DNA of 64,000 bases from Haliotis rubra (Eukaryota). The position numbers and the translations under genes are program-made. The notes under the pieces are model-generated. The model had not been told where the DNA came from, did no database searches, and saw nothing but the letters and a program-made list of their open reading frames with translations. Below are positions 1 to 64,000 of this stretch, piece after piece. Positions within the stretch are counted from its first letter, which is position 1. The number at the start of each line of letters is the position of its first letter. The stretch is taken from positions 682,001-746,000 of the forward strand of contig NW_025766836.1 in the NCBI RefSeq assembly GCF_003918875.1. The letters are read 5' to 3'.

Positions 1-33
1 CTGAGGTGAAATCCCTACTATCAACTGGTTATT

Positions 34-625
34 CAGGGGTGGAAATAACATTACAATTGCTAGTGTACACCGGTACAGCGGCACATGTAAAATCACTTGC
101 CCTGCTAATTTTCCCACTATACCAGTAAAATATATAGATACAACATTATGATGACCATTTCCATATTGACAGTGTGTAATAACACACATTATCATCTAAT
201 GGAAGGTGTTATCGGTGCATAAAGCAATCTGATAAACTTGGTATCTAAATCTGATAACTATGCAAATTACGTCAATCCACGAACTACTTTCACAAAACTC
301 CATACACGCCATGCGAATCCTATAACGTTAACATGTCATTGATGACATAGTTTAATGAACCATAATAAACTACCAATTAAATTCAATATCTTACTATAGT
401 ATAGTGGTCGTTATATTGCTGTATGATACTACCACTAGCAATTAAAGTTATGTAACATGTGGCTGAGAAAATGTTGATATTTTCTTGCTCATTTTTTTAA
501 ATAAACAACATAATTAACATTGGAAAGTCAATTGGACACCGGTACAGTGTGATATACAAATTTGCTTGCCTAACAGAAAAAAACACTGGACTGGGACGTC
601 GGGCAATGGGTTATTTTCACCCCTG
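34..625. mobile_element. hAT-like non-autonomous DNA transposon remnant
   Basis: Termini caggggtggaaataac ... gttattttcacccctg. No clear TSD. Confidence 0.55.
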
Positions 626-660
626 AATATTACAAATTGAATTGTAGCTCCCATACTAAC

Positions 661-729
661 CTGTTTCTTAACTTTGGTGGATTGGGTAGCATATCGCTGC
701 ATTGGGTTGACTTCTGCATTGCCTGTGTC
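661..729 (-). CDS. NSRP1: NSRP1 exon 3 (gene continues beyond window start)
   Basis: ttacag|GAC...AAACAG|GTTAGT, phase 0/0. Encodes DTGNAEVNPMQRYATQSTKVKKQ, ending in KKQ like the NSRP1 segment before the coiled coil. Confidence 0.7.
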
Positions 730-1134
730 CTGTAACCATGGAAAAAAAGTAGACATCTAAACATTAATAACATAATCTGGTTGATTAAAAAAAAATAACA
801 AATGAAGACTGTATACATTATAATAAAAAATAGCACTTGACTTAATCTTGATTTGATTTCTAATTTATTCATTCTCAAGTTTCATCAAAGTCTGATCTTT
901 CACTCTGATACAATACATCTGAGAGATCATCTCTTAGGACTTGGAGGATACCGGTATGTCAGGTGAACTCTCATATCAGTCCATCAGTATCAAGGCTTCA
1001 TAATTTGGGAATAATAGAGCTCTCATCATTCAGAGCAGTATCTCCATATTTCCAAAATAATAACAAGCAGCCAGTTATAAATGGCAATAACAAAGACTGT
1101 GCTTTTACATAGTTGTGGAGGGTCTCTTGTTTCT

Positions 1135-1666
1135 CATCCTCGATAATCTCCAGGGAATACATTCTGATAAATCACCACTAGTACCCTGGATGCATCTACG
1201 GCTCAGCCAAATAATTGTATTACCTCCCTTTGCTGGCTCCGCCTTCTCACAGTAGCCAATCAGTTAAGCCATTACAACCAAACTTGCCAGTGTCAACAGA
1301 GACAGACACAAATGTTTGCACACTGTGCGACTCAGATTTCAGGAAGAAATCATACAGACAAAATCATACAGACAAACTGACAGGTCTGAAACCTTCAAAA
1401 AGTATATGCAAGAACTCCTTCTACCTCTTTCAGGGTTCCTCTGCAACAATTGGGTTGCTAAGTTTAATCAGTTAGATGAAAGAAGCGGATGTGTATTTCT
1501 GATAAAAGCCTTTTGATTGGTACGCTCAACTTCCCAACGTAGACACCTGATTGAATAAAAAAAGCCAGCAAAGGGAGGTAATGCAATTATCAGGCCTAGC
1601 CGTGGATGCATCCAGGGTACTAGTGGAGATTTATCCGAACGGATACCCTGGAGATTATCGAGGATG
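1135..1666. mobile_element. MITE with about 70-bp TIRs and an 8-bp TSD (P or hAT-like)
   Basis: catcctcgataatctccaggg ... ccctggagattatcgaggatg flanked by ttgtttct on both sides. Confidence 0.85.
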
Positions 1667-2211
1667 TTGTTTCTGAGCACCATGAATATAAGCACCCAAA
1701 AGGTAAACACATCAGTAGAACTGTTATGTGGTTTGAGGGTTTTTTCCTTTAGGTAAAATTCCAACATGATGGAAAAGATTAGGCTTAATTATTTTAGAAA
1801 GCTGACATGGTTTTACTCCAAGAAGAAGCTTAAAGTTCATAATGGGACGATAGAAAGGATTACATTGTGCCATGCTACATTCTCACTTTGATAAATGTTG
1901 TTCCTTATTATGAAAAAAAATGATAATACCAAAGTATTTATTTGACAGCAGAGTTAACAATGTTCACCATAATCAAGGAATTGTATTAAATTGTTTGTCC
2001 TTCCAAAAGACAGATTACAATTTAAAGCCATTTTTCAAGAAAGGGCTGCAAAATCAACGCGTCCGCAAAACAAATCTTCTATTTGGCTCAAGAACTGCAG
2101 TTTACCTAATGATAAAGGTGGCACCACTGTTCATTTTGAACCCTGATCGGCCTTTTCAATGGGAAAAGCTACAATGTCAACACTCATGTGCTACTTGGTG
2201 GGCTTACCCCA

Positions 2212-2410
2212 AGTCTGTCTCATAGTCCCTGAACCATATTATTTTCCCTTCAGCCTAGGCCTCCCTGCAATGCTAAAGCCCTGAATGAAGAAAGTCTAGA
2301 TTTCCCCAGTTCTGAATCTCTGGTCTCCCTGGGGCTCCTTTTCATTTTATATGAGTTTACTTGTTACAATCAAAACTATATATTCAGAGACTTAGCGCGC
2401 GCTAGTCTAG
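2212..2410. mobile_element. About 200-bp MITE family (tagtct...agact ends, possibly Academ-like). Other copies at 41068-41270, 50385-50583 and a degenerate inverted one at 50065-50255
   Basis: agtctgtctcacagtccctgaacc...gtctagatttccc...ttcagagact repeated in the window. Confidence 0.7.
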
Positions 2411-2434
2411 GTTATCCCCAACTTATTGATGTAC

Positions 2435-2516
2435 CTCATCGCTGTCATCTCCAAATATATTCGGTCTTCGCTGTATGGAGGCTGCCTTGTTGTTCTTGGG
2501 TATAAGTAAACCATAT
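2435..2516 (-). CDS. NSRP1: NSRP1 exon 2
   Basis: tttttcag acceptor, GAG|GTAC donor. YGLLIPKNNKAASIQRRPNIFGDDSDE matches the conserved 'YGL..PK...P.(V/I)FG.DSD' motif. Confidence 0.85.
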
Positions 2517-3109
2517 CTGAAAAAAATGTACGTCACACTTACTAGTGGTTGGTTGATTAATTGAAATAATCGAAGATTGGTCGCAGTGCCATAAAAGACC
2601 AAGCCATTGTGTTTTCTCATAATCGAACACAACCAATTTTGGAACACTTGTTTGCATCAACAATATTTTACACAAGGTTGGTTTTGTCTGTGTCATTAAA
2701 TTTACATTTCATAAGCACTACAAACCCGTTCCCCAGCATGGTTGAATTTATCTTAAAGAATCCAGGAAATCTGTGTTCCTAACATACTAATCATCCTTTA
2801 AATATGCGAAATCTGCCAATGGATTTTGTGCAATTTGCAAAAGACCCAAATTACTACATGTTTTTTTCTTTATTTTTTGTGTGTGCATTAACAAAGATAA
2901 CAGGAACATTTGATAAATGACGCAAACCAATTATTTTCGATGATTGATCGGTTGTAATGAACCAATCATCAATTATGAGATTCTAACCAATTCCCAACAC
3001 TAACACTTACAAAAAAAAAGCAACATTAGTATAAACAGATCTATAAATGAAGGAAACCAAGTTCTATGGATAGTCAACTTCTTTTCAGTGTAGGTACTAA
3101 CTTGCTTGA

Positions 3110-3439
3110 TAAGGCCTAAAAAATTCTTTTGTGGTTCCGATTACCTGACCCACCTTTGAATTCTGGTGCCGACCCTATCTTTTTTAAGTGGAATGAATAA
3201 AATATGATTTCAGATCCCATTGTTTTTTCCCGGCACCAACAGATATCGGTCATTCTGATAGAGAAAGTCGATATGATCGCTGCAAGCTTGATTGAATAAA
3301 CAATTACACATTAATAAACGTGTTATTAGTTTGTACTTTACTTCTAAAATATAAAAAAGTAAGAAAATAAATTCCGACCTACCTACCGTGAATTTTAAAG
3401 AGGTGTATGAACCATAACATTTTTTTTATTTGGCCTAAC
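3110..3439. mobile_element. MITE (taaggcc...ggcctaa) inserted in an inverted Penelope-like terminal remnant (about 3048-3520)
   Basis: Imperfect TIRs. The flanks gaaggaaaccaagttctatggatagtcaacttc / gaagttgactatccatagaccttggttttccttc are inverted, with ccgaaacgtcg...aataa. Confidence 0.55.
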
Positions 3440-4396
3440 AGTGTTAGTACCTAAACCGAAACGTCGCACTCATTGCAATAAGGAAGTTGACTATCCATAG
3501 ACCTTGGTTTTCCTTCACCTATACAACTTCTAAAATGCCTCTCAAAGACGATCTATAAATGTCTTCTCCAAAAAATTTTTACATGTCCATACCTCTTTTT
3601 TGTTATATAGACCCTTTCATCATGAAGAATGAGTAGCCTTGAACCACTGTTACAAACAATTATGAACTGCTATCCATTACAGTTTCAGTGTTATAGTGAA
3701 AAAGTCGAAATGATAACATTCCAAAATTAATGAACATTTTTCACATTTTATATCTTTATTCATAAAAAAATATCTTTCACATTAGTTGAGCATCATCACT
3801 TAAGTACAATGTAGAAGTTACTCAATTTCTGACAGCACTAACAAGAGTTCTATTTTCAGTGTATTTTAGTCACCTCCATGACTGGGGAAATTTAGCACAA
3901 ATGGAAGTCATGTCTTCCTTCCACACATCAATTCTTTATCTAGTCGAGAGCTTCCATGCGGTCCTATACAGTCAAGATATGACTTGACTGTGTAGGACCT
4001 CATCGCAGCTCTCAGCTATGCTTTATCATGTTTATGATGTGTCTTCATTACCAGCGATTGTCACTTGTAAAATCTCAAACATATGAAACAACAAATATGG
4101 TCCATAACACAGATGCGTGATTTCGCTTGGCTCTAGTCTAGAACACTTTCCCGATCTTATCAACTTGAGATAGGACATTCTTCCAAACTTGTAAAATAAC
4201 TGAAGGACAACTTTATATGACAGTTACTCAGTATACAGGAAAAAGAAAGTTTTCAAAGTTTGAGTCATTAAAGGTCTGGTAAGAGTTCCTCCCGTTCCCC
4301 CATCCCAAATAATATTTGTAAATATACTAAAATTATGAACAAAACTTAACACAATTACTAGAGCACTCACAAAATGACTAAAAGTCCAAAATTTAA

Positions 4397-4428
4397 GTTA
4401 GGGTTAGGGTTAGGTTTAGGGTTGGGGG
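4397..4428 (+). repeat. Short interstitial (TTAGGG)n-like tract
   Basis: gttagggttagggttaggtttagggttgggg. Confidence 0.7.
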
Positions 4429-4718
4429 AACGGAAGGAACTCTTTCCAAGGTGTACAGTGTTATATATAAATATCCCAAGAATAGGGAAGATTGGCAAGA
4501 TATAGCCCATACGTTCAGTTTTCAATCCACACTTTCTGTGATCAGATAAGATTTGGTGCATAAACATGATAAACTCAAATATCTCAGACAGCTATTCAAA
4601 CATCAATCTAATACTAACACGTTAACCAGAATGATTTGCATTGTAAACATTAACCACAGGTGTGTTAACTACAGGCTGTTATTCAACTATGGCCATTGCA
4701 TCTTCCCGGTGCACTTAC

Positions 4719-4738
4719 TGCTTTTTGTTGCCGTCCAT
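4719..4738 (-). CDS. NSRP1: Nuclear speckle splicing regulatory protein 1 (CCDC55), exon 1
   Basis: ATG GAC GGC AAC AAA AAG CA|GTAAGT. Joins exon 2 in phase 2 to give MDGNKKQYGLLIPK, matching the NSRP1 N-terminal 'QYGL.LPK' motif. Confidence 0.8.
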
Positions 4739-4936
4739 GTTGCTTCGTTCGAGTGACGTCCCTTGACAGGGGCAGATAACTCTATGTATGTATGCTGTGC
4801 CAAACGGACCACGCCTCCTTGTTGGTGTTTTCTTTGCAACATTAGATTTCGTAAATGTGCAAGTTTTCATTTGTTCAAAAAGAGGCATGTGACATAAAGC
4901 AGATGGAACAAACCTAGTGGACATGAATTCATCGCC

Positions 4937-4982
4937 ATGACACTTGGGAATGCAATATCAGTTTTAGAAAAGCAAAATTTAG
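4937..4982 (+). CDS. Candidate small single-pass membrane protein, exon 1 (MTLGNAISVLEKQNL)
   Basis: gccATGa Kozak context, TTA G|GTACG donor (phase 1). Starts 200 bp from the NSRP1 ATG on the opposite strand. Confidence 0.5.
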
Positions 4983-5393
4983 GTACGTTGAACTGAATAT
5001 ATATATATATATCTGAAGGTCAATCACATTAGGGACCTTTCATAATTAACGCTTGTGTGTGTGCGCGCGTGCGTGTGTGTGTGTGTGTTGTACAAAATAG
5101 CTGACCCCTACCCCACTAGACCATGTGTACCAACTTGATGAAACCTGCCAACGAAGGACAGGCAAACCTACTTGAATATCAATGTATCAAGAATTAAATA
5201 AAACTAGCATCTCTCTCTAAAATTGGATTTCAAATTAGGACAATGCAGTATAAAAATGGGCTATAGATCGCCAACAACTGAAGGTAGATCACCATACTAG
5301 GGCCCATGGGGACTTACGTACAGTGCCTTTGCTTCCTGCATGGACCCTAGTTGGATTTACAGCATCCCCATCATAAAAGATAAAAAGACCACT

Positions 5394-5444
5394 GTATGTA
5401 TGTATGTATGTATGTATGTATGTATGTATGTATGTATATGTGTG

Positions 5445-5488
<44 letters not shown>

Positions 5489-5489
5489 T
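5394..5489. repeat. Compound microsatellite (TATG)n(TGCG)n
   Basis: Direct reading. Confidence 0.95.
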
Positions 5490-5833
5490 CTATGTGGGTG
5501 CGATGTTTTGGTAACATAATAGCCTGTTTCTGGGTGGTCCAGTGTTATCCATATAGAATTGTTTGTTTGTGTTTTGTTTGACGCCGGACTCCGGCTATAT
5601 GGCGTCGATCTGTAATTAATTGAGCCAGGACAGGAAATCAGTGATCAACATCACGAGCATATTTCATGGAATGGGCACATTTTTTACATTGCGACACTAG
5701 CTACGGCGTACGACTTTAAATGTACCGGAGCGAGTGCAAGCACGAATACGGTATTTTGAAAACAATATAAAACATGCATGGTCATGAACATCATTCTCGA
5801 AACAATTTGATTTTTGCAGTCTCTTTTGTAATG

Positions 5834-6003
5834 ACTGACTGACTGACTGAGTTTGGTTTTACGCCGCTTTTAGCAATATTCCAGCAACATCACGGCGGGG
5901 GACACCAGAAATGGGCTTCACACATTGTGCCCATGTGGGGATTCGAACCCGGGTCTTCGGCGTGACGAGCCAACGCTTTAACCATTAGGCTACCCCACCG
6001 CCC
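5834..6003 (-). mobile_element. tRNA-derived SINE family A (about 170 bp). About 20 full or partial copies, including 8477-8630, 9258-9419, 10019-10154, 17356-17522, 22071-22235, 24494-24655, 26560-26700, 28976-29137, 31639-31811, 32681-32840, 40021-40158, 54428-54575, 63500-63667 and 63834-63992
   Basis: A box (tagcctaatggttaaagcg), B box (ggttcgaatccc), simple-repeat tail, 13-bp TSD ctcttttgtaatg. Confidence 0.9.
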
Positions 6004-6340
6004 CTCTTTTGTAATGTGTACATACGATTATTGAATGAGATCACCGCACTTAAATACTCACTGTGTGTGTTGTTTATCGCCCCAGTCAACATTATTCCAG
6101 CCTGTAAATAATCGATCCTGTCCCAGAATATCAAGTGATTGATGATGTCATGAGCAACGTCCCATGACGTCTGTGTATGATAATCTGATATAGTCCCACA
6201 ATTCAATACATTTTTAGTAGAATTTTATGACAAGCTCAGGATGTTGGGAATATAATGTTACTCGGATTTCAGAACGAAAGAGTTTGTATACAACTATGCA
6301 TTTTCCTGGAGTTTCATTTGATTCTGTTTCTTGGTTGCAG

Positions 6341-6558
6341 CTCTGACAATCAGCGTATTCTCATTTCTTATAGTGTTGTATATAACACTAGCAGTGCTAA
6401 TATACCGTCCACATCGTCGTAGACGTCAACCTGCTCAAGTCATCACAGTGGTGGGGGACGACAACGCTGCAGATGGACCTAGTGGAGATGGACGACCATC
6501 AAGTGCACGGAAACCTTCCAGCAATGAACTCCACGACGTTCTGGAGCCTGAATCTTGA
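6341..6558 (+). CDS. Candidate small single-pass membrane protein, exon 2 (87 aa total)
   Basis: ttcttggttgcag acceptor in phase 1. Hydrophobic helix ALTISVFSFLIVLYITLAVLIY followed by RPHRRRR (positive-inside rule) and a polar tail. Confidence 0.6.
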
Positions 6559-6999
6559 CACGGGTCTACATCCGGGACCTCAAGTGCCTGCTACATTCCT
6601 TGATTTCCCTTTCGCTAAGATCATTCTGTTATGATCTCATGTCAAACAATAACACTCTTATCGTAACTTGAAAATACGTCCACCCAATTTCAAGGGAAAA
6701 TGCCGCAAATGTACTTAACTGTGTTCCCTACCAGCCAACGATATCCAGAATTCTGATTTTCCTTCGTGGAAATCTTACAGACACTCAAAAATGCCATTGT
6801 GGTTCAAAATGTGAAACTGATTCTTATTATTTTCACGAATGACTTGGTATACCAAATTCCGTTCTCAATTATTTCTGAAATTTCAGAAAGTGGTGTCATC
6901 TTAGATACTGATACACGTATTTTTGGTAATGTAGGTCTTTCAAAATGAAGTTATTGTATGAGCTATCCGTAAATATATGATATATTTATTTTCTCCTTA

Positions 7000-7400
7000 T
7001 CTGATTCTATAATTGAAAAAACGTTTTTTACAGTTTACATCATATATATTGAAGACGTTGACAATATGTATAATGTATTTCCAGACCGGGTCCGAAATGT
7101 AATATGTACTTCTTCCCCTTCTTCTTCTGAGTGTCGGAGCGTAGCGCGGGCGCAACAGACCCAACGAGGCAGTCTGTGTTGCATGGCTAGGGCTTATCTG
7201 ATTCTATTATTGTAAAAACGGTTTCTACAGTTTACATTATATATGTTTAAGACGTTGATAATATGTATAATGTATTTCTGATTCTATTATTGTAAAAACG
7301 GTTTCTACAGTTTACATTATATATGTTTAAGACGTTGATAATATGTATAATGTATTTCTTGACAGGGTCCGAAATGCAATATGTACTTCTTCCCCATCTG
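7000..7400. repeat. Local triplication of an about 80-bp AT-rich unit
   Basis: tctgattctat.attg.aaaaacg.ttt.tacagtttacat... at about 7000, 7197 and 7277. Confidence 0.8.
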
Positions 7401-7614
7401 AATTGAATTGAATAAAACTATGTTGTAAAAACTATTACCTTATTGGATTCGACTCAAATTGAGAGTTCAGAAGCCGTTTGTTCTGGGATCCAAACTTTCC
7501 CGACAACCTCTGTTAAGAACCAGCCTGGTTCCCTGGGTCCGTTGCGCCTGCGCTACGCTCCGACACTGAGTGCGTAGCGCAGGCGCAACAGACCCAGCGA
7601 GGCAGTCTGTGTTG

Positions 7615-7692
7615 CATCCTCGATAACTCCAGGGTATACGTTTCAACTTCCGATAACCCTCCACACGTATACCCTGGAGTTATCTAGGATAG
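7615..7692. mobile_element. 78-bp mini-MITE of the 1135-1666 family
   Basis: catcctcgataactccagggtat ... ataccctggagttatctaggatag with 8-bp TSD ctgtgttg. Confidence 0.8.
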
Positions 7693-7838
7693 CTGTGTTG
7701 GGAACATGAACATAAATACGTGAGACGATTTCATTGGGAATGGTTATCTCCTGATTAACGAGTGACGCATATTGGAAAGAACTGTGGGTTGAACTGTAAG
7801 TATTATGGTTTTGATTTTACTGTAACATTCTATAATAA

Positions 7839-8188
7839 GGGACCGTTCATAATTTATGGCTAGGGGGGATGATGATGATTTTTATGGAGAAGCATGTACA
7901 ATGTGAATGCCCCCTAAATGTATGTACAAAATAAGTGACCCCCACATGTCATGTACAAAATCAGTGACCCCCTCCCTTTCCATAATTTCTAGCATTTCTA
8001 GCATAATTTTAAACATATTCTTATGTACAAAATTGCTGACACACCCCACCCACCTCATTACGTGTGTACAAAATTGTTGACCCCCTTGCTCCCCAGAACA
8101 AAGTGGATGACCCCCACCCACCCACCCTTAAAATCATCATCATCACCACACCACCACCACCCCCTAGCCATAAATAATGAACGGTCCC
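7839..8188. mobile_element. Tourist/Harbinger-like MITE (second copy inverted at 32147-32464, fragment at about 5030)
   Basis: TIR gggaccgttcat.atttatggctagggg, TAA TSD. Confidence 0.8.
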
Positions 8189-9475
8189 TAATACAATTAT
8201 CATATTCTATAATAACTGTAACGTCTTCTTATCTGATGAACTCTGTTAAAACATCAACAGTTGTTGGTTATTATCTAATATTAGTTAGTTTGTCATTTGG
8301 TATATTTGGCCTTGATTACTCACCAATAACTAGCAGGTATTTTTCCCACTGTTACTCAATCACACCAGTAGGAAAGAATAAGGCTTGTTTTATGGAAAGC
8401 AGCATTTACGAGGTTGATACACCAATCAAACGTCATGCCCTCGTTGTGCAGAGTTATGCCGTGCCAGGACATCAAGAGTGAGTGAGTATAGTGTTACGCC
8501 GCTTTTAGCAATGTCACGGCGGGGAACACCAGAAATGGGCTTCACATATTGCATCCATGTTGGTAACCGAACCTGGGTCTTCGGCGTGATGACGAACGCT
8601 TTTAACCACTAGACTACCCCCACCGCCCCTAAGGTCGTCAAGAGGTCTTCCAACATTGTATGATCCTTGGGGGAAACAAATAAGGGAGCACCACTTTATG
8701 GCAGTGTTCCTTTATTTATTCTCAGATTTCCTCCCACAGCGCTATTCAAAATGAAAACTGGAAAATATTAAAAGACCGCTTGAGTTTTCTTGCGTTCCTT
8801 TTTTTGTTTCTCTCAGTATATGTAAGCTTATAGGTCTTCTCAGTACATGTAAGCTTATAGGTCATATATCATATAATTATCTACCATACGCGGAGGCGAC
8901 GTGTGTCATTCGTTAGGGATTTCAGCATCACGGTAGTTTTATAAGATCGATACGAGAATGATCTCTACGTGTACATATAAACATGAGTCAAACATGCAGA
9001 AATATTGTATCAAAACAAAAACATCAATTACTCGTGTTCCTAACATCAATGATAAGGTTAGTCAACAGTTTTACATAAAGGCAAGTCGATTTTGTTACGA
9101 AACACTTCCTATATTTGAGACTTTGTAAAGAATGCTGCGTTCCCCATTATGCATCGTGATGTAAGCAAGTCACTGTTATACTTGAGATGCAGAACAGAAG
9201 TTCAACTCTTAGGAAACCCTACAATATAATATGATATTTTTTTGTTTGGTGTCCAGGAACGGTGGGTGTAGCTAAGTGGTTAAAGCGTTCGCTCGTCACG
9301 CCGAAGCCTAGGTTCGATTCCCCACCTGGGTACAATGTGTGAAGACCATTACTGGTGTCCCCCGCCGTGATATTGCTGGAATATTGCTAAAAGCGGATTA
9401 AAACTAAACTCACTCACTCTTTCATGACCAGATATTTGACAGGTCGTGGCAACTCATATATTCTGGGGACAAGCT

Positions 9476-9590
9476 CAGTAGTATACACAATGGGGCTACG
9501 GGACCAGGTCCTCCTCAAGGGCTCATTTTTTTTTAAATTGAGCCCTTGGGAGGACCTGGTCCCGTAGCCCTATTGTGTATACTACTAGCT
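9476..9590. repeat. Near-perfect hairpin (about 50-bp arms), MITE-like
   Basis: agtagtatacacaat.gggctacgggaccaggtcctcc..aagggctca followed by its reverse complement. Confidence 0.8.
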
Positions 9591-10367
9591 GAAGTGGTAA
9601 TGATCGCTTGGTTTCAAGAGGTCTCATTAGGACGCAGCCTTGTGTCGAGGGAGAAACAATATGCTTTTTGCATGCACGATTGAGTAAACACGACTTCAAA
9701 GGAAACTGAGTCAATAAAGACAATGTCAATATGTGGGTTTATAACTAATTGCTTCTTTTTTGCCAGGTATGTTTATTCATTAACATAGCGTAATGGTGTC
9801 TTCATCCAGCCTGTTGAGTCCAGTAAGTTTCATAGCTCGGCATATGCAAATTTTACTAATTGGACTCAATCTTCTACTCGTGGAAATCTGGGGCCGGGAC
9901 ATGCACCGCCAACTAGGCTTTCTATGTCATCGGCGGGAGTTAGAGTTGACAAGAAGCAGAGCAGAAAGAAACTGAAGAATTCGCAAGAAAAACCGAAAGA
10001 GAAAGTTTTCCGCTGAAAGAGTGAGTTTGGTTTTACACCGCTTTTAGCAGAGACACCAGAAATGGGCTTCACACATTGTACCCATGTGGGGAATCGAACC
10101 CGGGTCTTCGGCGTGACGAGCCAACGCTTTAACCACTTGGCTACCTCATCGCCCCTGATTGTGGTAGGGTTCACATGGATCAGGTAGTCTGTCACTCGGT
10201 TATCTTTTAACCAGCCGTTAAGTACATTTAACCGCCTGTTAACTAATAACATCGGGTTATCTTGTTGTTCAAAACTCTGTTAACTTTTAACGGGATGTTA
10301 ACGTGACGTTAAGTTAACACACCTAAGGACCGCCGCTAACTTTTTAACAGTGTGGTTAACTCGCAAA

Positions 10368-12662
10368 ATGGCGTTCATGGCTAACGCTGCTTTCATGATG
10401 CCAGTTCAGCAAAGAAAGGATAGGGTGTATCGTGGACTGGCTTTCCATATTGGAAATTATTCTGACGAAGAGTTACGAACACGCTACCGATTTGGGATAG
10501 TATCTATAGCTTACCTTTGTAATATTTTGCAAGGTGATTTGCAGCATCCGACAAACAGGGTCACGCACTGACTGTGGAACAACAAGTGTTAGTGGCAAAA
10601 CGTCATATTTTAGTACATGTATATGAAGCGCCCATAAAATGTATCTAAATAATTTCGACTGTTGTTTCTGTTCACAATGTACCTGAAAGTTTTAAATTTG
10701 AATTCATATATATAAAAGGCAACAATGAAACAATTTGCCCAATTATTTGAAAATGTCATTAGTATAGGCCTACAGTTAATATGTAAGAAAGAACTTTTAG
10801 GAAAAATCAAATATAAGGATGATATATTATCTACCTATATTTCATACCAAAATATTAATGAAAGAATTCAGCCATAATTAATGTTAATACACACAAATAG
10901 TATCTGACATGCCCATAAATAGGTATTCTAAGATGCTTAGCGGTTAGAACAATCGAAAAAAGAATACATTATGAGACAATAAAGGTATAGTTTTTTGATG
11001 ACGTAACAATTGAATGACGTTTTCCCGTCACTGCGCCATTCTAGTGTGCCCCCTCGTAATCGAATCATTTTACATTACGTCACAATGTAAGTGATGTCAC
11101 GATGCATGTCAGTTGTCATCGCCTCTTACGGCCTCCTTCAGTAAACTACTCCGTTGCATCCCGTTTCTTGGTTTGCAGTTGCTTCACGCAGCTACCATCA
11201 CTGGTGGAAACATTACGTTTATGTTTTACGACGGTTAAAATGTCTCAATTCGACTCACAAGTTTTCAGCGACACGGTAACGTTCGCAATGTTTACATTCC
11301 CACAATGCAATCGTGGAATGTCGCTTGACTACTCAGCTTCATCTGGATGTACTGATCTAAACTTACGTTGGTAGTAGAAATGCGACATTCATATTGCCCC
11401 ATATGGTTTACGTTAATGACAGATGTAATTAAAATAATTCAGAGAAGATATTTAATCCGAACGTAAACCGTCATCAAACTGTTATCATTTGTTTTTTTCT
11501 GGTAACGTTCGTCTTAACGTAGGGGGGCAGACACATCAATAGAACAGCGCACCAGTTAGCCCTGTGCGAGGATTCTTAATTTAGGTTACCGACACCGTCA
11601 TTTGTTTTCTGCCTTAGATTAATCGTAATTATCCTTAGAAAGTATTAAATTTAGCATCTTAGAAAAGATGTAAAGTTCGCTCTACCCAATGTGTGTTTTG
11701 TAATAAAAGTATAGTTTTGCCCTGAACTATTATAACATCAAAGCACTCGGACTACCGTCCTCGTGCTTTAATTATAATAGTTCAGGGCAAAACTATACTT
11801 TATTACAAAACACACTGGGGTAGAGCGAACTTTATTTCCTGAATAATTTTGATTGATGTCCCCTTCTCTGTGTATTCATCCTTCAACTTTATTTGCTAAA
11901 TAAAGCAAACAAAAGATTAATTATTTTTATGTAATCTTACAGGAAAATTCACAAACATTTGTGCCAAATGGCCCGGGGCTGCTCGCGACAGTCACATCTT
12001 CAGAACCTCGTCACTCTGCGCACTCATGGAGAGGACCTCTGATTGCTTCATTTTGGGAGACAATGGCTACCCCTGCAGACCATTCCTGCTGACCCCCTAC
12101 CTCAACCCACAAGGACGACAACAACAACGTTACAACGACTCTCTGTGAGCTACAAGGGTCACTATTGAGAGAACGTTTGGTCGGTGGTAGAGACGGTTTC
12201 ATGTTCTCTACTCTGAGGTACAGGATATGTTATAAATATATATGTACTTAATGCTGACTATTTTATGACTTATTGTTACCATGAAGAAAATTTCAGATGT
12301 CAAGCTATAATTTTGAACAATGATAATCGTGTTAATGTGATATTTTGAAATTTACAAATAAAAATTCAACTTTAAACAAATTCTGTGTTCAAAGATCCAA
12401 TGAATAATGCCAGTAAATTATTCTTTGTAAGGTGAGGATGACCCCCAGTCGTGTGTGCCGTATTGTTGTTGCCTGTGCTGTTTTGCACAACATTGCCATC
12501 TCCATGGGTGAACCTCAGGATGAGAGGGACAACGGGGACGACCAACCACCCATTGATGCCTACGCAGGACGACATGACGGCAAAGGCATACGTGATCATG
12601 TGGCTTCCACATTCTTTGGACACTTACATATGATAGTACAAATGTGGTGTACACCGATATGA
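10368..12662 (+). pseudogene. PIF/Harbinger (HARBI1-type) DDE transposase, decayed and spliced. Segments 10368-10596, 11943-12217 and 12432-12662
   Basis: Motifs YSDEELRTRYRF, HALTVEQQVLVA (after a frameshift), KWPGAARDSHIF, ILGDNGYP.RPFLLTPY, TRVTIERTFG.W.RRF and IVVACAVLHNIA. Two in-frame stops, the middle region is missing, and a 0.9-kb insertion is present. ttaac-rich subterminal repeats at 10200-10360. Confidence 0.9.
10926..11845 (+). mobile_element. About 920-bp non-autonomous element with asymmetric ends (Crypton- or Helentron-like), copy 1
   Basis: 5' ttctaagatgc pairs with subterminal gcatcttagaa (about 11655), followed by an about 165-bp terminal palindrome at 11671-11834. Near-identical inverted copy at 19459-20375. 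Confidence 0.8.
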
Positions 12663-13578
12663 GAACTGTTATACTTGCATAAATTTGAAACGTAATGAAC
12701 ATGGCCTAATTTCATGAGATATCGCATTCTTATTGATAGTTTTGTACATATGGGCTGATATGTTATCTGTATATTTTATGTACATTTGTAGAATACTTGT
12801 TACTTGTGCAAATACCGTCGGGCCGTTACGTATATATGACTAAATCCTGATGTAATTTTAATTTCAAAGCACGTAGACAATCGAAAAGCCCACAATTCGA
12901 AAGAATAACTTGTAATTATTGTAACGATTCTTTTGAGGATGAATGCCATGTACTATTGATCTGACCACGCTTTAATGAAGTAAAATAAAGGCATGTACCT
13001 GGAAACCCTACTTATCAGAAATCTATCATGTTATACCATCTGACAATGTATATATTCTTATAGACTTCATTCACAAGAACCCAACGTATTAATTTCGGGT
13101 ACATCGGTCATTCTTCAAAGTGAGGGTCCCAATTGGATCACAATTGGTCAATAAAATTGCTTGTTGAAATAGTAAAGACACGTCATTGTACAATATTGAC
13201 AAACTTTATCGATAACAACTTCTTTATTTCGATATAGACCCTTGCACCATTGTCAAGCAGGACTGTACTTCATAACTTCATAACTGAAACGTTATTCACA
13301 TCAGTGTAGGTTACCATAATAAAGTTTCACTAATTGTGACAGTTTTAATACTCATCCATGCACCTGAGGTGGTGGGATATTTACACTCACTAAATAATGT
13401 CAATTTGTACAGTTGGGTATATATATAGAACGCTTTGCAGAGACACTAATCAATGAGAGATGTGTTGGCCAACCATTGACACTAAACACAATGATCAGAA
13501 AACAGACGCTATGGAGATTGATAAGCAATCTTTGTCCTTGCAGCTGAGTGTCAGAACGCAGTCACTGAATCGTCGAGC

Positions 13579-13612
13579 TATAAATATTGGATGTGGGAGT
13601 GGGGTGTCAGTC
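13579..13612 (+). promoter_or_regulatory. TATA box plus initiator upstream of the nAChR-like gene
   Basis: TATAAATA at 13579 and TCAGTC Inr with its A at 13609 (30-nt canonical spacing). Confidence 0.5.
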
Positions 13613-13879
13613 GAGGCCTTAGTGCAGGGAGATATAGTCAAAGGACGGTTAGTTGAAAGCCTTGCCATTTACACTGAAAAACAACATTAAATTTCAGGCT
13701 CCTGCAGTGATTAGAAGGAAGGAAGTTTCTGGAAGAAAACAAGCATCCCAAAACAGAGATATTTTTATTGAAACGGAACCATCATGCTCTGAACTTTGAC
13801 GAAGTATCAAAGCCATTGAAGGATTTTTTTATCGAGAAGAAGTTTACGTTATATCAAGTTTTGAAAACATTGACTTAAA

Positions 13880-15082
13880 ATGGTGTCAATGAAAGAGCTG
13901 TTCTGGCTATGCGGGGCTGCGGTTTTGTTTGTGACTGTTGCTGCTAATCCAACTTCAAAAGATGTTCAAAGTGTCCTCAACCTTCTACAGAATAAGGTTG
14001 ACCGTCGTCTTCGGCCAGTGTCAAACCAGTCTGAACCAGTTGATGTAACCTTGACCTTCCACATCCTCACAATCACCGGCTTTAATGAAGTGGAGCAGAA
14101 GTTGTCCTGTACGGGGTGGTTGGACATCTCATGGAAGGACGAGTTCATGACGTGGAACGAGACTGAATACAATGGCACCAGACAAGTCTATCCGCCCTCG
14201 GACTCGCACTGGCTTCCTTTCCTAGCTGTGGTCAATTCCTTTGAAGAGATGCGTCCACTAGGACAAAATATCATCATCACCAAAGCGTCTTCTGACGGCA
14301 TTATGCACTGGTATCCCGCGGACTCATTCATAACAGCCTGCACCGTCGACATCAGCAAGTACCCGTATGACACCCAGACATGTGAGATAGAATTCTTTCC
14401 TTGGGGGAGATCATCTGAAGATATCATTTTGAAGGTAGGGGAAGGTGTTCTCCTTTATAATTACCGTAAAAACGGGGAATGGGAACTGAAAAAGGTAGAT
14501 ATGTACCCGATGATGAAGTTTAACGGCAATGACTACATCTCTATGGTGTATGTCACCTTCGTCATCCAACGACGCCCTGCGTTCTTCATCCTGAACCTCA
14601 TCCTTCCCGTCCTCCTCCTGTCACTGCTCAACGTCCTCGTGTTCCTCCTACCGGCTGAGTCAGGGGAGAGGGTGTCCTATGCAATCACCGTGCTCTTGGC
14701 GCTGGCAGTGTTTCTAAGCTTCATCAGCGACAACATGCCGAAGACAGCGGAGTCACTGTCTGCACTGTCCGTCTACTTGACCACCATGTTCGTCATCAGT
14801 GCGGCCAGTGTGGCTGGGTCGATCTTGACACTCGTGCTCTACCACAGAGACCGGAAGAGACCGATTCCAACATGGCTGACTCGCCATATAAGCAGACGAC
14901 AGAGGAAGACGGCCCCCATTTCTGGAGCAGACGGTTCACAGAAGGAAGACTGCCAGTTTCCTAAAGGTAAACAGACAACCTGGGCTGATGTATCAATATA
15001 TATTGACAAAGTCTTCTTCTCAGTCTGTATGTTGGTGATTGTTCCCGCCACCACCTCACTCATGGTCCGTATATTTGTATGA
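13880..15082 (+). CDS. Intronless nicotinic acetylcholine receptor-like Cys-loop ligand-gated ion channel subunit (non-alpha type), 400 aa
   Basis: Signal peptide, RLRPV motif, W.P loop A, Cys-loop CTVDISKYPYDTQTC, NGEWEL, RRP-M1, LPAESGERVS M1-M2 linker, four TM helices. No vicinal CC in loop C. Confidence 0.95.
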   Translation: MVSMKELFWLCGAAVLFVTVAANPTSKDVQSVLNLLQNKVDRRLRPVSNQSEPVDVTLTFHILTITGFNEVEQKLSCTGWLDISWKDEFMTWNETEYNGTRQVYPPSDSHWLPFLAVVNSFEEMRPLGQNIIITKASSDGIMHWYPADSFITACTVDISKYPYDTQTCEIEFFPWGRSSEDIILKVGEGVLLYNYRKNGEWELKKVDMYPMMKFNGNDYISMVYVTFVIQRRPAFFILNLILPVLLLSLLNVLVFLLPAESGERVSYAITVLLALAVFLSFISDNMPKTAESLSALSVYLTTMFVISAASVAGSILTLVLYHRDRKRPIPTWLTRHISRRQRKTAPISGADGSQKEDCQFPKGKQTTWADVSIYIDKVFFSVCMLVIVPATTSLMVRIFV

Positions 15083-15506
15083 GGCAATGGATCGTATCAT
15101 TAAAGGACATTTGACCTCATGTTGTAGAGGACATTTCCAAATTTGACAAAAAACAATATGTCTGATCATTCAAGAATGACTATGGTCGACAGGCCAAAAC
15201 GTTGTATTTACAAGATTCATTATTTGCTGGAAATGTTGTGGTGCTCAAAAAATACCAATATGAATGAAAATAATTGCAAAGAACATTTTGTGTTCGTTTA
15301 AAAAAAATGGTAAATTTTACTTTTATTGCAAACATTCCCCAAATGATTTTTATTACGGTTACAACATTGAAAGCCTCAATAAAGATTTCAAATTTTTTAT
15401 AATTGATATGTGGCGGATATGTCCCAATCTGACATGTAACAAATATGTCTGATCGTACAATGGACTGCTTTAAACAAATATTTCTAATGATTTTGATGTC
15501 ACTTTT

Positions 15507-16095
15507 ATGTGTACGTCATGTAGCTTACATATATTTGTACGCCAAGTAGCACACGTATATTTGTACGCCAAGTAGCATACGCCATTTTTACGTCAGGTAT
15601 CAAGCGTTTACGTGTACGTCACGTAGCATACGTTTATTTGTACGTCATGTAGCATATGTATATTTGTACGTCATGTAGCATATGTATATTTGTACGTCAT
15701 GTAGCATACGTTTATATGTGTACGTCATGTAGCATACGTTTATCTGTACGTCATGTAACAAACGTTTATTTGTATGCTAGAAGCATACGTAAATTTGTAC
15801 GCCAAGTAGCATACGTATATTGGTACGTCATGTAGCATACGTTTATTTGTAGGCCAAGTAGCATACGTATATTGTACGCCAAGTAGCATACGTATATTGT
15901 ACGCCAAGTAGCATACGTATATGGGTACATCATGTAACATACGTTATTTTAACGTCATATATCAAACGTTGACGTGTACGACACGTAGCACACGTTTATT
16001 TGTAGGCCAAGTAGCATACGTATATTTGTACGTCAAATAGCATACGTATATTTGTACCCCAAGTAGCATACGTTTACTTGTACGTCATGTAGCAT
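15507..16095. repeat. Minisatellite, about 26-bp unit (tttgtacg[cc/tc]a[a/t]gtagcatacgtata)
   Basis: About 22 diverged tandem copies. Confidence 0.9.
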
Positions 16096-16736
16096 AGATG
16101 ATTGCTAGAAACAGAGTCCCATTTATCAAGCACAAACCGAGGTATTAAAATAAATAGTTCCTGACAGTTGGAACGATCTTGGCCAATCTAAAATATCTAA
16201 AGAGTGTGAGTCATCCTCGATTATCCCGCTCGTGTCCAATACCAGTATATGCCTTTTCTATTGATAAATACCCTCCCTAGATTCAGTCGCCACAATGGCT
16301 TCGTGCCAGAAGCGACCAGTTCTCAACTACGGACTGTCGTTATTTTGTGAGCATCTCAATGCGAGGTGGATATAGATCTACATTTCAACCAGTATAGTCA
16401 TCAATATATTCTAATCGATATTCGAATCAGAAGAGAGTTACAAAGGAATGTTTATTAAATCCATCTGTAAAAACATATCAGTAAGACAGAAGACCGTTCC
16501 TTTGCTGCAAGATGTCCCAGTTGCATTTGAGAAGGCAAGAAAAGACCTCGTTTATGTCAGTTATGGGGAACTGTGTTATTTGTTGGCACACCTGGGTTCT
16601 CTTGCGTATTGTCATTCGAACCAATGTTGTGGCGAAGACGAATGGATTCAGGGTATATATCGTGTACCAATAGAGAGGGGTTGAGAGGGAGATGATCAGG
16701 GATGAACATGAGTCGTTGTGGCGTACAGAGAATGGA

Positions 16737-16995
16737 NNNNNNNNNNNNNNNNNNNNNNNNNNNNNNNNNNNNNNNNNNNNNNNNNNNNNNNNNNNNNNNN
16801 NNNNNNNNNNNNNNNNNNNNNNNNNNNNNNNNNNNNNNNNNNNNNNNNNNNNNNNNNNNNNNNNNNNNNNNNNNNNNNNNNNNNNNNNNNNNNNNNNNNN
16901 NNNNNNNNNNNNNNNNNNNNNNNNNNNNNNNNNNNNNNNNNNNNNNNNNNNNNNNNNNNNNNNNNNNNNNNNNNNNNNNNNNNNNNNNNNNNNNN
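16737..16995. other. Assembly gap (259 N)
   Basis: Run of N. Confidence 1.
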
Positions 16996-18691
16996 GGGTT
17001 TTTTGTCGCAATACAAGTGTGTGGGGCAGGGCGAACAGTTTACAGGGTGTCCGACCGAAGCTACCAGCGGAAACGGAGAAGTGAGGCTGACACTTGGGCA
17101 GTAGATGGTCTGGACTAGGTGGTTAGTGTCCGTCCCTCCTTGTACCTGGCTTACACTCCTGCTGGTCTGTCCACGCTCTGCCTCTATTTGCCCACTACCC
17201 CAGCTGTCCATGGCTTAACCTATCCTGTCGGTTATTAAAGGCGGATGAACGACTAACAATCAGTGATATAATGAAATGTACACTAACTCAGTATATTATG
17301 ATTTTGGAAATGATAATAACTATTCCGTGGTATGCCCTAGAGACAGCATATTTAGACTGACTGACTGAGTTTAGTTTTACGCCGCTTTTAGCAATATTCC
17401 AGCAATATCACGGCGGGGCACACCAGAAATGGGCTTAACACATTCTGCCCATGTGGGGATTCGAACCCGGGTCTTTGGCGTGACGAGCCAACGCTTTAAC
17501 CACTAGGCTACCCCACCGCCCCACATTCTTAGAAGATTGTATTTACCAAGTACATAATAATTGTATGTTAATAATTATGTATTCATTGCAAACTTGTCCA
17601 AAACTTATGATTTATATAATATAAAGCAAATGTAATCTTTGTCTTACACTGAATAAACAATACCTCTTGAGTTTCTTTAAAACGCACTAAATTACTAAAG
17701 GACAAAAACAAAGGAAACAGATGACGTCATACAAAGGGTGGAATGACGTCAGATGTCGGCGCAATTTAATTTTGGGCGCGAAGATCAATATCTGATGTGT
17801 GTACCATGTTGAGAGATACATGCACGGTATCTACACGGCACTCTGTTGATTAACTTGCAGATGGTACTGTCCGTCAAACGCGAAGAGCTAACCATATGTG
17901 TGCCATATTAACGGGTGCTGGGTCTCTGGCGTACGCTTTTTTAAAGAAAATACCACATAAAATCTATGAGGGATACAGCGAGGCAGTTCATTCGCCTACT
18001 TGTCGGAGAACAATCTGGCACAATGTGGTCTGATTGGTCATCAACTGAAATTTCCTGCCAACAATTCAAGCGAATGGTAAAACGACAGGGCGCACAATTG
18101 CAATTCTGGCTGCTTGAAGTCCATTCACAATAAAGGATTAGCTCGCCGTTCATGTGTGATACAGTTGATTTGTTTCTTGTTTAACGCCGCACTCAGCAAT
18201 ATTTTGGCTATAAGATCATAGTCAACAAGTATGACCCTCACTGCTAAGTCGCCAAAAAGGTTTTCTGTCACAGGACGCCTTGATTTCAGACGGACTACAT
18301 AATAGTCTAAACAGTATAGGTGTTACAGTTCGAATTCTCCATCAATAACGAGCAGATCAGAATCTTTTGCGAAGTGCAAATAATCTAATGAGACGATCTT
18401 GTCTAGGTGTTGTTTGCTTAGACCTGCCATTAGGGTGTCAGTTTTTACTGTACAGCAACGAGAACAGTCGGCGGGGCAGGTCACAGGCACTCTAGCACCT
18501 TTCGGGAACACTTGGTAGGGGAGTGGTGGGAGCAATGAGTCTCTGGCGGAAAGTCATGACAGAAACCTATGTGGTTTCATAAACTCAGTTCCCAATGATG
18601 ATTTGTCTAGGTTTTCCAGCGCCATACCCATGTTAGCGGGTTTCGCCAAATCGGTGTAAGACTAAACCATATTTACACAGACACACCGCGA

Positions 18692-19242
18692 TATATAGAG
18701 GATACTAATCGACCTTCCGTGTAATACCATTTTTATTGAACGAGTTAATGATTTGGTGTCAAACGAGCGAAAGCAAGTTTAATAAAAATGGTATTTCACA
18801 GAAGCGAGTTTAGTATTCCGTTTATTACTCTCCAACATAAATTGATAGAAACTGCCAACCATGTGACGACTCTCATTGTGACAGAGGTATATTAGCATAC
18901 TGCAGATATTTACGGCAATATTACACTAGTGTAATACCACTAGACGTATGACGTCATAATGGTTTACAGTTATGACGTCACAATGCTAATACCTCTGTCA
19001 CAATGGTATTAGACCTTGCTTGACTCACAGAAAGCTGAGAGTCATCACACTACGTAGGCAGTTTCTATCAGTTTATGTTGGAGAGTAATAAACAGAATAC
19101 TAAACTCGCTTCTGTGAAATACCATTTTATCAAACTCGTAAAAGATTTAGTATCAAACTCGCTTTCGCTTGTTTGATACGAAATCAATAACTCGTTTAAT
19201 AAAAATGGTATTACAGAGAAGTCCTTTAGTCTCCTCTATATA
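18692..19242. mobile_element. Fold-back element with long TIRs (possibly Crypton-type non-autonomous)
   Basis: tatatagagga ... tcctctatata ends, about 180-bp inverted arms and nested internal palindromes. Confidence 0.7.
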
Positions 19243-19458
19243 CCATCCAAACGTCTTTGGGTGGCATTTAGAAGTTGGTGTGATGAACAACGGGAAAAGT
19301 TCTACATACAACTTCTTTATTATGAATGTAAGCGGCGTTCCATATTATTAAAAGCGGCATAAAACACGGCTGACCTCTCAACAGTGAGTGAGGTTAGTTT
19401 TACGCCGCACTTAGCAATATTCCAGCTATATGGCGGTGGTCTTTAAATAATCGATCGC

Positions 19459-20375
19459 TATTTAGGAAATAAAGTTCGCTCTACCCCAATGTGTTTTGTA
19501 ATAAAGTATAGTTTTGCCCTGAACTATTATAATTAAAGCACGAGGACGGTAGTCCGAGTGCTTTGATGTTATAATAGTTCAGGGCAAAACTATACTTTAT
19601 TACAAAACACACTGGGGTAGAGCGAACTTTACATCTTTTCTAAGATGCTAAATTTAATACTTTCTATGGATAATTACAATTAATTTAAGGCAGAAAATAA
19701 ATGACGGTGTCGGTAACCTAAATTAAGAATCCTCGCACAGGGCTAACTGGTGCGCTGTTCTATTGATGTGGCTGCCCCCCTATGTTAAGACGAACGTTAC
19801 CAGAAAAAAACAAATCATAACAGTTTGATGACGGTTTACGTTCGGATGAAATATCTTCTCTGAATTATTTTAATTACATCTGTCATTAGCGTAAACCATA
19901 TGGGGCAATATGAACGTCGCATTTCTACTACCAACGTAAGTTTAGATCAGTACATCCAGATGAAGCTGAGTAGTCAAGCGACATTCCACGATTGCATTGT
20001 GGGAATGTAAACATTGCGAACGTAACCGTGTTGCTGAAAACTTGTGAGTCGAATTGACACATTTTAACCGTCGTAAAACATAAACGTAATGTTTCCACCA
20101 GTGATGTTAGCTGCGTGAAGCAACTGCAAACCAAGAAACGGGATGCAACGGAGTAGTTTACTGAAGGAGGCCGTACGAGGCGATGACAACTGACATGCAT
20201 CGTGACGTCATTACATTGTGACGTAATGTAAAATGATTCGATTACGAGGGGGCACACTAGAATGGCGCAGTGACGGGAAAACGTCATTCAATTGTTACGT
20301 CATCAAAAAACTATACCTTTATTGTCTCATAATGTATTTATTTTTCGATTGTTCTAACCGCTAGGCATCTTAGAA
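19459..20375 (-). mobile_element. Same asymmetric-hairpin element, copy 2
   Basis: Reverse complement of 10926-11845 with few differences. Confidence 0.8.
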
Positions 20376-21416
20376 ATGGCTGTAATATTGCCGATGCGAT
20401 TTAAAATTTTTACTCACTCACTTACTGTAAATAATCGAGTATGGACCAGAGAATCCAGTTATCAACAGCATGAGCATCGATTTGCGCAATTGGGAACCGA
20501 TGACATATATGTCAACCAAGCCAGCGAGCCTGACCACCCGATCCCGTTAGTGGCCTCTTGCGACAAGCATAGTCGCCTTTTGTGGGAAGCATGGGTTGCT
20601 GAAGACCTATTCTACCCCAGTTCTTCACGGGTCACAGAGACCCAGGGGGTTCCAGGTAGGGAAATGGAGGCTCGGCAAGCTATGGCCGCCGTCAGGGACG
20701 ACTGAATGGATCTGGTGGTACGGCTTATATGATTGTTGCCTGGCCTCGTATCCCAACCGTGTGGATCGATGACCATGATAGAAATTGCTGAATTGTCGTA
20801 CAGACGCGATTATTTACAGACCGCTGTAAAATTGCTCGAATATTGCTAAGGGCTAACAAACAAAGAACTTACCATGTCCTATATTAGACTAAATGATTTT
20901 GTTATCAATTAGTGCGTCTCCGAAAGACAGATCTATAACCAGTATTGAAGGAACATAGCGTATGTACTGGAGAAGACAATAGCCCCGTCTTTCTTGATGG
21001 AGTGAGAGTGAAAATTAACTCTTTTCGTTTAAATATTTATAGACTCAATCTTCAATGTAGTATTAATTACATTTAGGTCCGTTTCAATTTCAAACCATTC
21101 TGGGAGGCTGGTGGTTCGACCCCTTTGAAGTAAGAAAAGAGTTATTGACTCGAGCCAACGCTCTCCGACTGAGAGGAAGATGTCCATGTCGTGTGTCCTT
21201 GCTGATTATGTATCATTAATATCCCAACGTCATGGCTGATGAGACAATGACAACATGCCTACTTTGCCTGTTTATATGTACAATCGCCCAGACGTCTTCT
21301 CAGCTTGCTCATCATATCCACCATTGGTGCACCGTCAATCCAGATCAAGATGAGACAAGGACAACATGCCTACTTCGCCTGTTTATGTTTATGTACAATC
21401 GTCAATACGTCATGGT

Positions 21417-21763
21417 GGCCGCCTCCTTGGTGTAGTGGTTAGAGCGTCCCCCCGGAGAGTGGAAGGTCGCAGGTTCGATCCCCGACCGCGTCATACCAAA
21501 AGACGTTAGAATTTGGTACTTGTTGGTCCCTGTCTGGCGCTCGGCATTAATGGGTACAACAAGGACTGGTCGGCTCGGAGTCAGTATAATGTGTCTGAGT
21601 GGGGTATTCATGCTTAACTGCGGCATGGTATCTCAGTGAGCTAGCACTATAAAACCAGCTTCAGTCTGGGGTAGTACAAGCAGCCGCACATACACATACA
21701 CATGCATGCACGCGGTCATATCAGCGAAATATTCTCAAGCACGACTTTTACCTCACCTCACCT
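21417..21763 (+). mobile_element. tRNA-derived SINE family B (about 345 bp, Meta/MESC-like core). Other copies at 27377-27646(-), 31032-31350(+), 43333-43749(-) and 49599-49950(-)
   Basis: A/B boxes, core gtcataccaaaagacgtt...ccctg.ctggcgctcggcattaa, (cacct)n tail, 14-bp TSD tcaatacgtcatgg. Confidence 0.88.
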
Positions 21764-21925
21764 CAATACGTCATGGCAGCTTGCTCATCATATCCACCAT
21801 TGGTGCACGTCAATCCAGATCAAGATGAGACAAGGACAACATGCCTACTCCGCCTGTTTATATGTACAACCGTCAATACAAATACAAACACCAGGAGAAT
21901 GCGAGTACACGTCAGTTGATCATGG

Positions 21926-22026
21926 CTAAGTACACATGGTGCACTTGCCTTGCGACAACACGCAATAATCTTTGCATGCGTCACACACGTTCCTCGTGCT
22001 GCACTTGACGCACCCTGGGGCACAGC
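21926..22026 (-). CDS. R-spondin-like furin-repeat protein, exon 4 (145 aa total, 16 Cys)
   Basis: ttttgtgtttgcag acceptor (phase 1). Encodes GCAPGCVKCSTRNVCDACKDYCVLSQGKCTMCT*, a furin-like repeat. Confidence 0.75.
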
Positions 22027-22595
22027 CTGCAAACACAAAAAACATAGGTACAGAAGCTCACCCTTATAGTGAGAGTGGGTGAGTGTGGTTATGCGCCGCT
22101 TTTAGCAATATTCCAGCAATATCACGGCGTGGGACACCTGAAATGGGCTTCACATATTGTACCCATATGGGGAATCGAACCCGGGTCTTCGGCGTGACGA
22201 GTGGACGCTTTTACCACAAGGCTAACCAACGACCCTTGACCCTTATATGTGTTGGTTTGGTGGTGTTATCGCCGCGGCATAGCAATATTCTAGCTATGTG
22301 ACGATGGTTTATAAACAATTAACTGACTATGAATGCGCGTGTGCGTGTGCGTATGCGTGTGTGTCCGTCCGTGCGTATATCCATTTGTGTTTGTGTCCGT
22401 CTGTCCGTCTGTGTATCTGTCTCTCCGTATGCCTCCAAGTGTTTGTGGCTGTGATTGATGCGAAATATATCGGTGTCATATAAAACTGTTTCTTCCAATA
22501 GCAAAACAACAAATATTCGGAGGGAATGAGCTTCATGTTTCCTTCACCTAACATTCAGATATGATATTGGGGGCTAAGAAGATGTGAGTCCTGAC

Positions 22596-22684
22596 CTGCG
22601 CAGAGAAGCTCCCCTTCTTCCGTGTGCCTGTACCAGCCATCTGGACACAGGGGACCCTTAGTGCAGTAGTACTCGGGCTCCGTC
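22596..22684 (-). CDS. R-spondin-like furin-repeat protein, exon 3
   Basis: ctgttgttccctggcag acceptor (phase 2), GCA G|GTCAG donor. Encodes TEPEYYCTKGPLCPDGWYRHTEEGELLCA. Confidence 0.7.
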
Positions 22685-23095
22685 CTGCCAGGGAACAACA
22701 GTAGTGGTAGATATATCTGCTCCTTGCTCGAGTGACTTGAGAGCGCACACGCACACGCGCACACGCGCACACTCACACATTGTATTGTGGACAGTAGATA
22801 TATAGCCTTCACACTTTGTACCCACACAGGATACCCGTTTAGTTCGGGTTAGAATTGATCTTCAGCAACCCATGTGTGTCGTAAAAGGCGACAAACGGGG
22901 TCTGGTGGTCAGGCTTGCTGAGTTGGTTAACGCATGTCGTTGTATTCCAGTTGTCGATGCTCATGCTGTCGATTTCTGGATTGTCTGATCCAGATTCGAT
23001 TATTGACAGACAGCCGTCATAATTATAGCTGGATTTCTGCTGAGTGAGGCGTTAAACAACAAACAAAGGAGTAGAATTCAGCTGCGTTTACTTAC

Positions 23096-23288
23096 ACACT
23101 CTGAGAGACCAGAACCATCACACCTTTATAATCCTGCATGCCGAAGGAGAAACCAGAAGACCGGTTGAAGTGCTTGGGGTTAAAGATGCGCACATATCCG
23201 TCTGCGCACTGGTTACATCCTTGGTTACCGAACGTCTGGACCACGTGACACGGGTGAATACAGTGGTCCACTTCTTTGGGACATGGTG
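23096..23288 (-). CDS. R-spondin-like furin-repeat protein, exon 2
   Basis: gtgtttag acceptor, GT|GTAAGT donor. Open frame APCPKEVDHCIHPCHVVQTFGNQGCNQCADGYVRIFNPKHFNRSSGFSFGMQDYKGVMVLVSQS. Confidence 0.7.
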
Positions 23289-24334
23289 CTAAACACGATG
23301 AGAATAGTTATAGACGAATAGAAATGTAACTGACTTTGAAAATCAGTTCTTGGTGTCCGTTTACATAAATATGGCATTTGGTGTCAATGTATTGAACTTG
23401 TCTTGTTGGTTGTGTAAAGCCGCGCTCTGCAGTAGTCCAGCGGTATGACGGTTGTTTTTAAATAATCGAGTCTGGACCAGACAACCCAGTGATCAACAGC
23501 ATGAGCATCGAAAACAGACTCAGTTGGGAAACGATGACATGCATCAACTATCAAACGAGTCCCATCGATCCTGTATGTCGCCTCGTACGATTGGCATGGG
23601 TTGCGGGGCGTGAAGATCTTGGTTAGAATCGGTCTTCTGTAACCCATGCTTGTCGTAAGAGGCGACAGACAGGATCGATAGGACTAACGGGATCGGCTGG
23701 TTGACACATGTCATCGTATCCCAACTTTATAAATCTATGTTCATGCTGTTGGTGACTGGAGGGCCTTGTCAAGACTCGATTATTTACAGTCTTCGGCGTA
23801 AACAACAAACAAACATGGGATGCTTTAGACAGTTCTCATCCGGATCTTAACGGGGAAACTAGAATTGGGTTGCAGAAGAACAGCTCAACCAGGGTCTTCA
23901 CCAGTTACAACCATGAGTTGCTGAAAACCGGTTCTAATCCAGATCTTCACGAGGGACAACCATGACTTTCAGAAGACCGGTTCTAACCCGAATCTTCTTG
24001 GTGGGGACGTTTGTAATATCCGACTCGTCGTAATATACAAGGGAATTCCGGGTTTAGAATAGTTTCTAGTGACATGTTGGACATACTATTTCTGCGTGAA
24101 TCAAATACAAAACAATAAATAAAGGGACCGATGTTTTCCTGTATTATAATATGCGATCTACATTCTATAAACGAGGGCGAGTCGGGGCGAGTATATCGGT
24201 ATAAAATTAGGGTAAGAGTACAGACATGCGTGAGCCTGTAATAGAATATATACATCGAACTGAATCTTAAATATTTGATTTAAGAAACGTTACGTGTAAG
24301 TCGTCGGAAACAAGATAGTGCTTGCGTGTCTTAC

Positions 24335-24389
24335 CTTGTCCATGAACAGCTATGGTAAAGCCGACAATAAAGACAAAAGTCAAAATCAT
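24335..24389 (-). CDS. Secreted two-furin-repeat (R-spondin-like) protein, exon 1 (signal peptide MILTFVFIVGFTIAVHGQ)
   Basis: Hydrophobic signal with VHG-Q cleavage site. CAA G|GTAAG phase-1 donor. Confidence 0.7.
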
Positions 24390-24827
24390 TGCTGACTTTT
24401 TGGAACAATTAGACCATGAGCTTGTGACGAGGAGGGTCGAGAAGAGGACCCATGCTGTCAGCAAATATATTTCAAATTATCGACGTCATATATCGAGCGA
24501 GTTTGGTTTTACGCCGCTTTTAGCAATATTCCAGCAACATCACGGCGGGGGACACAAGAAATGGGCTTCACACATTGTACCCATGTGGGGAATCGAACCC
24601 GGGTCTTCGGCGTGACGAGCCAACGCTTTACCCACTTGGCTACCCCACCGCCCCCGAACGTCATATATGCTTCTGTGTGGTTCATTAGATTAAATATATG
24701 GGATATTTGGTGTAACAGTCGCTGTCTGTCACTACAATTTTAAACAAAACCATATTGATCTTGTAATATATATTCATGTACAGTGAAACCCGGGTAACTC
24801 CAAGGAACCATGGCTAAAGTTGCTACT

Positions 24828-24991
24828 GACTGACTGAGTTTGGTTTTACGCCGCTTTTAGCAATATTCCAGCAACATCACGGCGGGGGACACCAGAAATG
24901 GGCTGCACACATTGTACCCATGTGGGTATTCGAACCCGGGTCTTTGGCGTGACGAGCCAACGCTTTGACCACTAGGCTACCCCACCGCCCC
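24828..24991 (-). mobile_element. SINE family A copy
   Basis: 12-bp TSD aaagttgctact. Confidence 0.9.
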
Positions 24992-25511
24992 AAAGTTGCT
25001 ACTTATCGGTATTGCCACCTATCCATCCAAGCAAGTTGTATCACATTTCCAAGTAAAGTACATCTGGGAATTTGGTGATGGGCAAAACAGTGTTTGTGTA
25101 TTGTTTAACGCCGATATAACTGTTTAACAGAATGGGAATAATAACGTCGGAGCCAGACAAGCCAGTGGCTGATATTATGAGCAATACATATACATATATA
25201 CATGCAATCGGTGGATGTCACCGAAACTGTCCACGTGCTCAGTTAGTCGCGTCTTAGGACCAGCAGAGCTTTCTGGGGACCATTTCTAACCCGGAATCTC
25301 CACTGGATGCAAACTGGCACTGGCAGAGGTTCTATAATTTTCAGGAATCTGGAATCCTTATTCAAAGATCCTTTGCAATTAAAGAACATAGATGTATTTG
25401 GAGGTAGTGCATTTAAGACAATTAAATCAAGCAGTCTTTAATTTCTTTATATCATTCACAGCAAATCGCAGATGTCCATGTGCTGCTTAAATCCCACAGC
25501 GCAAATTAGAT

Positions 25512-25829
25512 GGACCACGTTCCTCAAAGCGATCGTAGCGCTGAGATGATCGTAACTCCCATAGACTTACGACTGTCGTAGCGCTACGATCGCCCTGAGG
25601 AACTAGGCCCTGGGTCTAGATTTTTGAAGCTCTCGTGGCGCTAAGATAGTCGTAAGTTACTGTTAATGTATGGCACTTACGACTATCTTAGCGCTAACAG
25701 AGCTTTGAAAATCTAGCCCAGAGCCTAGATTTTCGAAGCTCTCTTAGCGCTAAGATAGTCGTAAGTGCCATACCTTAACATTAACTTACGACTATCCTAG
25801 CGCTAAGAGAGCTTCGAAAATCTAGGCCC
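25512..25829. mobile_element. Three tandem about 100-bp palindromic Harbinger-like mini-MITEs
   Basis: Each unit is a hairpin built on tagcgctaagatagtcgtaag-like arms, with CTG/CAG junctions. Related remnant at about 63757-63830. Confidence 0.75.
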
Positions 25830-27724
25830 TGGTTCGGTAGCCTAGTGGTCGATCCAGATGTACATCGGGTTGCGACATACAGAGCAGTGACTGATTGAGT
25901 GAGTTTGGTTTCTCGTCGCTTTTCAACAGTATACAACAGTGAGACACCTGAAATGAGCCTCACAAATCTCAGTGTGACGAGCCAAAACTCTATCCACTGG
26001 GCCACCGTACTAGCAAACGAAGCCCCGATGAGGAAATACGGTAATCGCTCGGTTTAATGAGTTTTGTTTTTAAAACTGAACAAAAGGCCAGTGGGTGGAC
26101 TCCAGCCTGTAAATAGGCAAGGGTTTTCTTCCAAACAGATTTTGATGGTTTGCTATTTCAATTTTAACGCTGCATTACCATGACATCGAGCCTGACCACC
26201 TGATTCATTTAGTGGTCTCTTCCGACAATTCCCACCGGATACAATGACCTACACCAATGTCAGCTGATAGGATAACACACAGTACGATATCACTACATGT
26301 ATCCAGATCCCAACCATTTCATCCGAATATTGCAGAACTACAAAAGCAACCAGTATGCTTGTCACACACATCTAGAGCCTCAAGGTGAGTTCTGTCTTGT
26401 GAGATAAGAACACTGGGTCAGACATGGTAGCGGAATTTCTGGGATCGCGTGATTAACATGGCTGCTAAACATATTTTCCTGTTTGCTTGAAGTATTCTGG
26501 CAGCAGTCTTAAAGCTATATGGCAACTACCTTTAAGTAATCTGGGTCAGACAACCCACTAGCTTTGAGCAATATTCCAGCAATATCAGGGCAGGGGGATA
26601 CCAGAAATGGGTTTCACACATTGTACCCATGTGTGGAATCGAACCCGGGCCTTAGCCGTATGGAGCAAACGCTTTAACCACTAGGCTACCTCACCGACCC
26701 TGTACATATTAAAAGGTCCACAAAGACTTTTAAAACAGCACTCAGCAGCATTAAATATTCAAGTTTTTACTCTCAAATCGCTGAAATCATTAGATGCTCT
26801 GGCTCTCAGCCTGTGGTCATAGACTACTAACATACTGTTCTCAATAAAGCTGGTGACATCATATTGCTTCAGCTTCCTTAACACTGATTATACCTTTTTT
26901 CAACGTTTTCATTATTTAAATGGAAATGACGAAATATACAACAACCTTCTTGAAACTCAGACTTACACATTCTCTGTCCCTCATGCATGAATACTCAAGT
27001 CCCTTCCCACTTCACTTTTGTTTATGTTTTAACAAGAGGTGAAATGGATTTCAGCTCGGTATATGAGATATTATCATTTTGCAGAAAATTGACAAGAGCT
27101 AAACCTTACAGAAATGCATATATTTTGACAAATAGAAAAGGTTAAGAAAATGATGGTACAAAAACCGAAAATACCTAATTTTTTTATTGCATTAGGGTAT
27201 ACTGAACCGAAGGCAAAATACTGCGGTTCTACTAATACTGCGGTATACCATTTCGCCCCTCTTTTTAAGGCTGTACTCAGCAGTATTCCAGCTATATGGC
27301 AGATGTCTGTAAATAATCGAGTCTGGACCAGACAATCTAGTGACTGACATCATGGGCATCGTTCTACCCATATGGGTGAGGTGAGGTGAAATTGGGTTTT
27401 ACGTCGTGCTTGAGAATATTTCACTCATATGTGTATGTGTATGTGCGGTTGCTTGTACTAGCCCAGACTTAAGCTGGTTTTATAGTGCTAGCCCACTGAG
27501 ATACCATGCCGCGGTGAAGCATAAATACCCCACTCAGACACATTATACTGACTCCGAGCCGACCAGTCCTTGTACCCATTAATGCCGAGCGCCAGGCAGG
27601 AACCAACAAGTACCATATTTTAACGGGTTTTTTGTATGACGCGGTCTACGCATATGGGATAGGATGACATGTGTCAACAAAGTCAGCATGTCTGACCACC
27701 CAATCCTGTTAATCACCTCTTACA

Positions 27725-28070
27725 CAGTGTTCGAAATAGCCACTGGCCCACTAGCCCGTGGCTAGTAAAATCCAGTCGGGACAGTAAATCTCCATAGTCA
27801 CTGGCCCGAGTGGCTAGTGAATTTTCATGGAGTCACTTTGTAAATACATGTATAATTGTATATCACTCTCTCCGACTTGTTAAGTTATAATACACTTTTA
27901 AATCATGCAAGATTATGGCCTGATAAAAATGTTCATCATATTAGCAGCTTAATGATGAAACCCGTGGTTACATTCAAATTTCGGGCCAGTATATAATTTT
28001 GTGGGCTAGTAACTTTCAGGCATAGCTAGCCTATCTGGCTAGCAAAATTTGGAAACTATTTCGCACACTC
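27725..28070. mobile_element. hAT MITE nested in a family C SINE
   Basis: cagtgttcgaaatag ... ctatttcgcacactc with 8-bp TSD ctcttaca. Confidence 0.85.
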
Positions 28071-29467
28071 CTCTTACAACAAGCATGGGTTGTTGAAGAC
28101 CAATTTTAATCAGGATCTGTACGGGTCTATCTGATCAGAGAGAAGCAGCTGTGTACTTCTTCTCGGGTCTAAATACCAAAGACATAAACTGTTGTGAAAA
28201 TAGTTATTTAATCACCCAGTAATTGTAAAATCACAAAAGCATGTAAACAAAGTATATCTGGAATATATGAGTATCTACACTGCAAATGTTAAAACTCTGA
28301 ACACACAAAAGAGCATCTTGTTAAAAAAACATCTGACAAATAATATATGTAAAATGTGTCACATATTTTTAGTCGACATATATATTTGTGACCAACATTC
28401 TTCTTACATTATTTCTACAGATCAAGACATTCACAGTAATAGAAATCAAGTAATAATAATCATATACATTATCATGACCTTAACGGATGTGCCAAGACAT
28501 CTCATACTAATTTTCGAGATGCTGAATTATACTCAAATACAAAATAAACTTACTTATCAAACTACTACTAAATTCACATAAAACAATTCACATTCCCTTC
28601 ACCATGTACAAATTCATAGGTCCACTTTTAATAATCCCACTCTTCGAGTCACACTCTCGAATGTCTTTTTAGACTCCCTTGGAAGTATACTCCCTAAAGT
28701 TCCTTATTTGGCTTTAAAAGGTTTCAAGTCACAACAAAATCTCATCATATTATCATCATGTTGAGAACTTTCACATCTCGCTAACTCCTTTCATTGTCTT
28801 TCATCAATTTGAGATGAAGATAAACCAAGTGTGCCCTATTTGTTTGTTTGTAGCTTGATGTAAGGTATGTACGAGAACGTAGGACCACATCTTTCAAAGT
28901 ATGTTTAGCCTACAATAGTTTAGTTACCCCTTGTATATTGGTGAATTACTTTGGATTGCTAAAATTACATAAATCAGTGAGTGAGTTTAGTTTTATACCA
29001 CTTTTAGCAAGTTTCCAACAATAACGCTCCCGGGGACACCAGAAATGGGCTTCACACAATGTACCCATGTGGGGAATTGAACATGGGTCTTCGGCATGGC
29101 GGGCAAATGCTTTAACCACTAGGCTACCCTCCAGCCCACGTTATCGGGGCGTTTCAAACACTGTACAACTACACTGGAACTTGTTCCTGCAGTCACGCAC
29201 ACATTTAACAGAAAGAGGTTATTTGTTACCAAACAATTATTGAAAAAGAGACAGAACAGATTCTGCTCTTTAGACAAAATATGCAACATATTCTATTGTC
29301 ATGATCATGTTCATTCTTTCCTTTTGACTAAACAAAAGAAAAATCTAGTTCTAACAAAATTTGATCTACTGAAGTTTAGATGTTTGGATGCAGTAATCAT
29401 AAAGTGTTCTGATAAGAGTGTTCATAGTCTGCTTCCACATGTTTTGTTGTGACGTGTTACAGGCTTG

Positions 29468-29569
29468 TCAACCTCGTGGCTTTTTCACTGGGGGTTGTTT
29501 CTCCTTCTCAGTTCCAAGAACAGCAGTGTCTATCTGCCACAAGTCAATATTCTTGGCCTTGATAGCATT
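29468..29569 (-). CDS. TRIAP1: TRIAP1 exon 2 (81 aa total)
   Basis: ttgttcaccag acceptor. NAIKAKNIDLWQIDTAVLGTEKEKQPPVKKPRG* matches the 'AIK.K.I......LG..KE' C-terminus. Confidence 0.9.
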   Translation of the reverse strand, partial: NAIKAKNIDLWQIDTAVLGTEKEKQPPVKKPRG

Positions 29570-30131
29570 CTGGTGAACAAAACAGAAAATAACATCATGA
29601 AACAAACACGTCATACTCAGGTATATAGACACATCTTATGTTCTCTCATTAAATAATAAAAAGTGGCAACAATCTGCAAACACTATTTCTGTACTGGCTG
29701 CTAACTGAAGTAATATGATGGCGGGCTGTAAATATTTGACCACAGACCAGATAATTCAATAATTGATTTCACAGGCATTGACCCATGCAATTAAGATTCA
29801 ATTCAATCAACCAAGCCATGAGGCTAGATCACTTGATTCATTTAGGTTGCTCTGGTCCAATATTCTTACCCAGAATCCCGCCAGGTGTGAAATTGTAAAA
29901 TTCTGATAATTTCATAAAGGGGAGATAACTCTTTATCATTTCAACAAACACAGATGCCAACCTCACAGATGTGTAATTTTTAGAGAATGTTGATTTCAAA
30001 CTCATATGTGAGATAAAAGCTGTAAGATGGCATCATTTCCAGAACAAACACTCCATAGAAAATGGACAGGGAAAGAAACCTTTCAAAATTTCCCACTAGA
30101 CCACAGGACCAGTGAGTGGACAATAATTAGT

Positions 30132-30485
30132 CAGGGATTTACCTTTAGTCCTGTATTTGAGGGCCCCTGGGACTCATACTCTTAATTTTCAGGGGTCCTG
30201 GACAACAAAATTGGGGTCCAGATACTTTATTATTATCATTAATACTGTTATTGTATTGTGTATCATGATCATCACTTAATTATTACAGTAAATAAATTGC
30301 GTATGATACCATAACTCAGCTAGTAGCAAACTCAGTGATAACTTATTGTTAGTTGATTGGAATTTTTACAAAAAGTATTTGGACTTTTACTGCATCCCTG
30401 TGGATGCGCTAATAAATTTTGTTGCATCCATTGTCGATTTTTATGTGTATAGCACGCACAGGAATTCGCGTCCTGTAAATCCCTG
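30132..30485. mobile_element. hAT-like MITE nested in another hAT-like remnant
   Basis: cagggatttac ... gtaaatccctg, flanked by attagt. Confidence 0.6.
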
Positions 30486-31031
30486 ATTAGTGGTCCTGTC
30501 TGTAATTCACTGGTCCAAAGTAACATTCGTAGATTTACTTAACTATCAGTACAAAATTCACTGGCCACCAGGACCACTACAAACTTATCATTTTGCGGTC
30601 CTGATGAAATTTTACCAGCCAGGGACCACAGGACCAGCATACATTTCGCACACTGAATGGATCCATGGTCATAAAAGCACGGAGAGGTAAGACACTTGAT
30701 TATTGAGGATGCAGCCAACTGTAATAGTACACACCCTTTTACCAGCAGTGTTTGTCTGCAGCAGTCATCAAGTGTGCTTGTGCTATATGACAACAACCAG
30801 TAAATAATTGAGTCTGGACCAGACATTGATTGATATTGTAAGCAATGATCCACTTCATTCAGGCACAATGGCATCCATTGCAATTAGCCAAATCACTGAA
30901 GCCATAGCTCTTGATTCAGTTGGTTGCCTCTTAAAACCAGCATCAATTTGGGACCAAATGATTCATCAGTGTTACAGCTAGGTATTAGTGTTACCATCCT
31001 CTATATCCCTACAGCTCTCATTTGATTAAGA

Positions 31032-31350
31032 ACCGCTTCCGTGGTGTAGTGGTTAGAGCGTCCGCCCGGAGAGCGGAAGGTCACGGGTTCGATCCCCGAC
31101 CGCGTCATACCAAAAGACATTAAAATATGGTACTTGTTGGTCCCTGCCTGGCGTTCGGCATTAATGGGTACAATAAGGACTGGTCGGCTCGGAGTCAGTA
31201 TAATGTGTCTGAGTGGGGTATTCATGCTATAAAACCAGCTTAAGTCAGGGCTAGTACAAGCAGCTGCACATACACATACACACACATGCACGTCGTCATA
31301 TGAGCGAAATGATCTCAAGCACGACGTAAAACACAATTTCACCTCACCTC
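31032..31350 (+). mobile_element. SINE family B copy in the TRIAP1 intron
   Basis: TSD ctcat[t/c]tgattaa. Confidence 0.88.
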
Positions 31351-33186
31351 ATCTGATTAACCCGTGGTTATCACAGCTGTTAGCAGTTACCTGCCCTTTG
31401 TTTGGGGAACTAAAGAATCAGCATTGACATCTCGTAACTCACAGGGGCAACTTTTTTCAGTGAAAAGCTTTTGTTTTGCAATTGAGAGCTATCATCAGAA
31501 ATGTTTTAATAAGGGCCTACATACTAATTGACCTGGTGCCAATTCAACCCAGGAAGAGACACTGTAATTAACTGTGTCGTTAGCTACAGCTGTGAACTAC
31601 CTCAGTAATCATCAACTGTTGGAGTGGAATACATCATGCGAGTGAGTGAGTGAGTGAGTTGGGTTTTACGCCGCTTTTAGCAATATTCCAGCAATATCAT
31701 GGTAGGGGACACCAGAAATGGGCTTCACACATTGTACCCATGAGGGGAATCAAACATGGGCCTTCAGCGTTATGAGCAAACGCTTTAACCACTAGGCCAC
31801 CCCACCGCCCTCAGTGTGCTAGACATAAATCAAGTTTGTTTAAGCCTGCTCTCCTTTTGACAAGGGTTTAAAGGCTTGTTAATGGCTTGTTATTCTGATA
31901 AAGCTGGGTTTTATTGGACACAAAATAATGTGACCTATAAAACATATTAAGAATGAATGCAAATAAGTTCAATGCAATTCCTGGGTGATGCAAAAATTTG
32001 GTTGTTCATTAACACTGACCATAAATGTAAAGTGCATGTTTAACATTAACATGCATGGCATGTCTCCTCTGGTAGGAAATACTCTGTGGTTAGAATATAA
32101 ACAGTTAATACCCTCAATCAAACATTCAAACCTCCATCTAAACTAAGGGATCATTCATAATTCATGGCTAGGGGGGTGATGATGATTTTGAAGGGGGGGT
32201 CACCCATTTTGTTCTGGGGAGGTAGGGGGTTATACATTTTGTACACATGTTGTGAGGGGTGGGTGGGGTTCAGCAATTTTGCACATAGTATATATGAAAA
32301 AAATATGCTTAAACATTATGGTGGGAAAGGAGGGGATGGGTCATTGATTTTGTACATGACATGAGGGGGGGGGGAGATTGTACATTTGGGGGGCATTCCC
32401 ATTGTACATGCTTCTCCATAAAAATCATTATCACTCCCCATAGCCATAAATTATGAATGGTCCCCAAGTCTCTGACCATAGGTGAGGTGTCACTTTCCAC
32501 ACTATTTCTCTGTATCAGATGGTGACACATATTAACACAGTGCAACACGACATATTTAGCCAGGGGTAATATCAAAAACAGGTACAAAGGAAACATAGTT
32601 ATATAAGCACCATTCTAAGGTGTTGGTTGTACTACCAGGAACCATATATAGGATTATATTATCATATGCTCTCTGGTTGATGAGTGAGTGAGTTTAGTTT
32701 TTGGCCGCTTTTAGCAATATTCCAGCAATATCAAGGCAGGGGACGCCAGAAATGGGCTTCATACATTGTATCCATGTGGGAAATCGAACCTGGGTCTTTG
32801 GCACACAAACACTTTAACCACTTGGCTACCCCACCACCTCCTTCTGGTCGATGAATCATTACAGTATTTATGTAATGATTACAGTAAATAAACTAGCTGA
32901 AGTAAAATTTGTAACAAATCAGGCTTCATCAGAGGACACAGAACCTGATGCAAGACAGTAATTTCTGTAATCGTCCATAAAGGTGACCTGGGCGTGTTAG
33001 TTACTTCTAACCATGCTAATACCTTAGCAACTGGTGGAGGAGCCTGTCTACCTGTTGAGCCTTTCACAGCTCTCGGCTAATCCCAATTACTTTTCTGCAT
33101 AAATACGGCTAATTAGCCCAACTGATTGACTTGTGTGAGCCTGTTATCCGGTGATAAAGGATTTAGAATAAACATGATTGTTTTCA

Positions 33187-33372
<186 letters not shown>

Positions 33373-33410
33373 TCATCAGTCGCCACACGTTTACCCCCGC
33401 AGTGCAAAAA

Positions 33411-33423
33411 GGAAGTGACGTCA
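33411..33423. promoter_or_regulatory. Overlapping ETS-CRE motif in the TRIAP1/GATC bidirectional promoter
   Basis: GGAAGTGACGTCA, 50 bp upstream of the TRIAP1 ATG. Confidence 0.5.
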
Positions 33424-34008
33424 GAGCAGAATGTGGATTTCCCCTTCTATTTTAAAACATAAACACGCCGGGCGTCAATCCGTTGATGGCTGTCTGCCGA
33501 ACTACGCTCATTTAGCATCGACTGTATGGGCACAATATGCAAAATATTACAGTTTGACGTTGAAACTTCTGTGACGTACAGCTTCTAGTTCTTAACATTT
33601 CGGCAATGAAGACTGGTACCCTGTCTTTCGCCTCCTTGCGGTCGCTTACTGTGGCGAGGAGCGCAACCGCTTGAGGTCAAGAAAATCAATCTAAACATCT
33701 TCCTTGTTTATGTTACAACTTCCTGTAAAATAGTTATTGATATATTTTAATGCATTTGTGATTGATTTTTTAATTATTAAGATTGATTGCAAATGTCACA
33801 TTCCCTTTATTGTATTTAATTAAATGAAAGTAACTTATCATTTGTTTGAGTCCCAGTAAGCTGGGCCCCGTCTCACATATCGCAAGGTGGGCGCGCGCAA
33901 AGCGAGCCGGGAACCAGCTTACAGGGAACCATCACTATATTGTGCAGAGTTGTCTGCTCTTGACGAGACTGGAAAGGAAGAAGGTGGGAGAATAATAATA
34001 CATTGACC

Positions 34009-34086
34009 ATGATACGAAATTCTGCCCTTTTGTGCCAGCGTTGCTTGCGTCTCTCGAAGCCAGCGAAACGTCGCTTTGCATCGAAG
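34009..34086 (+). CDS. GATC: Glutamyl-tRNA(Gln) amidotransferase subunit C, mitochondrial, exon 1
   Basis: Arg-rich presequence with no acidic residues, MIRNSALLCQRCLRLSKPAKRRFASK. AAG|GTAG donor. Confidence 0.8.
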
Positions 34087-34420
34087 GTAGTTTTATATTG
34101 TTCCCATGCATCTAGACATCATCTTCAGCAGCTTGATTTTTGTCTCAGGCACCACAATGAAACATTAATAAAATCACCTCATAGTCATATTGTGACCAGA
34201 AATTGAAGTCCATGTTGTTCATGCTAACCAGGAATACGAAAACGTTTAAAGGCACAGACACAGCGTTTAAAGGCAGTGAATAGACATTTGTCTATTTTTT
34301 TTCTTTGACAGTTTGATGGTAATACCCAGGAATCGTTCTGAAAAAAAAAATTGATTAAAGATATAATTTTATGATCTAAAGTTCTACATATGTATTTTTA
34401 ATGTTTGATATTGTTTTTAG

Positions 34421-34471
34421 GTTCCTGAAAATCCAACATGGATTGAAATAGATCCAAAGAAGTTGCCAGAG
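34421..34471 (+). CDS. GATC: GATC exon 2
   Basis: ttgtttttag|VPENPTWIEIDPKKLPE|GTGAG, with the 'VP..P.W' motif of animal GatC. Confidence 0.8.
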
Positions 34472-34749
34472 GTGAGCATTTGTTCTAGAATTTACACCAC
34501 AAAAAGTCTGTTACCAAATTTGCTGTTTGTAAAGGATATGGACTTTGATTGACTCATAAATACATGTTGATCTTTCAAATTCACCCGTCCATTTTTTTTA
34601 TGTCAAAACCTACTGAATCAGATCAGATTACACTCACCAAATAGACTGCCCAAAATGGGTTCAAATATATGTAATTTTACTCTTTCAATATCACAAACAT
34701 GAGATATAAACGTAATATCCATGTTGACATAGTGTATCTGTTGGTGCAG

Positions 34750-34919
34750 GTTCCTAAGATCAGCAAGGAGTTGGTGGAGCAGTTGGAAAGACTGTCATTG
34801 GTTGAGTTCACTAATGAAGAGGGTATCGCATGTCTCTCCGCTGCTATCCAATCTGCCAACATTCTCTACATGGTGAACACAGATGGCGTCGAACCTCTAG
34901 ACACAGTTCTAGAAAACAG
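34750..34919 (+). CDS. GATC: GATC exon 3
   Basis: LERLSLVEF...L..AI..A..L..VNTDGVEPL.TVLE GatC core. AG|GTAC donor. Confidence 0.92.
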
Positions 34920-34931
34920 GTACCTTGCTAT

Positions 34932-35901
34932 TAGTGTGCGAAATAGCCACTGGCCCCCTAGCCTGTGACTAGTAAAAATCCAGTCGAGCCAGTAAATCTC
35001 TACACAACTGGCTAGTGAGTTTTCATGGGGTCACTTGTAAAAATATCACTCTCTCCAACTTGTTAAGTTATAATACACTTTTAAATCATGCAAGATTATG
35101 GCCTGATAAATATTTTCATCATATTAGCAGCTTTATGATGACTTACTTAAAGGCCGGGGCACAAACCTCCAAATCCCCCCATGTGTTTCCAAATAGTTTC
35201 CCATTTGCTACTCCTCAGCAGTGAAGATGTTATCAGCCCGTGAGTGACAAGACTGTAACAGCTATGGGTGCCTGGCAAGAGCCTGGCGATGTCAAAGGTT
35301 ATCCTTGGAATTTACTACTAGAATAAACATATGCCTTAGGGATGGGGGCATTTTCCCAGCCTGCCTGAAATATGAAACCCTGAATGAAACATTTCCCCCA
35401 CTCATAGGCTTGTTTCTATGGAAATGCACCTCCTCTGGCCACCTGACTTACACAGTGGGAAATTCAAATCTGGATTAAAAATGAGAAATATATTTTAAAA
35501 TGTATGTTTTGTAGACTCTCTGCATCCATTTATTTTTGCTGTAAGTCTTCATAACATACTTCTTTATACTATGACTTAATATCAGCCTGAACCGGTGAGT
35601 CAGTTTTGTGATATTTCATTGAATGTACTTGAATACTGCATTGCTTTGCATCAAAAGACAGCTTTGACACCAAGGAGGCCACACCCCATCGTGTGTATAG
35701 GTTTGAACCCCGGCCTTTAAGTTATTTGAGCATAAACAAAATATTTGAGTGTTTTCTTATTTGTTTTGGATGGTATTTTACCTTTTTGTAATCTTTTGCT
35801 GCATTCAAATTTCATGCTAGTGAATTAGTTTGTGGGGTAGTAACTTTCAGGCATTGCTTGCCCGACTGCCTAGCAACATTTGGAAACTATTTTGCACACT
35901 G
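34932..35901. mobile_element. hAT MITE (27725 family) containing a Kolobok-like insertion at 35151-35716
   Basis: tagtgtgcgaaatag ... ctattttgcacactg. Inner ttaa|aggccggggc ... ccccggcct|ttaa. Confidence 0.8.
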
Positions 35902-36090
35902 CTAGTGATTAGTATCAGTTTGTTAGTTGACCTTATCCTGCCCAAAATAACTCTTACATAGTTATTGTGGAGGAAGGGTATAGGAAAACAAACATAGTTT
36001 CTAGTTTCTGTTATGAAATATTTGTCCTAAAGGATTGAGTTTCTCTTTTGTGATGACATATATTCATCCACAAGGGACAGTCAATCTGTA

Positions 36091-37050
36091 TTTTTAGGGC
36101 TCCTTGTCTCTAGGCAGGAGACCTATTTTAATCATTCGGATTATTATTATTATTTATTATTCCGCCAATTTTTGTAACAAACATACCTCCTAAACTAATG
36201 CTCTGAATCACTTACAAAAAATCACACAGATGCCCACCGAGGTGAAGATATTCCGTATGTACGGATATAAAATGTGCAAGATACGGTAGGAAATAATTTA
36301 GAAAACGTAGCAGATACGCACTACAGCAATGGTGTATGGTCTTAGAATCATATTTATCTGAAAAAAGTATTGTTTTTTAGTTTATTGACCTGTTTACACA
36401 AGAGTATCAATGTTGTGGTGCATATATAAAACGAAACACAAGATTAGTGATACTCCATTAAATTCCATTAAGTACTCTAAATGCACTCTAAGATTTTCCA
36501 GTACTCCTGCATTGAAACATTAAGGAGTACGTACTCCTGATGTTGAAAATTTATCTGGAGCCCTGGGAGATAATTCAAAATTAATTCCAAAATTTCAAAG
36601 TTTGACAGCAAATAACTACAAGAACTTATTGTTCCAACACTTCCAAATCTCTTGTACAGATGCACAATCGGAATTCCCAACAATCTTGCCTGGACAGGTC
36701 AAGTCGCTAAAATGTACCATTTGGCAGTTATTTTTGTTTTCAGTTTTTGGCCATGTTTTTCAGCAGTTTTCTGAGTAGTTTGCTCCTAAAATGTGCTGAG
36801 CTCGAACCATCAGCTCTAGACATTCCAAACTTTCCATAACTGATGTCCAGTAACCATAGTGAGAACAACTGAGATACAGCCTTTTAAAGAGGGAACTATT
36901 TCTTCTCCAGAATTTCTTAAAAAGGTACATGATCCCCGCTCGCCTCTCAAAAACGTGTTCTGGCTCCGTCTTGGACGATGACTTCCAGCCCTCAAATACA
37001 ATAGATAGAACTAAGGCCAAGAAGCCCTCATCGTTTCTTGGAACTATATT
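36091..37050 (+). mobile_element. Helentron/DINE-like non-autonomous element
   Basis: tttagggctcc subTIR, (att)n microsatellite, 3' agccctcatcg...ctatatt end. Confidence 0.55.
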
Positions 37051-37196
37051 CTTGTATTGAATTGGTTATAAAAACATTGGAATGTAGCTTGTAATGTCAC
37101 CCTACATAAACACCTCACTGAAATCAAAGTGTTGTTCAGGTTATATCAGTATGTTTCTGTGGCAAACATTGGCTGACATCCTTTTGTACTTCTCTA

Positions 37197-37360
37197 GGGG
37201 CTGTGGGGTAGCCTAGTGGTTAAAGCGTTCGCTCGTCTTGCAGAAGACCCGGGTTCGATTCCCAAGATGGGTACAATGTGTGAAGCCCATTTCTGGTGTC
37301 CCCGTCGTGATATTGCTGGAATATTGCTAAAAGCGGCGTAAAACCCAACTCACTCACTCA
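37197..37360 (+). mobile_element. SINE family A copy in GATC intron 3
   Basis: A/B boxes, cttttgta TSD. Confidence 0.9.
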
Positions 37361-37522
37361 CTTTTGTATTTCTTTCAACAATGAAGTATTTTGCTTACCG
37401 TTTGTTTACCAATCACCAATGAGAAATATTGGAAATATGGAAAACCATGTCACATTCAGTTAATTGATATTCTTGTGGGTGCTTATCTCTTTGAAATACA
37501 AGCTATGACAATTTGGTTCCAG

Positions 37523-37626
37523 AGAATTGTATCTACGAAATGATGATGTCACAGATGGCAACTGCCGAGATGACATACTCTCCAACGCAGTTAAAACAGA
37601 AGAAGAGTACTTTGTTGCCCCACCAG
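37523..37626 (+). CDS. GATC: GATC exon 4
   Basis: [35 protein letters not shown]|GTAAG donor. Confidence 0.92.
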
Positions 37627-39439
37627 GTAAGTACGTTAAAGAGGGCAGTAATTAAAGGTCATTTACTGCAGACATGGATACCGTACCAAAGGGATTACGT
37701 AGATATGACACATTACAGAGTGCCACCAAGTGTCGTGAGATGTTGAAGTAAATATGTTTCATATTACACAATTTCCAACACTGTTCATCAGGTTTCTTTG
37801 TAAAATGAATTGCAGCACGTTGTTCTAATTCATTTGTCGTTCCAAGAACACATTTTTGGACAATGGATATTCTTTTAAAATCAGTATTTGTAATTTCCCT
37901 TGGCAGAATTTGAAATAGATGTTTACTCAAAGGCCCAAGATGGGTTAAATTTAAGTCGGGCATGAAAAATTTGAAAAGTTTCCTGACCATTGGACGGGTA
38001 AATATTTAAACAATATCTCTAGACTTTACACTCAGGGACACCATGATGAGTTTATTTGTGAACTTGATTGTCAGCTTGTTGAAGTTGTGCATATAAAGTT
38101 GTTCTATAAAGCTCATCAAACATATATTTTCTGCTGTTGTAATTAAGTAAGAATACTTTCAGACAATGTTGATTTTACTGGTTGGTTTTCATTTAGGCTG
38201 GTAGGTCTTAAAAATTACCGACCCAATGGCCTGACATGGAATACTTGAATAATGTATGCAATATTTCCCCCTTTAAGTATTGATAGAAGTAGTTCATGAA
38301 TCTATGGAGACAGGTTTGTCAACTGCTGCTATTTGGGAAGTTTAGGAACGTCTAGTTTTTTTCTGTTTTTGTTGGCAACAAGTTTGACTTTGACTCAGTT
38401 TACTGGGAAGTGTTTTCCAGACTAATTGATATTTTTTCATGAAACATACAAAGGCATGAATAAAAATATATTCCTGTCGGTACACAAGTATATAGAAACT
38501 ACAAACAGATTCACCAGCTGATATAATATTATTGTTTCCAACCTGCTAATTATAGTTCTATCTATATATAAATGATATGCTGTATAATACTTGCAAATGT
38601 ATGTGATGCACATTTTTTCACTTACCAGCACACTGTATATATCCTGTAAAACACTGTGTGTGTACATATATATCTCTCTCAGCACTGCATGTTTCCCCAA
38701 TGTCAAACTTCCACTGTAAATTGTACATTCCTATTAACCGGTATTTAATAACATGTTCAACTGTATTTAAGAGAAGGCGACAATAAGTGGTGCATTTGTG
38801 CCTAATCCCGTTGTCTTTTGGACAATAAAATATGTTTAAACCAATCAAAGGCAAAGCTGTCATATGTTGCCTTTTACCACAAAGGGAGTTTTACAGTATT
38901 GTTTCCTTTCTTTTTTACAAAACAACAATTTTGACATTGACTCAATTCACAAGGATTGTTTTCCAGAACATACCTTAAAAGCACTGGTTTTGTTCAGCAT
39001 GCACACACGATGACCAAATTCCAACCTGGTGTTTTTAACTTTTGAAGTAATTTCAATTCATAGTTACACCCCTGTGTACTTATATATATTCATAATTATG
39101 TATGATTATTCATAACTACATGTATATTCATGTTATTGTCACAAGATCACAAAGTATTGTGCCACATCATTAACTCATATCTTTGCTAAAAGGACAAGAC
39201 ATTCAAAGTTCAGAATTCCAATTCCATGGTATTGTGATTATGATTTAACAGTTGATGTTTTGTAAGAAAGTACCCTCAAATACTTCTGTGGTTCAGATTG
39301 GTTGTCATGGTATTCCAAAGTCTTGATGGGTAGTCACTCCTTCGGTCACTAGTTTGCATGGCTTTGAAGATAAGTAAGCTGTCTTGAATGAGTGATTTAG
39401 AAGCTTAACAGAATGAATTTTTAGGTTTGAGGGTGTTAT

Positions 39440-39858
39440 TGACTATAGTTTGGCATGAAATGCATGTGGATCCGTTTTTTTGTAAATATCTCTTCATCCA
39501 ATGACCCAATCGATCTCAAACTGTGCAAGTGGATGTTTTGTCAGACAACCTAATCACATTGTAAATCACCGATTTTATGCATTTGTATTAAAGAATCTGT
39601 CTATGTAACTGTGAACAAAATAAACAGCAGAACGCAAACTGCTTGCAGAGGGAGGGAGCCAATGACCTGTAACAGCGGCAGTGTTTAGCATTACATAGAC
39701 AGATTCTTAATACAAATGCATAAAATCGGTGATTTACAATGTGATTAGGTTGTCTGACAAAACATCCACTTGCACAGTTTGAGATCGATTGTGTCATTGG
39801 ATGAAGAGATATTTACAAAAAAACGGGTCCACATGCATTTCATGACAAACTATAATCA
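39440..39858. mobile_element. Fold-back element with about 165-bp near-perfect arms in GATC intron 4
   Basis: 39440-39608 is the reverse complement of 39690-39858. Confidence 0.85.
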
Positions 39859-40226
39859 CTGGTTAGAAATTTCTTTTGGAATGGATAGTGTTGGATTTCT
39901 GGTTTCAAATGTTATTTCCATCATTTAATAACCAATTTGTCAATAACAACTGCAAGATTAGAAGATATTATGCTCAAAAGATTGAAAAATCCTATATTTT
40001 AAGTGCCAGTCTATCCCACCAGTGGGGCATTCGCTTGTCATGACGAAGACCAAGATTCGATTCCCCATTTGGGTACAATGTGTGAAGCCCATTTCTGGTA
40101 TCCTCTAACATGATATTGATGGAATATTGCTAAAAGTGGCGTAAAACCGTACTCACTCCCTCTCCCAACAGTTGAGACAGATACAATGTTTCTGTTGAAC
40201 TTGACAATAAAAACAAATACACTTAA

Positions 40227-41519
40227 AGGGGAAGTGTACACGAAAATTAACCTTTTTGTCTTCCACTTTTTCATCGTAAGAAATGTTTGTCAAGTTGTTT
40301 TATAGCCAAAACAACACAGATATCAGAAGTAACTAATATATTTTTTGCGTTATACCAATTGAAAGGTTCCACATTAACCGAATGTTCTATGTCCACAATG
40401 AACACACCATGGCTTATGTCCCTTGGAAATGATGCCATTGGTGCCCAAATGATAAACGAATGAAGTCGTTAGACCTTATTAGACCCATTTCACGTGGTGC
40501 AGGTATAGGTGTGGTTCTTGTGTCTCGATGCGCAGGCTACTGTTTTAATCCACCTGTTGCCTGGCCGTCAGCTGGCTATGTGGTTGGTTCCACACTAGCT
40601 GTTACATTGTACAAAAAGTGTTACCACTTAACCAAATTGTATAACATTCAACCTGAGTCGGTCGTCTTTCCAATCAACTTCTTTCACCAAAACTCAGCGT
40701 ACATATGCACAGCGTGCCATCGGTGAATGTGAAGGCATTCTGCTTTTGGTACATTCCTACATTTAAAGCGGATAATATATGTCCGTCCTCTTCAACCTTC
40801 ACATTGGTGCCGAAACCATATCCAAAAACATCACAAAGATACGCACGCCATTTTGAGAAAGTTGCTTCCCGATAGTGATGTCATACATACGTCAACATTG
40901 TTATACATATTTGTTGTTTTCATTGAGGTGAGGATATGAATGAAAATACACACGATCATTTCTATGTTGCTGCTTACATTGTCAGTTCTAATGCTTCTTT
41001 CGTATTTTACATCCGTGTTTTTTCGTGATTAATGTCAGAATTTACATCTTTTGGCTTTGGGACTAGACTAGTCTGTCTCACAGTCCCTGAACCACATTAT
41101 TTTCCCTACTGCCAAGCCCTCTCTGCAGTGCTAAAGCTCTAAATAAAGCAAGTCTAGATTTCCTCAGGTTCAGGAATCTCTGGTCTCCCTAGGGCTCCTT
41201 TTCAATATAAATGGGCTTGTTTGTTACTATCAAAATTATATATATTCAGAGACTAAGCCTTAGTCTAGGACTAGACAGGAGACCAGTTTAAATCAGCTGG
41301 CACCAATTACGTCATAATCAAAGGGCAGTAAATCTGGCCTGTTTAGCTCGGCAAACTCAGGCCTCATAATGGCATAACATTTCAGCACTTATAGTGCAGG
41401 TTATACACTCATTGTAAGAAATATTAGTGTATATTTTCAAACACTGATATTAAGTAATTAAAAAATTCCTTTTTGGTTCACATAAGAAAAAACATGACTT
41501 TTTCGTGTACATTTCCCCT
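40227..41519. mobile_element. Kolobok-like non-autonomous DNA transposon with a nested MITE
   Basis: ttaa|aggggaagtgtacacgaaaa ... ttttcgtgtacatttcccct|ttaa (RR..YY ends, TTAA TSD). Confidence 0.75.
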
Positions 41520-42305
41520 TTAAGAAGAGTGAAGACTGAATGACTTCCAGGATCCAGTGTCATTTCAAGTGTCTAAACCAATTAGATTACTGCACAGGTG
41601 TTAGTAATGCAAATACACTGGCATCAAAGTGGCTTTGCCAGTTAAATATAGTGCTAGTATCCCGTTAGTATTTTCCTCCTAGCTACTGTTTTTGTTACGA
41701 GGTAGGGTAGCCCAGTTGTTAAAGCATCCACTCATGCTGAATACCCGGGTTTGATTCCCGCATGGGTGCAGTGTGTGAAGCCCATTTCAATTCAATGTGG
41801 GGGGAAAGCTTAAGTGATGCAGGTTTCAGATGTATTATTCTTCAGTGAACCTACAATAGTGGGTAGGTGCTGATCAATCTACAATCATGTTTAAGAGCTA
41901 CCTGTGATCTAAATGGACAACTACTGGCTTCTGGCATGCAGCTTTTCACTGCACAGGGCTGGATTTAGTGCTTTGTTGCTTGCACTGGTGCAACCCAATA
42001 TTACAAAGTGCAACCTGGTTCAGGTGCAAGTCAATTTTTGAGTGGGTAAACTTCTGAATAAAAAATCTAAATAATTCAATAGCTTATTTCTTACATTTCA
42101 CATTGCAATGAAAGCAGTGCAGCTGGAATTTGGCTGGTGTAACTAGGTTTTTATCTTAGGTTGCACCTGGTGCAAGTAGGTTATTATCTCTTTAATCCTG
42201 CCCTGCTGCAGACAAAACTGGGACGAGTAAAGCTGACTGGCACTGAACATCCACTCTCTGGAAACCAAATGAGAAATGTTAATTAAAAGTATTTTTTACT
42301 TTCAG

Positions 42306-42358
42306 GAAATATTCCTCTGGAATCCAAGGACGAAGATTACAAGAAGTCACTTTCATGA
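42306..42358 (+). CDS. GATC: GATC exon 5 (151 aa total)
   Basis: tactttcag|GNIPLESKDEDYKKSLS*, completing YFVAPPGNIPL. AATAAA at about 42480. Confidence 0.88.
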
Positions 42359-42676
42359 CACAGAGTTGATATTCCTGTGTAAGCTTGTGTTGTGTGCTGA
42401 ATATGGACTGTGAACCATTTCTGTGGATGAGTGAGATCATATGTCAATCGTTGCTTACATGATTTGTATGACAGCAAGAAATAAAAGGATTTTTATCCCC
42501 CAAGTTCAAACAGTCTTCATTTGTATCCCATTTTCATTATGAAAACAATGTAGGAATAAAATAAACCTTATGATGTGAGGTCCTTGTTTTGTTACAAACA
42601 GCAAAAAGTAAGAGAAGTTTCTCTTCAGGATATTCAGCCAATTTGAAACCTCATCTTGTTTTGTCATGGTAAAGAT

Positions 42677-42937
42677 CTGGATTTCTCGAAACAAACTTAA
42701 GTTTTTACTCAAATTTCAACCTGAGTTTGACAATTTGAAACAACTGCATTTCTAAAATCAAAAAGCCAAAACAGCTCAAGTAACCTATCTACCAAACTAA
42801 AATTGTCTGCTATGTTTGAGTTTACTGTCAAGTTCAGTTTATTATGGGAATGCATTTTGCTGCTTTTCTCAAATTTGAGTAAAAAATCTAACTTAAGTCA
42901 AAACTCAGACTTGAGTTTGTTTCGAGAAATCGGGGCC
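42677..42937. mobile_element. Harbinger-like MITE (second copy at 59650-59928)
   Basis: gatttctcgaaacaaact ... agtttgtttcgagaaatcggggc. Confidence 0.8.
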
Positions 42938-43332
42938 AGGTCTATCACAAGATGCCTGTTGTAAGAACAGCAGCAGCAGCAGCAGGGACCAGCAACATCC
43001 TGTGTTGGATATGGCTAATTGCAGACAGGTGAGCTCAGCTAGGCAGATATTGAGACACACAGAGTTCCGGATTATTGTACATACATGGCAAGATGCACAG
43101 ACAAGTCCACATTGTTCCTGGTTTTATGGTGTTTACCATACAAACCCTAAACACTCACATTTGACTGCAAGCTAACCAGTCCCTTTATGCCAAGTTTTGC
43201 ACACAGCTACAATTTCTAAACATGGACTGCCTGTATGCTACCAGTCCTTTTAGTCCTTTGCACTGTTGACAAAGAGGTGATCGATTTGCAGACAAGTATC
43301 AAAGTTGAAGAACCACGGTGTGTATGGGGACC

Positions 43333-43749
43333 GGTGAGGTGAAATGGGGTTTAACGTCCAACTTGAGAATATTTCACTCATATGAGTGAGTGAGTTTAGT
43401 TTTACGCCGCTTTTAGCAAATTCCAGCAATATCACGGCGGGGGACACCAGAAATGGGCATCACTCTCATATGACGGCGTGCATGCGTGTATGTGCGGCTG
43501 CTTGTACTAGCCCAGACTGAAGCTGGTTTTATAGTGCTAGCTCACCGAGATACCATGCTGCAGTGAAGCATGAATACCCCACTCAGACACAGTATAACGA
43601 CCAGTCCTTGTACCCATATATGCAGAACGCCAGGCAGGGACCAACAAGTACCACATTTTGATGTCTTTTGGTATGACGCGGCCGGGGGTCGAACCCACGA
43701 GCTTCCACTCTCCGGGCGGACGCTCTAACCCCTACACCACGGAGGCGGT
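43333..43749 (-). mobile_element. SINE family B copy with a nested 5'-truncated family A copy (about 43383-43460)
   Basis: cactcatatga / ctctcatatga duplication around the nested tail. Confidence 0.85.
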
Positions 43750-45181
43750 TGTGGGAACCAGTGACCGGCTTCATCTATTCCAATAAATCTGCCTTACAAG
43801 TGGGTTATAACCAAAAATTGTCCACAAAACTCATGTCTCACTAAAAGCACTGCCCACAGATGGTAAGTGGGGATGTTGCAATTCTGTATCGGCAATGAGT
43901 AACACCAGAAAACATGGAATTAATACATAGGCAGATCCAGTGAATCATAATATGCCACCTGCTGCAACGTATGTGTTAAATGCCGTTTTGGAATAAGCTC
44001 CCAAACTTTCGAAGTAGTTAGGCTTAAGTGACTGCCATTGTACCAAACCCATGGAGATCCTGGTTAGAATTATTGTTCAGGAACCCATACTTGACGGAAG
44101 AGGCAACTAACAGGATTGGGTGGTCAGTCTGGCTGACTTGGTTGATTCATGAAATTGTATCCCAATTGTGTTGATCGATGATCATACTGTTGATCACTAC
44201 ATTGTCCGGTCCAGACTATTTACCGACCCCTGCTATACAGCTGGAATGTTGTAGACTATTGCATTAAACAACCAACAAACAATTGTACACTGAATGCAAG
44301 AGATGTTGTTCATGATACCAACTGCTGAACTGTCTTATTAGTCTACAGATAGGTGCCAAAAGGCTGGAATGCTGGCCAGGAAGACTAAACATTGCACTCT
44401 GCAATATTCCTGCCATACGACAGTCTGAAAATATTGCACAAGTCAGGGCCAGATAAACCAATACTTGACATCATATCTTATCAAAGTAATGGATCCTGTA
44501 TTTTCATGTATTGAGAAAGATAGGGTGACATTCAGTTCCAGCCTTTTATGTGATTGCATTCCAGCCATGCTGTTGGAGTGTTCTCGATGTACTTAAGTTA
44601 ATCGAGTGAAAAACAACATAAAAATATAGATTTTAAGAAATCTGCATCCTTTATTTAATACAAACAAGACAAACATAAAACATCATCAGGGTGTAATTAT
44701 CTTTAAAAATACTGTTGTGATAAGAAACTGAAGAACATTATGGTCCTGAAAAGCAACATTCAAGATGAGTGAGAGTAATGTGCCAAGTTTAGGGAAGTGG
44801 GAAAGGAAACAAGATGATCAACTGAAATGAGTCAAGAAATGGCTTTTGGATATTAGACTCAAACATTGTAAACAGGAAAACTTACCCATTGAATTATCCC
44901 ACGATTAACAAATTTCCTCTCGCGCTGGCAGTTCCTGTCTAACTTACCGTTAACTTAATCCTAATTGAATTGAGTTGTGTAACATCCCTTTAGCTTCCAG
45001 ATTCCATCCAAACGATTTTTATTGTGATCCTCCAATCTTCTGTGATTTATATCTTCATTCAATCCTGTTTCGTTCAGTTATGCATCATTGCTAAATTCAG
45101 ACATGCTCTCCCAGTGACAAATATCAGTGAAAGAGCACATATCTGATATGAACAAAGGTACATAATTAGAACTAATCTTAC

Positions 45182-46044
45182 CGCTTTCCTCCTGGCAGAT
45201 GTTCCAAGAATTATAGTTCGATATCCTCTGCGCGAATCCTGATCCTATCCTTACATTTCGGTCTCCAAACTCTGTCCTTTCCTCTAATGTTCCTATGCTC
45301 CCAGTCTCCTTCCCTCTCATTAATAATCCTCATGCTGTCTGTTCCTATCCTTCCTTAAATTTTATCCAAAATCCATCCAGTCCACGGCAAAAATATCCTA
45401 TGAAAGGATGGTAATGAAATCCAGTGAGATTTCAGAGCCTTCATCTTATCCAGATCCTCTTAAAACTATGATGAAAACAGGATATCTGTTAAAAGGATAT
45501 CGTTTAGAATCCTACGATGGACATGGGCCTCAAATTTTTACTGTGGGTTTCCGTTTTCCTCCTGAAATCCACAGTGAATTCCTCATGGGTCCCTTGAGTT
45601 ATCCACAGAGTATCCTCCTATTCTTTGATTCCAGAATACTTGAAATCAAGATTCCCAAATATGACCTAGATAATGGAAATCCTGATTTCATGTAATTTGA
45701 TACTTTCAAAATCAGATTTTCAGGCAAGATTCCAGAGGCTTAAAATCCTGTCTAAACCATGATTCAAATGTCCTGAAAGATGGATGCCAATTTTTAGTTC
45801 TATTTCCTTGACCGTGTTATTCAAAATCCGGATTATTTTCCCAAACTGAGGGAAAATCCTATGTTCCAAAGCGAATTCCTACAGATATCCAGATTTTGAT
45901 ATCCTGATATCCTAATGAGCCGTGGGGAGGATCCTAAAGAGCCATTTCTATGTATCCTGTTTCCTCTCCTAATGAAATGCTAATCCTTCCCTTTGATCCG
46001 CGGATCCTACTCTCTCCAACGTAGTCAATGCATTATGTTTCCAA
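45182..46044 (-). other. Candidate GGA-rich non-coding 3'UTR exon of SRSF1/9 (a second one at 46496-46639)
   Basis: ccttttccttttgttcag acceptor and GCG|GTAAGA donor. Strong GGA enrichment on the sense strand. Confidence 0.5.
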
Positions 46045-46851
46045 CTGAACAAAAGGAAAAGGACAACACATATTAGCACAGGAAAAAAACAGTTCATGAA
46101 ATTACTTTTCACAACACATAATCAGTTAAAAGTCTCTCTGGGCAAAGCAATTTGGCAATAGCCCCAGAGCTTGTACATTAGCTGAGTAGAAAATTATGCT
46201 GCAGCCTTAAGTCATTCCAACATAATTCAATTCAGGATAAATTTGGGTAGGCCATGATTGCTTCAAAATGTTTCACCTTACAAACTTGTGATGTGCTTCA
46301 GTGTCAATTTCAAACCAAACAATGTTTAGACCTTTTTCTCAAGAGAACTAGAACATGAGTGGACCATCACCATGCTTGAGAAATAGCTAAAAAGATATAA
46401 AATATTCATGCACAAAACACAGTTGGTGGCGGTAAAGCAGTTATAGTAGCTCAAAGTAAACCAGAGCATGGTCATTAGCAGTCATAAAAGCATACCATGC
46501 CTATTTTCTCCATGAGTCCTATCCAAAGTTCATAACTCTAGCTGCTGTCACTAGGAGAGGCTCGAGTTGTCTCCCCTAGGCCATCGTTCACATGACTACA
46601 GCATTTTTGTTTGTTAGCCTCCTAGTTCCTATTCAGCATCTGGAGAAGGAGAGATAAAAATATCAAGAATTGGACATTTAAAATGAGTTTGGCATTACAT
46701 CAAGGTTCTGATCAATTTTTGGGGGCTAATTTGGAGGGCAAAAATGCTGATGATGCTATACATACAAACATAAATTGGATGAAATGATACATCATTGTGT
46801 GGCTATGTCAACAGTTTTATCATTGTGAATGGGTTAATGAGAAGCCATAGC

Positions 46852-47022
46852 TCAGTATGGGGAGCGTGACCTCGACCGTCCACGGGAATACGAACTTGAT
46901 CTGGATCGCATTGGGGAGTAGCGGGGGCTGCCCCGGGATTGTCTTCGTGGTGAGAAGCTTGGGCTTCGACTACGAGACTTTCCACGGGAATCCTGCTTCA
47001 CACGGATGTAGCTTGCTTCACC
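46852..47022 (-). CDS. SRSF1: SRSF1/9 exon 4, RS domain (244 aa total)
   Basis: GEASYIRVKQDSRGKSRSRSPSFSPRRQSRGSPRYSPMRSRSSSYSRGRSRSRSPY*. Confidence 0.93.
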   Translation of the reverse strand, partial: GEASYIRVKQDSRGKSRSRSPSFSPRRQSRGSPRYSPMRSRSSSYSRGRSRSRSPY

Positions 47023-47324
47023 CTGCAAATCATGTGGAAAAGAGTTACTGCATGTTGTTTCACTTTATGGTCAGCAATATTCTAATGATAAAAAACAGCA
47101 ACATGATGCACAAGATAATTTGTTAGCTTGCACTGGTTTGGTAACATTCTCCGTTAGATTCAACTGGTTCATTTCAGATCAAGTTGATTGCAACATAACA
47201 GGTTGAAAGAATAAACCATATGAGCTATATTATTACTAATTTGAAGCTGCATCACATTACACTGACTGGTATGTCATGGGCAATTACAAATATTCAAATT
47301 TGTGAGATTTTCTACTGGTCTTAC

Positions 47325-47497
47325 CTCATGGGAGCGGAACTTTGAGTCATCTAGTTTTCTTACAGCATATTTCATGTCTTCCTTACGGAGAAACTCAACT
47401 ACCCCTGTGCCATCTTTGAAGACATCAGCATAGCATACATCACCAGCCTCTCTCATGTGGTCCTTCAAGTCCTGCCAGCTACCAGTAGGAGGCAAAC
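47325..47497 (-). CDS. SRSF1: SRSF1/9 exon 3
   Basis: [26 protein letters not shown] pseudo-RRM (SWQDLKD). Confidence 0.95.
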
Positions 47498-47666
47498 CTG
47501 GACAGTAAAATATTTTTGACTGAGGCACTATTTATTCAACTTATTTGTAAGAATAATCTCAACCTTCAATGATTTATTTATATGATTGATTTATTCATTA
47601 TATGACAGATTCAGAGGACAATAAAATGTTGAAAGTTTCACAAAAACTGCATGGGTGCTTTCTTAC

Positions 47667-47881
47667 CAGACACTAGAACTCTGTATTCTGATCTCCTTGA
47701 TGGAGGTCCACCTCGCCTCCTTCCTCCGCCACCATCACCACGACCTCCACCACCGCCGCCACCCCCAGGGCCAATTCCACCCCTGCTCTGTCCTGGTCCT
47801 GTGCCTCTAGGAAATTCCACCCTCAGTGTGTAGCCGTCATAGTTATACCCATCTCTTTGCTGTACAGCATCTTCTGCATCT
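47667..47881 (-). CDS. SRSF1: SRSF1/9 exon 2
   Basis: [24 protein letters not shown], Gly-rich hinge, [13 protein letters not shown]. Splice phases are consistent. Confidence 0.95.
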
Positions 47882-48723
47882 CTGGCAACAGAAGTTAGAC
47901 ATGTGATTATCCCATAGGAACAGGTTTAGTCAAAATTAAACCCTTTTGTTGGATTAGGAGACTGTCTTGGCCTGTAAAATTAATGGCCTGTAGAGGTTGG
48001 GTCAAATTAATTACAATGTAGCCAAAATTACCAGTCCTTTCGAAGTTCAGAAAGAAACTTGAGAATTCAACCGAGGGGATTGGTAGGCAGCAATTCTTTT
48101 TTTCTAGAAATGGCTATATAAATATTGTTACACGAACAACAGATGGGCTAGAACTCTGAAGCTTTATAGAAAGACAAAAGGCACTGCACTACAGCAAGTT
48201 CATGAATGCGTGTGAATATTCCCTGAAAAATAATTACCTACTCAATGAAACAAATCAAATTTTGAGTCAACGAACTTTTCTTTTTAACCACTACAGAGTA
48301 CGATAACGAAACGAATGTGCATAATTCCTACGTATACCCAGAAGTTTGTCACAGTACGATAAATTGTTCTGCAAATTATGTTCTGTTTACGTAGCAAAGT
48401 GATACACATGCAGAACAAAAGGAAACAGCTTAGACACGTCATCGTGATATATGTAATAGCTAACAAGCAGGGCACATACAACATTTCCGCCACAGAGCTC
48501 AATGAAAATATTCCAGTGTTAATAATACATACCGCATAGTTAATTGTAAGGAAAATATTTACACGAAGACCAAGGCACCACTGTGTAGAGTTTTATGAAA
48601 TTCCTTTTGAACATAGCATTGAAATCAAATGATAAACATGATAAAAGGACAAACAATAAATTGGGCCAATAAATCATACAAAGGTAAACTTTGGGAACAC
48701 TAATTTACCAGTGAAATAACTAC

Positions 48724-48899
48724 CTGGGATCGTCGAACTCGACGAACGCAAAAGGAGGACCTCGTCTGTTTTTCAGGTCGATGAAAACGATTTTACCATA
48801 TTTATAAAACAAATCTTCGATATCACGTGTTCTGATATCTGGTGGCAGGTTTCCAACGTAAATTCTGCTATCATTAGGAATACCACCCCTGTATGCCAT
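48724..48899 (-). CDS. SRSF1: Serine/arginine-rich splicing factor 1/9 (ASF/SF2), exon 1
   Basis: [24 protein letters not shown]...[12 protein letters not shown] (RRM1). Likely co-orthologue of vertebrate SRSF1 and SRSF9. Confidence 0.95.
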
Positions 48900-49384
48900 G
48901 ATCAACTATCTGTGTTTCTCCTCGACCTCTCCTGTTCTAATATGGCCGTCCACGCGTCGTTTTCGCACTGAATTGTGGGATAGTAAAGGCATTCGGGACC
49001 AACTCGAGTTATTCCGAGACAGGCCGAATAGCAAGTAGCGGAAAGTGGCGAATGGCGAAGAAAGACGTGCGTTCGTGCGCGCTGTAAACAACATTTTACT
49101 GGAAACACGTCGAGGAAATGTTCCTGGTGTACTAAGTCCACGAACTTTGGGGATGGAATATATGCGGCTCCAATTTCCACTAATCCCATCCAAAACCAAA
49201 CAACGATCACCCTAAATTAGTTTAAAAAGCAAAACAAAAACACCAATCATTTCAAATAATGTAAGCCCAATATAAGGACGATTATTGTTATTGAGACATT
49301 ATTGAGAATGAAGAAGAGATTATGAAATCTCGGGCGTCACACTTCAGTAAGGTGGTTAGAAAACAACCGAGCTATGTGGACTTG

Positions 49385-49993
49385 TGAGCGAGTGAGTTTA
49401 GTTTTACGCCGCAATCAGCAATATTGCAGCTATATGGCGGCGGTCTGTAAATAATCGAGTTTGGACCAGACAATCCAGTGATCAACTGTATAAGCATCGG
49501 TCTACGCAGTTGGGATACGATGACATGTGTGAACCAAGTCAGCGAGCCTGACCATCCGATGTCGTTAGTCGCCTCTTACGACAAGCATCGGCTACTGAGG
49601 TGAGGTGAAATTTGGTTTATCGTCGTGCTTGAGAATATTTCGCTCATATGACGACGTGCATGCGTGTGTATGTGTATGTGCGTCTGCTTGTACTAGCCCA
49701 GACTGAAGCTGGTTTTATAGTGCTAGCCCACTGAGATACCATGCCGCAGTGAAGCATGGATACCCCACTCAGACACATTATACTGACTCCGAGCCGACCA
49801 GTCCTTTTTGTACCCATTAAGTCCGAGCGCCAGGCAGGGACCAACAAGTACCATATTTTAACGTCTTTTGGTATGACGCGGTCGGGGATCGAACCCGCGT
49901 CCTTCCGCTCTCCGGGCGGACGCTCTAACCACTACACCACGGAGGCGGTTCATCGGCTACTGAAGATCAATTCTAACCCGGATCTTCACGGGT
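49385..49993 (-). mobile_element. SINE family C (Nin/Deu-like core catgcttgtcgtaagaggcgactaa) interrupted by family B (49599-49950). Other C copies at about 20425-20633, 20690-20865, 22830-23066, 23400-23815, 44047-44280 and 59386-59533
   Basis: 13-bp TSD catcggctactga around B. C shares its 3' tail with family A. Confidence 0.85.
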
Positions 49994-51926
49994 ATGTGGA
50001 CTAGAGGTTGAAAGCATGAGCAGAACGATTCCGTGGGTGTTTATAAGACGTCGGGCTCCGACAAGCCCAGACTAACATCTAGTCTCAGAAATGAACATAT
50101 TTACAGCAAAGAGCAGTACATAAATGTTAATAAAATACAATGAAAAGAAGCCCTTCATTTTCAGAGAAACTGTGGTAACCTAGATTTGCCACATATTCTA
50201 GACTTGCATGGGCTTTCTTGGATATATTTGTTTCGGGGCCTGTAAGACAGACTACGACAAACAACGTGGGCTCGTGACACTAACATTTGCTGCTAATCAC
50301 TACGTTAAAAGAGAAGGTACTGTGCTGTATTTAACTGGAACACAAGTGGAGAAAGAACGAACCGCATGTCCTCTCGATATCCTGTAGTCTGTCTCACAGT
50401 CCCTGAACCGCATTACTTCCCCTACTGCCTAGCCAGCCATGCAGTGCAAAAGATCTTAATGAAGCAAGTCTAGATTTCCCCAGGTTCTGAATCACCCATC
50501 TCACTGGGGTTCCTTTTCAATCTAAATGTGATTATTTGTTACTATCAGAATTATATATATTAAGAGCCTAAGCCTAAGTCTAGTCATCCTGTTGATATTT
50601 TTAGAATTCGGTGATAGGGCCAAACTTGTTCCTGTTATCTGGTTCTGATATATGTGCTCATAGACGTGACAGGTTTGGGAATGTGGGTCCAGTTAAGTTA
50701 ACTGACTGCTTGGGCAGGCTATTCACAGCTATAGGAGCCCCCAGAATCTCTTTAAGCAAATATATCTAGACCTGGGCAAACTATTGTCGACTTGCTTCTG
50801 AGATTCAGATATCTATTGATTATTTCAAAATTATATCTAAAGGATCATTTGAATTTGTTTTTATGCTTTAAAGCATTTTATTTCTGACTTTCCAGATTTC
50901 CAGACTTTCCTGATTTCCAGATCAAGAAATACAAGAAATTATATATCCTCCAATCTTTCTCTCTTTTTTTTAATATGTGACTACATTATATAGTGCAGGA
51001 GCCTCAATAATGTTACAGTACATATCACAGCAACAATAAACAGCTACTGCACCGAAAACGAATCAATATAATATTTGTGAGTGATCTCCCTTCGATCAAC
51101 GCCATCCCGACGGTCTCCCTTTTGGTTTTTTTACACAATCGGAACATACCAGTAAAATATTATGCTGCGAATATATTTTCGAATAAAATGCAAATACTGT
51201 CTGACACTACCCAAACATAGAGACAGGACAAACTGGCTCTGTAAATAAAGACGGACAATATATAAGCGATCCTTGGGATGCTTATTTTTAATGAAATACA
51301 GACCTGAAATCGTGACTGTTCTTTTTAAAAGAGGAAAAAATATCATCATTGCGTGCGTGATCCAGCATACTTGCCTAAAGAGTTTTATAAGGCATCGACA
51401 CGGTCATGACAGATTATAGTGACTCAATAATGTGGACACAGCGGAACACTCCCATCTCTGGTTGTTTACTTATATATACTTGAATAGAATCATAAAGGTG
51501 TACTTGCCATGCCCATTTTGATTTATAATGAGAGAGTGAGTGAGTTTAGTTTTACGCCGCACTCAGCAATATTCCAGCTATATATTCGGCTCCAATTTCC
51601 AACAATCCCTTCCAAACCCAAAACAACAATAATCTTAAATTAAGCCAGACCAATTTTATTTCTTGTTTTACGAATTCGCCTGTCGTATTTTTTCAAGAAT
51701 TAATAAAAATAAAAATTAAGTTTCCCCGCTCAAAAAATAAAATCCTGATGTTTTTATGGGCCAAAAATGTAAACTTACAAGAAAATTGGTTTTAGATTGT
51801 TTTTTGCCCCATATACACTTCATAAATTGCCAAAAGTAAAATACTTTGAGTATTTAGAAGGACTATTACTCTGACTGGTGAATTTTTTATATTTTTTCCC
51901 TCCTGCCTTTAGGTTTTCTGAGGACA

Positions 51927-52741
51927 CCCCACTGCGGGTCAGAAAATCGATAAACTAGGCCCCGGTTTAGTATCAACACCCCCTACTATATAATACATAA
52001 AGGTTCATCACAGAAATACGGTGACATGATCGAAAACCGGACAATTACGCACATGTCAATGAATATATCGTATTTTAAAGGTCTCACAAGTATCAAAAGC
52101 TTTTGTCCATATCTCCGATGTATGTAGGAGGCATATACATGCGCTTTCCGTGGGGATGCATTTGATGGGTTTTATTAAATCGCCAAAGACCGAGTTGCTG
52201 TGCCGGAAGTGTACAAAACTAGGTCGTCAGCGCAATCAAATTGGTTAATAAAATGACAACAAATGCACGTGCGAAAATGAGAGGGAAACTCAAACGTCTA
52301 TCATCCAAGATGTCACTATCTGATGTTTTATCTTGGTAAGAATAATTTTAAAAACGAGTACAAATATTTTTAAAGAAACACATTCATTCAGTGTAATGTG
52401 TTAGCCAATCAGATCGCCGGAGGTAGTGAAGTCAAGCGCTGACGAGCTAGTTTTGTATACTTCCGGCACAGCAACTCGGTCTTTGGCGATTTAATAAAAC
52501 CATCAAATGCATCCCCACGGAAAGCCCATGTATATGCCTCCTACATACATCGGAGATATGGACAAAAGCTTTTGATACTTGTGAGACCTTTAAAATACGA
52601 TATATTCATTGACATGTGCGTAATTGTCCGGTTTTCGATCATGTCACCGTATTTCTGTGATGAACCTTTATGTATTATATAGTAGGGGGTGTTGATACTA
52701 AACCGGGGCCTAGTTTATCGATTTTCTGACCCGCAGTGGGG
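51927..52741. mobile_element. Large fold-back element, about 305-bp near-perfect arms with an about 200-bp spacer
   Basis: 51927-52233 is the reverse complement of 52436-52741. Confidence 0.88.
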
Positions 52742-53323
52742 GCCTGTGGCTACACTACTCGTGACAATATAAATAAGGTTGTCCTCGTCACTCGATAACA
52801 GATACATCATATTTCACGAGAAGTATGAAATATCCTCTATTGACTTGGTAATGAAAAGTTGTTTTTCTCTTACAAACTTAATTACTGCGAGTCTACACAA
52901 TGTCATTTGGAAAGTGGTTAAATGTAAAGCAGCAGTGGGTGTGTGGGTCAGATAGCTGACTCTTGGAGTGTGGGTTCGAATCCCGGATGGGGCTCAATCC
53001 AACAAAGGTACTAGAATCTGTACTTTACTGAGAAAGTGTAAGCCCAACTGTAACGTGTGTTGCTGAGCATAAGGGCTATTCGTGAACTGAATCGTTTCAT
53101 CGGGACAAAAATAACAAAGAACAAACATTCGTGCGAATGTGCAGATACCTATATTATACGTAATTCCATTTAAAACTGATTTAATGCAACACAAATGGGC
53201 CACTGGTCACCCTGGCTGCCACGTTTGTTTGCTGAAAGGGCGTGCTCTAACTCGACACGGTCTCGAAAAGTACTCGTTCCCACACCCGCGAAAACAGTGT
53301 CCACGGATACGGTTGCTATACCT

Positions 53324-53536
53324 GAGGATTATGGGATGTTAAAACCTCCTAGTGATTTCTCCTACTATAGCCAATCAGCGATTGCCAGTCAACCAATGAA
53401 AATAACGGACGTAGCGTCGGGGGAAATATATACCGCGAGAAGAGTTACTAAGGTGTGTGTGACATCTTTGATTCAAAACAGCGTGTAGCTGACATCCATT
53501 AGTATTGCACTATCGACGCAGGTCACAATTAAAAAG
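53324..53536 (+). promoter_or_regulatory. DYNLL promoter and non-coding first exon
   Basis: Staf/ZNF143-like attatgggat, two CCAAT boxes, AAAAAG|GTACGT donor at 53536 pairing with the ttattgcag acceptor at 54749. Confidence 0.55.
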
Positions 53537-54077
53537 GTACGTATTATGTAGTAAACCATATACCATGAACTCTATTTGAATGAATGTTATTTTATCGGTG
53601 TCAAATGTATATTTCATAATCAGAGACAATTTCGAGCTTTCATAATGATATGAACAGGCCTTGTGCAAGAAAAATACCGTCTGATCCAAAGCATTTTACA
53701 TTTCGAGAGTAGGCAGAGTATATAATCATATTTAAAATTCTTCATCCGTGGAAGTGAGATTTGCCATTCCATGTATTCATAGAGATTCTGAATTAAAATT
53801 GACCATTAGTATAATTTATGGAAAGGCCAAAGGTAGAGCTTCGATCCAAGATCTTGGCAAAAATGCAACGTTTATCCGAAATATGCTAACTCATCTGTGA
53901 GCTGATGTGAATCTGCCACCACGTGGCAATCGTACCTGACTTTTTTTCGTACCTGATTTATCTTTCTAACTACCAGTCGGGTCCGTTACACGCCATGCCT
54001 TAGTTATTCAAAAATGATTAATTAGGTAACTGTGGATTTCATTATACGACCGTCTAATAACAGTACCAAGCTTATAC

Positions 54078-54299
54078 TATGAGAAAGACTTCCGCCCGTA
54101 TCTCCACTTAGATTTCATTCAAGTCAAATCATATATCACCTGAACATATATTCCTTATCTGATAAGGATGAGTTTTAACATGTTTCTTTAATTGTCTGAA
54201 CATACTGAAAGACATATCCAACTTCTAAAAGTGCCACTGTAAGAAATTGTTCCTCATCGTTAAGATTTAGAGGGGGATACGGGCGGAAGTCTTACCATA
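54078..54299. mobile_element. MITE in the DYNLL 5'UTR intron
   Basis: aagacttccgcccgtatc ... gatacgggcggaagtctt. Confidence 0.7.
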
Positions 54300-54717
54300 C
54301 TATGGAACTTTAGTTGATTTCCAAAGGATAACCCTTTTTTCATTTCGTGTTGCTCAAAGCACATGAAGCGTGGGTAGATATAAATTAACCAAAATATCAC
54401 TCATCAATTCCTAAGATATCTCATTAAGTAGCCCAGTGGTTAGAGTGTTCGCCCATCATGTCTGAGACCTAGGTTCGATTCCCCACATGGGTACAATTTG
54501 TGAAGCCAATTTCTGATGTCACCCGCTGTGATATTGCTGCAGTATTGCTGAAAGAGGGGTGAGACTGATCTCACTCATCAACAGAACTAGTCCTTTCATT
54601 AAATTTATATCCCCTCATGATAGTCAAAAGTGATGAAAGAGTAACAAGTGCACTCTAACCATTTATATGCCTCAGGATAAACATTAGTAATGCTATGTTT
54701 TGGTTTATCTAACTTGA

Positions 54718-55023
<306 letters not shown>

Positions 55024-58000
55024 ACTTTTCTGCACAGTCGATGGACATTCTACTTGTTTGCATCGCGCCTGTATTTTGGGCATGTGCTTAACTTGCAAAT
55101 TATATCGACGATTCTATCTTGGAGGAAAACCAAAAGCTCATCGCTGGATCAAAGGGACCGTATTGAATCAGGAACTACTGGAAATAATGCTGTAGTATAC
55201 ATGGACACAACAGTTGCATGATCTCTCGAACTGATGCAGCTGTCTGTGTACATGTCAGCATCGCAAACATGGTGAAACAATAAGTGTTGTGTCGATGTGT
55301 AGCTGCCAAAAATCAAAATGATCCTCCTAGACTTGAAATTTCAACAATGCTATAGAAATGCCGAAGCATTTAGTGAAAGTTTACTGGTTTGCTGCACATG
55401 CGGGTAATGCAACGCCATCCAGCGTGGATCTGTCAATGTTCATTATTGCGTTTATTTCAACATTGTTTTATATTCTTAAATAAATTATATTTTGTTTGTA
55501 GAGTTCATTTTGCCTGTTATTTGTTTTCACATTTATCCTGCATTAACATGTCATTGGATTGATGCATAAAATGCATAAAATTGAAAATGGTCGTGATTCT
55601 TATGGGACCATGTGGATCCAGTAATGGGCATGTTTTTAAAACAATCAGCTGGTTTTGTGCTGATGGGAAATACAATCCAGGGTTTTACATGACACGCAAA
55701 TTTGCCTCCAGTACACACAAATGTAGATAATGAGGCATAAAAAACAATTCACTTTGTCCAGAGGGACACATAATGTTATTCACTGTACCCACAACACAGG
55801 ATTTTGCTAAGTGTTTGAGTGTTTCTTTCAGTGCAGTTATGTGCATTGTTTCATCCATCAGTCCACATGATCAATGATTCATTCCTGGCTCTAAAGAAAT
55901 TATCAAAACCTAGATCTCTAAACCGTAACTTCACAGGACCCTCTTATTGCATGCAAGGTCTCTTAACACTAATAACATGTTTGTGAGTTGACGTAAAACC
56001 CTTCAATTAATCACATTATTGGAACATTTACCTTTCGTGTGAAGATGTGTGAAGATGCTCTCAGATCCTGCATCTGTTCTATTTGGCTTTGGTCATGTTG
56101 ATGGTGTAAATGTATCATGAAAATTACCAGTGACCACATTACTGTGTAATTAAACAAACAAGTATAAGAGTGATAATTATTCTGCATGAATAATATGTGT
56201 TTTAATGTTGCATATCTTGCTTTTAAAAATAATACCTAAATTAGAGTGAGTTAAGTTCTTTTGAACTGTTCATGAATTTTCGATTGTAGTGAGTGCAAAT
56301 ACATGTAACAATAAATTAAAGAAGGGATACAATTTGATTCATTGAAAACTTAAGTGAATCATTACAGCCCTACCAGCCATATGTATATACTTAATGTCCT
56401 CAGAACATGTACAGTATTGCTTTTGAATCACACCGAATCTTCAGGTTTATCAGAATCAGTAATGTTGGTCACCATTGCATCCGACAAGTCTTCAAAGCAA
56501 CATTATAATTTTATGAAGTTATTACTATTAAAAAAGTAACAATTATTGTTACCTCAAACACACGAAACAAAAATATCCTTAATCAGTTGGAGCCAAACAG
56601 TTATTACAAAGGCTCAGCTGATTCTCAATAATAACCCATGCCACCACCCCCAACCCTGGGTCTCTGGGTAAGAATTGGCCATAGTCAATATGGCCCCAGT
56701 CACTATGTGGGTTGACATAGTGGATTGGATGGTCAGGTCTGGTGGTGTGGGGATTTAACTTGAACCATTTTGTACCAACTAATTGTTTCATTCAAAAGAA
56801 CAAAAGCAATGCTCATGGCCTTATGTCTCTCACACATTTTTTGCAAGAACCTACTCTAAACATCAGATAGACTGAACCATATTCAATAATCTATATAGTG
56901 TTGTAGATAATAGATTTCAAAACATGTATGGTGCAATGGCCAGTTGTGGGATTTTATTGGCACTACATGCCAGTGGAGTTATCACTGTCACACAAGTTAT
57001 GAGTTTGTTGACTGTTTATGGTTAAGAAACTGTTCAACATCCTTCCTCCACTGAGCTAAGAGGGAAAACTTCAAGGTTATTCACAAATGGTGAGATAGAG
57101 ATAGTTGGTGTGGCTGAGTTATAAGAAAAACATCCTGTTGTTAGATTTGGCCCAGAGATATAGCCTAAGTAGTGTCATAACTAGACTCAGGTGCAATAAA
57201 GGTAAATTATAAAGATATGCTGGTGTCTCTTGACCATTTTTGGTGTAGAGAGGGTGGATTTTATTTGTTCATTTTGTGGTAGTTGGAACATAATCTCAAA
57301 TGTATTTTCAACAAATCAGAATTTGTTTGTTTTATAAAATAGTATTATGAGTGGCAAACAATTTCCTAATTATGAAGAAATATGAGGTTCAACTTAAATT
57401 ATAACCAAGCTGGTTATCAGAAGCAAACTCTTAACTGATATAAGTAGGTCAAATGCAACCTGTGATTTTATACCTTAACACAATCTTTGACCCACTCACA
57501 TCTGCTGTAGGTGATGGTTCTCAACCCTAAAACAATCTACACATCTTATGGAACCCCCACATCAGTTCCCATCGAAATTACAAAACACGAGTTTTTAGTA
57601 TATGTGGTTAAAGATTCCAAATAATGTGAAATATAGATATTGTGTGTTGGAGAGAACCTTGAGGTTGAATCGTTCGTACGGCAAGCCGTCCACTCCAGTA
57701 TGTGAAACCTGTGCACGAATATTGTTAAAAGCGTCGTAAAATCGTGACACTAAAGTTAAAGACGAGGTTACATTTACGTCCGTTTCTTTAACTCAGCATC
57801 TGTAAAATATATTCTTACAACGTCTTCAAGGCATTCTCTATGATCTGTAATGATATCGCACGGGGATAATCATGGGTATTTTTAAGGCTGTGTACACAAC
57901 AGTATGATGCACACCTGTTATGTTGATTAGTTTATTATATAAAACCATTTAGTTTGGAAACCGTTAACTTTAAAGTGAAGGTACATGCGGCTGATTTGAA

Positions 58001-58085
58001 TGAATGTTGATAAATCAGTGCGTGTCGAACACCTGGTGTCCCCTTCTACGTCAGGATTGTGTTCGCAGTCCACGGATAAAGCATA

Positions 58086-58284
58086 CCGCATTTCCTCTTT
58101 TAAGCACCCTGGCGCTTATTTGTTTCAACTGACTTCTAGACCCGGCGCTTATTGGAGACCCGGAGTTGATTGCGCTTACTGGATGTACTGTAAATTAATT
58201 GTTTGTGAGCGTTACGTCAAAGTTAGGGACCATTCCTTAATAAATCTAATTTTGGATCAAGGGAGAATATTAGAGGAAATACGG
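58086..58284. mobile_element. Tc1/mariner (pogo-like) MITE
   Basis: ta|ccgcatttcctct ... agaggaaatacgg|ta. Confidence 0.65.
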
Positions 58285-58462
58285 TATATGTATAGCAGCG
58301 ATGGACGCCCCTTCAAGTTGACGCCCCTGCGTATATACCCCGACATATATATCATTCAACGTGTATAACTTTCACACACACTCATAAAAAACATATTTCG
58401 AAAAATATTCAACCCTACCAATATTTTCATTGCTATATAACTCATATTCAACGACTGCACAC

Positions 58463-58627
58463 CTGAGTGAGTGAGTTTAGTTTTACGCCGCCTTTAGCAA
58501 TATTCCAGTAATATCACGGCGGGGGATACCAGAAAAAGGCTTCACACATTGTGCCCATGTTGGAAATCGAACCCGGGTCTTCGGCGTGACGAGCGAACGC
58601 TTTAACCACTAGGCTACCCCACCGCCC
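58463..58627 (-). mobile_element. SINE family A copy
   Basis: ctgcacac TSD. Confidence 0.9.
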
Positions 58628-58806
58628 CTGCACACTTGAGACTGATTTAGGAAACGGATAATGCATTTTCCCACATCTCTAGATTACGTGTCCCACTATG
58701 GGAAAAAACACGTTTTGGATGTACTTTCGCTATTAAGGACCCATATATTCCCAAGGGCCGAATTTACTTTCTAAAGTTATCTCGAGTGAAATGTGAATAT
58801 ACAATG

Positions 58807-58989
58807 CGGGAAGGCATTATGGGATGTTAAAACCTCCTAAGTAACCACCGCGACGACATCCAATAGCACTCCATCTGTTGCACGTCGCTAACCAATTAAA
58901 TGACACGTATAGCGGATGCATTTCACTCAGTGTGATACTGCAGGGGCGTGTTGAGGGAGTATATTTCAGCTGGTGGATCGCACGTACAG
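58807..58989 (+). promoter_or_regulatory. Second promoter and non-coding exon resembling the DYNLL promoter
   Basis: Shares attatgggatgttaaaacctccta with 53328, has two CCAAT boxes and a CAG|GTAAGA donor at 58989. Confidence 0.45.
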
Positions 58990-59534
58990 GTAAGACATAA
59001 GGTACGATTAACACTTAATAAATATGTAAATATACATATGGAAGTAAGGCTTATTGATTTTGTAAGGTATATTTCGTAGTTGTTATTGTACCCTCAGTCC
59101 TGGCCTGAGGTTCACATATAAAGAAAGACTTAGCCTAAATGATATTTTAAACAACAGTATCCCCTTCCAAATCGGTACACTTTGCCAACGATCTGGGGGA
59201 ATTTTATCTCCGTTTCGTAGAAATCCTCTTCGCTGTCCAAAGCGTGATTCCCAGAGTCAATGACGTCATGGTTCAAATCCAAATAGGTTCCTTCGAGGAC
59301 TTGCTTTGTGTTTTGGAATACACGGAAGTCTCACAGAGTCAGATCAGGAGAATAACTCGTTCACTGCCACACTTGTTGAACGTAGTAACCCATGAAGGTC
59401 CGGGTTACAACTGGTTTCAGCAACCCGTGCTTGTCGTAAGAGGCGACAAACGCGATCGGATGGTCAGGCACGCTGACTTGGTTGACACATGTCATCGTGT
59501 CCCAATTGCATAGATCGATGCTCATGCTGTTGAT

Positions 59535-62500
59535 GTGTTCCCATCCACCTTCACCTGGTCCCAACACCTCTCCAACCCGTGTGTTCCCACCCTTCTTCAC
59601 CCGGTCCCAACACCTCCCCAACCCGTGTGTTTCCACCCACCCTCGCCTGGCCCTGATTTCTCGAAACAAACTTAAGTTTGTACTCAAATTTTAAACTAAG
59701 TTTGACAATTTGAAACAGCTGAATTTTTATCTAAGCTGCATTTATAAAATAAAAAAAACCAAACAACTTAAGTAATCTATCTCCCAAACTCAAATTGTCT
59801 ACTATGTTTGGGTTTGATATCGATTTCAGTTCATTCTGGGAAATGCATTTCCCTCCGTTTTCTCAAATTTGAGTCAAAACTCTAACTTAAGTCAAACTCT
59901 GACTTAAGTTTGTTCCGGAAATCGGGGCCTGGTCCCAACACCTCCCCAACCCGCGTGTTTCCATCCACCTTCACCTGGTCCCAACACCTCCCCAACCGGT
60001 GTGTTTCCACCCACCTTCACCTGGTCCCAACACCTCCCCAACCCGTGTGTATCCACCCACCTTCACCTGGTCCCAACACCTCCCAAACCCGTGTGTATCC
60101 AACCACCTTCACCTGGTCCCAACACCTCCCCAACCAGTGTGTTTCCACCCACCTTCACCTGGTCCCAACACCTCCCCAACCCGTGTGATTCCATCCACCT
60201 TCACCGTTACCAACACCTCCCCAACCCGTGTGATTCCACCCACCTTCACCTGGTCCCAACACCTCCCCAACCCGTGTGTTTCTACCCACCTTCACCTGGT
60301 CCCAACACCTCCCCAACCGGTGTGTTTCTACCCACCTTCACCTGGTCCCAACACCTCCCCAACCCGTGTGTTTCTACCCACCTTCACCTGGTCCCAACAC
60401 CTCCCCAACCGGTGTGTTTCTACCCACCTTCACCTGGTCCCAACACCTCCCCAACCCGTGTGTTTCCACCCACCGTCACCTGGTCCCAACCCTTGTGTGT
60501 TTCCATCCACCGTCACCTGGTCCCAACACCTCCAACCCGCGTGTTCCCACCCAACTTCACCTGGTCCCAACACCTCCCCAACCCGTGTGTTTCCACCCAC
60601 CTTAACCTGGTCCCAACCCTTGTGTGTTTCCATCCACCGTCACCTGGTTCCAACACCTCCAACCCGCGTGTTCCCACCCACCTTCAATTGGTCCCAACAC
60701 CTCCCCAACCCGCGTGTTCCCACCCACCTTCAATTGGTCCCAACACCTCCCCAATCCGTGTGTTTCCACCCACATTCACCTGGTCCCAACACCTCCCCAA
60801 CCCGTGTGTTTCCACCCACCTTCACCTGGTCCCAACACCTCCCCAACCGGTGTGTTTCTACCCACCTTCACCTGGTCCCAACACCTCCCCAACCCGTGTG
60901 TTTCTACCCACCTTCACCTGGTCCCAACACCTCCCCAACCCGTGTGTTTCCACCCACCTTAACCTGGTCCCAACCCTTGTGTGTTTCCATCCACCGTCAC
61001 CTGGTCCCAACACCTCCAACCGGCGTGTTCCCACCCACCTTCACCTGGTCCCAACACCTCCCCAACCCGTGTGTTTCCACCCACCTTAACCTGGTCCCAA
61101 CCTTGTGTGTTTCCATCCACCGTCACCTGGTCCCAACACCTCCAACCCGCGTGTTCCCACCCACCTTCAATTGGTCCCAACACCTCCCCAACCCGCGTGT
61201 TCCCACCCACCTTCAATTGGTCCCAACACCTCCCCAATCCGTGTGTTTCCACCCACATTCACCTGGTCCCAACACCTCCCCAACCCGTGTATTCCACCCA
61301 CCTTCACCTGGTCCCAACACCTTCCCAACCCGTGTATTCCACCCACCTTCAATTGGTTCCAACACGTTCCCAACCTGTGTGGATCCACCCACCTTCACCT
61401 GGTCCCAACACCTCCCCAACCAGTGTGTTTCTACCCACCTTCACCTGGTCCCAACACCTCCCCAACCTGTGTTGATCCACCCACCTTCACCTGGTCCCAA
61501 CACCTCCCCAACCCGTGTGTTCCACCCACCCTCAATTGGTCCCAACACCTCCCCAACCTGTGTGGATCCACCCACCTTCACATGGTCCCACACCTCCCCA
61601 ACCCGTGTATTGCAACCACCTTCACATGGTCCCAACACCTCCCCAACCCGAGTGTTTCCACCCACCCTCAATTGGTCCCAACACCTCCCCAACCTGTGTG
61701 GATCCACCCACCTTCACCTGGTCCCAACACCTCCCCAACCCGTGTGTTTCCACCCACCTTCACCTGGTCCCAACACCTCCCCAACCCGTGTGTTTCCACC
61801 CACCTTCACCTGGTCCCAACACCTCCCCAACCCGTGTATTCCACCAACCCTCAATTGGTCCCAACACCTCCCCAACCTGTGTGGATCCACCCACCTTCAC
61901 CTGGTCCCAACACCTCCCCAACCCGTGTGTTTCCACCCACTTCACATGGTCCCAACACCTCCCCAACCCGTGTGTTTCCATCCACCTTCACCTGGTCCCA
62001 ACACCTCCCCAACCCGTGTGTTTCCACCCACCTTCACATGGTCCCAACACCTCCCCAACCCATGTGTTTCCATCCACCTTCACATGGTCCCAACACCTCC
62101 CCGACCCGTGTGTTGCCATCCACCTTCACCTGGTCCCAACCTGTGTGGATCCACCCACCTTCACCTGGTCCCAACACCTCCCCAACCAGTGTGTTTCCAC
62201 CCACCTTCACCTGGTCCCAACACCTCCCCAACCCATGTGTTTCCATCCACCTTCACCTGGTCCCAACACCTCCCCAACCCGTGTGTTTCCATCCACCTTC
62301 ACCTGGTCCCAACACCTCCCCAACCCGTGTGTTTCCATCCACCGTCACCTGGTCCCAACACCTCCCCAACCCGTGTGATTCCACCCACCTTCACATGGTC
62401 CCAACACCTCCCCAACCCGTGTGTTCCCACCCACCTTCACCTGGTCCCAACACCTCCCCAACCCGTGTATTCCCACCCACCTTCACCTGGTCCCAACCCG

Positions 62501-62985
62501 TGTGTTTCCATCCACCTTCACCTGGTCCCAACACCTCCCCAACCCGTGTGTTTCCATCCACCTTCACCTGGTCCCAACACCTCCCCAACCCGTGTGTTTC
62601 CACCCACCTTCACCTGGTCCCAACACCTTCCCAACCCGTGTATTCCACCCACCTTCACCTGGTCCCAACACCTTCCCAACCCGTGTGTTTCCATCCACCT
62701 TCACCTGGTCCCAACACCTCCCCATCCCGTGTGTTTCCACCCACCTTCACCTGGTCCCAACACCTCCCCAACCTGTGTGGATCCACCCACCTTCACCTGG
62801 TCCCAACACCTTCCCAACCCGTGTGTTTCCACCCACCTTCACCTGGTCCCAACACCTCCCCAGCCCGTGTGTTTCCACCCATCTTCACCTGGTCCCAACA
62901 CCTTCCCAACCCGTTTGTTTCCATCCACCTTCACCTGGTCCCAACACCTCCCCAACCCGTGTGTTTCCATCCACCTTCACCTGGT
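59535..62985. repeat. 47-bp C-rich tandem satellite (about 65-70 units)
   Basis: Unit ccaccttcacctggtcccaacacctccccaacccgtgtgtttccacc. Confidence 0.97.
59650..59928. mobile_element. Harbinger-like MITE inserted in the satellite
   Basis: TIRs as at 42677, CTG TSD inside a satellite unit. Confidence 0.8.
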
Positions 62986-64000
62986 CGGATGATATGCAAG
63001 TGAATTCACATGGATTGAGTTAACTCCAAGGATCGATGTGACAGCCTCAGTTACCCACGGGAGGTTCGCATTGGCGTATTATCCAGCACATCCATTAGTA
63101 TCGACAACACGATGTTTCAAGCACCTGTTACGGCAATACAGTGAATTGTTGAATGGGTGAATGTAATATGCATGATCCATGCATCTCTGGATCAATTTAT
63201 ATACGGGACGGTTGAGTTGCCTAGATGTAACAGGGTGCGTGTCACGCCGATAACCTTGGAGTCCTATTATTGGGTGCATTATGTAACCTGTGTCTGGTGT
63301 GCTCTAATGTATTATTGCCGGATGTTGCTTGAAGCGACTTAACACCATATCAACATGGATCTACACTGTTCACTGAGACTCTCGTTCCTTGAGAATGAGT
63401 ACGGTGGTGTAGCCTCACACAAATTCCCAATTTTGAAAGAAAAGAAAATGTGGAGGTTACACAATTAGTTTGAAATCAGAGAATAATTGATGTATAGGAG
63501 GGTTAGTGGGGTAGCCTAGTTTATAAAGCATTTGTCGTCGCAACGAACACCCAGGTTCTATATTCCCACATGGGTACAACGTGTGAAGCCCATTTCTGGT
63601 GTTCCTCCGCCGTGAATGTGCTGGAATATTGCTAAAAGCGGCGTAAAACTACTCTCACTCACTCACTCCTTGAGAATAACGTAGGCTTACAATAGTATAA
63701 GCATCGCATATTTCATACCGATTTTCCAGGCGCCAATATTTCCAACAGATTTTGCCCAGGGTGCCGTTGCAAATTACGATCGAAGCGCTAAGATGATCGT
63801 AACTCAGACAGAACAAGACAGACTTACGAATGCGTGAGTGAGTTTAGTTTTACGCTGCTATTAGCAATATTCCAGTGATATCACGGCGTGGGACACCAGA
63901 AATGGGCTTCACACATTGTACCCATGTGGGGAATCGAACCCGGTCTTCGGCGTGACGAGCGAACGTTTAACCACTAGGCTAAACCACCGCGCGCACACTG

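What the first reader, a model, noticed from the sequence alone, without database searches (positions are those of the whole stretch)
21926..24389. Hidden 4-exon gene for a secreted R-spondin-like protein (two furin repeats, no TSP1 domain)
Seen: four exons with canonical GT-AG sites and compatible phases (1,2,1) splice into an intact 145-aa ORF that the ORF track misses: MILTFVFIVGFTIAVHGQ-APCPKEVDHCIHPCHVVQTFGNQGCNQCADGYVRIFNPKHFNRSSGFSFGMQDYKGVMVLVSQSVTEPEYYCTKGPLCPDGWYRHTEEGELLCA-GCAPGCVKCSTRNVCDACKDYCVLSQGKCTMCT. It has a signal peptide and 16 Cys. Established: the R-spondin Fu1-Fu2 module reads C..C..C...NGC..C...(hairpin)...C...CP.GY(F/Y)......C..C....C..C.S.NFC..CK....L..G.C; Fu1 binds ZNRF3/RNF43 and Fu2 binds LGR4-6. 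This protein follows that pattern (NQGCNQC, CPDGWY, CSTRNVCDACK...LSQGKC), with a much longer Fu1 hairpin and without the two Fu2 phenylalanines. As I recall, RSPO2 also has a phase-1 intron at the NRCA|RC junction; here it falls at LLCA|GC. Inference: a minimal R-spondin-related Wnt modulator in a protostome, where R-spondins are poorly documented, or a lineage-specific secreted furin-repeat peptide.
Basis: partly seen in the sequence, partly recalled or inferred. Interest (0 to 1): 0.85.

Follow-up and report, generated by a model that had tools for sequence, protein, structure and literature searches.

The report
Abalone secreted furin-repeat protein, not R-spondin
The four-exon gene is real and conserved, but RefSeq already lists it as an uncharacterized abalone protein; it is a small secreted cysteine-rich protein whose back half resembles the furin repeats of R-spondin, and it lacks everything else that makes an R-spondin.

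Summary
The four minus-strand exons (24389-24335, 23288-23096, 22684-22596, 22026-21926) splice through GT-AG introns, phases 1, 2, 1, into a 145-aa protein with a signal peptide and 16 Cys.

The gene is not hidden. The window is Haliotis rubra, and the protein is letter for letter XP_046572780.1, "uncharacterized protein LOC124280841". Syntenic orthologs with the same exon plan exist in H. asinina and H. cracherodii. dN/dS is 0.10-0.18 at dS 0.39-0.72, and all 16 Cys are invariant. A distant unnamed taxon carries two tandem paralogs whose two mapped introns share position and phase.

The furin-repeat reading is half supported. A family profile of exons 3-4 finds only R-spondin-1/2 in the PDB at E up to 0.011 (best 6e-7). 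Cys-fixed shuffles never reach that score. Pfam Furin-like_2 is the only family touched, and it stays below threshold.

R-spondin membership fails:
- There is no TSP1 domain and no basic tail.
- The Fu1 R..Q hairpin is missing, and the Fu2 Phe clamp reads S122/V126.
- The exon-2 half does not align.
- The family is no closer to true mollusc RSPO4 proteins, which keep all these features.

No RNA evidence could be obtained, and the AlphaFold models were poor. Verdict: a lineage-restricted divergent furin-repeat protein of unknown partner, of modest interest.

The parts
24335..24389 (-). Exon 1: start codon (24389-24387) and signal peptide MILTFVFIVGFTIAVHG|Q; donor GTAAGA; ends in phase 1
   Evidence: Hydrophobic N-terminus with mean Kyte-Doolittle 2.8-1.8 over the first windows; V at -3 and G at -1. 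The same exon is in H. asinina (55 nt) and H. cracherodii (58 nt).
23289..24334 (-). Intron 1 (1046 nt, GT..AG)
   Evidence: The intron is 1448 nt in H. asinina and 2400 nt in H. cracherodii, while the exons keep their size.
23096..23288 (-). Exon 2: residues 19-83, the front part of repeat 1. It holds C21, C28, C32, the GC43-x2-C46-ADGYVRIF core, a conserved N-x-S sequon at N60 and most of a 43-residue insert. Ends in phase 2.
   Evidence: This is the piece that found the orthologs and distant homologs. It gave no PDB or Pfam match on its own.
22685..23095 (-). Intron 2 (411 nt, GT..AG), with repeat-derived sequence
   Evidence: very high contig depth at 22768-23109.
22596..22684 (-). Exon 3: residues 84-112, TEPEYYC90-x5-C96-PDGWY-...-C111, the back part of repeat 1. 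Ends in phase 1.
   Evidence: It aligns with RSPO1 'SCPPGYFDARNPDMNKC' in the profile searches.
22027..22595 (-). Intron 3 (569 nt, GT..AG), containing a tRNA-like SINE copy (about 22081-22224) and microsatellites
21926..22026 (-). Exon 4: residues 113-145 plus stop (21928-21926). This is truncated repeat 2: C114-x3-C118-x2-C121-x5-C127-x2-C130-x10-C141-x2-C144, with an extra C134.
   Evidence: The best PDB matches are R-spondin-1/2 furin repeats. Pfam Furin-like_2 is sub-threshold over residues 94-142.

Best explanation
This is a genuine, expressed-type protein-coding gene of the blacklip abalone Haliotis rubra, RefSeq LOC124280841, annotated as uncharacterized. It encodes a 127-residue mature, secreted, probably N-glycosylated protein held together by up to eight disulfides. 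Its architecture is one complete eight-Cys furin-like (FU) repeat, whose central beta-hairpin is expanded to 43 residues, followed by a FU repeat cut short after its seventh Cys position. It belongs to a small lineage-restricted family, seen in three Haliotis species and in two tandem copies in one unnamed distant taxon. The family is a divergent member of the furin-repeat / growth-factor-receptor cysteine-rich superfamily. R-spondin is its closest solved relative, but it is not an R-spondin. By inference only, it most likely works as a rigid disulfide-laddered extracellular binding module that engages an unknown soluble or membrane partner through its hairpin loops. Those loops hold the few fast-changing residues. 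It does not use the R-spondin interfaces for ZNRF3/RNF43 or LGR4-6.
For: Shown:
- The exon model, GT-AG sites and intact ORF.
- Identity to XP_046572780.1, and the window is 100% identical to the H. rubra assembly over 13.4 kb.
- Syntenic orthologs beside the same intronless Neur_chan gene, with the same exon sizes while intron lengths vary 2- to 7-fold.
- dN/dS of 0.10-0.18 at dS 0.39-0.72, with 16 of 16 Cys invariant.
- Distant homologs on contig L002 whose exon 2-3 and exon 3-4 introns have the same position and phase, and a conserved N-x-S sequon.
- FU affinity: the profile of exons 3+4 finds 13 PDB sequences at E 6.3e-7 to 0.011, all R-spondin-1/2.
- A local family HMM scores 30.9 bits against RSPO1 Fu1-Fu2, and 0 of 3000 Cys-position-preserving shuffles reach that score.
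- The Cys spacing from C96 to C144 matches RSPO1 C79 to C129 within one residue per gap (and the alignments).
- Pfam Furin-like_2 is the only family touched.
- ESM Atlas look-alikes carry VSP, Furin-like_2 or GF_recep_IV.
Inferred: secretion, glycosylation, disulfide pairing and the binding role.
Against: - No RNA evidence. Both run searches returned only DNA-type contig runs, and the contigs cover introns as well as exons.
- No spliced transcript assembly carries the protein.
- No AATAAA or ATTAAA signal lies within 1.5 kb downstream of the stop.
- The fold is not confirmed. AlphaFold2 gave pLDDT 41.8 for the full protein and 49.6 for the C-terminal half, and Foldseek found nothing.
- All Pfam matches are below the gathering score.
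- The N-terminal half matches no known domain except a short GC-x2-C-x2-GY core.
- HMMER E-values on Cys-rich sequence are optimistic (bias 4-14 bits).
- Nothing tested here bears on function.
Confidence: 0.72

Rival explanations
1. It is a truncated R-spondin derivative. A vetigastropod duplicate of the ancestral RSPO4-type gene lost its TSP1 domain and basic tail and still modulates Wnt signalling, for example by engaging ZNRF3/RNF43 or an LGR through remodelled surfaces.
For: R-spondin-1/2 are the only PDB sequences the family profile finds at E up to 0.011. There are 16 Cys, as in Fu1-Fu2. The spacing from C96 to C144 is nearly that of RSPO1. Introns fall at the signal peptide/repeat 1 and repeat 1/repeat 2 boundaries, as in the one-exon-per-domain RSPO4 gene (PMC3532313). 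The Fu1-Fu2 fragment alone is reported to be sufficient for beta-catenin stabilisation by RSPO4 (same paper).
Against: True mollusc RSPO4 proteins keep R-x-x-[MI]-R-Q-x-G in Fu1, CF...[FY]C in Fu2, TSP1 and the basic tail, and this family has none of them. The family HMM is no closer to mollusc RSPO4 (24.4-29.8 bits) than to human RSPO1 (30.9 bits). A reverse RSPO HMM gives only 10-20 bits and aligns only the C-terminal half. The PDB holds no PCSK5-, FRAS1- or VSP-type FU proteins, so the exclusivity of the R-spondin hits says little. There is an extra phase-2 intron inside repeat 1.
Confidence: 0.07
2. It is a lineage-specific cysteine-rich effector, such as an antimicrobial or immune peptide, a shell-matrix or mucus component or a protease inhibitor. 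On this view its likeness to furin repeats is convergence of Cys spacing rather than common descent.
For: The family is tiny: a search of 1.84 billion representatives with exon 2 found only Haliotis plus two unnamed sources. No curated domain reaches threshold. The listed differences from a closely related genome (about 96% identical in introns) are all amino-acid changing and fall at a few sites (51, 54, 61, 63, 129, 131, 138), which is typical of surface-variable effectors. Abalone are known for orphan secreted Cys-rich proteins (my own knowledge).
Against: The similarity goes beyond the Cys positions, because shuffling all non-Cys residues never reaches the real score (0/3000 and 0/1000, z about 6-7). 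Conserved non-Cys motifs match FU repeats: CP-x-G-[WY]-[YF], GC-x2-C and a polar x-N-x loop before the fourth Cys. Long-term dN/dS of 0.1-0.18 is low for arms-race effectors. An effector role and an FU fold are not mutually exclusive.
Confidence: 0.17
3. It is not a functional gene: an annotation artefact, or a decaying locus that merely stays open.
For: No transcript evidence was obtained. No canonical poly(A) signal lies nearby. A SINE sits 94 bp upstream of the ATG in this assembly. Exon 3 had no cover in the related genome's contigs.
Against: Three species keep the intact frame, all splice sites, all 16 Cys and strong purifying selection. A distant taxon keeps the same exon plan in two copies. 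The tool states that a gap in contig cover proves nothing.
Confidence: 0.03

Closest known systems
R-spondins (RSPO1-4), including the RSPO4-type genes of molluscs (Lottia XM_009062786.1, Crassostrea XM_011456573.3, Octopus XM_014917926.2)
   Same: Both are secreted, with 16 Cys after the signal peptide. Residues 90-144 are collinear with RSPO1 C75-C129, with near-identical Cys spacing, a CP-x-G-[YW]-[FY] motif and C-x2-C-x5-C-x2-C. R-spondin-1/2 are the only PDB sequences found at E up to 0.011 (best 6e-7). Introns lie at the signal-peptide and inter-repeat boundaries.
   Different: This protein has no TSP1 domain and no basic tail, and Fu2 is cut after its seventh Cys. The Fu2 Phe clamp reads S122/V126 instead of F/F(Y). 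The Fu1 hairpin with R..Q is replaced by a 43-residue stretch that does not align, and the first five Cys are spaced differently. There is an extra phase-2 intron. Pfam Furin-like_2 is far below threshold. The family is no closer to mollusc than to human RSPO.
Generic furin-like (FU) repeats: Pfam PF15913 Furin-like_2, PF03302 VSP, PF14843 GF_recep_IV (growth-factor-receptor cysteine-rich superfamily)
   Same: The core GC-x2-C-x2-G-[YF] and C-x2-C-x5-C-x2-C motifs are shared. Sub-threshold Pfam hits go to Furin-like_2 (Haliotis) and VSP (L002 paralogs). The nearest ESM Atlas clusters carry these families.
   Different: No hit reaches a gathering score. Repeat 1 has an unusually long hairpin carrying a conserved glycosylation sequon. 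There are only about 1.75 repeats, with no other domain and no membrane anchor.
Metagenomic repeat protein P0006 (ENA, 312 aa, unknown protist-like source)
   Same: It shares the motif x-GC-x2-C-x2-GY-x-R followed by a long hairpin, as in exon 2 (E 1.8e-4; 7-12 bits per repeat).
   Different: The match covers only about 20 residues per repeat. P0006 has a different Cys count per unit and no equivalent of exons 3-4. It is probably only the shared FU core.

Membership tests
R-spondin | Signal peptide followed by two furin-like repeats (Fu1, Fu2; 8+8 Cys) | tested here: inconclusive
   A signal peptide and 16 Cys are present. C90-C144 align collinearly with RSPO1 (E 6e-7). The first 65 mature residues do not align to the Fu1 N-terminal half. 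Repeat 2 lacks the eighth Cys and the CP-x-G turn.
R-spondin | Thrombospondin type-1 repeat after Fu2 | tested here: not met
   The stop codon follows C144-T145 directly in all three Haliotis orthologs. No W-x2-W or CS-x2-CG-x-G exon, and no other Cys-rich exon, lies anywhere in the 64-kb window.
R-spondin | Basic (Lys/Arg-rich) C-terminal tail | tested here: not met
   The protein ends ...GKCTMCT. The mature chain has 11 K+R against 12 D+E. Mollusc RSPO4 proteins have long KR tails.
R-spondin | Fu1 hairpin residues that contact ZNRF3/RNF43 (RSPO1 R66 and Q71; R-x-x-[MI]-R-Q-x-G in mollusc RSPO4) | tested here: not met
   The residue roles come from my knowledge of the RSPO1 complex structures. 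The motif is present in Lottia, Crassostrea and Octopus RSPO4. The abalone hairpin is 43 residues long and no HMM alignment covers it.
R-spondin | Fu2 phenylalanine clamp for LGR4-6 (RSPO1 F106, F110) | tested here: not met
   In the aligned loop C121-STRNV-C127 the positions are S122 and V126. The L002 paralogs have S/Q and T/N. Mollusc RSPO4 proteins keep F...F/Y.
R-spondin | Orthology: closer to the lineage's own RSPO than to other FU proteins | tested here: not met
   The family HMM scores Lottia 24.4, Crassostrea 24.8, Octopus 29.8 and human RSPO1 30.9 bits. The abalone's own RSPO gene could not be fetched, because that needed a long typed query. No tree against PCSK5 or FRAS1 repeats was possible.
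R-spondin | One exon per domain, with a phase-1 intron between Fu1 and Fu2 | tested here: inconclusive
   The abalone gene has a phase-1 intron between the repeats (LLCA|GC) and one after the signal peptide. RSPO4 has five exons for five domains (PMC3532313). The exact position and phase in RSPO genes were not checked, and the abalone gene has an extra phase-2 intron within repeat 1.
R-spondin | Potentiates Wnt/beta-catenin signalling by clearing ZNRF3/RNF43 via LGR4-6 | not testable with these tools
   This needs binding and reporter assays.
Furin-like (FU) repeat / growth-factor-receptor Cys-rich superfamily | Characteristic Cys spacing and motifs (C-x2-C-x3-4-C-x2-C-x5-C-x2-C; C-P-x-G-[YWF]-[YF]), with significant profile similarity to known FU repeats | tested here: met
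   The spacing was read directly. The profile search gives RSPO FU repeats at E 6e-7. No Cys-fixed shuffle reaches the real score, 0/3000 and 0/1000 for each of four RSPO targets.
Furin-like (FU) repeat / growth-factor-receptor Cys-rich superfamily | Reaches the curated Pfam threshold (PF15913, PF00757, PF14843 or PF03302) | tested here: not met
   Furin-like_2 scores 10.4 bits on the full protein and 14.7-16.1 bits on the C-terminal half, against a 28-bit cut-off. VSP scores 10-15 bits on L002 pieces against 31.4.
Furin-like (FU) repeat / growth-factor-receptor Cys-rich superfamily | Beta-hairpin ladder fold with 1-3, 2-4, 5-6, 7-8 disulfides | tested here: inconclusive
   AlphaFold2 gave pLDDT 41.8 and 49.6, with only short strands predicted. 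Foldseek against the PDB found no match. The alignment is only 7-8 rows deep.

The most novel reading that the evidence does not exclude
The family is a vetigastropod-specific, minimal R-spondin derivative: Fu1 with a remodelled, glycosylated hairpin plus a clipped Fu2, and no TSP1 or tail. It would tune Wnt receptor turnover independently of LGR, for instance as a ZNRF3/RNF43 ligand or decoy. That would be a natural example of the engineered 'Fu-only' R-spondin fragments.
Probability: 0.06. Interest if true: 0.7.

Novelty: new member of a known kind. Interest (0 to 1): 0.27.

Why it matters
In practical terms, an orphan RefSeq "uncharacterized protein" in three abalone genomes can now be described as a secreted, divergent furin-repeat protein under purifying selection, with a defined family and exon plan. 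It also shows that a pattern-based call of "R-spondin" is not enough. Molluscs have a bona fide RSPO4-type gene, and this protein lacks every R-spondin-specific determinant. If the small chance of a Wnt-related role held, it would be a natural minimal Fu-only ligand. Otherwise it is one more lineage-restricted cysteine-rich secreted protein, of interest mainly to abalone biology (development, shell, immunity).

Tried and rejected
- Pfam on the single exon pieces gave nothing useful; the only hit, Opy2 at E 0.05, is chance.
- PDB searches with exon 2, exon 3 or the full H. asinina ortholog as single sequences gave only chance matches: vicilin, PhnI, autolysin.
- Paralogs or further exons (TSP1, other Cys-rich) in the window: none found. 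The other Cys-dense ORFs are microsatellite translations.
- Rfam on 20000-26500 found nothing.
- RNA evidence: both run searches found only DNA-type contig runs of one coded organism. The single read-laying run showed contigs crossing intron and exon alike, and the listed joints are repeat artefacts, not splice junctions.
- Word-indexed homolog searches with the ortholog and with the family alignment found no new members.
- From the representative search, P0002, P0004 and P0005 are low-complexity or repeat artefacts and were set aside. P0006 shares only the GC-x2-C-x2-GY core.
- AlphaFold2 was run twice and Foldseek once. The models were too poor to use.
- Literature: no paper names the locus or its accessions, and the run and assembly accessions of the distant homologs appear in no paper, so their taxon stays unknown. 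L002 shares no nucleotide similarity with the window.
- Earlier scan notes held nothing on R-spondin in this genome.
- Left out: fetching the abalone's own RSPO gene with a full-length mollusc RSPO query, because that sequence has no reference and is too long to type. Only RSPO stretches of 103 residues or fewer, copied from tool or paper output, were used inside local scripts.
Full report
**1. The observation**

Reading 21800-24600 on the minus strand and splicing the four stated exons gives 55+193+89+101 = 438 nt.
- The donors are GTAAGA, GTAAGT and GTCAGG, and every acceptor ends in AG after a pyrimidine-rich tract.
- Intron phases are 1, 2, 1.
- The N-terminus is strongly hydrophobic, with V at -3 and G at -1 before Q18.
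- The 16 Cys lie at 21, 28, 32, 43, 46, 90, 96, 111, 114, 118, 121, 127, 130, 134, 141 and 144.
- Apart from microsatellite translations, exons 2 and 4 are among the few Cys-dense open segments in the whole 64-kb window. There is no paralog, TSP1-like exon or other similar exon.

**2. The gene is real, and it is already annotated**

A search of 1.84 billion representatives with exon 2 returned a 145-aa protein, P0001, 94% identical over the exon. Its 90% cluster holds three RefSeq proteins:
- XP_067670839.1 of Haliotis asinina;
- XP_071093155.1 of H. cracherodii;
- XP_046572780.1, "uncharacterized protein LOC124280841 [Haliotis rubra]", stored here as P0008.

P0008 is identical, residue for residue, to the spliced window protein. 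Its CDS span in assembly GCA_003918875.1 is 2464 nt, the same as the finding. That locus is 100% identical to the window over 13.4 kb. So the window is H. rubra, and the "hidden" gene is NCBI's own model.

Exact reconstruction of the three CDSs shows the same four exons in each species (55 or 58/193/89/101 nt) with GT-AG introns. Intron lengths differ 2- to 7-fold. In H. asinina and H. cracherodii the gene lies next to an intronless Neur_chan gene. That gene matches window 13858-15575 at 84-86%.

Nei-Gojobori estimates give dS 0.39-0.72 and dN 0.05-0.09. That is omega 0.14-0.18 for the whole CDS and 0.10-0.15 for the mature part. Fisher p is 6e-9 to 3e-13. All 16 mature Cys are invariant. This is a protein-coding gene under purifying selection.

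**3. A wider family**

Two further exon-2 hits come from unannotated DNA: P0003 (E 4e-7) and P0007 (E 8.5e-4). On the 12 kb fetched from an 82-kb ENA contig (L002) I found two tandem genes. Each has homologs of exons 2, 3 and 4 in order.

The only splice combinations that keep the frame and use good sites match the Haliotis intron positions and phases:
- a phase-2 intron after the V that precedes x-EP-x-[YW]-x-C;
- a phase-1 intron just before the first Cys of repeat 2.

Exon 1 and intron 1 were not located on L002.

Across the five sequences the conserved features are:
- C-P-x5-C;
- GC-x2-C-x-x-G-[YF];
- an N-x-S sequon (N60 in H. rubra), kept in four of the five spliced family sequences and in the exon-2 fragment P0007;
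- EP-x-[YW]-x-C-x2-G-x2-C-x-[DG]-G-[WF]-[YF];
- C-x3-C-x2-C-x5-6-C-x2-C.

In the L002 copies the last repeat runs on as C-x2-C-[RF]-[DT]-GFTL...C, a textbook furin-repeat hairpin. L002 shares no nucleotide similarity with the window, and its taxon could not be named. Word-indexed searches found no further members.

**4. What kind of protein it is**

Single sequences hit nothing curated at threshold.
- Pfam is empty for P0001.
- For P0008 the only family touched is PF15913 Furin-like_2, at 10.4 bits over residues 94-142.
- The C-terminal halves of P0008 and P0009 score 14.7 and 16.1 bits against a 28-bit cut-off.
- The L002 exon-4 pieces touch VSP at 10-15 bits.

Profiles see more.
- The exon-4 family profile finds R-spondin-1 at E 0.003.
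- The profile of exons 3+4 (A4, seven rows) finds 13 PDB sequences at E 6.3e-7 to 0.011. Every one is R-spondin-1 or -2, and the next hit has E 0.48.
- The alignment is collinear: LC96PDGWY...C111-x2-C114-x3-C118-x2-C121-STRNV-C127-x2-C130-...-GKC141 against RSPO1 SCPPGYF...C-x2-C-x4-C-x2-C-FSHNF-C-x2-C-...-GRC.

Because HMMER statistics are generous with Cys-rich sequence, I made an empirical null.
- A local HMM of the five spliced family members scores 30.9 bits against the RSPO1 Fu1-Fu2 stretch printed by the PDB tool.
- 3000 shuffles that keep every Cys in place have mean 0.6, sd 4.3 and maximum 20.9, and none reaches the real score.
- The same holds for RSPO4 of Lottia, Crassostrea and Octopus, at 0/1000 each.

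So the C-terminal half is related to furin repeats beyond mere Cys spacing. ESM Atlas look-alikes (0.86-0.89, leads only) carry VSP, Furin-like_2 or GF_recep_IV.

The N-terminal half (exon 2) has the right number and order of Cys for the front of a repeat, and it has the GC-x2-C-x2-GY core. The same core is the only thing it shares with the metagenomic repeat protein P0006. Its loops are expanded, with 43 residues between the fifth and sixth Cys against 18 in RSPO1. No alignment to Fu1 is recovered.

**5. Why it is not an R-spondin**

A 2025 survey (PMC12111769) reports RSPO4-type genes in Mollusca, Annelida and Brachiopoda. The Lottia, Crassostrea and Octopus sequences in its supplement keep:
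- both Fu repeats;
- the Fu1 hairpin R-x-x-[MI]-R-Q-x-G;
- the Fu2 C-F-x3-[FY]-C loop;
- a TSP1 repeat;
- a long basic tail.

The abalone protein stops three residues after the Cys that aligns with RSPO1 C125. It has no TSP1 exon downstream and no basic tail. It carries S122 and V126 where the Phe clamp should be. It has no alignable Fu1 hairpin.

Its profile is no closer to mollusc RSPO4 (24.4-29.8 bits) than to human RSPO1 (30.9 bits), which argues against a recent origin from the molluscan RSPO gene. A reverse RSPO HMM gives only 10-20 bits.

The exclusive R-spondin hits in the PDB are partly a property of that database. It has no PCSK5-, FRAS1- or VSP-type furin-repeat proteins, and R-spondin chains are short and consist purely of FU repeats.

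On gene structure, RSPO4 has one exon per domain (PMC3532313). Introns after the signal peptide and between the repeats are therefore shared in kind. That is common for shuffled extracellular modules, the abalone gene has an extra phase-2 intron, and I could not check the RSPO intron phase.

**6. What is missing**

No RNA evidence was obtained.
- Both run searches returned only runs of one coded organism, kept as contigs.
- Laid on the locus, the contigs cover introns and exons alike at about 96% identity. They are therefore DNA of a close relative or a divergent haplotype.
- The listed differences inside exons 2 and 4 are all amino-acid changing: V51L, F54Y, R61G, S63A, A129Q (one run only), K131Q, Q138G. 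None hits a Cys or makes a stop.
- The table is truncated, so no rate can be drawn from it. Several of these sites also vary among the three species, which hints at a few fast sites on an otherwise fixed scaffold.
- AlphaFold2 gave pLDDT 41.8 for the full protein and 49.6 for the C-terminal half, and Foldseek found nothing.

**7. Verdict**

The best reading is a lineage-restricted, secreted, probably glycosylated protein with 1.75 furin-like repeats and an unknown binding partner. It is a new, divergent member of a known superfamily, encoded by an already annotated locus, and its interest is modest.

Noticed in passing
window 24483-24657: A tRNA-like SINE of about 175 bp sits 94 bp upstream of the ATG. 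It is absent from the related genome's contigs, which join 24482 directly to 24658. It is therefore a recent or polymorphic insertion in the presumed promoter/5' region. Copies of the same SINE lie at about 22081-22224 (intron 3), 5849-6004, 17367-17522, 24836-24991, 31652-31810, 37197-37355, 58469-58628 and 63836-63990.
   Followed up: partly
window 21951-21979 and 23157-23193: All nine listed nucleotide differences between the window and the about 96%-identical contigs of 'organism A' inside exons 2 and 4 change the amino acid (7 residues). None is at a Cys. Several of these sites also vary among H. asinina, H. cracherodii and H. rubra. This suggests a few fast-evolving surface positions, but the differences table was truncated.
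   Followed up: partly
window 22426-22767: This stretch covers exon 3, the 5' end of intron 3 and the 3' end of intron 2. It had zero contig cover in both runs laid, next to a (GT)n-type microsatellite at 22738-22780 where reads seem cut. The tool warns that a hole proves nothing.
   Followed up: no
L002:6945-9515 and L002:10004-11563: Two tandem paralogs of the family lie on an ENA contig of an unnamed organism. Their exon 2-3 and exon 3-4 introns share position and phase with the Haliotis gene. Paralog A has an odd number of Cys (15) in the parts modelled.
   Followed up: partly
window 20400-21925: No AATAAA or ATTAAA signal lies on the minus strand within 1.5 kb downstream of the stop codon. 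The stretch 21400-21741 is highly repeated in the related genome.
   Followed up: no
window 13858-15575: An intronless Neur_chan_LBD/Neur_chan_memb gene is conserved next to the locus in H. asinina (398 aa) and H. cracherodii (373 aa), matching the window at 84-86%. It is the subject of another first-stage note (s1-329675).
   Followed up: no
window 28129-33636: This stretch matches, at about 80-89%, the H. asinina region that carries an 81-aa UPF0203 (PF05254) gene upstream of the locus. Gene order is therefore conserved on both sides.
   Followed up: no

What the first reader, a model, noticed from the sequence alone, without database searches (positions are those of the whole stretch)
44650..46852. 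GGA-packed non-coding exons downstream of the SRSF1/9 stop codon: candidate autoregulatory splicing-NMD sensor
Seen: after the stop at 46852 the minus strand has strong acceptors (tttttatctccttctccag at 46640, ccttttccttttgttcag at 46045, weaker ones near 44822 and 44745) and donors (ATG|GTATGC 46496, GCG|GTAAGA 45182, ACG|GTAAGT about 44947, TGG|GTAAGT about 44886), with AATAAA near 44650. The 863-nt segment 46044-45182 has no long ORF and is not a tandem repeat, yet it is full of GGA: a hand count gives about 22 in the last about 207 nt, against 2-3 expected from base composition. Established: the SWQDLKD pseudo-RRM of SRSF1 binds GGA, and mammalian SRSF1 autoregulates through 3'UTR splicing coupled to NMD. 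Inference: these exons form an array of the protein's own binding sites, so that high SRSF levels create junctions more than 50 nt past the stop and destroy or retain the mRNA.
Basis: partly seen in the sequence, partly recalled or inferred. Interest (0 to 1): 0.72.

Follow-up and report, generated by a model that had tools for sequence, protein, structure and literature searches.

The report
Abalone SRSF1 3′UTR self-binding GGA array
The abalone gene for splicing factor SRSF1 carries, in its long 3′ untranslated region, a strongly conserved 860-base cluster of about 60 GGA motifs (the motif this protein binds) just after an optionally spliced intron; this looks like the invertebrate counterpart of the known mammalian SRSF1 self-regulation module, and similar clusters sit behind SRSF1 genes in many animal phyla.

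Summary
On the minus strand, 46044-45182 holds 61 GGA in 863 nt. Background 863-nt windows hold 9.9 ± 3.5 (maximum 25). The segment is not a tandem or dispersed repeat, and every quoted splice-site string and the AATAAA are present.

- **Transcript:** contigs from Haliotis (abalone) RNA runs splice the three coding introns but run unbroken from 47021 to 44629. The main mRNA therefore has one 2.2-kb 3′UTR, not a chain of non-coding exons.
- **Splicing:** in a sister species, a contig joins 46496 directly to 44044's neighbour 46044. This removes exactly the predicted GT-AG intron 46495-46045, 356 nt past the stop. The other predicted junctions have no support.
- **Selection:** against a relative's genomic contig, intron 3 differs at 25.5% of sites and the 3′UTR at 6-11%. 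GGA positions changed 2/183 versus 61/680 for other positions in the block (p = 4e-5).
- **Other phyla:** strand-specific GGA blocks lie 0.2-1.5 kb 3′ of the stop in SRSF1-type genes of oyster, chiton, brachiopod, nemertean, ostracod, probably nematode, and sheep.

The best reading is the mollusc version of the known SRSF1 module: a retained 3′UTR intron plus self-binding sites. Protein binding, NMD sensitivity and dosage response are untested.

The parts
48724..48899 (-). SRSF1 coding exon 1 (ATG at 48899; N-terminal part of RRM1)
   Evidence: Spliced ORF. RNA contig junction 48724|47881. Pfam RRM_1 E=3.9e-13.
47667..47881 (-). Coding exon 2 (end of RRM1 plus the Gly-rich linker)
   Evidence: junctions 47881|48724 and 47667|47497.
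47325..47497 (-). Coding exon 3 (pseudo-RRM with SWQDLKD)
   Evidence: Pfam RRM_1 E=9e-12.
46852..47022 (-). Coding exon 4 (RS domain), with the stop TGA at 46854-46852
   Evidence: Differs from L001 at 4.7% of sites.
46496..46851 (-). Proximal 3′UTR (356 nt), ending at the donor ATG|GTATGC
   Evidence: Covered without a break by RNA contigs. 6.4% substitutions versus L001.
46045..46495 (-). 3′UTR intron (451 nt, GT-AG, GGA-poor). It is retained in the dominant mRNA and spliced out in a congener.
   Evidence: Organism A contigs (X1, X4) run through it. In organism C (X7), unspliced contigs coexist with a contig that ends at 46045 and continues with the letters of 46496-46512. It holds 1 GGA in 451 nt. 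Donor and acceptor strings are identical in L001.
45182..46044 (-). GGA array: 61 GGA in 863 nt, consensus (A/U)GGA(U/A), typically (U)AGGAU
   Evidence: z about 14. 59/61 GGA are retained in L001. GGA positions changed 2/183 versus 61/680 for other positions, p=4.4e-5. AGG and GGA are the best-conserved trinucleotides. No excess RNA structure (z -0.67).
44629..45181 (-). Distal 3′UTR. It carries four further consensus-like splice-site strings without RNA support and the poly(A) signal AATAAA at 44655-44650. Transcript contigs end at 44629/44630.
   Evidence: 9.4% substitutions versus L001.

Best explanation
The region is the 2.2-kb 3′UTR of an abalone (Haliotis) SRSF1 ortholog. It contains the invertebrate counterpart of the mammalian SRSF1 negative-feedback module.

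Shown here:
- The productive, dominant mRNA keeps a 451-nt intron (46495-46045) inside its 3′UTR.
- Directly downstream of that intron's acceptor lies an 863-nt array of about 60 (A/U)GGA(U/A) motifs.
- The intron can be removed, as seen in a congener, which places a junction 356 nt after the stop.
- The GGA motifs are under strong purifying selection.
- Equivalent arrays occur 3′ of SRSF1-type genes across bilaterian phyla.

Inferred:
- GGA is the motif bound by the SWQDLKD pseudo-RRM of SRSF1. When SRSF1 is abundant it would occupy the array, which would then act as a very large exonic enhancer for the weak donor and strong acceptor pair and promote intron removal.
- The spliced mRNA would be unproductive, through NMD triggered by the exon junction far downstream of the stop, or through nuclear retention or translational effects. 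SRSF1 output would fall.
For: Gene identity:
- 244-aa, 4-exon ORF containing SWQDLKD.
- 98.4% identical to Haliotis cracherodii 'serine/arginine-rich splicing factor 1A-like'.
- RRM_1 hits on the exons.

Transcript structure:
- RNA contigs in two organism-A runs skip the three coding introns at GT-AG sites but run unbroken from 47021 to 44629, about 20 nt past the AATAAA.

Alternative splicing:
- In organism C, unspliced contigs cross both splice sites.
- A further contig joins 46044 to 46496: its loose end matches 46496-46512 with one extra T, and this is the only match in the window.

Motif array:
- 61 GGA versus 9.9 ± 3.5 in background windows; consensus (U)AGGAU.

Selection (versus genomic contig L001):
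- Substitutions per aligned site: intron 3, 0.255; 3′UTR parts, 0.064-0.108; block, 0.071.
- GGA positions 2/183 changed versus 61/680 for others. G inside GGA 1/122 versus G outside 16/86.
- AGG and GGA are the most conserved of 28 trinucleotides; flanking positions -1 and +3 are at least 97% conserved.

Deep recurrence:
- In 12 of 13 SRSF1-type genes, the densest GGA window within 3 kb 3′ of the stop exceeds every background window on both strands of its locus.
- The sources are Haliotis, two bivalves, a chiton, Lingula, Lineus, Cyprideis, Steinernema, one unidentified taxon and sheep.
- The sequences do not align outside close relatives.
- A pyrimidine tract plus (a/c)ag lies directly 5′ of the block in most.

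Known biology:
- The pseudo-RRM binds GGA (PMC7813835).
- Human isoform 1 retains a 3′UTR intron and is the productive form, and SRSF1 promotes the unproductive splicing (PMC9262138).
- The human CLIP site in SRSF1's own pre-mRNA lies next to that retained intron, and overexpression increases its splicing (PMC2556390).
Against: - No 3′UTR junction appears in the contigs of the window's own species. Contigs drop rare variants, so this is weak negative evidence.
- The spliced form in the congener rests on one junction-bearing contig plus graph break points. Its abundance cannot be read from contigs.
- The cytosine preference of SRSF1 RRM1 at -4/+6 from GGA (PMC7813835) is absent: pooled 13% and 16% C against 15.5% block composition, over 376 sites.
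- Other pseudo-RRM SR proteins also bind GGA, and UAGG resembles hnRNP A-type sites, so the binder is not identified.
- EJC-dependent NMD is not established in molluscs and is weak or absent in flies and worms.
- Oyster cDNA contigs read straight through the equivalent acceptor, and their spliced 3′UTR intron lies only 14 nt past the stop.
- One divergent Lineus paralog lacks a block.
Confidence: 0.6

Rival explanations
1. The GGA array is a conserved platform for a different RNA-binding protein. Candidates are another pseudo-RRM SR protein of the SRSF4/5/6 (B52) type, or an hnRNP A-type protein that reads UAGG. It would then mediate cross-regulation of SRSF1 rather than autoregulation.
For: - TAGG is enriched (13 versus 1.9 expected), and UAGGAU is the top hexamer in abalone.
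- There is no RRM1-type cytosine signature at -4/+6.
- GGA recognition is a property of the pseudo-RRM class, not of SRSF1 alone (own knowledge, from the Cléry 2013 work cited in PMC7813835).
Against: - The array follows SRSF1-type genes across phyla.
- The universal part of the motif is WGGAU/A, while TAGG is prominent only in abalone and chiton.
- In humans the protein itself crosslinks next to the retained intron and drives its splicing (PMC2556390).
Confidence: 0.2
2. The array acts in the cytoplasm on the unspliced mRNA, controlling translation, stability or localisation through bound SRSF1 or another protein. The occasional removal of the 3′UTR intron would then be a minor, non-regulatory event.
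For: - The dominant mRNA keeps the array and the intron.
- The whole 2.2-kb 3′UTR, not only the block, is 2.5-4 times more conserved than intron 3.
- Human SRSF1 is also bound to its own mRNA in the cytoplasm and is autoregulated at translation (PMC2556390; PMC4379411 citing Sun 2010).
Against: - The block starts exactly at a strong acceptor in abalone and at similar Y-tract/AG motifs in most other lineages.
- The GGA-free interval upstream behaves as an intron.
- This reading does not exclude the splicing model; both layers coexist in mammals.
Confidence: 0.15
3. The GGA richness is a neutral compositional quirk, a degenerate repeat or a dispersed element with no function.
For: None beyond the general purine richness of the segment (57% A+G).
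Against: - No tandem or dispersed repeat structure.
- The region is collinear with single-copy orthology in L001.
- Purifying selection acts on GGA specifically.
- The feature recurs in about nine independent lineages.
Confidence: 0.02

Closest known systems
Mammalian SRSF1 (SF2/ASF) autoregulation through its conserved 3′UTR: retained-intron productive isoform versus 3′UTR-spliced unproductive isoforms (Lareau 2007 and Sun 2010 as cited in PMC4379411 and PMC9262138; Sanford 2008, PMC2556390)
   Same: - The gene is orthologous.
- The productive major mRNA retains an intron in the 3′UTR.
- That intron can be spliced, giving a junction far (>50 nt) downstream of the stop.
- Motifs bound by the protein sit next to the retained intron.
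- The 3′UTR is unusually conserved.
- The sheep locus shows GGA(U) patches at +400-500 and +1400-1800, the latter right after a Y-tract/AAG motif.
   Different: - The abalone array is far larger (61 GGA over 863 nt, against 17 over 168 nt in the densest sheep patch).
- Conservation is of motif density, not of an alignable ultraconserved sequence.
- Binding, NMD sensitivity and dosage response are shown only in mammals.
- NMD rules in molluscs are unknown.
Poison-cassette-exon autoregulation of other SR genes (SRSF3, SRSF4/5/6, SRSF7, TRA2B; PMC4379411, PMC11791180)
   Same: Negative feedback by unproductive splicing of the factor's own pre-mRNA, with clusters of the factor's own binding motif in the regulated exon.
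   Different: Those use an internal cassette exon that introduces a premature stop codon. Here the coding region is untouched and the event lies entirely in the 3′UTR. The block is not seen as a cassette exon in any contig.
SRSF1 pseudo-RRM/GGA recognition (Cléry et al., PMC7813835)
   Same: The core GGA is invariant and selected. The WGGAU context equals the UGGAU context of the RNAs used for the tandem-RRM NMR work. SWQDLKD is present in the abalone protein.
   Different: The RRM1 cytosine at -4/+6 is not enriched around the sites.

Membership tests
SRSF1-type 3′UTR unproductive-splicing autoregulatory module | The host gene encodes an SRSF1/SF2 ortholog (RRM, Gly linker, SWQDLKD pseudo-RRM, RS tail) | tested here: met
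   (98.4% identical to Haliotis cracherodii SRSF1A-like).
SRSF1-type 3′UTR unproductive-splicing autoregulatory module | The dominant, productive mRNA retains an intron within the 3′UTR | tested here: met
   Contigs in X1, X4 and X7 are spliced at the coding introns but continuous across 46495-46045.
SRSF1-type 3′UTR unproductive-splicing autoregulatory module | That intron is alternatively removed, giving an exon junction more than 50-55 nt downstream of the stop | tested here: inconclusive
   The junction 46496|46044 (356 nt past the stop) is present in organism C (X7) beside unspliced contigs. It is not seen in contigs of the window's own species, where rare forms are dropped. Raw reads were not available.
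SRSF1-type 3′UTR unproductive-splicing autoregulatory module | Binding sites for the protein itself lie adjacent to the regulated intron | tested here: inconclusive
   Motif level: 61 selected (A/U)GGA(U/A) sites start at the acceptor. The RRM1 cytosine signature is absent. Physical binding cannot be tested with these tools.
SRSF1-type 3′UTR unproductive-splicing autoregulatory module | The 3′UTR is unusually conserved | tested here: met
   0.064-0.108 substitutions per site, against 0.255 plus many indels in intron 3, versus L001.
SRSF1-type 3′UTR unproductive-splicing autoregulatory module | The spliced isoform is stabilised when NMD is inhibited | not testable with these tools
   Needs UPF1/SMG knock-down or translation-inhibitor RNA-seq in Haliotis.
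SRSF1-type 3′UTR unproductive-splicing autoregulatory module | The isoform ratio responds to SRSF1 dosage | not testable with these tools
   Needs a minigene or overexpression experiment.
Poison cassette exon of SR genes | An alternative internal exon that introduces a premature stop codon and is flanked by used splice sites on both sides | tested here: not met
   The block lies after the normal stop. No contig shows use of the 45182 donor or any downstream acceptor.

The most novel reading that the evidence does not exclude
The pairing of a retained 3′UTR intron with a dense array of the protein's own GGA(U) motif may be a bilaterian-ancestral SRSF1 homeostat. It would have been maintained for over 500 million years by turnover of motifs (conserved density and position, not alignable sequence). 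Arrays of 20-90 sites would act as a cooperative, concentration-counting sensor. Lophotrochozoans and an ostracod carry much larger arrays than the sheep locus examined.
Probability: 0.4. Interest if true: 0.7.

Novelty: new member of a known kind. Interest (0 to 1): 0.55.

Why it matters
SR-protein homeostasis by unproductive splicing is a textbook case, but for SRSF1 it has been worked out only in mammals. There the cis-code is hidden inside an ultraconserved block where every base is conserved, so functional motifs cannot be told from passengers.

The abalone locus and its relatives are diverged enough to expose what selection actually protects. GGA sites changed at about 1%, against about 9% for the spacers between them.

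The same motif-dense block recurs behind SRSF1 genes in phyla whose 3′UTRs no longer align. This gives a concrete and testable candidate for the sensor element, an estimate of its age, and a simple genomic signature for finding such feedback modules in unannotated genomes. It also raises a testable question: do 3′UTR junctions trigger NMD in lophotrochozoans?

Tried and rejected
- **Tandem repeat:** TRF finds only a 17-nt trifle. Direct and inverted repeats are short chance families.
- **Second GGA-rich zone:** the zone at 59.9-63 kb is an unrelated 46-nt minisatellite with 68 copies.
- **Structured RNA:** no Rfam family in 43500-50500. The block's folding energy is ordinary (z -0.67).
- **RRM1 cytosine signature at -4/+6:** not enriched.
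- **Word search from exon pieces:** no stop-free reference longer than 95 aa exists. I therefore used the single representative search with the RRM2 exon to obtain protein ids.
- **Look-ups that gave nothing:** P0206 (Patella) is not on record. L005 (990 nt) is too short and was not analysed.
- **Papers:** Sun et al. 2010 (PMC2921916) is not held, so I cite it only through PMC9262138 and PMC4379411.
- **Earlier findings:** searching by words returned nothing.
- **tRNA-like upstream element:** ARAGORN finds no tRNA.
- **Depth values:** contig depths were not used to estimate isoform ratios, as the tool warns against it.
- **Sheep locus L004:** vertebrate SRSF1 3′UTRs are ultraconserved and so close to human sequence. 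I made only local counts and edge prints in scripts and sent none of its letters to any search tool.
Full report
**1. What is in the sequence**

Read on the minus strand, the window carries a four-exon gene: 48899-48724, 47881-47667, 47497-47325 and 47022-46852. All introns are GT-AG. The 244-aa product has RRM1, a Gly-rich linker, a pseudo-RRM with SWQDLKD and an RS tail. Both RRM exons hit Pfam RRM_1.

The product is 98.4% identical to the Haliotis cracherodii protein named 'serine/arginine-rich splicing factor 1A-like'.

**2.

- **Count:** the minus strand of 46044-45182 has 61 GGA in 863 nt, and 22 in the last 207 nt.
- **Expectation:** 13.5 from window trinucleotide usage, 16.6 from base composition, and 34 from the segment's own dinucleotides.
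- **Background:** 2,236 other 863-nt windows on both strands give 9.9 ± 3.5, with a maximum of 25.
- **Boundaries:** density is 7.07 per 100 nt in the block, 0.22 in the 451 nt immediately upstream and 2.5 downstream.
- **Strand:** the complementary TCC occurs only 11 times.
- **Motif:** the extended form is (A/U)GGA(U/A). AGGAT occurs 19 times against 0.6 expected, and TAGGAT 7 against 0.1.
- **Repeats and structure:** no tandem repeat, only trivial direct repeats, no Rfam family and no excess secondary structure (z -0.67).
- **Other GGA-rich zone:** the zone at 59.9-63 kb is a 46-nt minisatellite with 68 copies and is unrelated.

**3. What the RNA shows**

Transcriptome-sized Logan assemblies hold the stretch. 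I laid four of them on 44300-49100.

In two runs of the window's species (X1, X4), a single contig of 2.8-3.0 kb skips the three coding introns at the expected GT-AG borders, so it is RNA. It then runs without interruption from 47021 to 44629, ending about 20 nt after the AATAAA at 44655-44650. The dominant mRNA therefore has one unspliced 2.2-kb 3′UTR.

In a sister species (X7, about 4% diverged throughout), contigs again cross the region unspliced. The assembly breaks exactly at 46045 and at about 46496-46514. One contig that ends at 46045 continues with 17 letters that match 46496-46512 with one extra T. This is the only such match in the whole window.

The junction lies 356 nt past the stop.

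No contig supports the acceptor at 46639, the donors at 45182, 44948 or 44886, or the acceptors at 44821 or 44745. Contigs drop rare variants and cannot give isoform ratios. The absence of the junction in X1 and X4 is therefore weak evidence, and the abundance of the spliced form is unknown.

**4. Selection**

Using the RRM2 exon as the query, I obtained ids of exon-ORF fragments and fetched their contigs. L001 is a 2,980-nt genomic contig from a relative. It aligns collinearly to 47513-44655.

| Region | Substitutions per aligned site |
|---|---|
| Exon 3 | 0.040 |
| Intron 3 | 0.255 (plus 64 gap columns) |
| Exon 4 coding | 0.047 |
| Proximal UTR | 0.064 |
| 3′UTR intron | 0.108 |
| GGA block | 0.071 |
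| Distal UTR | 0.094 |

The whole 3′UTR is 2.5-4 times more constrained than a neighbouring intron. The optional intron is its least constrained part.

- Inside the block, positions within GGA changed 2 of 183 times, against 61 of 680 for other positions (Fisher p = 4.4e-5).
- G inside GGA changed 1/122, and G outside GGA 16/86.
- 59 of 61 GGA are retained, and L001 has 63 in all.
- Among 28 trinucleotides with at least 12 occurrences, AGG (0.976) and GGA (0.967) are the best conserved, against a mean of 0.81. Flanking positions -1 and +3 are at least 97% conserved.
- All eight splice-site strings are also intact in L001. At about 92% overall identity this is only mildly informative.

**5. The same feature in other phyla**

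I fetched SRSF1-type loci from the following sources:

- a bivalve-like metagenome contig (L002);
- Crassostrea (L009, L010, and cDNA contigs L011-L013);
- the chiton Liolophura (L014);
- the brachiopod Lingula (L015);
- the nemertean Lineus (L006);
- the ostracod Cyprideis (L003);
- the nematode Steinernema (L007);
- one unidentified assembly (L008);
- sheep (L004).

Outside close relatives the 3′UTRs do not align. Even so, in 12 of 13 genes the densest GGA window (300 nt) within 3 kb after the stop exceeds every background window on both strands of its locus. The z values are 4.8-10.7. Blocks start 0.2-1.5 kb after the stop, hold 17-91 GGA at 6.5-10 per 100 nt, and are strand-specific.

GGA is the most enriched trinucleotide in each block. 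This test is partly circular, because the blocks were delimited by GGA clustering.

The pooled consensus over 376 sites is W-GGA-U/A, with U 50% and A 25% at +3.

In most lineages a pyrimidine tract plus (a/c)ag sits directly 5′ of the block. L002 also has a donor AATG|GTATGC about 200 nt after its stop, followed by a GGA-free interval of about 310 nt. This mirrors the abalone layout.

Caveats:
- The paralog pairs in L008 and in Lingula have near-identical profiles and are not independent.
- The Steinernema patch has an 86-aa stop-free frame and could be coding.
- One divergent Lineus paralog lacks a block.
- None of the non-abalone acceptors is RNA-verified.
- Oyster cDNA contigs from three runs read through the equivalent acceptor. 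They splice a different 102-nt 3′UTR intron whose junction is only 14 nt past the stop.
- For sheep I made only local counts and sent nothing to search tools.

**6. Mechanism**

Established knowledge:
- The SRSF1 pseudo-RRM recognises GGA through its alpha-1 helix, and several GGA raise affinity (PMC7813835).
- Human SRSF1 isoform 1 retains a 3′UTR intron and is the productive form, and SRSF1 drives splicing to unproductive isoforms (PMC9262138).
- The CLIP site of SF2/ASF in its own pre-mRNA lies next to that retained intron, and overexpression increases its splicing (PMC2556390).

The abalone anatomy fits this. A weak donor (ATG|GTATGC, 6.1 bits on a crude matrix) and a strong acceptor flank a GGA-free intron. 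The downstream 'exon' begins with a very large array of the protein's own motif, which is what an SRSF1-dependent exonic enhancer would look like.

- **Shown:** the array, its selection, intron retention in the main mRNA, intron removal in a congener, and recurrence across phyla.
- **Inferred:** that SRSF1 is the binder, that binding promotes intron removal, and that the spliced form is degraded or otherwise unproductive.

The NMD step is the weakest link. EJC-dependent NMD is not documented in molluscs and is weak in flies and worms (own knowledge).

The RRM1 cytosine signature at -4/+6 is absent. This keeps open a different GGA reader: another pseudo-RRM SR protein, or in abalone and chiton an hnRNP A-type UAGG reader. 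It also keeps open a purely cytoplasmic role.

**7. Comparison and novelty**

This is a member of a known kind of system, SRSF1 negative feedback through its 3′UTR. Three of five testable defining features are met, two are inconclusive, and two further features cannot be tested here.

It is not a poison cassette exon, because the coding region is untouched and no contig uses the block as a cassette.

I found no paper that describes the GGA array as such. I also found none that traces the SRSF1 3′UTR mode outside vertebrates; Lareau & Brenner 2015 (PMC4379411) traced SRSF4/5/6. My search covers only open literature, so prior description cannot be excluded.

A human isoform-1-specific primer printed in PMC9262138 reads, in reverse complement, as a run of GGAU/GGGA motifs. 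This suggests that the mammalian retained intron carries such motifs too.

**8. Verdict**

| Refutation criterion | Result |
|---|---|
| Transcripts end before 46640 | No. They reach 44629. |
| Splice sites are unused | One pair is used in a congener. The rest have no support. |
| Segment is a dispersed repeat | No. |
| Isoform ratios do not respond to NMD or dosage | Untested. |

The added value of this follow-up has three parts. The transcript model is corrected to a single long 3′UTR with one optional intron. There is direct evidence of purifying selection on the GGA sites. And the array recurs, without alignable sequence, behind SRSF1 genes across Bilateria.

Noticed in passing
window 59928-62986: A 46-nt minisatellite with about 68 copies at 88% match. 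It is C-rich on the + strand (GC skew -0.6) and causes the second 'GGA on minus strand' peak. It is unrelated to the SRSF1 3′UTR.
   Followed up: partly
Two vertebrate hits (P0085, P0100) are chimeric SRSF1-LC8 gene models. Together these suggest an ancient SRSF1-DYNLL microsynteny.
   Followed up: partly
window 52170-52500: Two inverted arms of about 55 nt (gttttattaaatcgccaaagaccgagttgctgtgccggaagt... and its reverse complement) enclose about 220 nt. This looks like a miniature inverted-repeat transposable element upstream of the SRSF1 promoter.
   Followed up: no
window 49380-49990 and 51540-51600: A tRNA-like stretch (ggtgtagtggttagagcg...gggttcgatcccc) and a repeated tail (attgctga.tgcggcgtaaaactaaactcactc, present twice) suggest SINE copies between the SRSF1 start and the upstream region. 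ARAGORN calls no tRNA there.
   Followed up: partly
L010 7436-7537 (Crassostrea): Three independent oyster RNA contigs splice a 102-nt intron whose junction is only 14 nt after the SRSF1 stop codon. That is too close to the stop to mark the mRNA for EJC-type NMD. It is a different 3′UTR intron from the abalone one.
   Followed up: partly
L007 9156-9378 (Steinernema carpocapsae): A GGA-dense segment of about 220 nt (AGGAG/AGGAC type) lies 195 nt after the stop of the SF2 ortholog. It is flanked by tgatttcag| and |gtatat and comes after an AATAAA. It could be a 3′UTR cassette exon, or part of a Gly/Arg-rich coding exon (86-aa stop-free frame).
   Followed up: no
L003 38238-38453, L004 27971-28159: The deposited gene models of Cyprideis (P0070) and sheep (P0067) skip the true RS-domain exon (found at L003 38584-38760 and L004 11534-11728). 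They attach an unrelated C-terminus instead, which is a mis-annotation of the last exon.
   Followed up: partly
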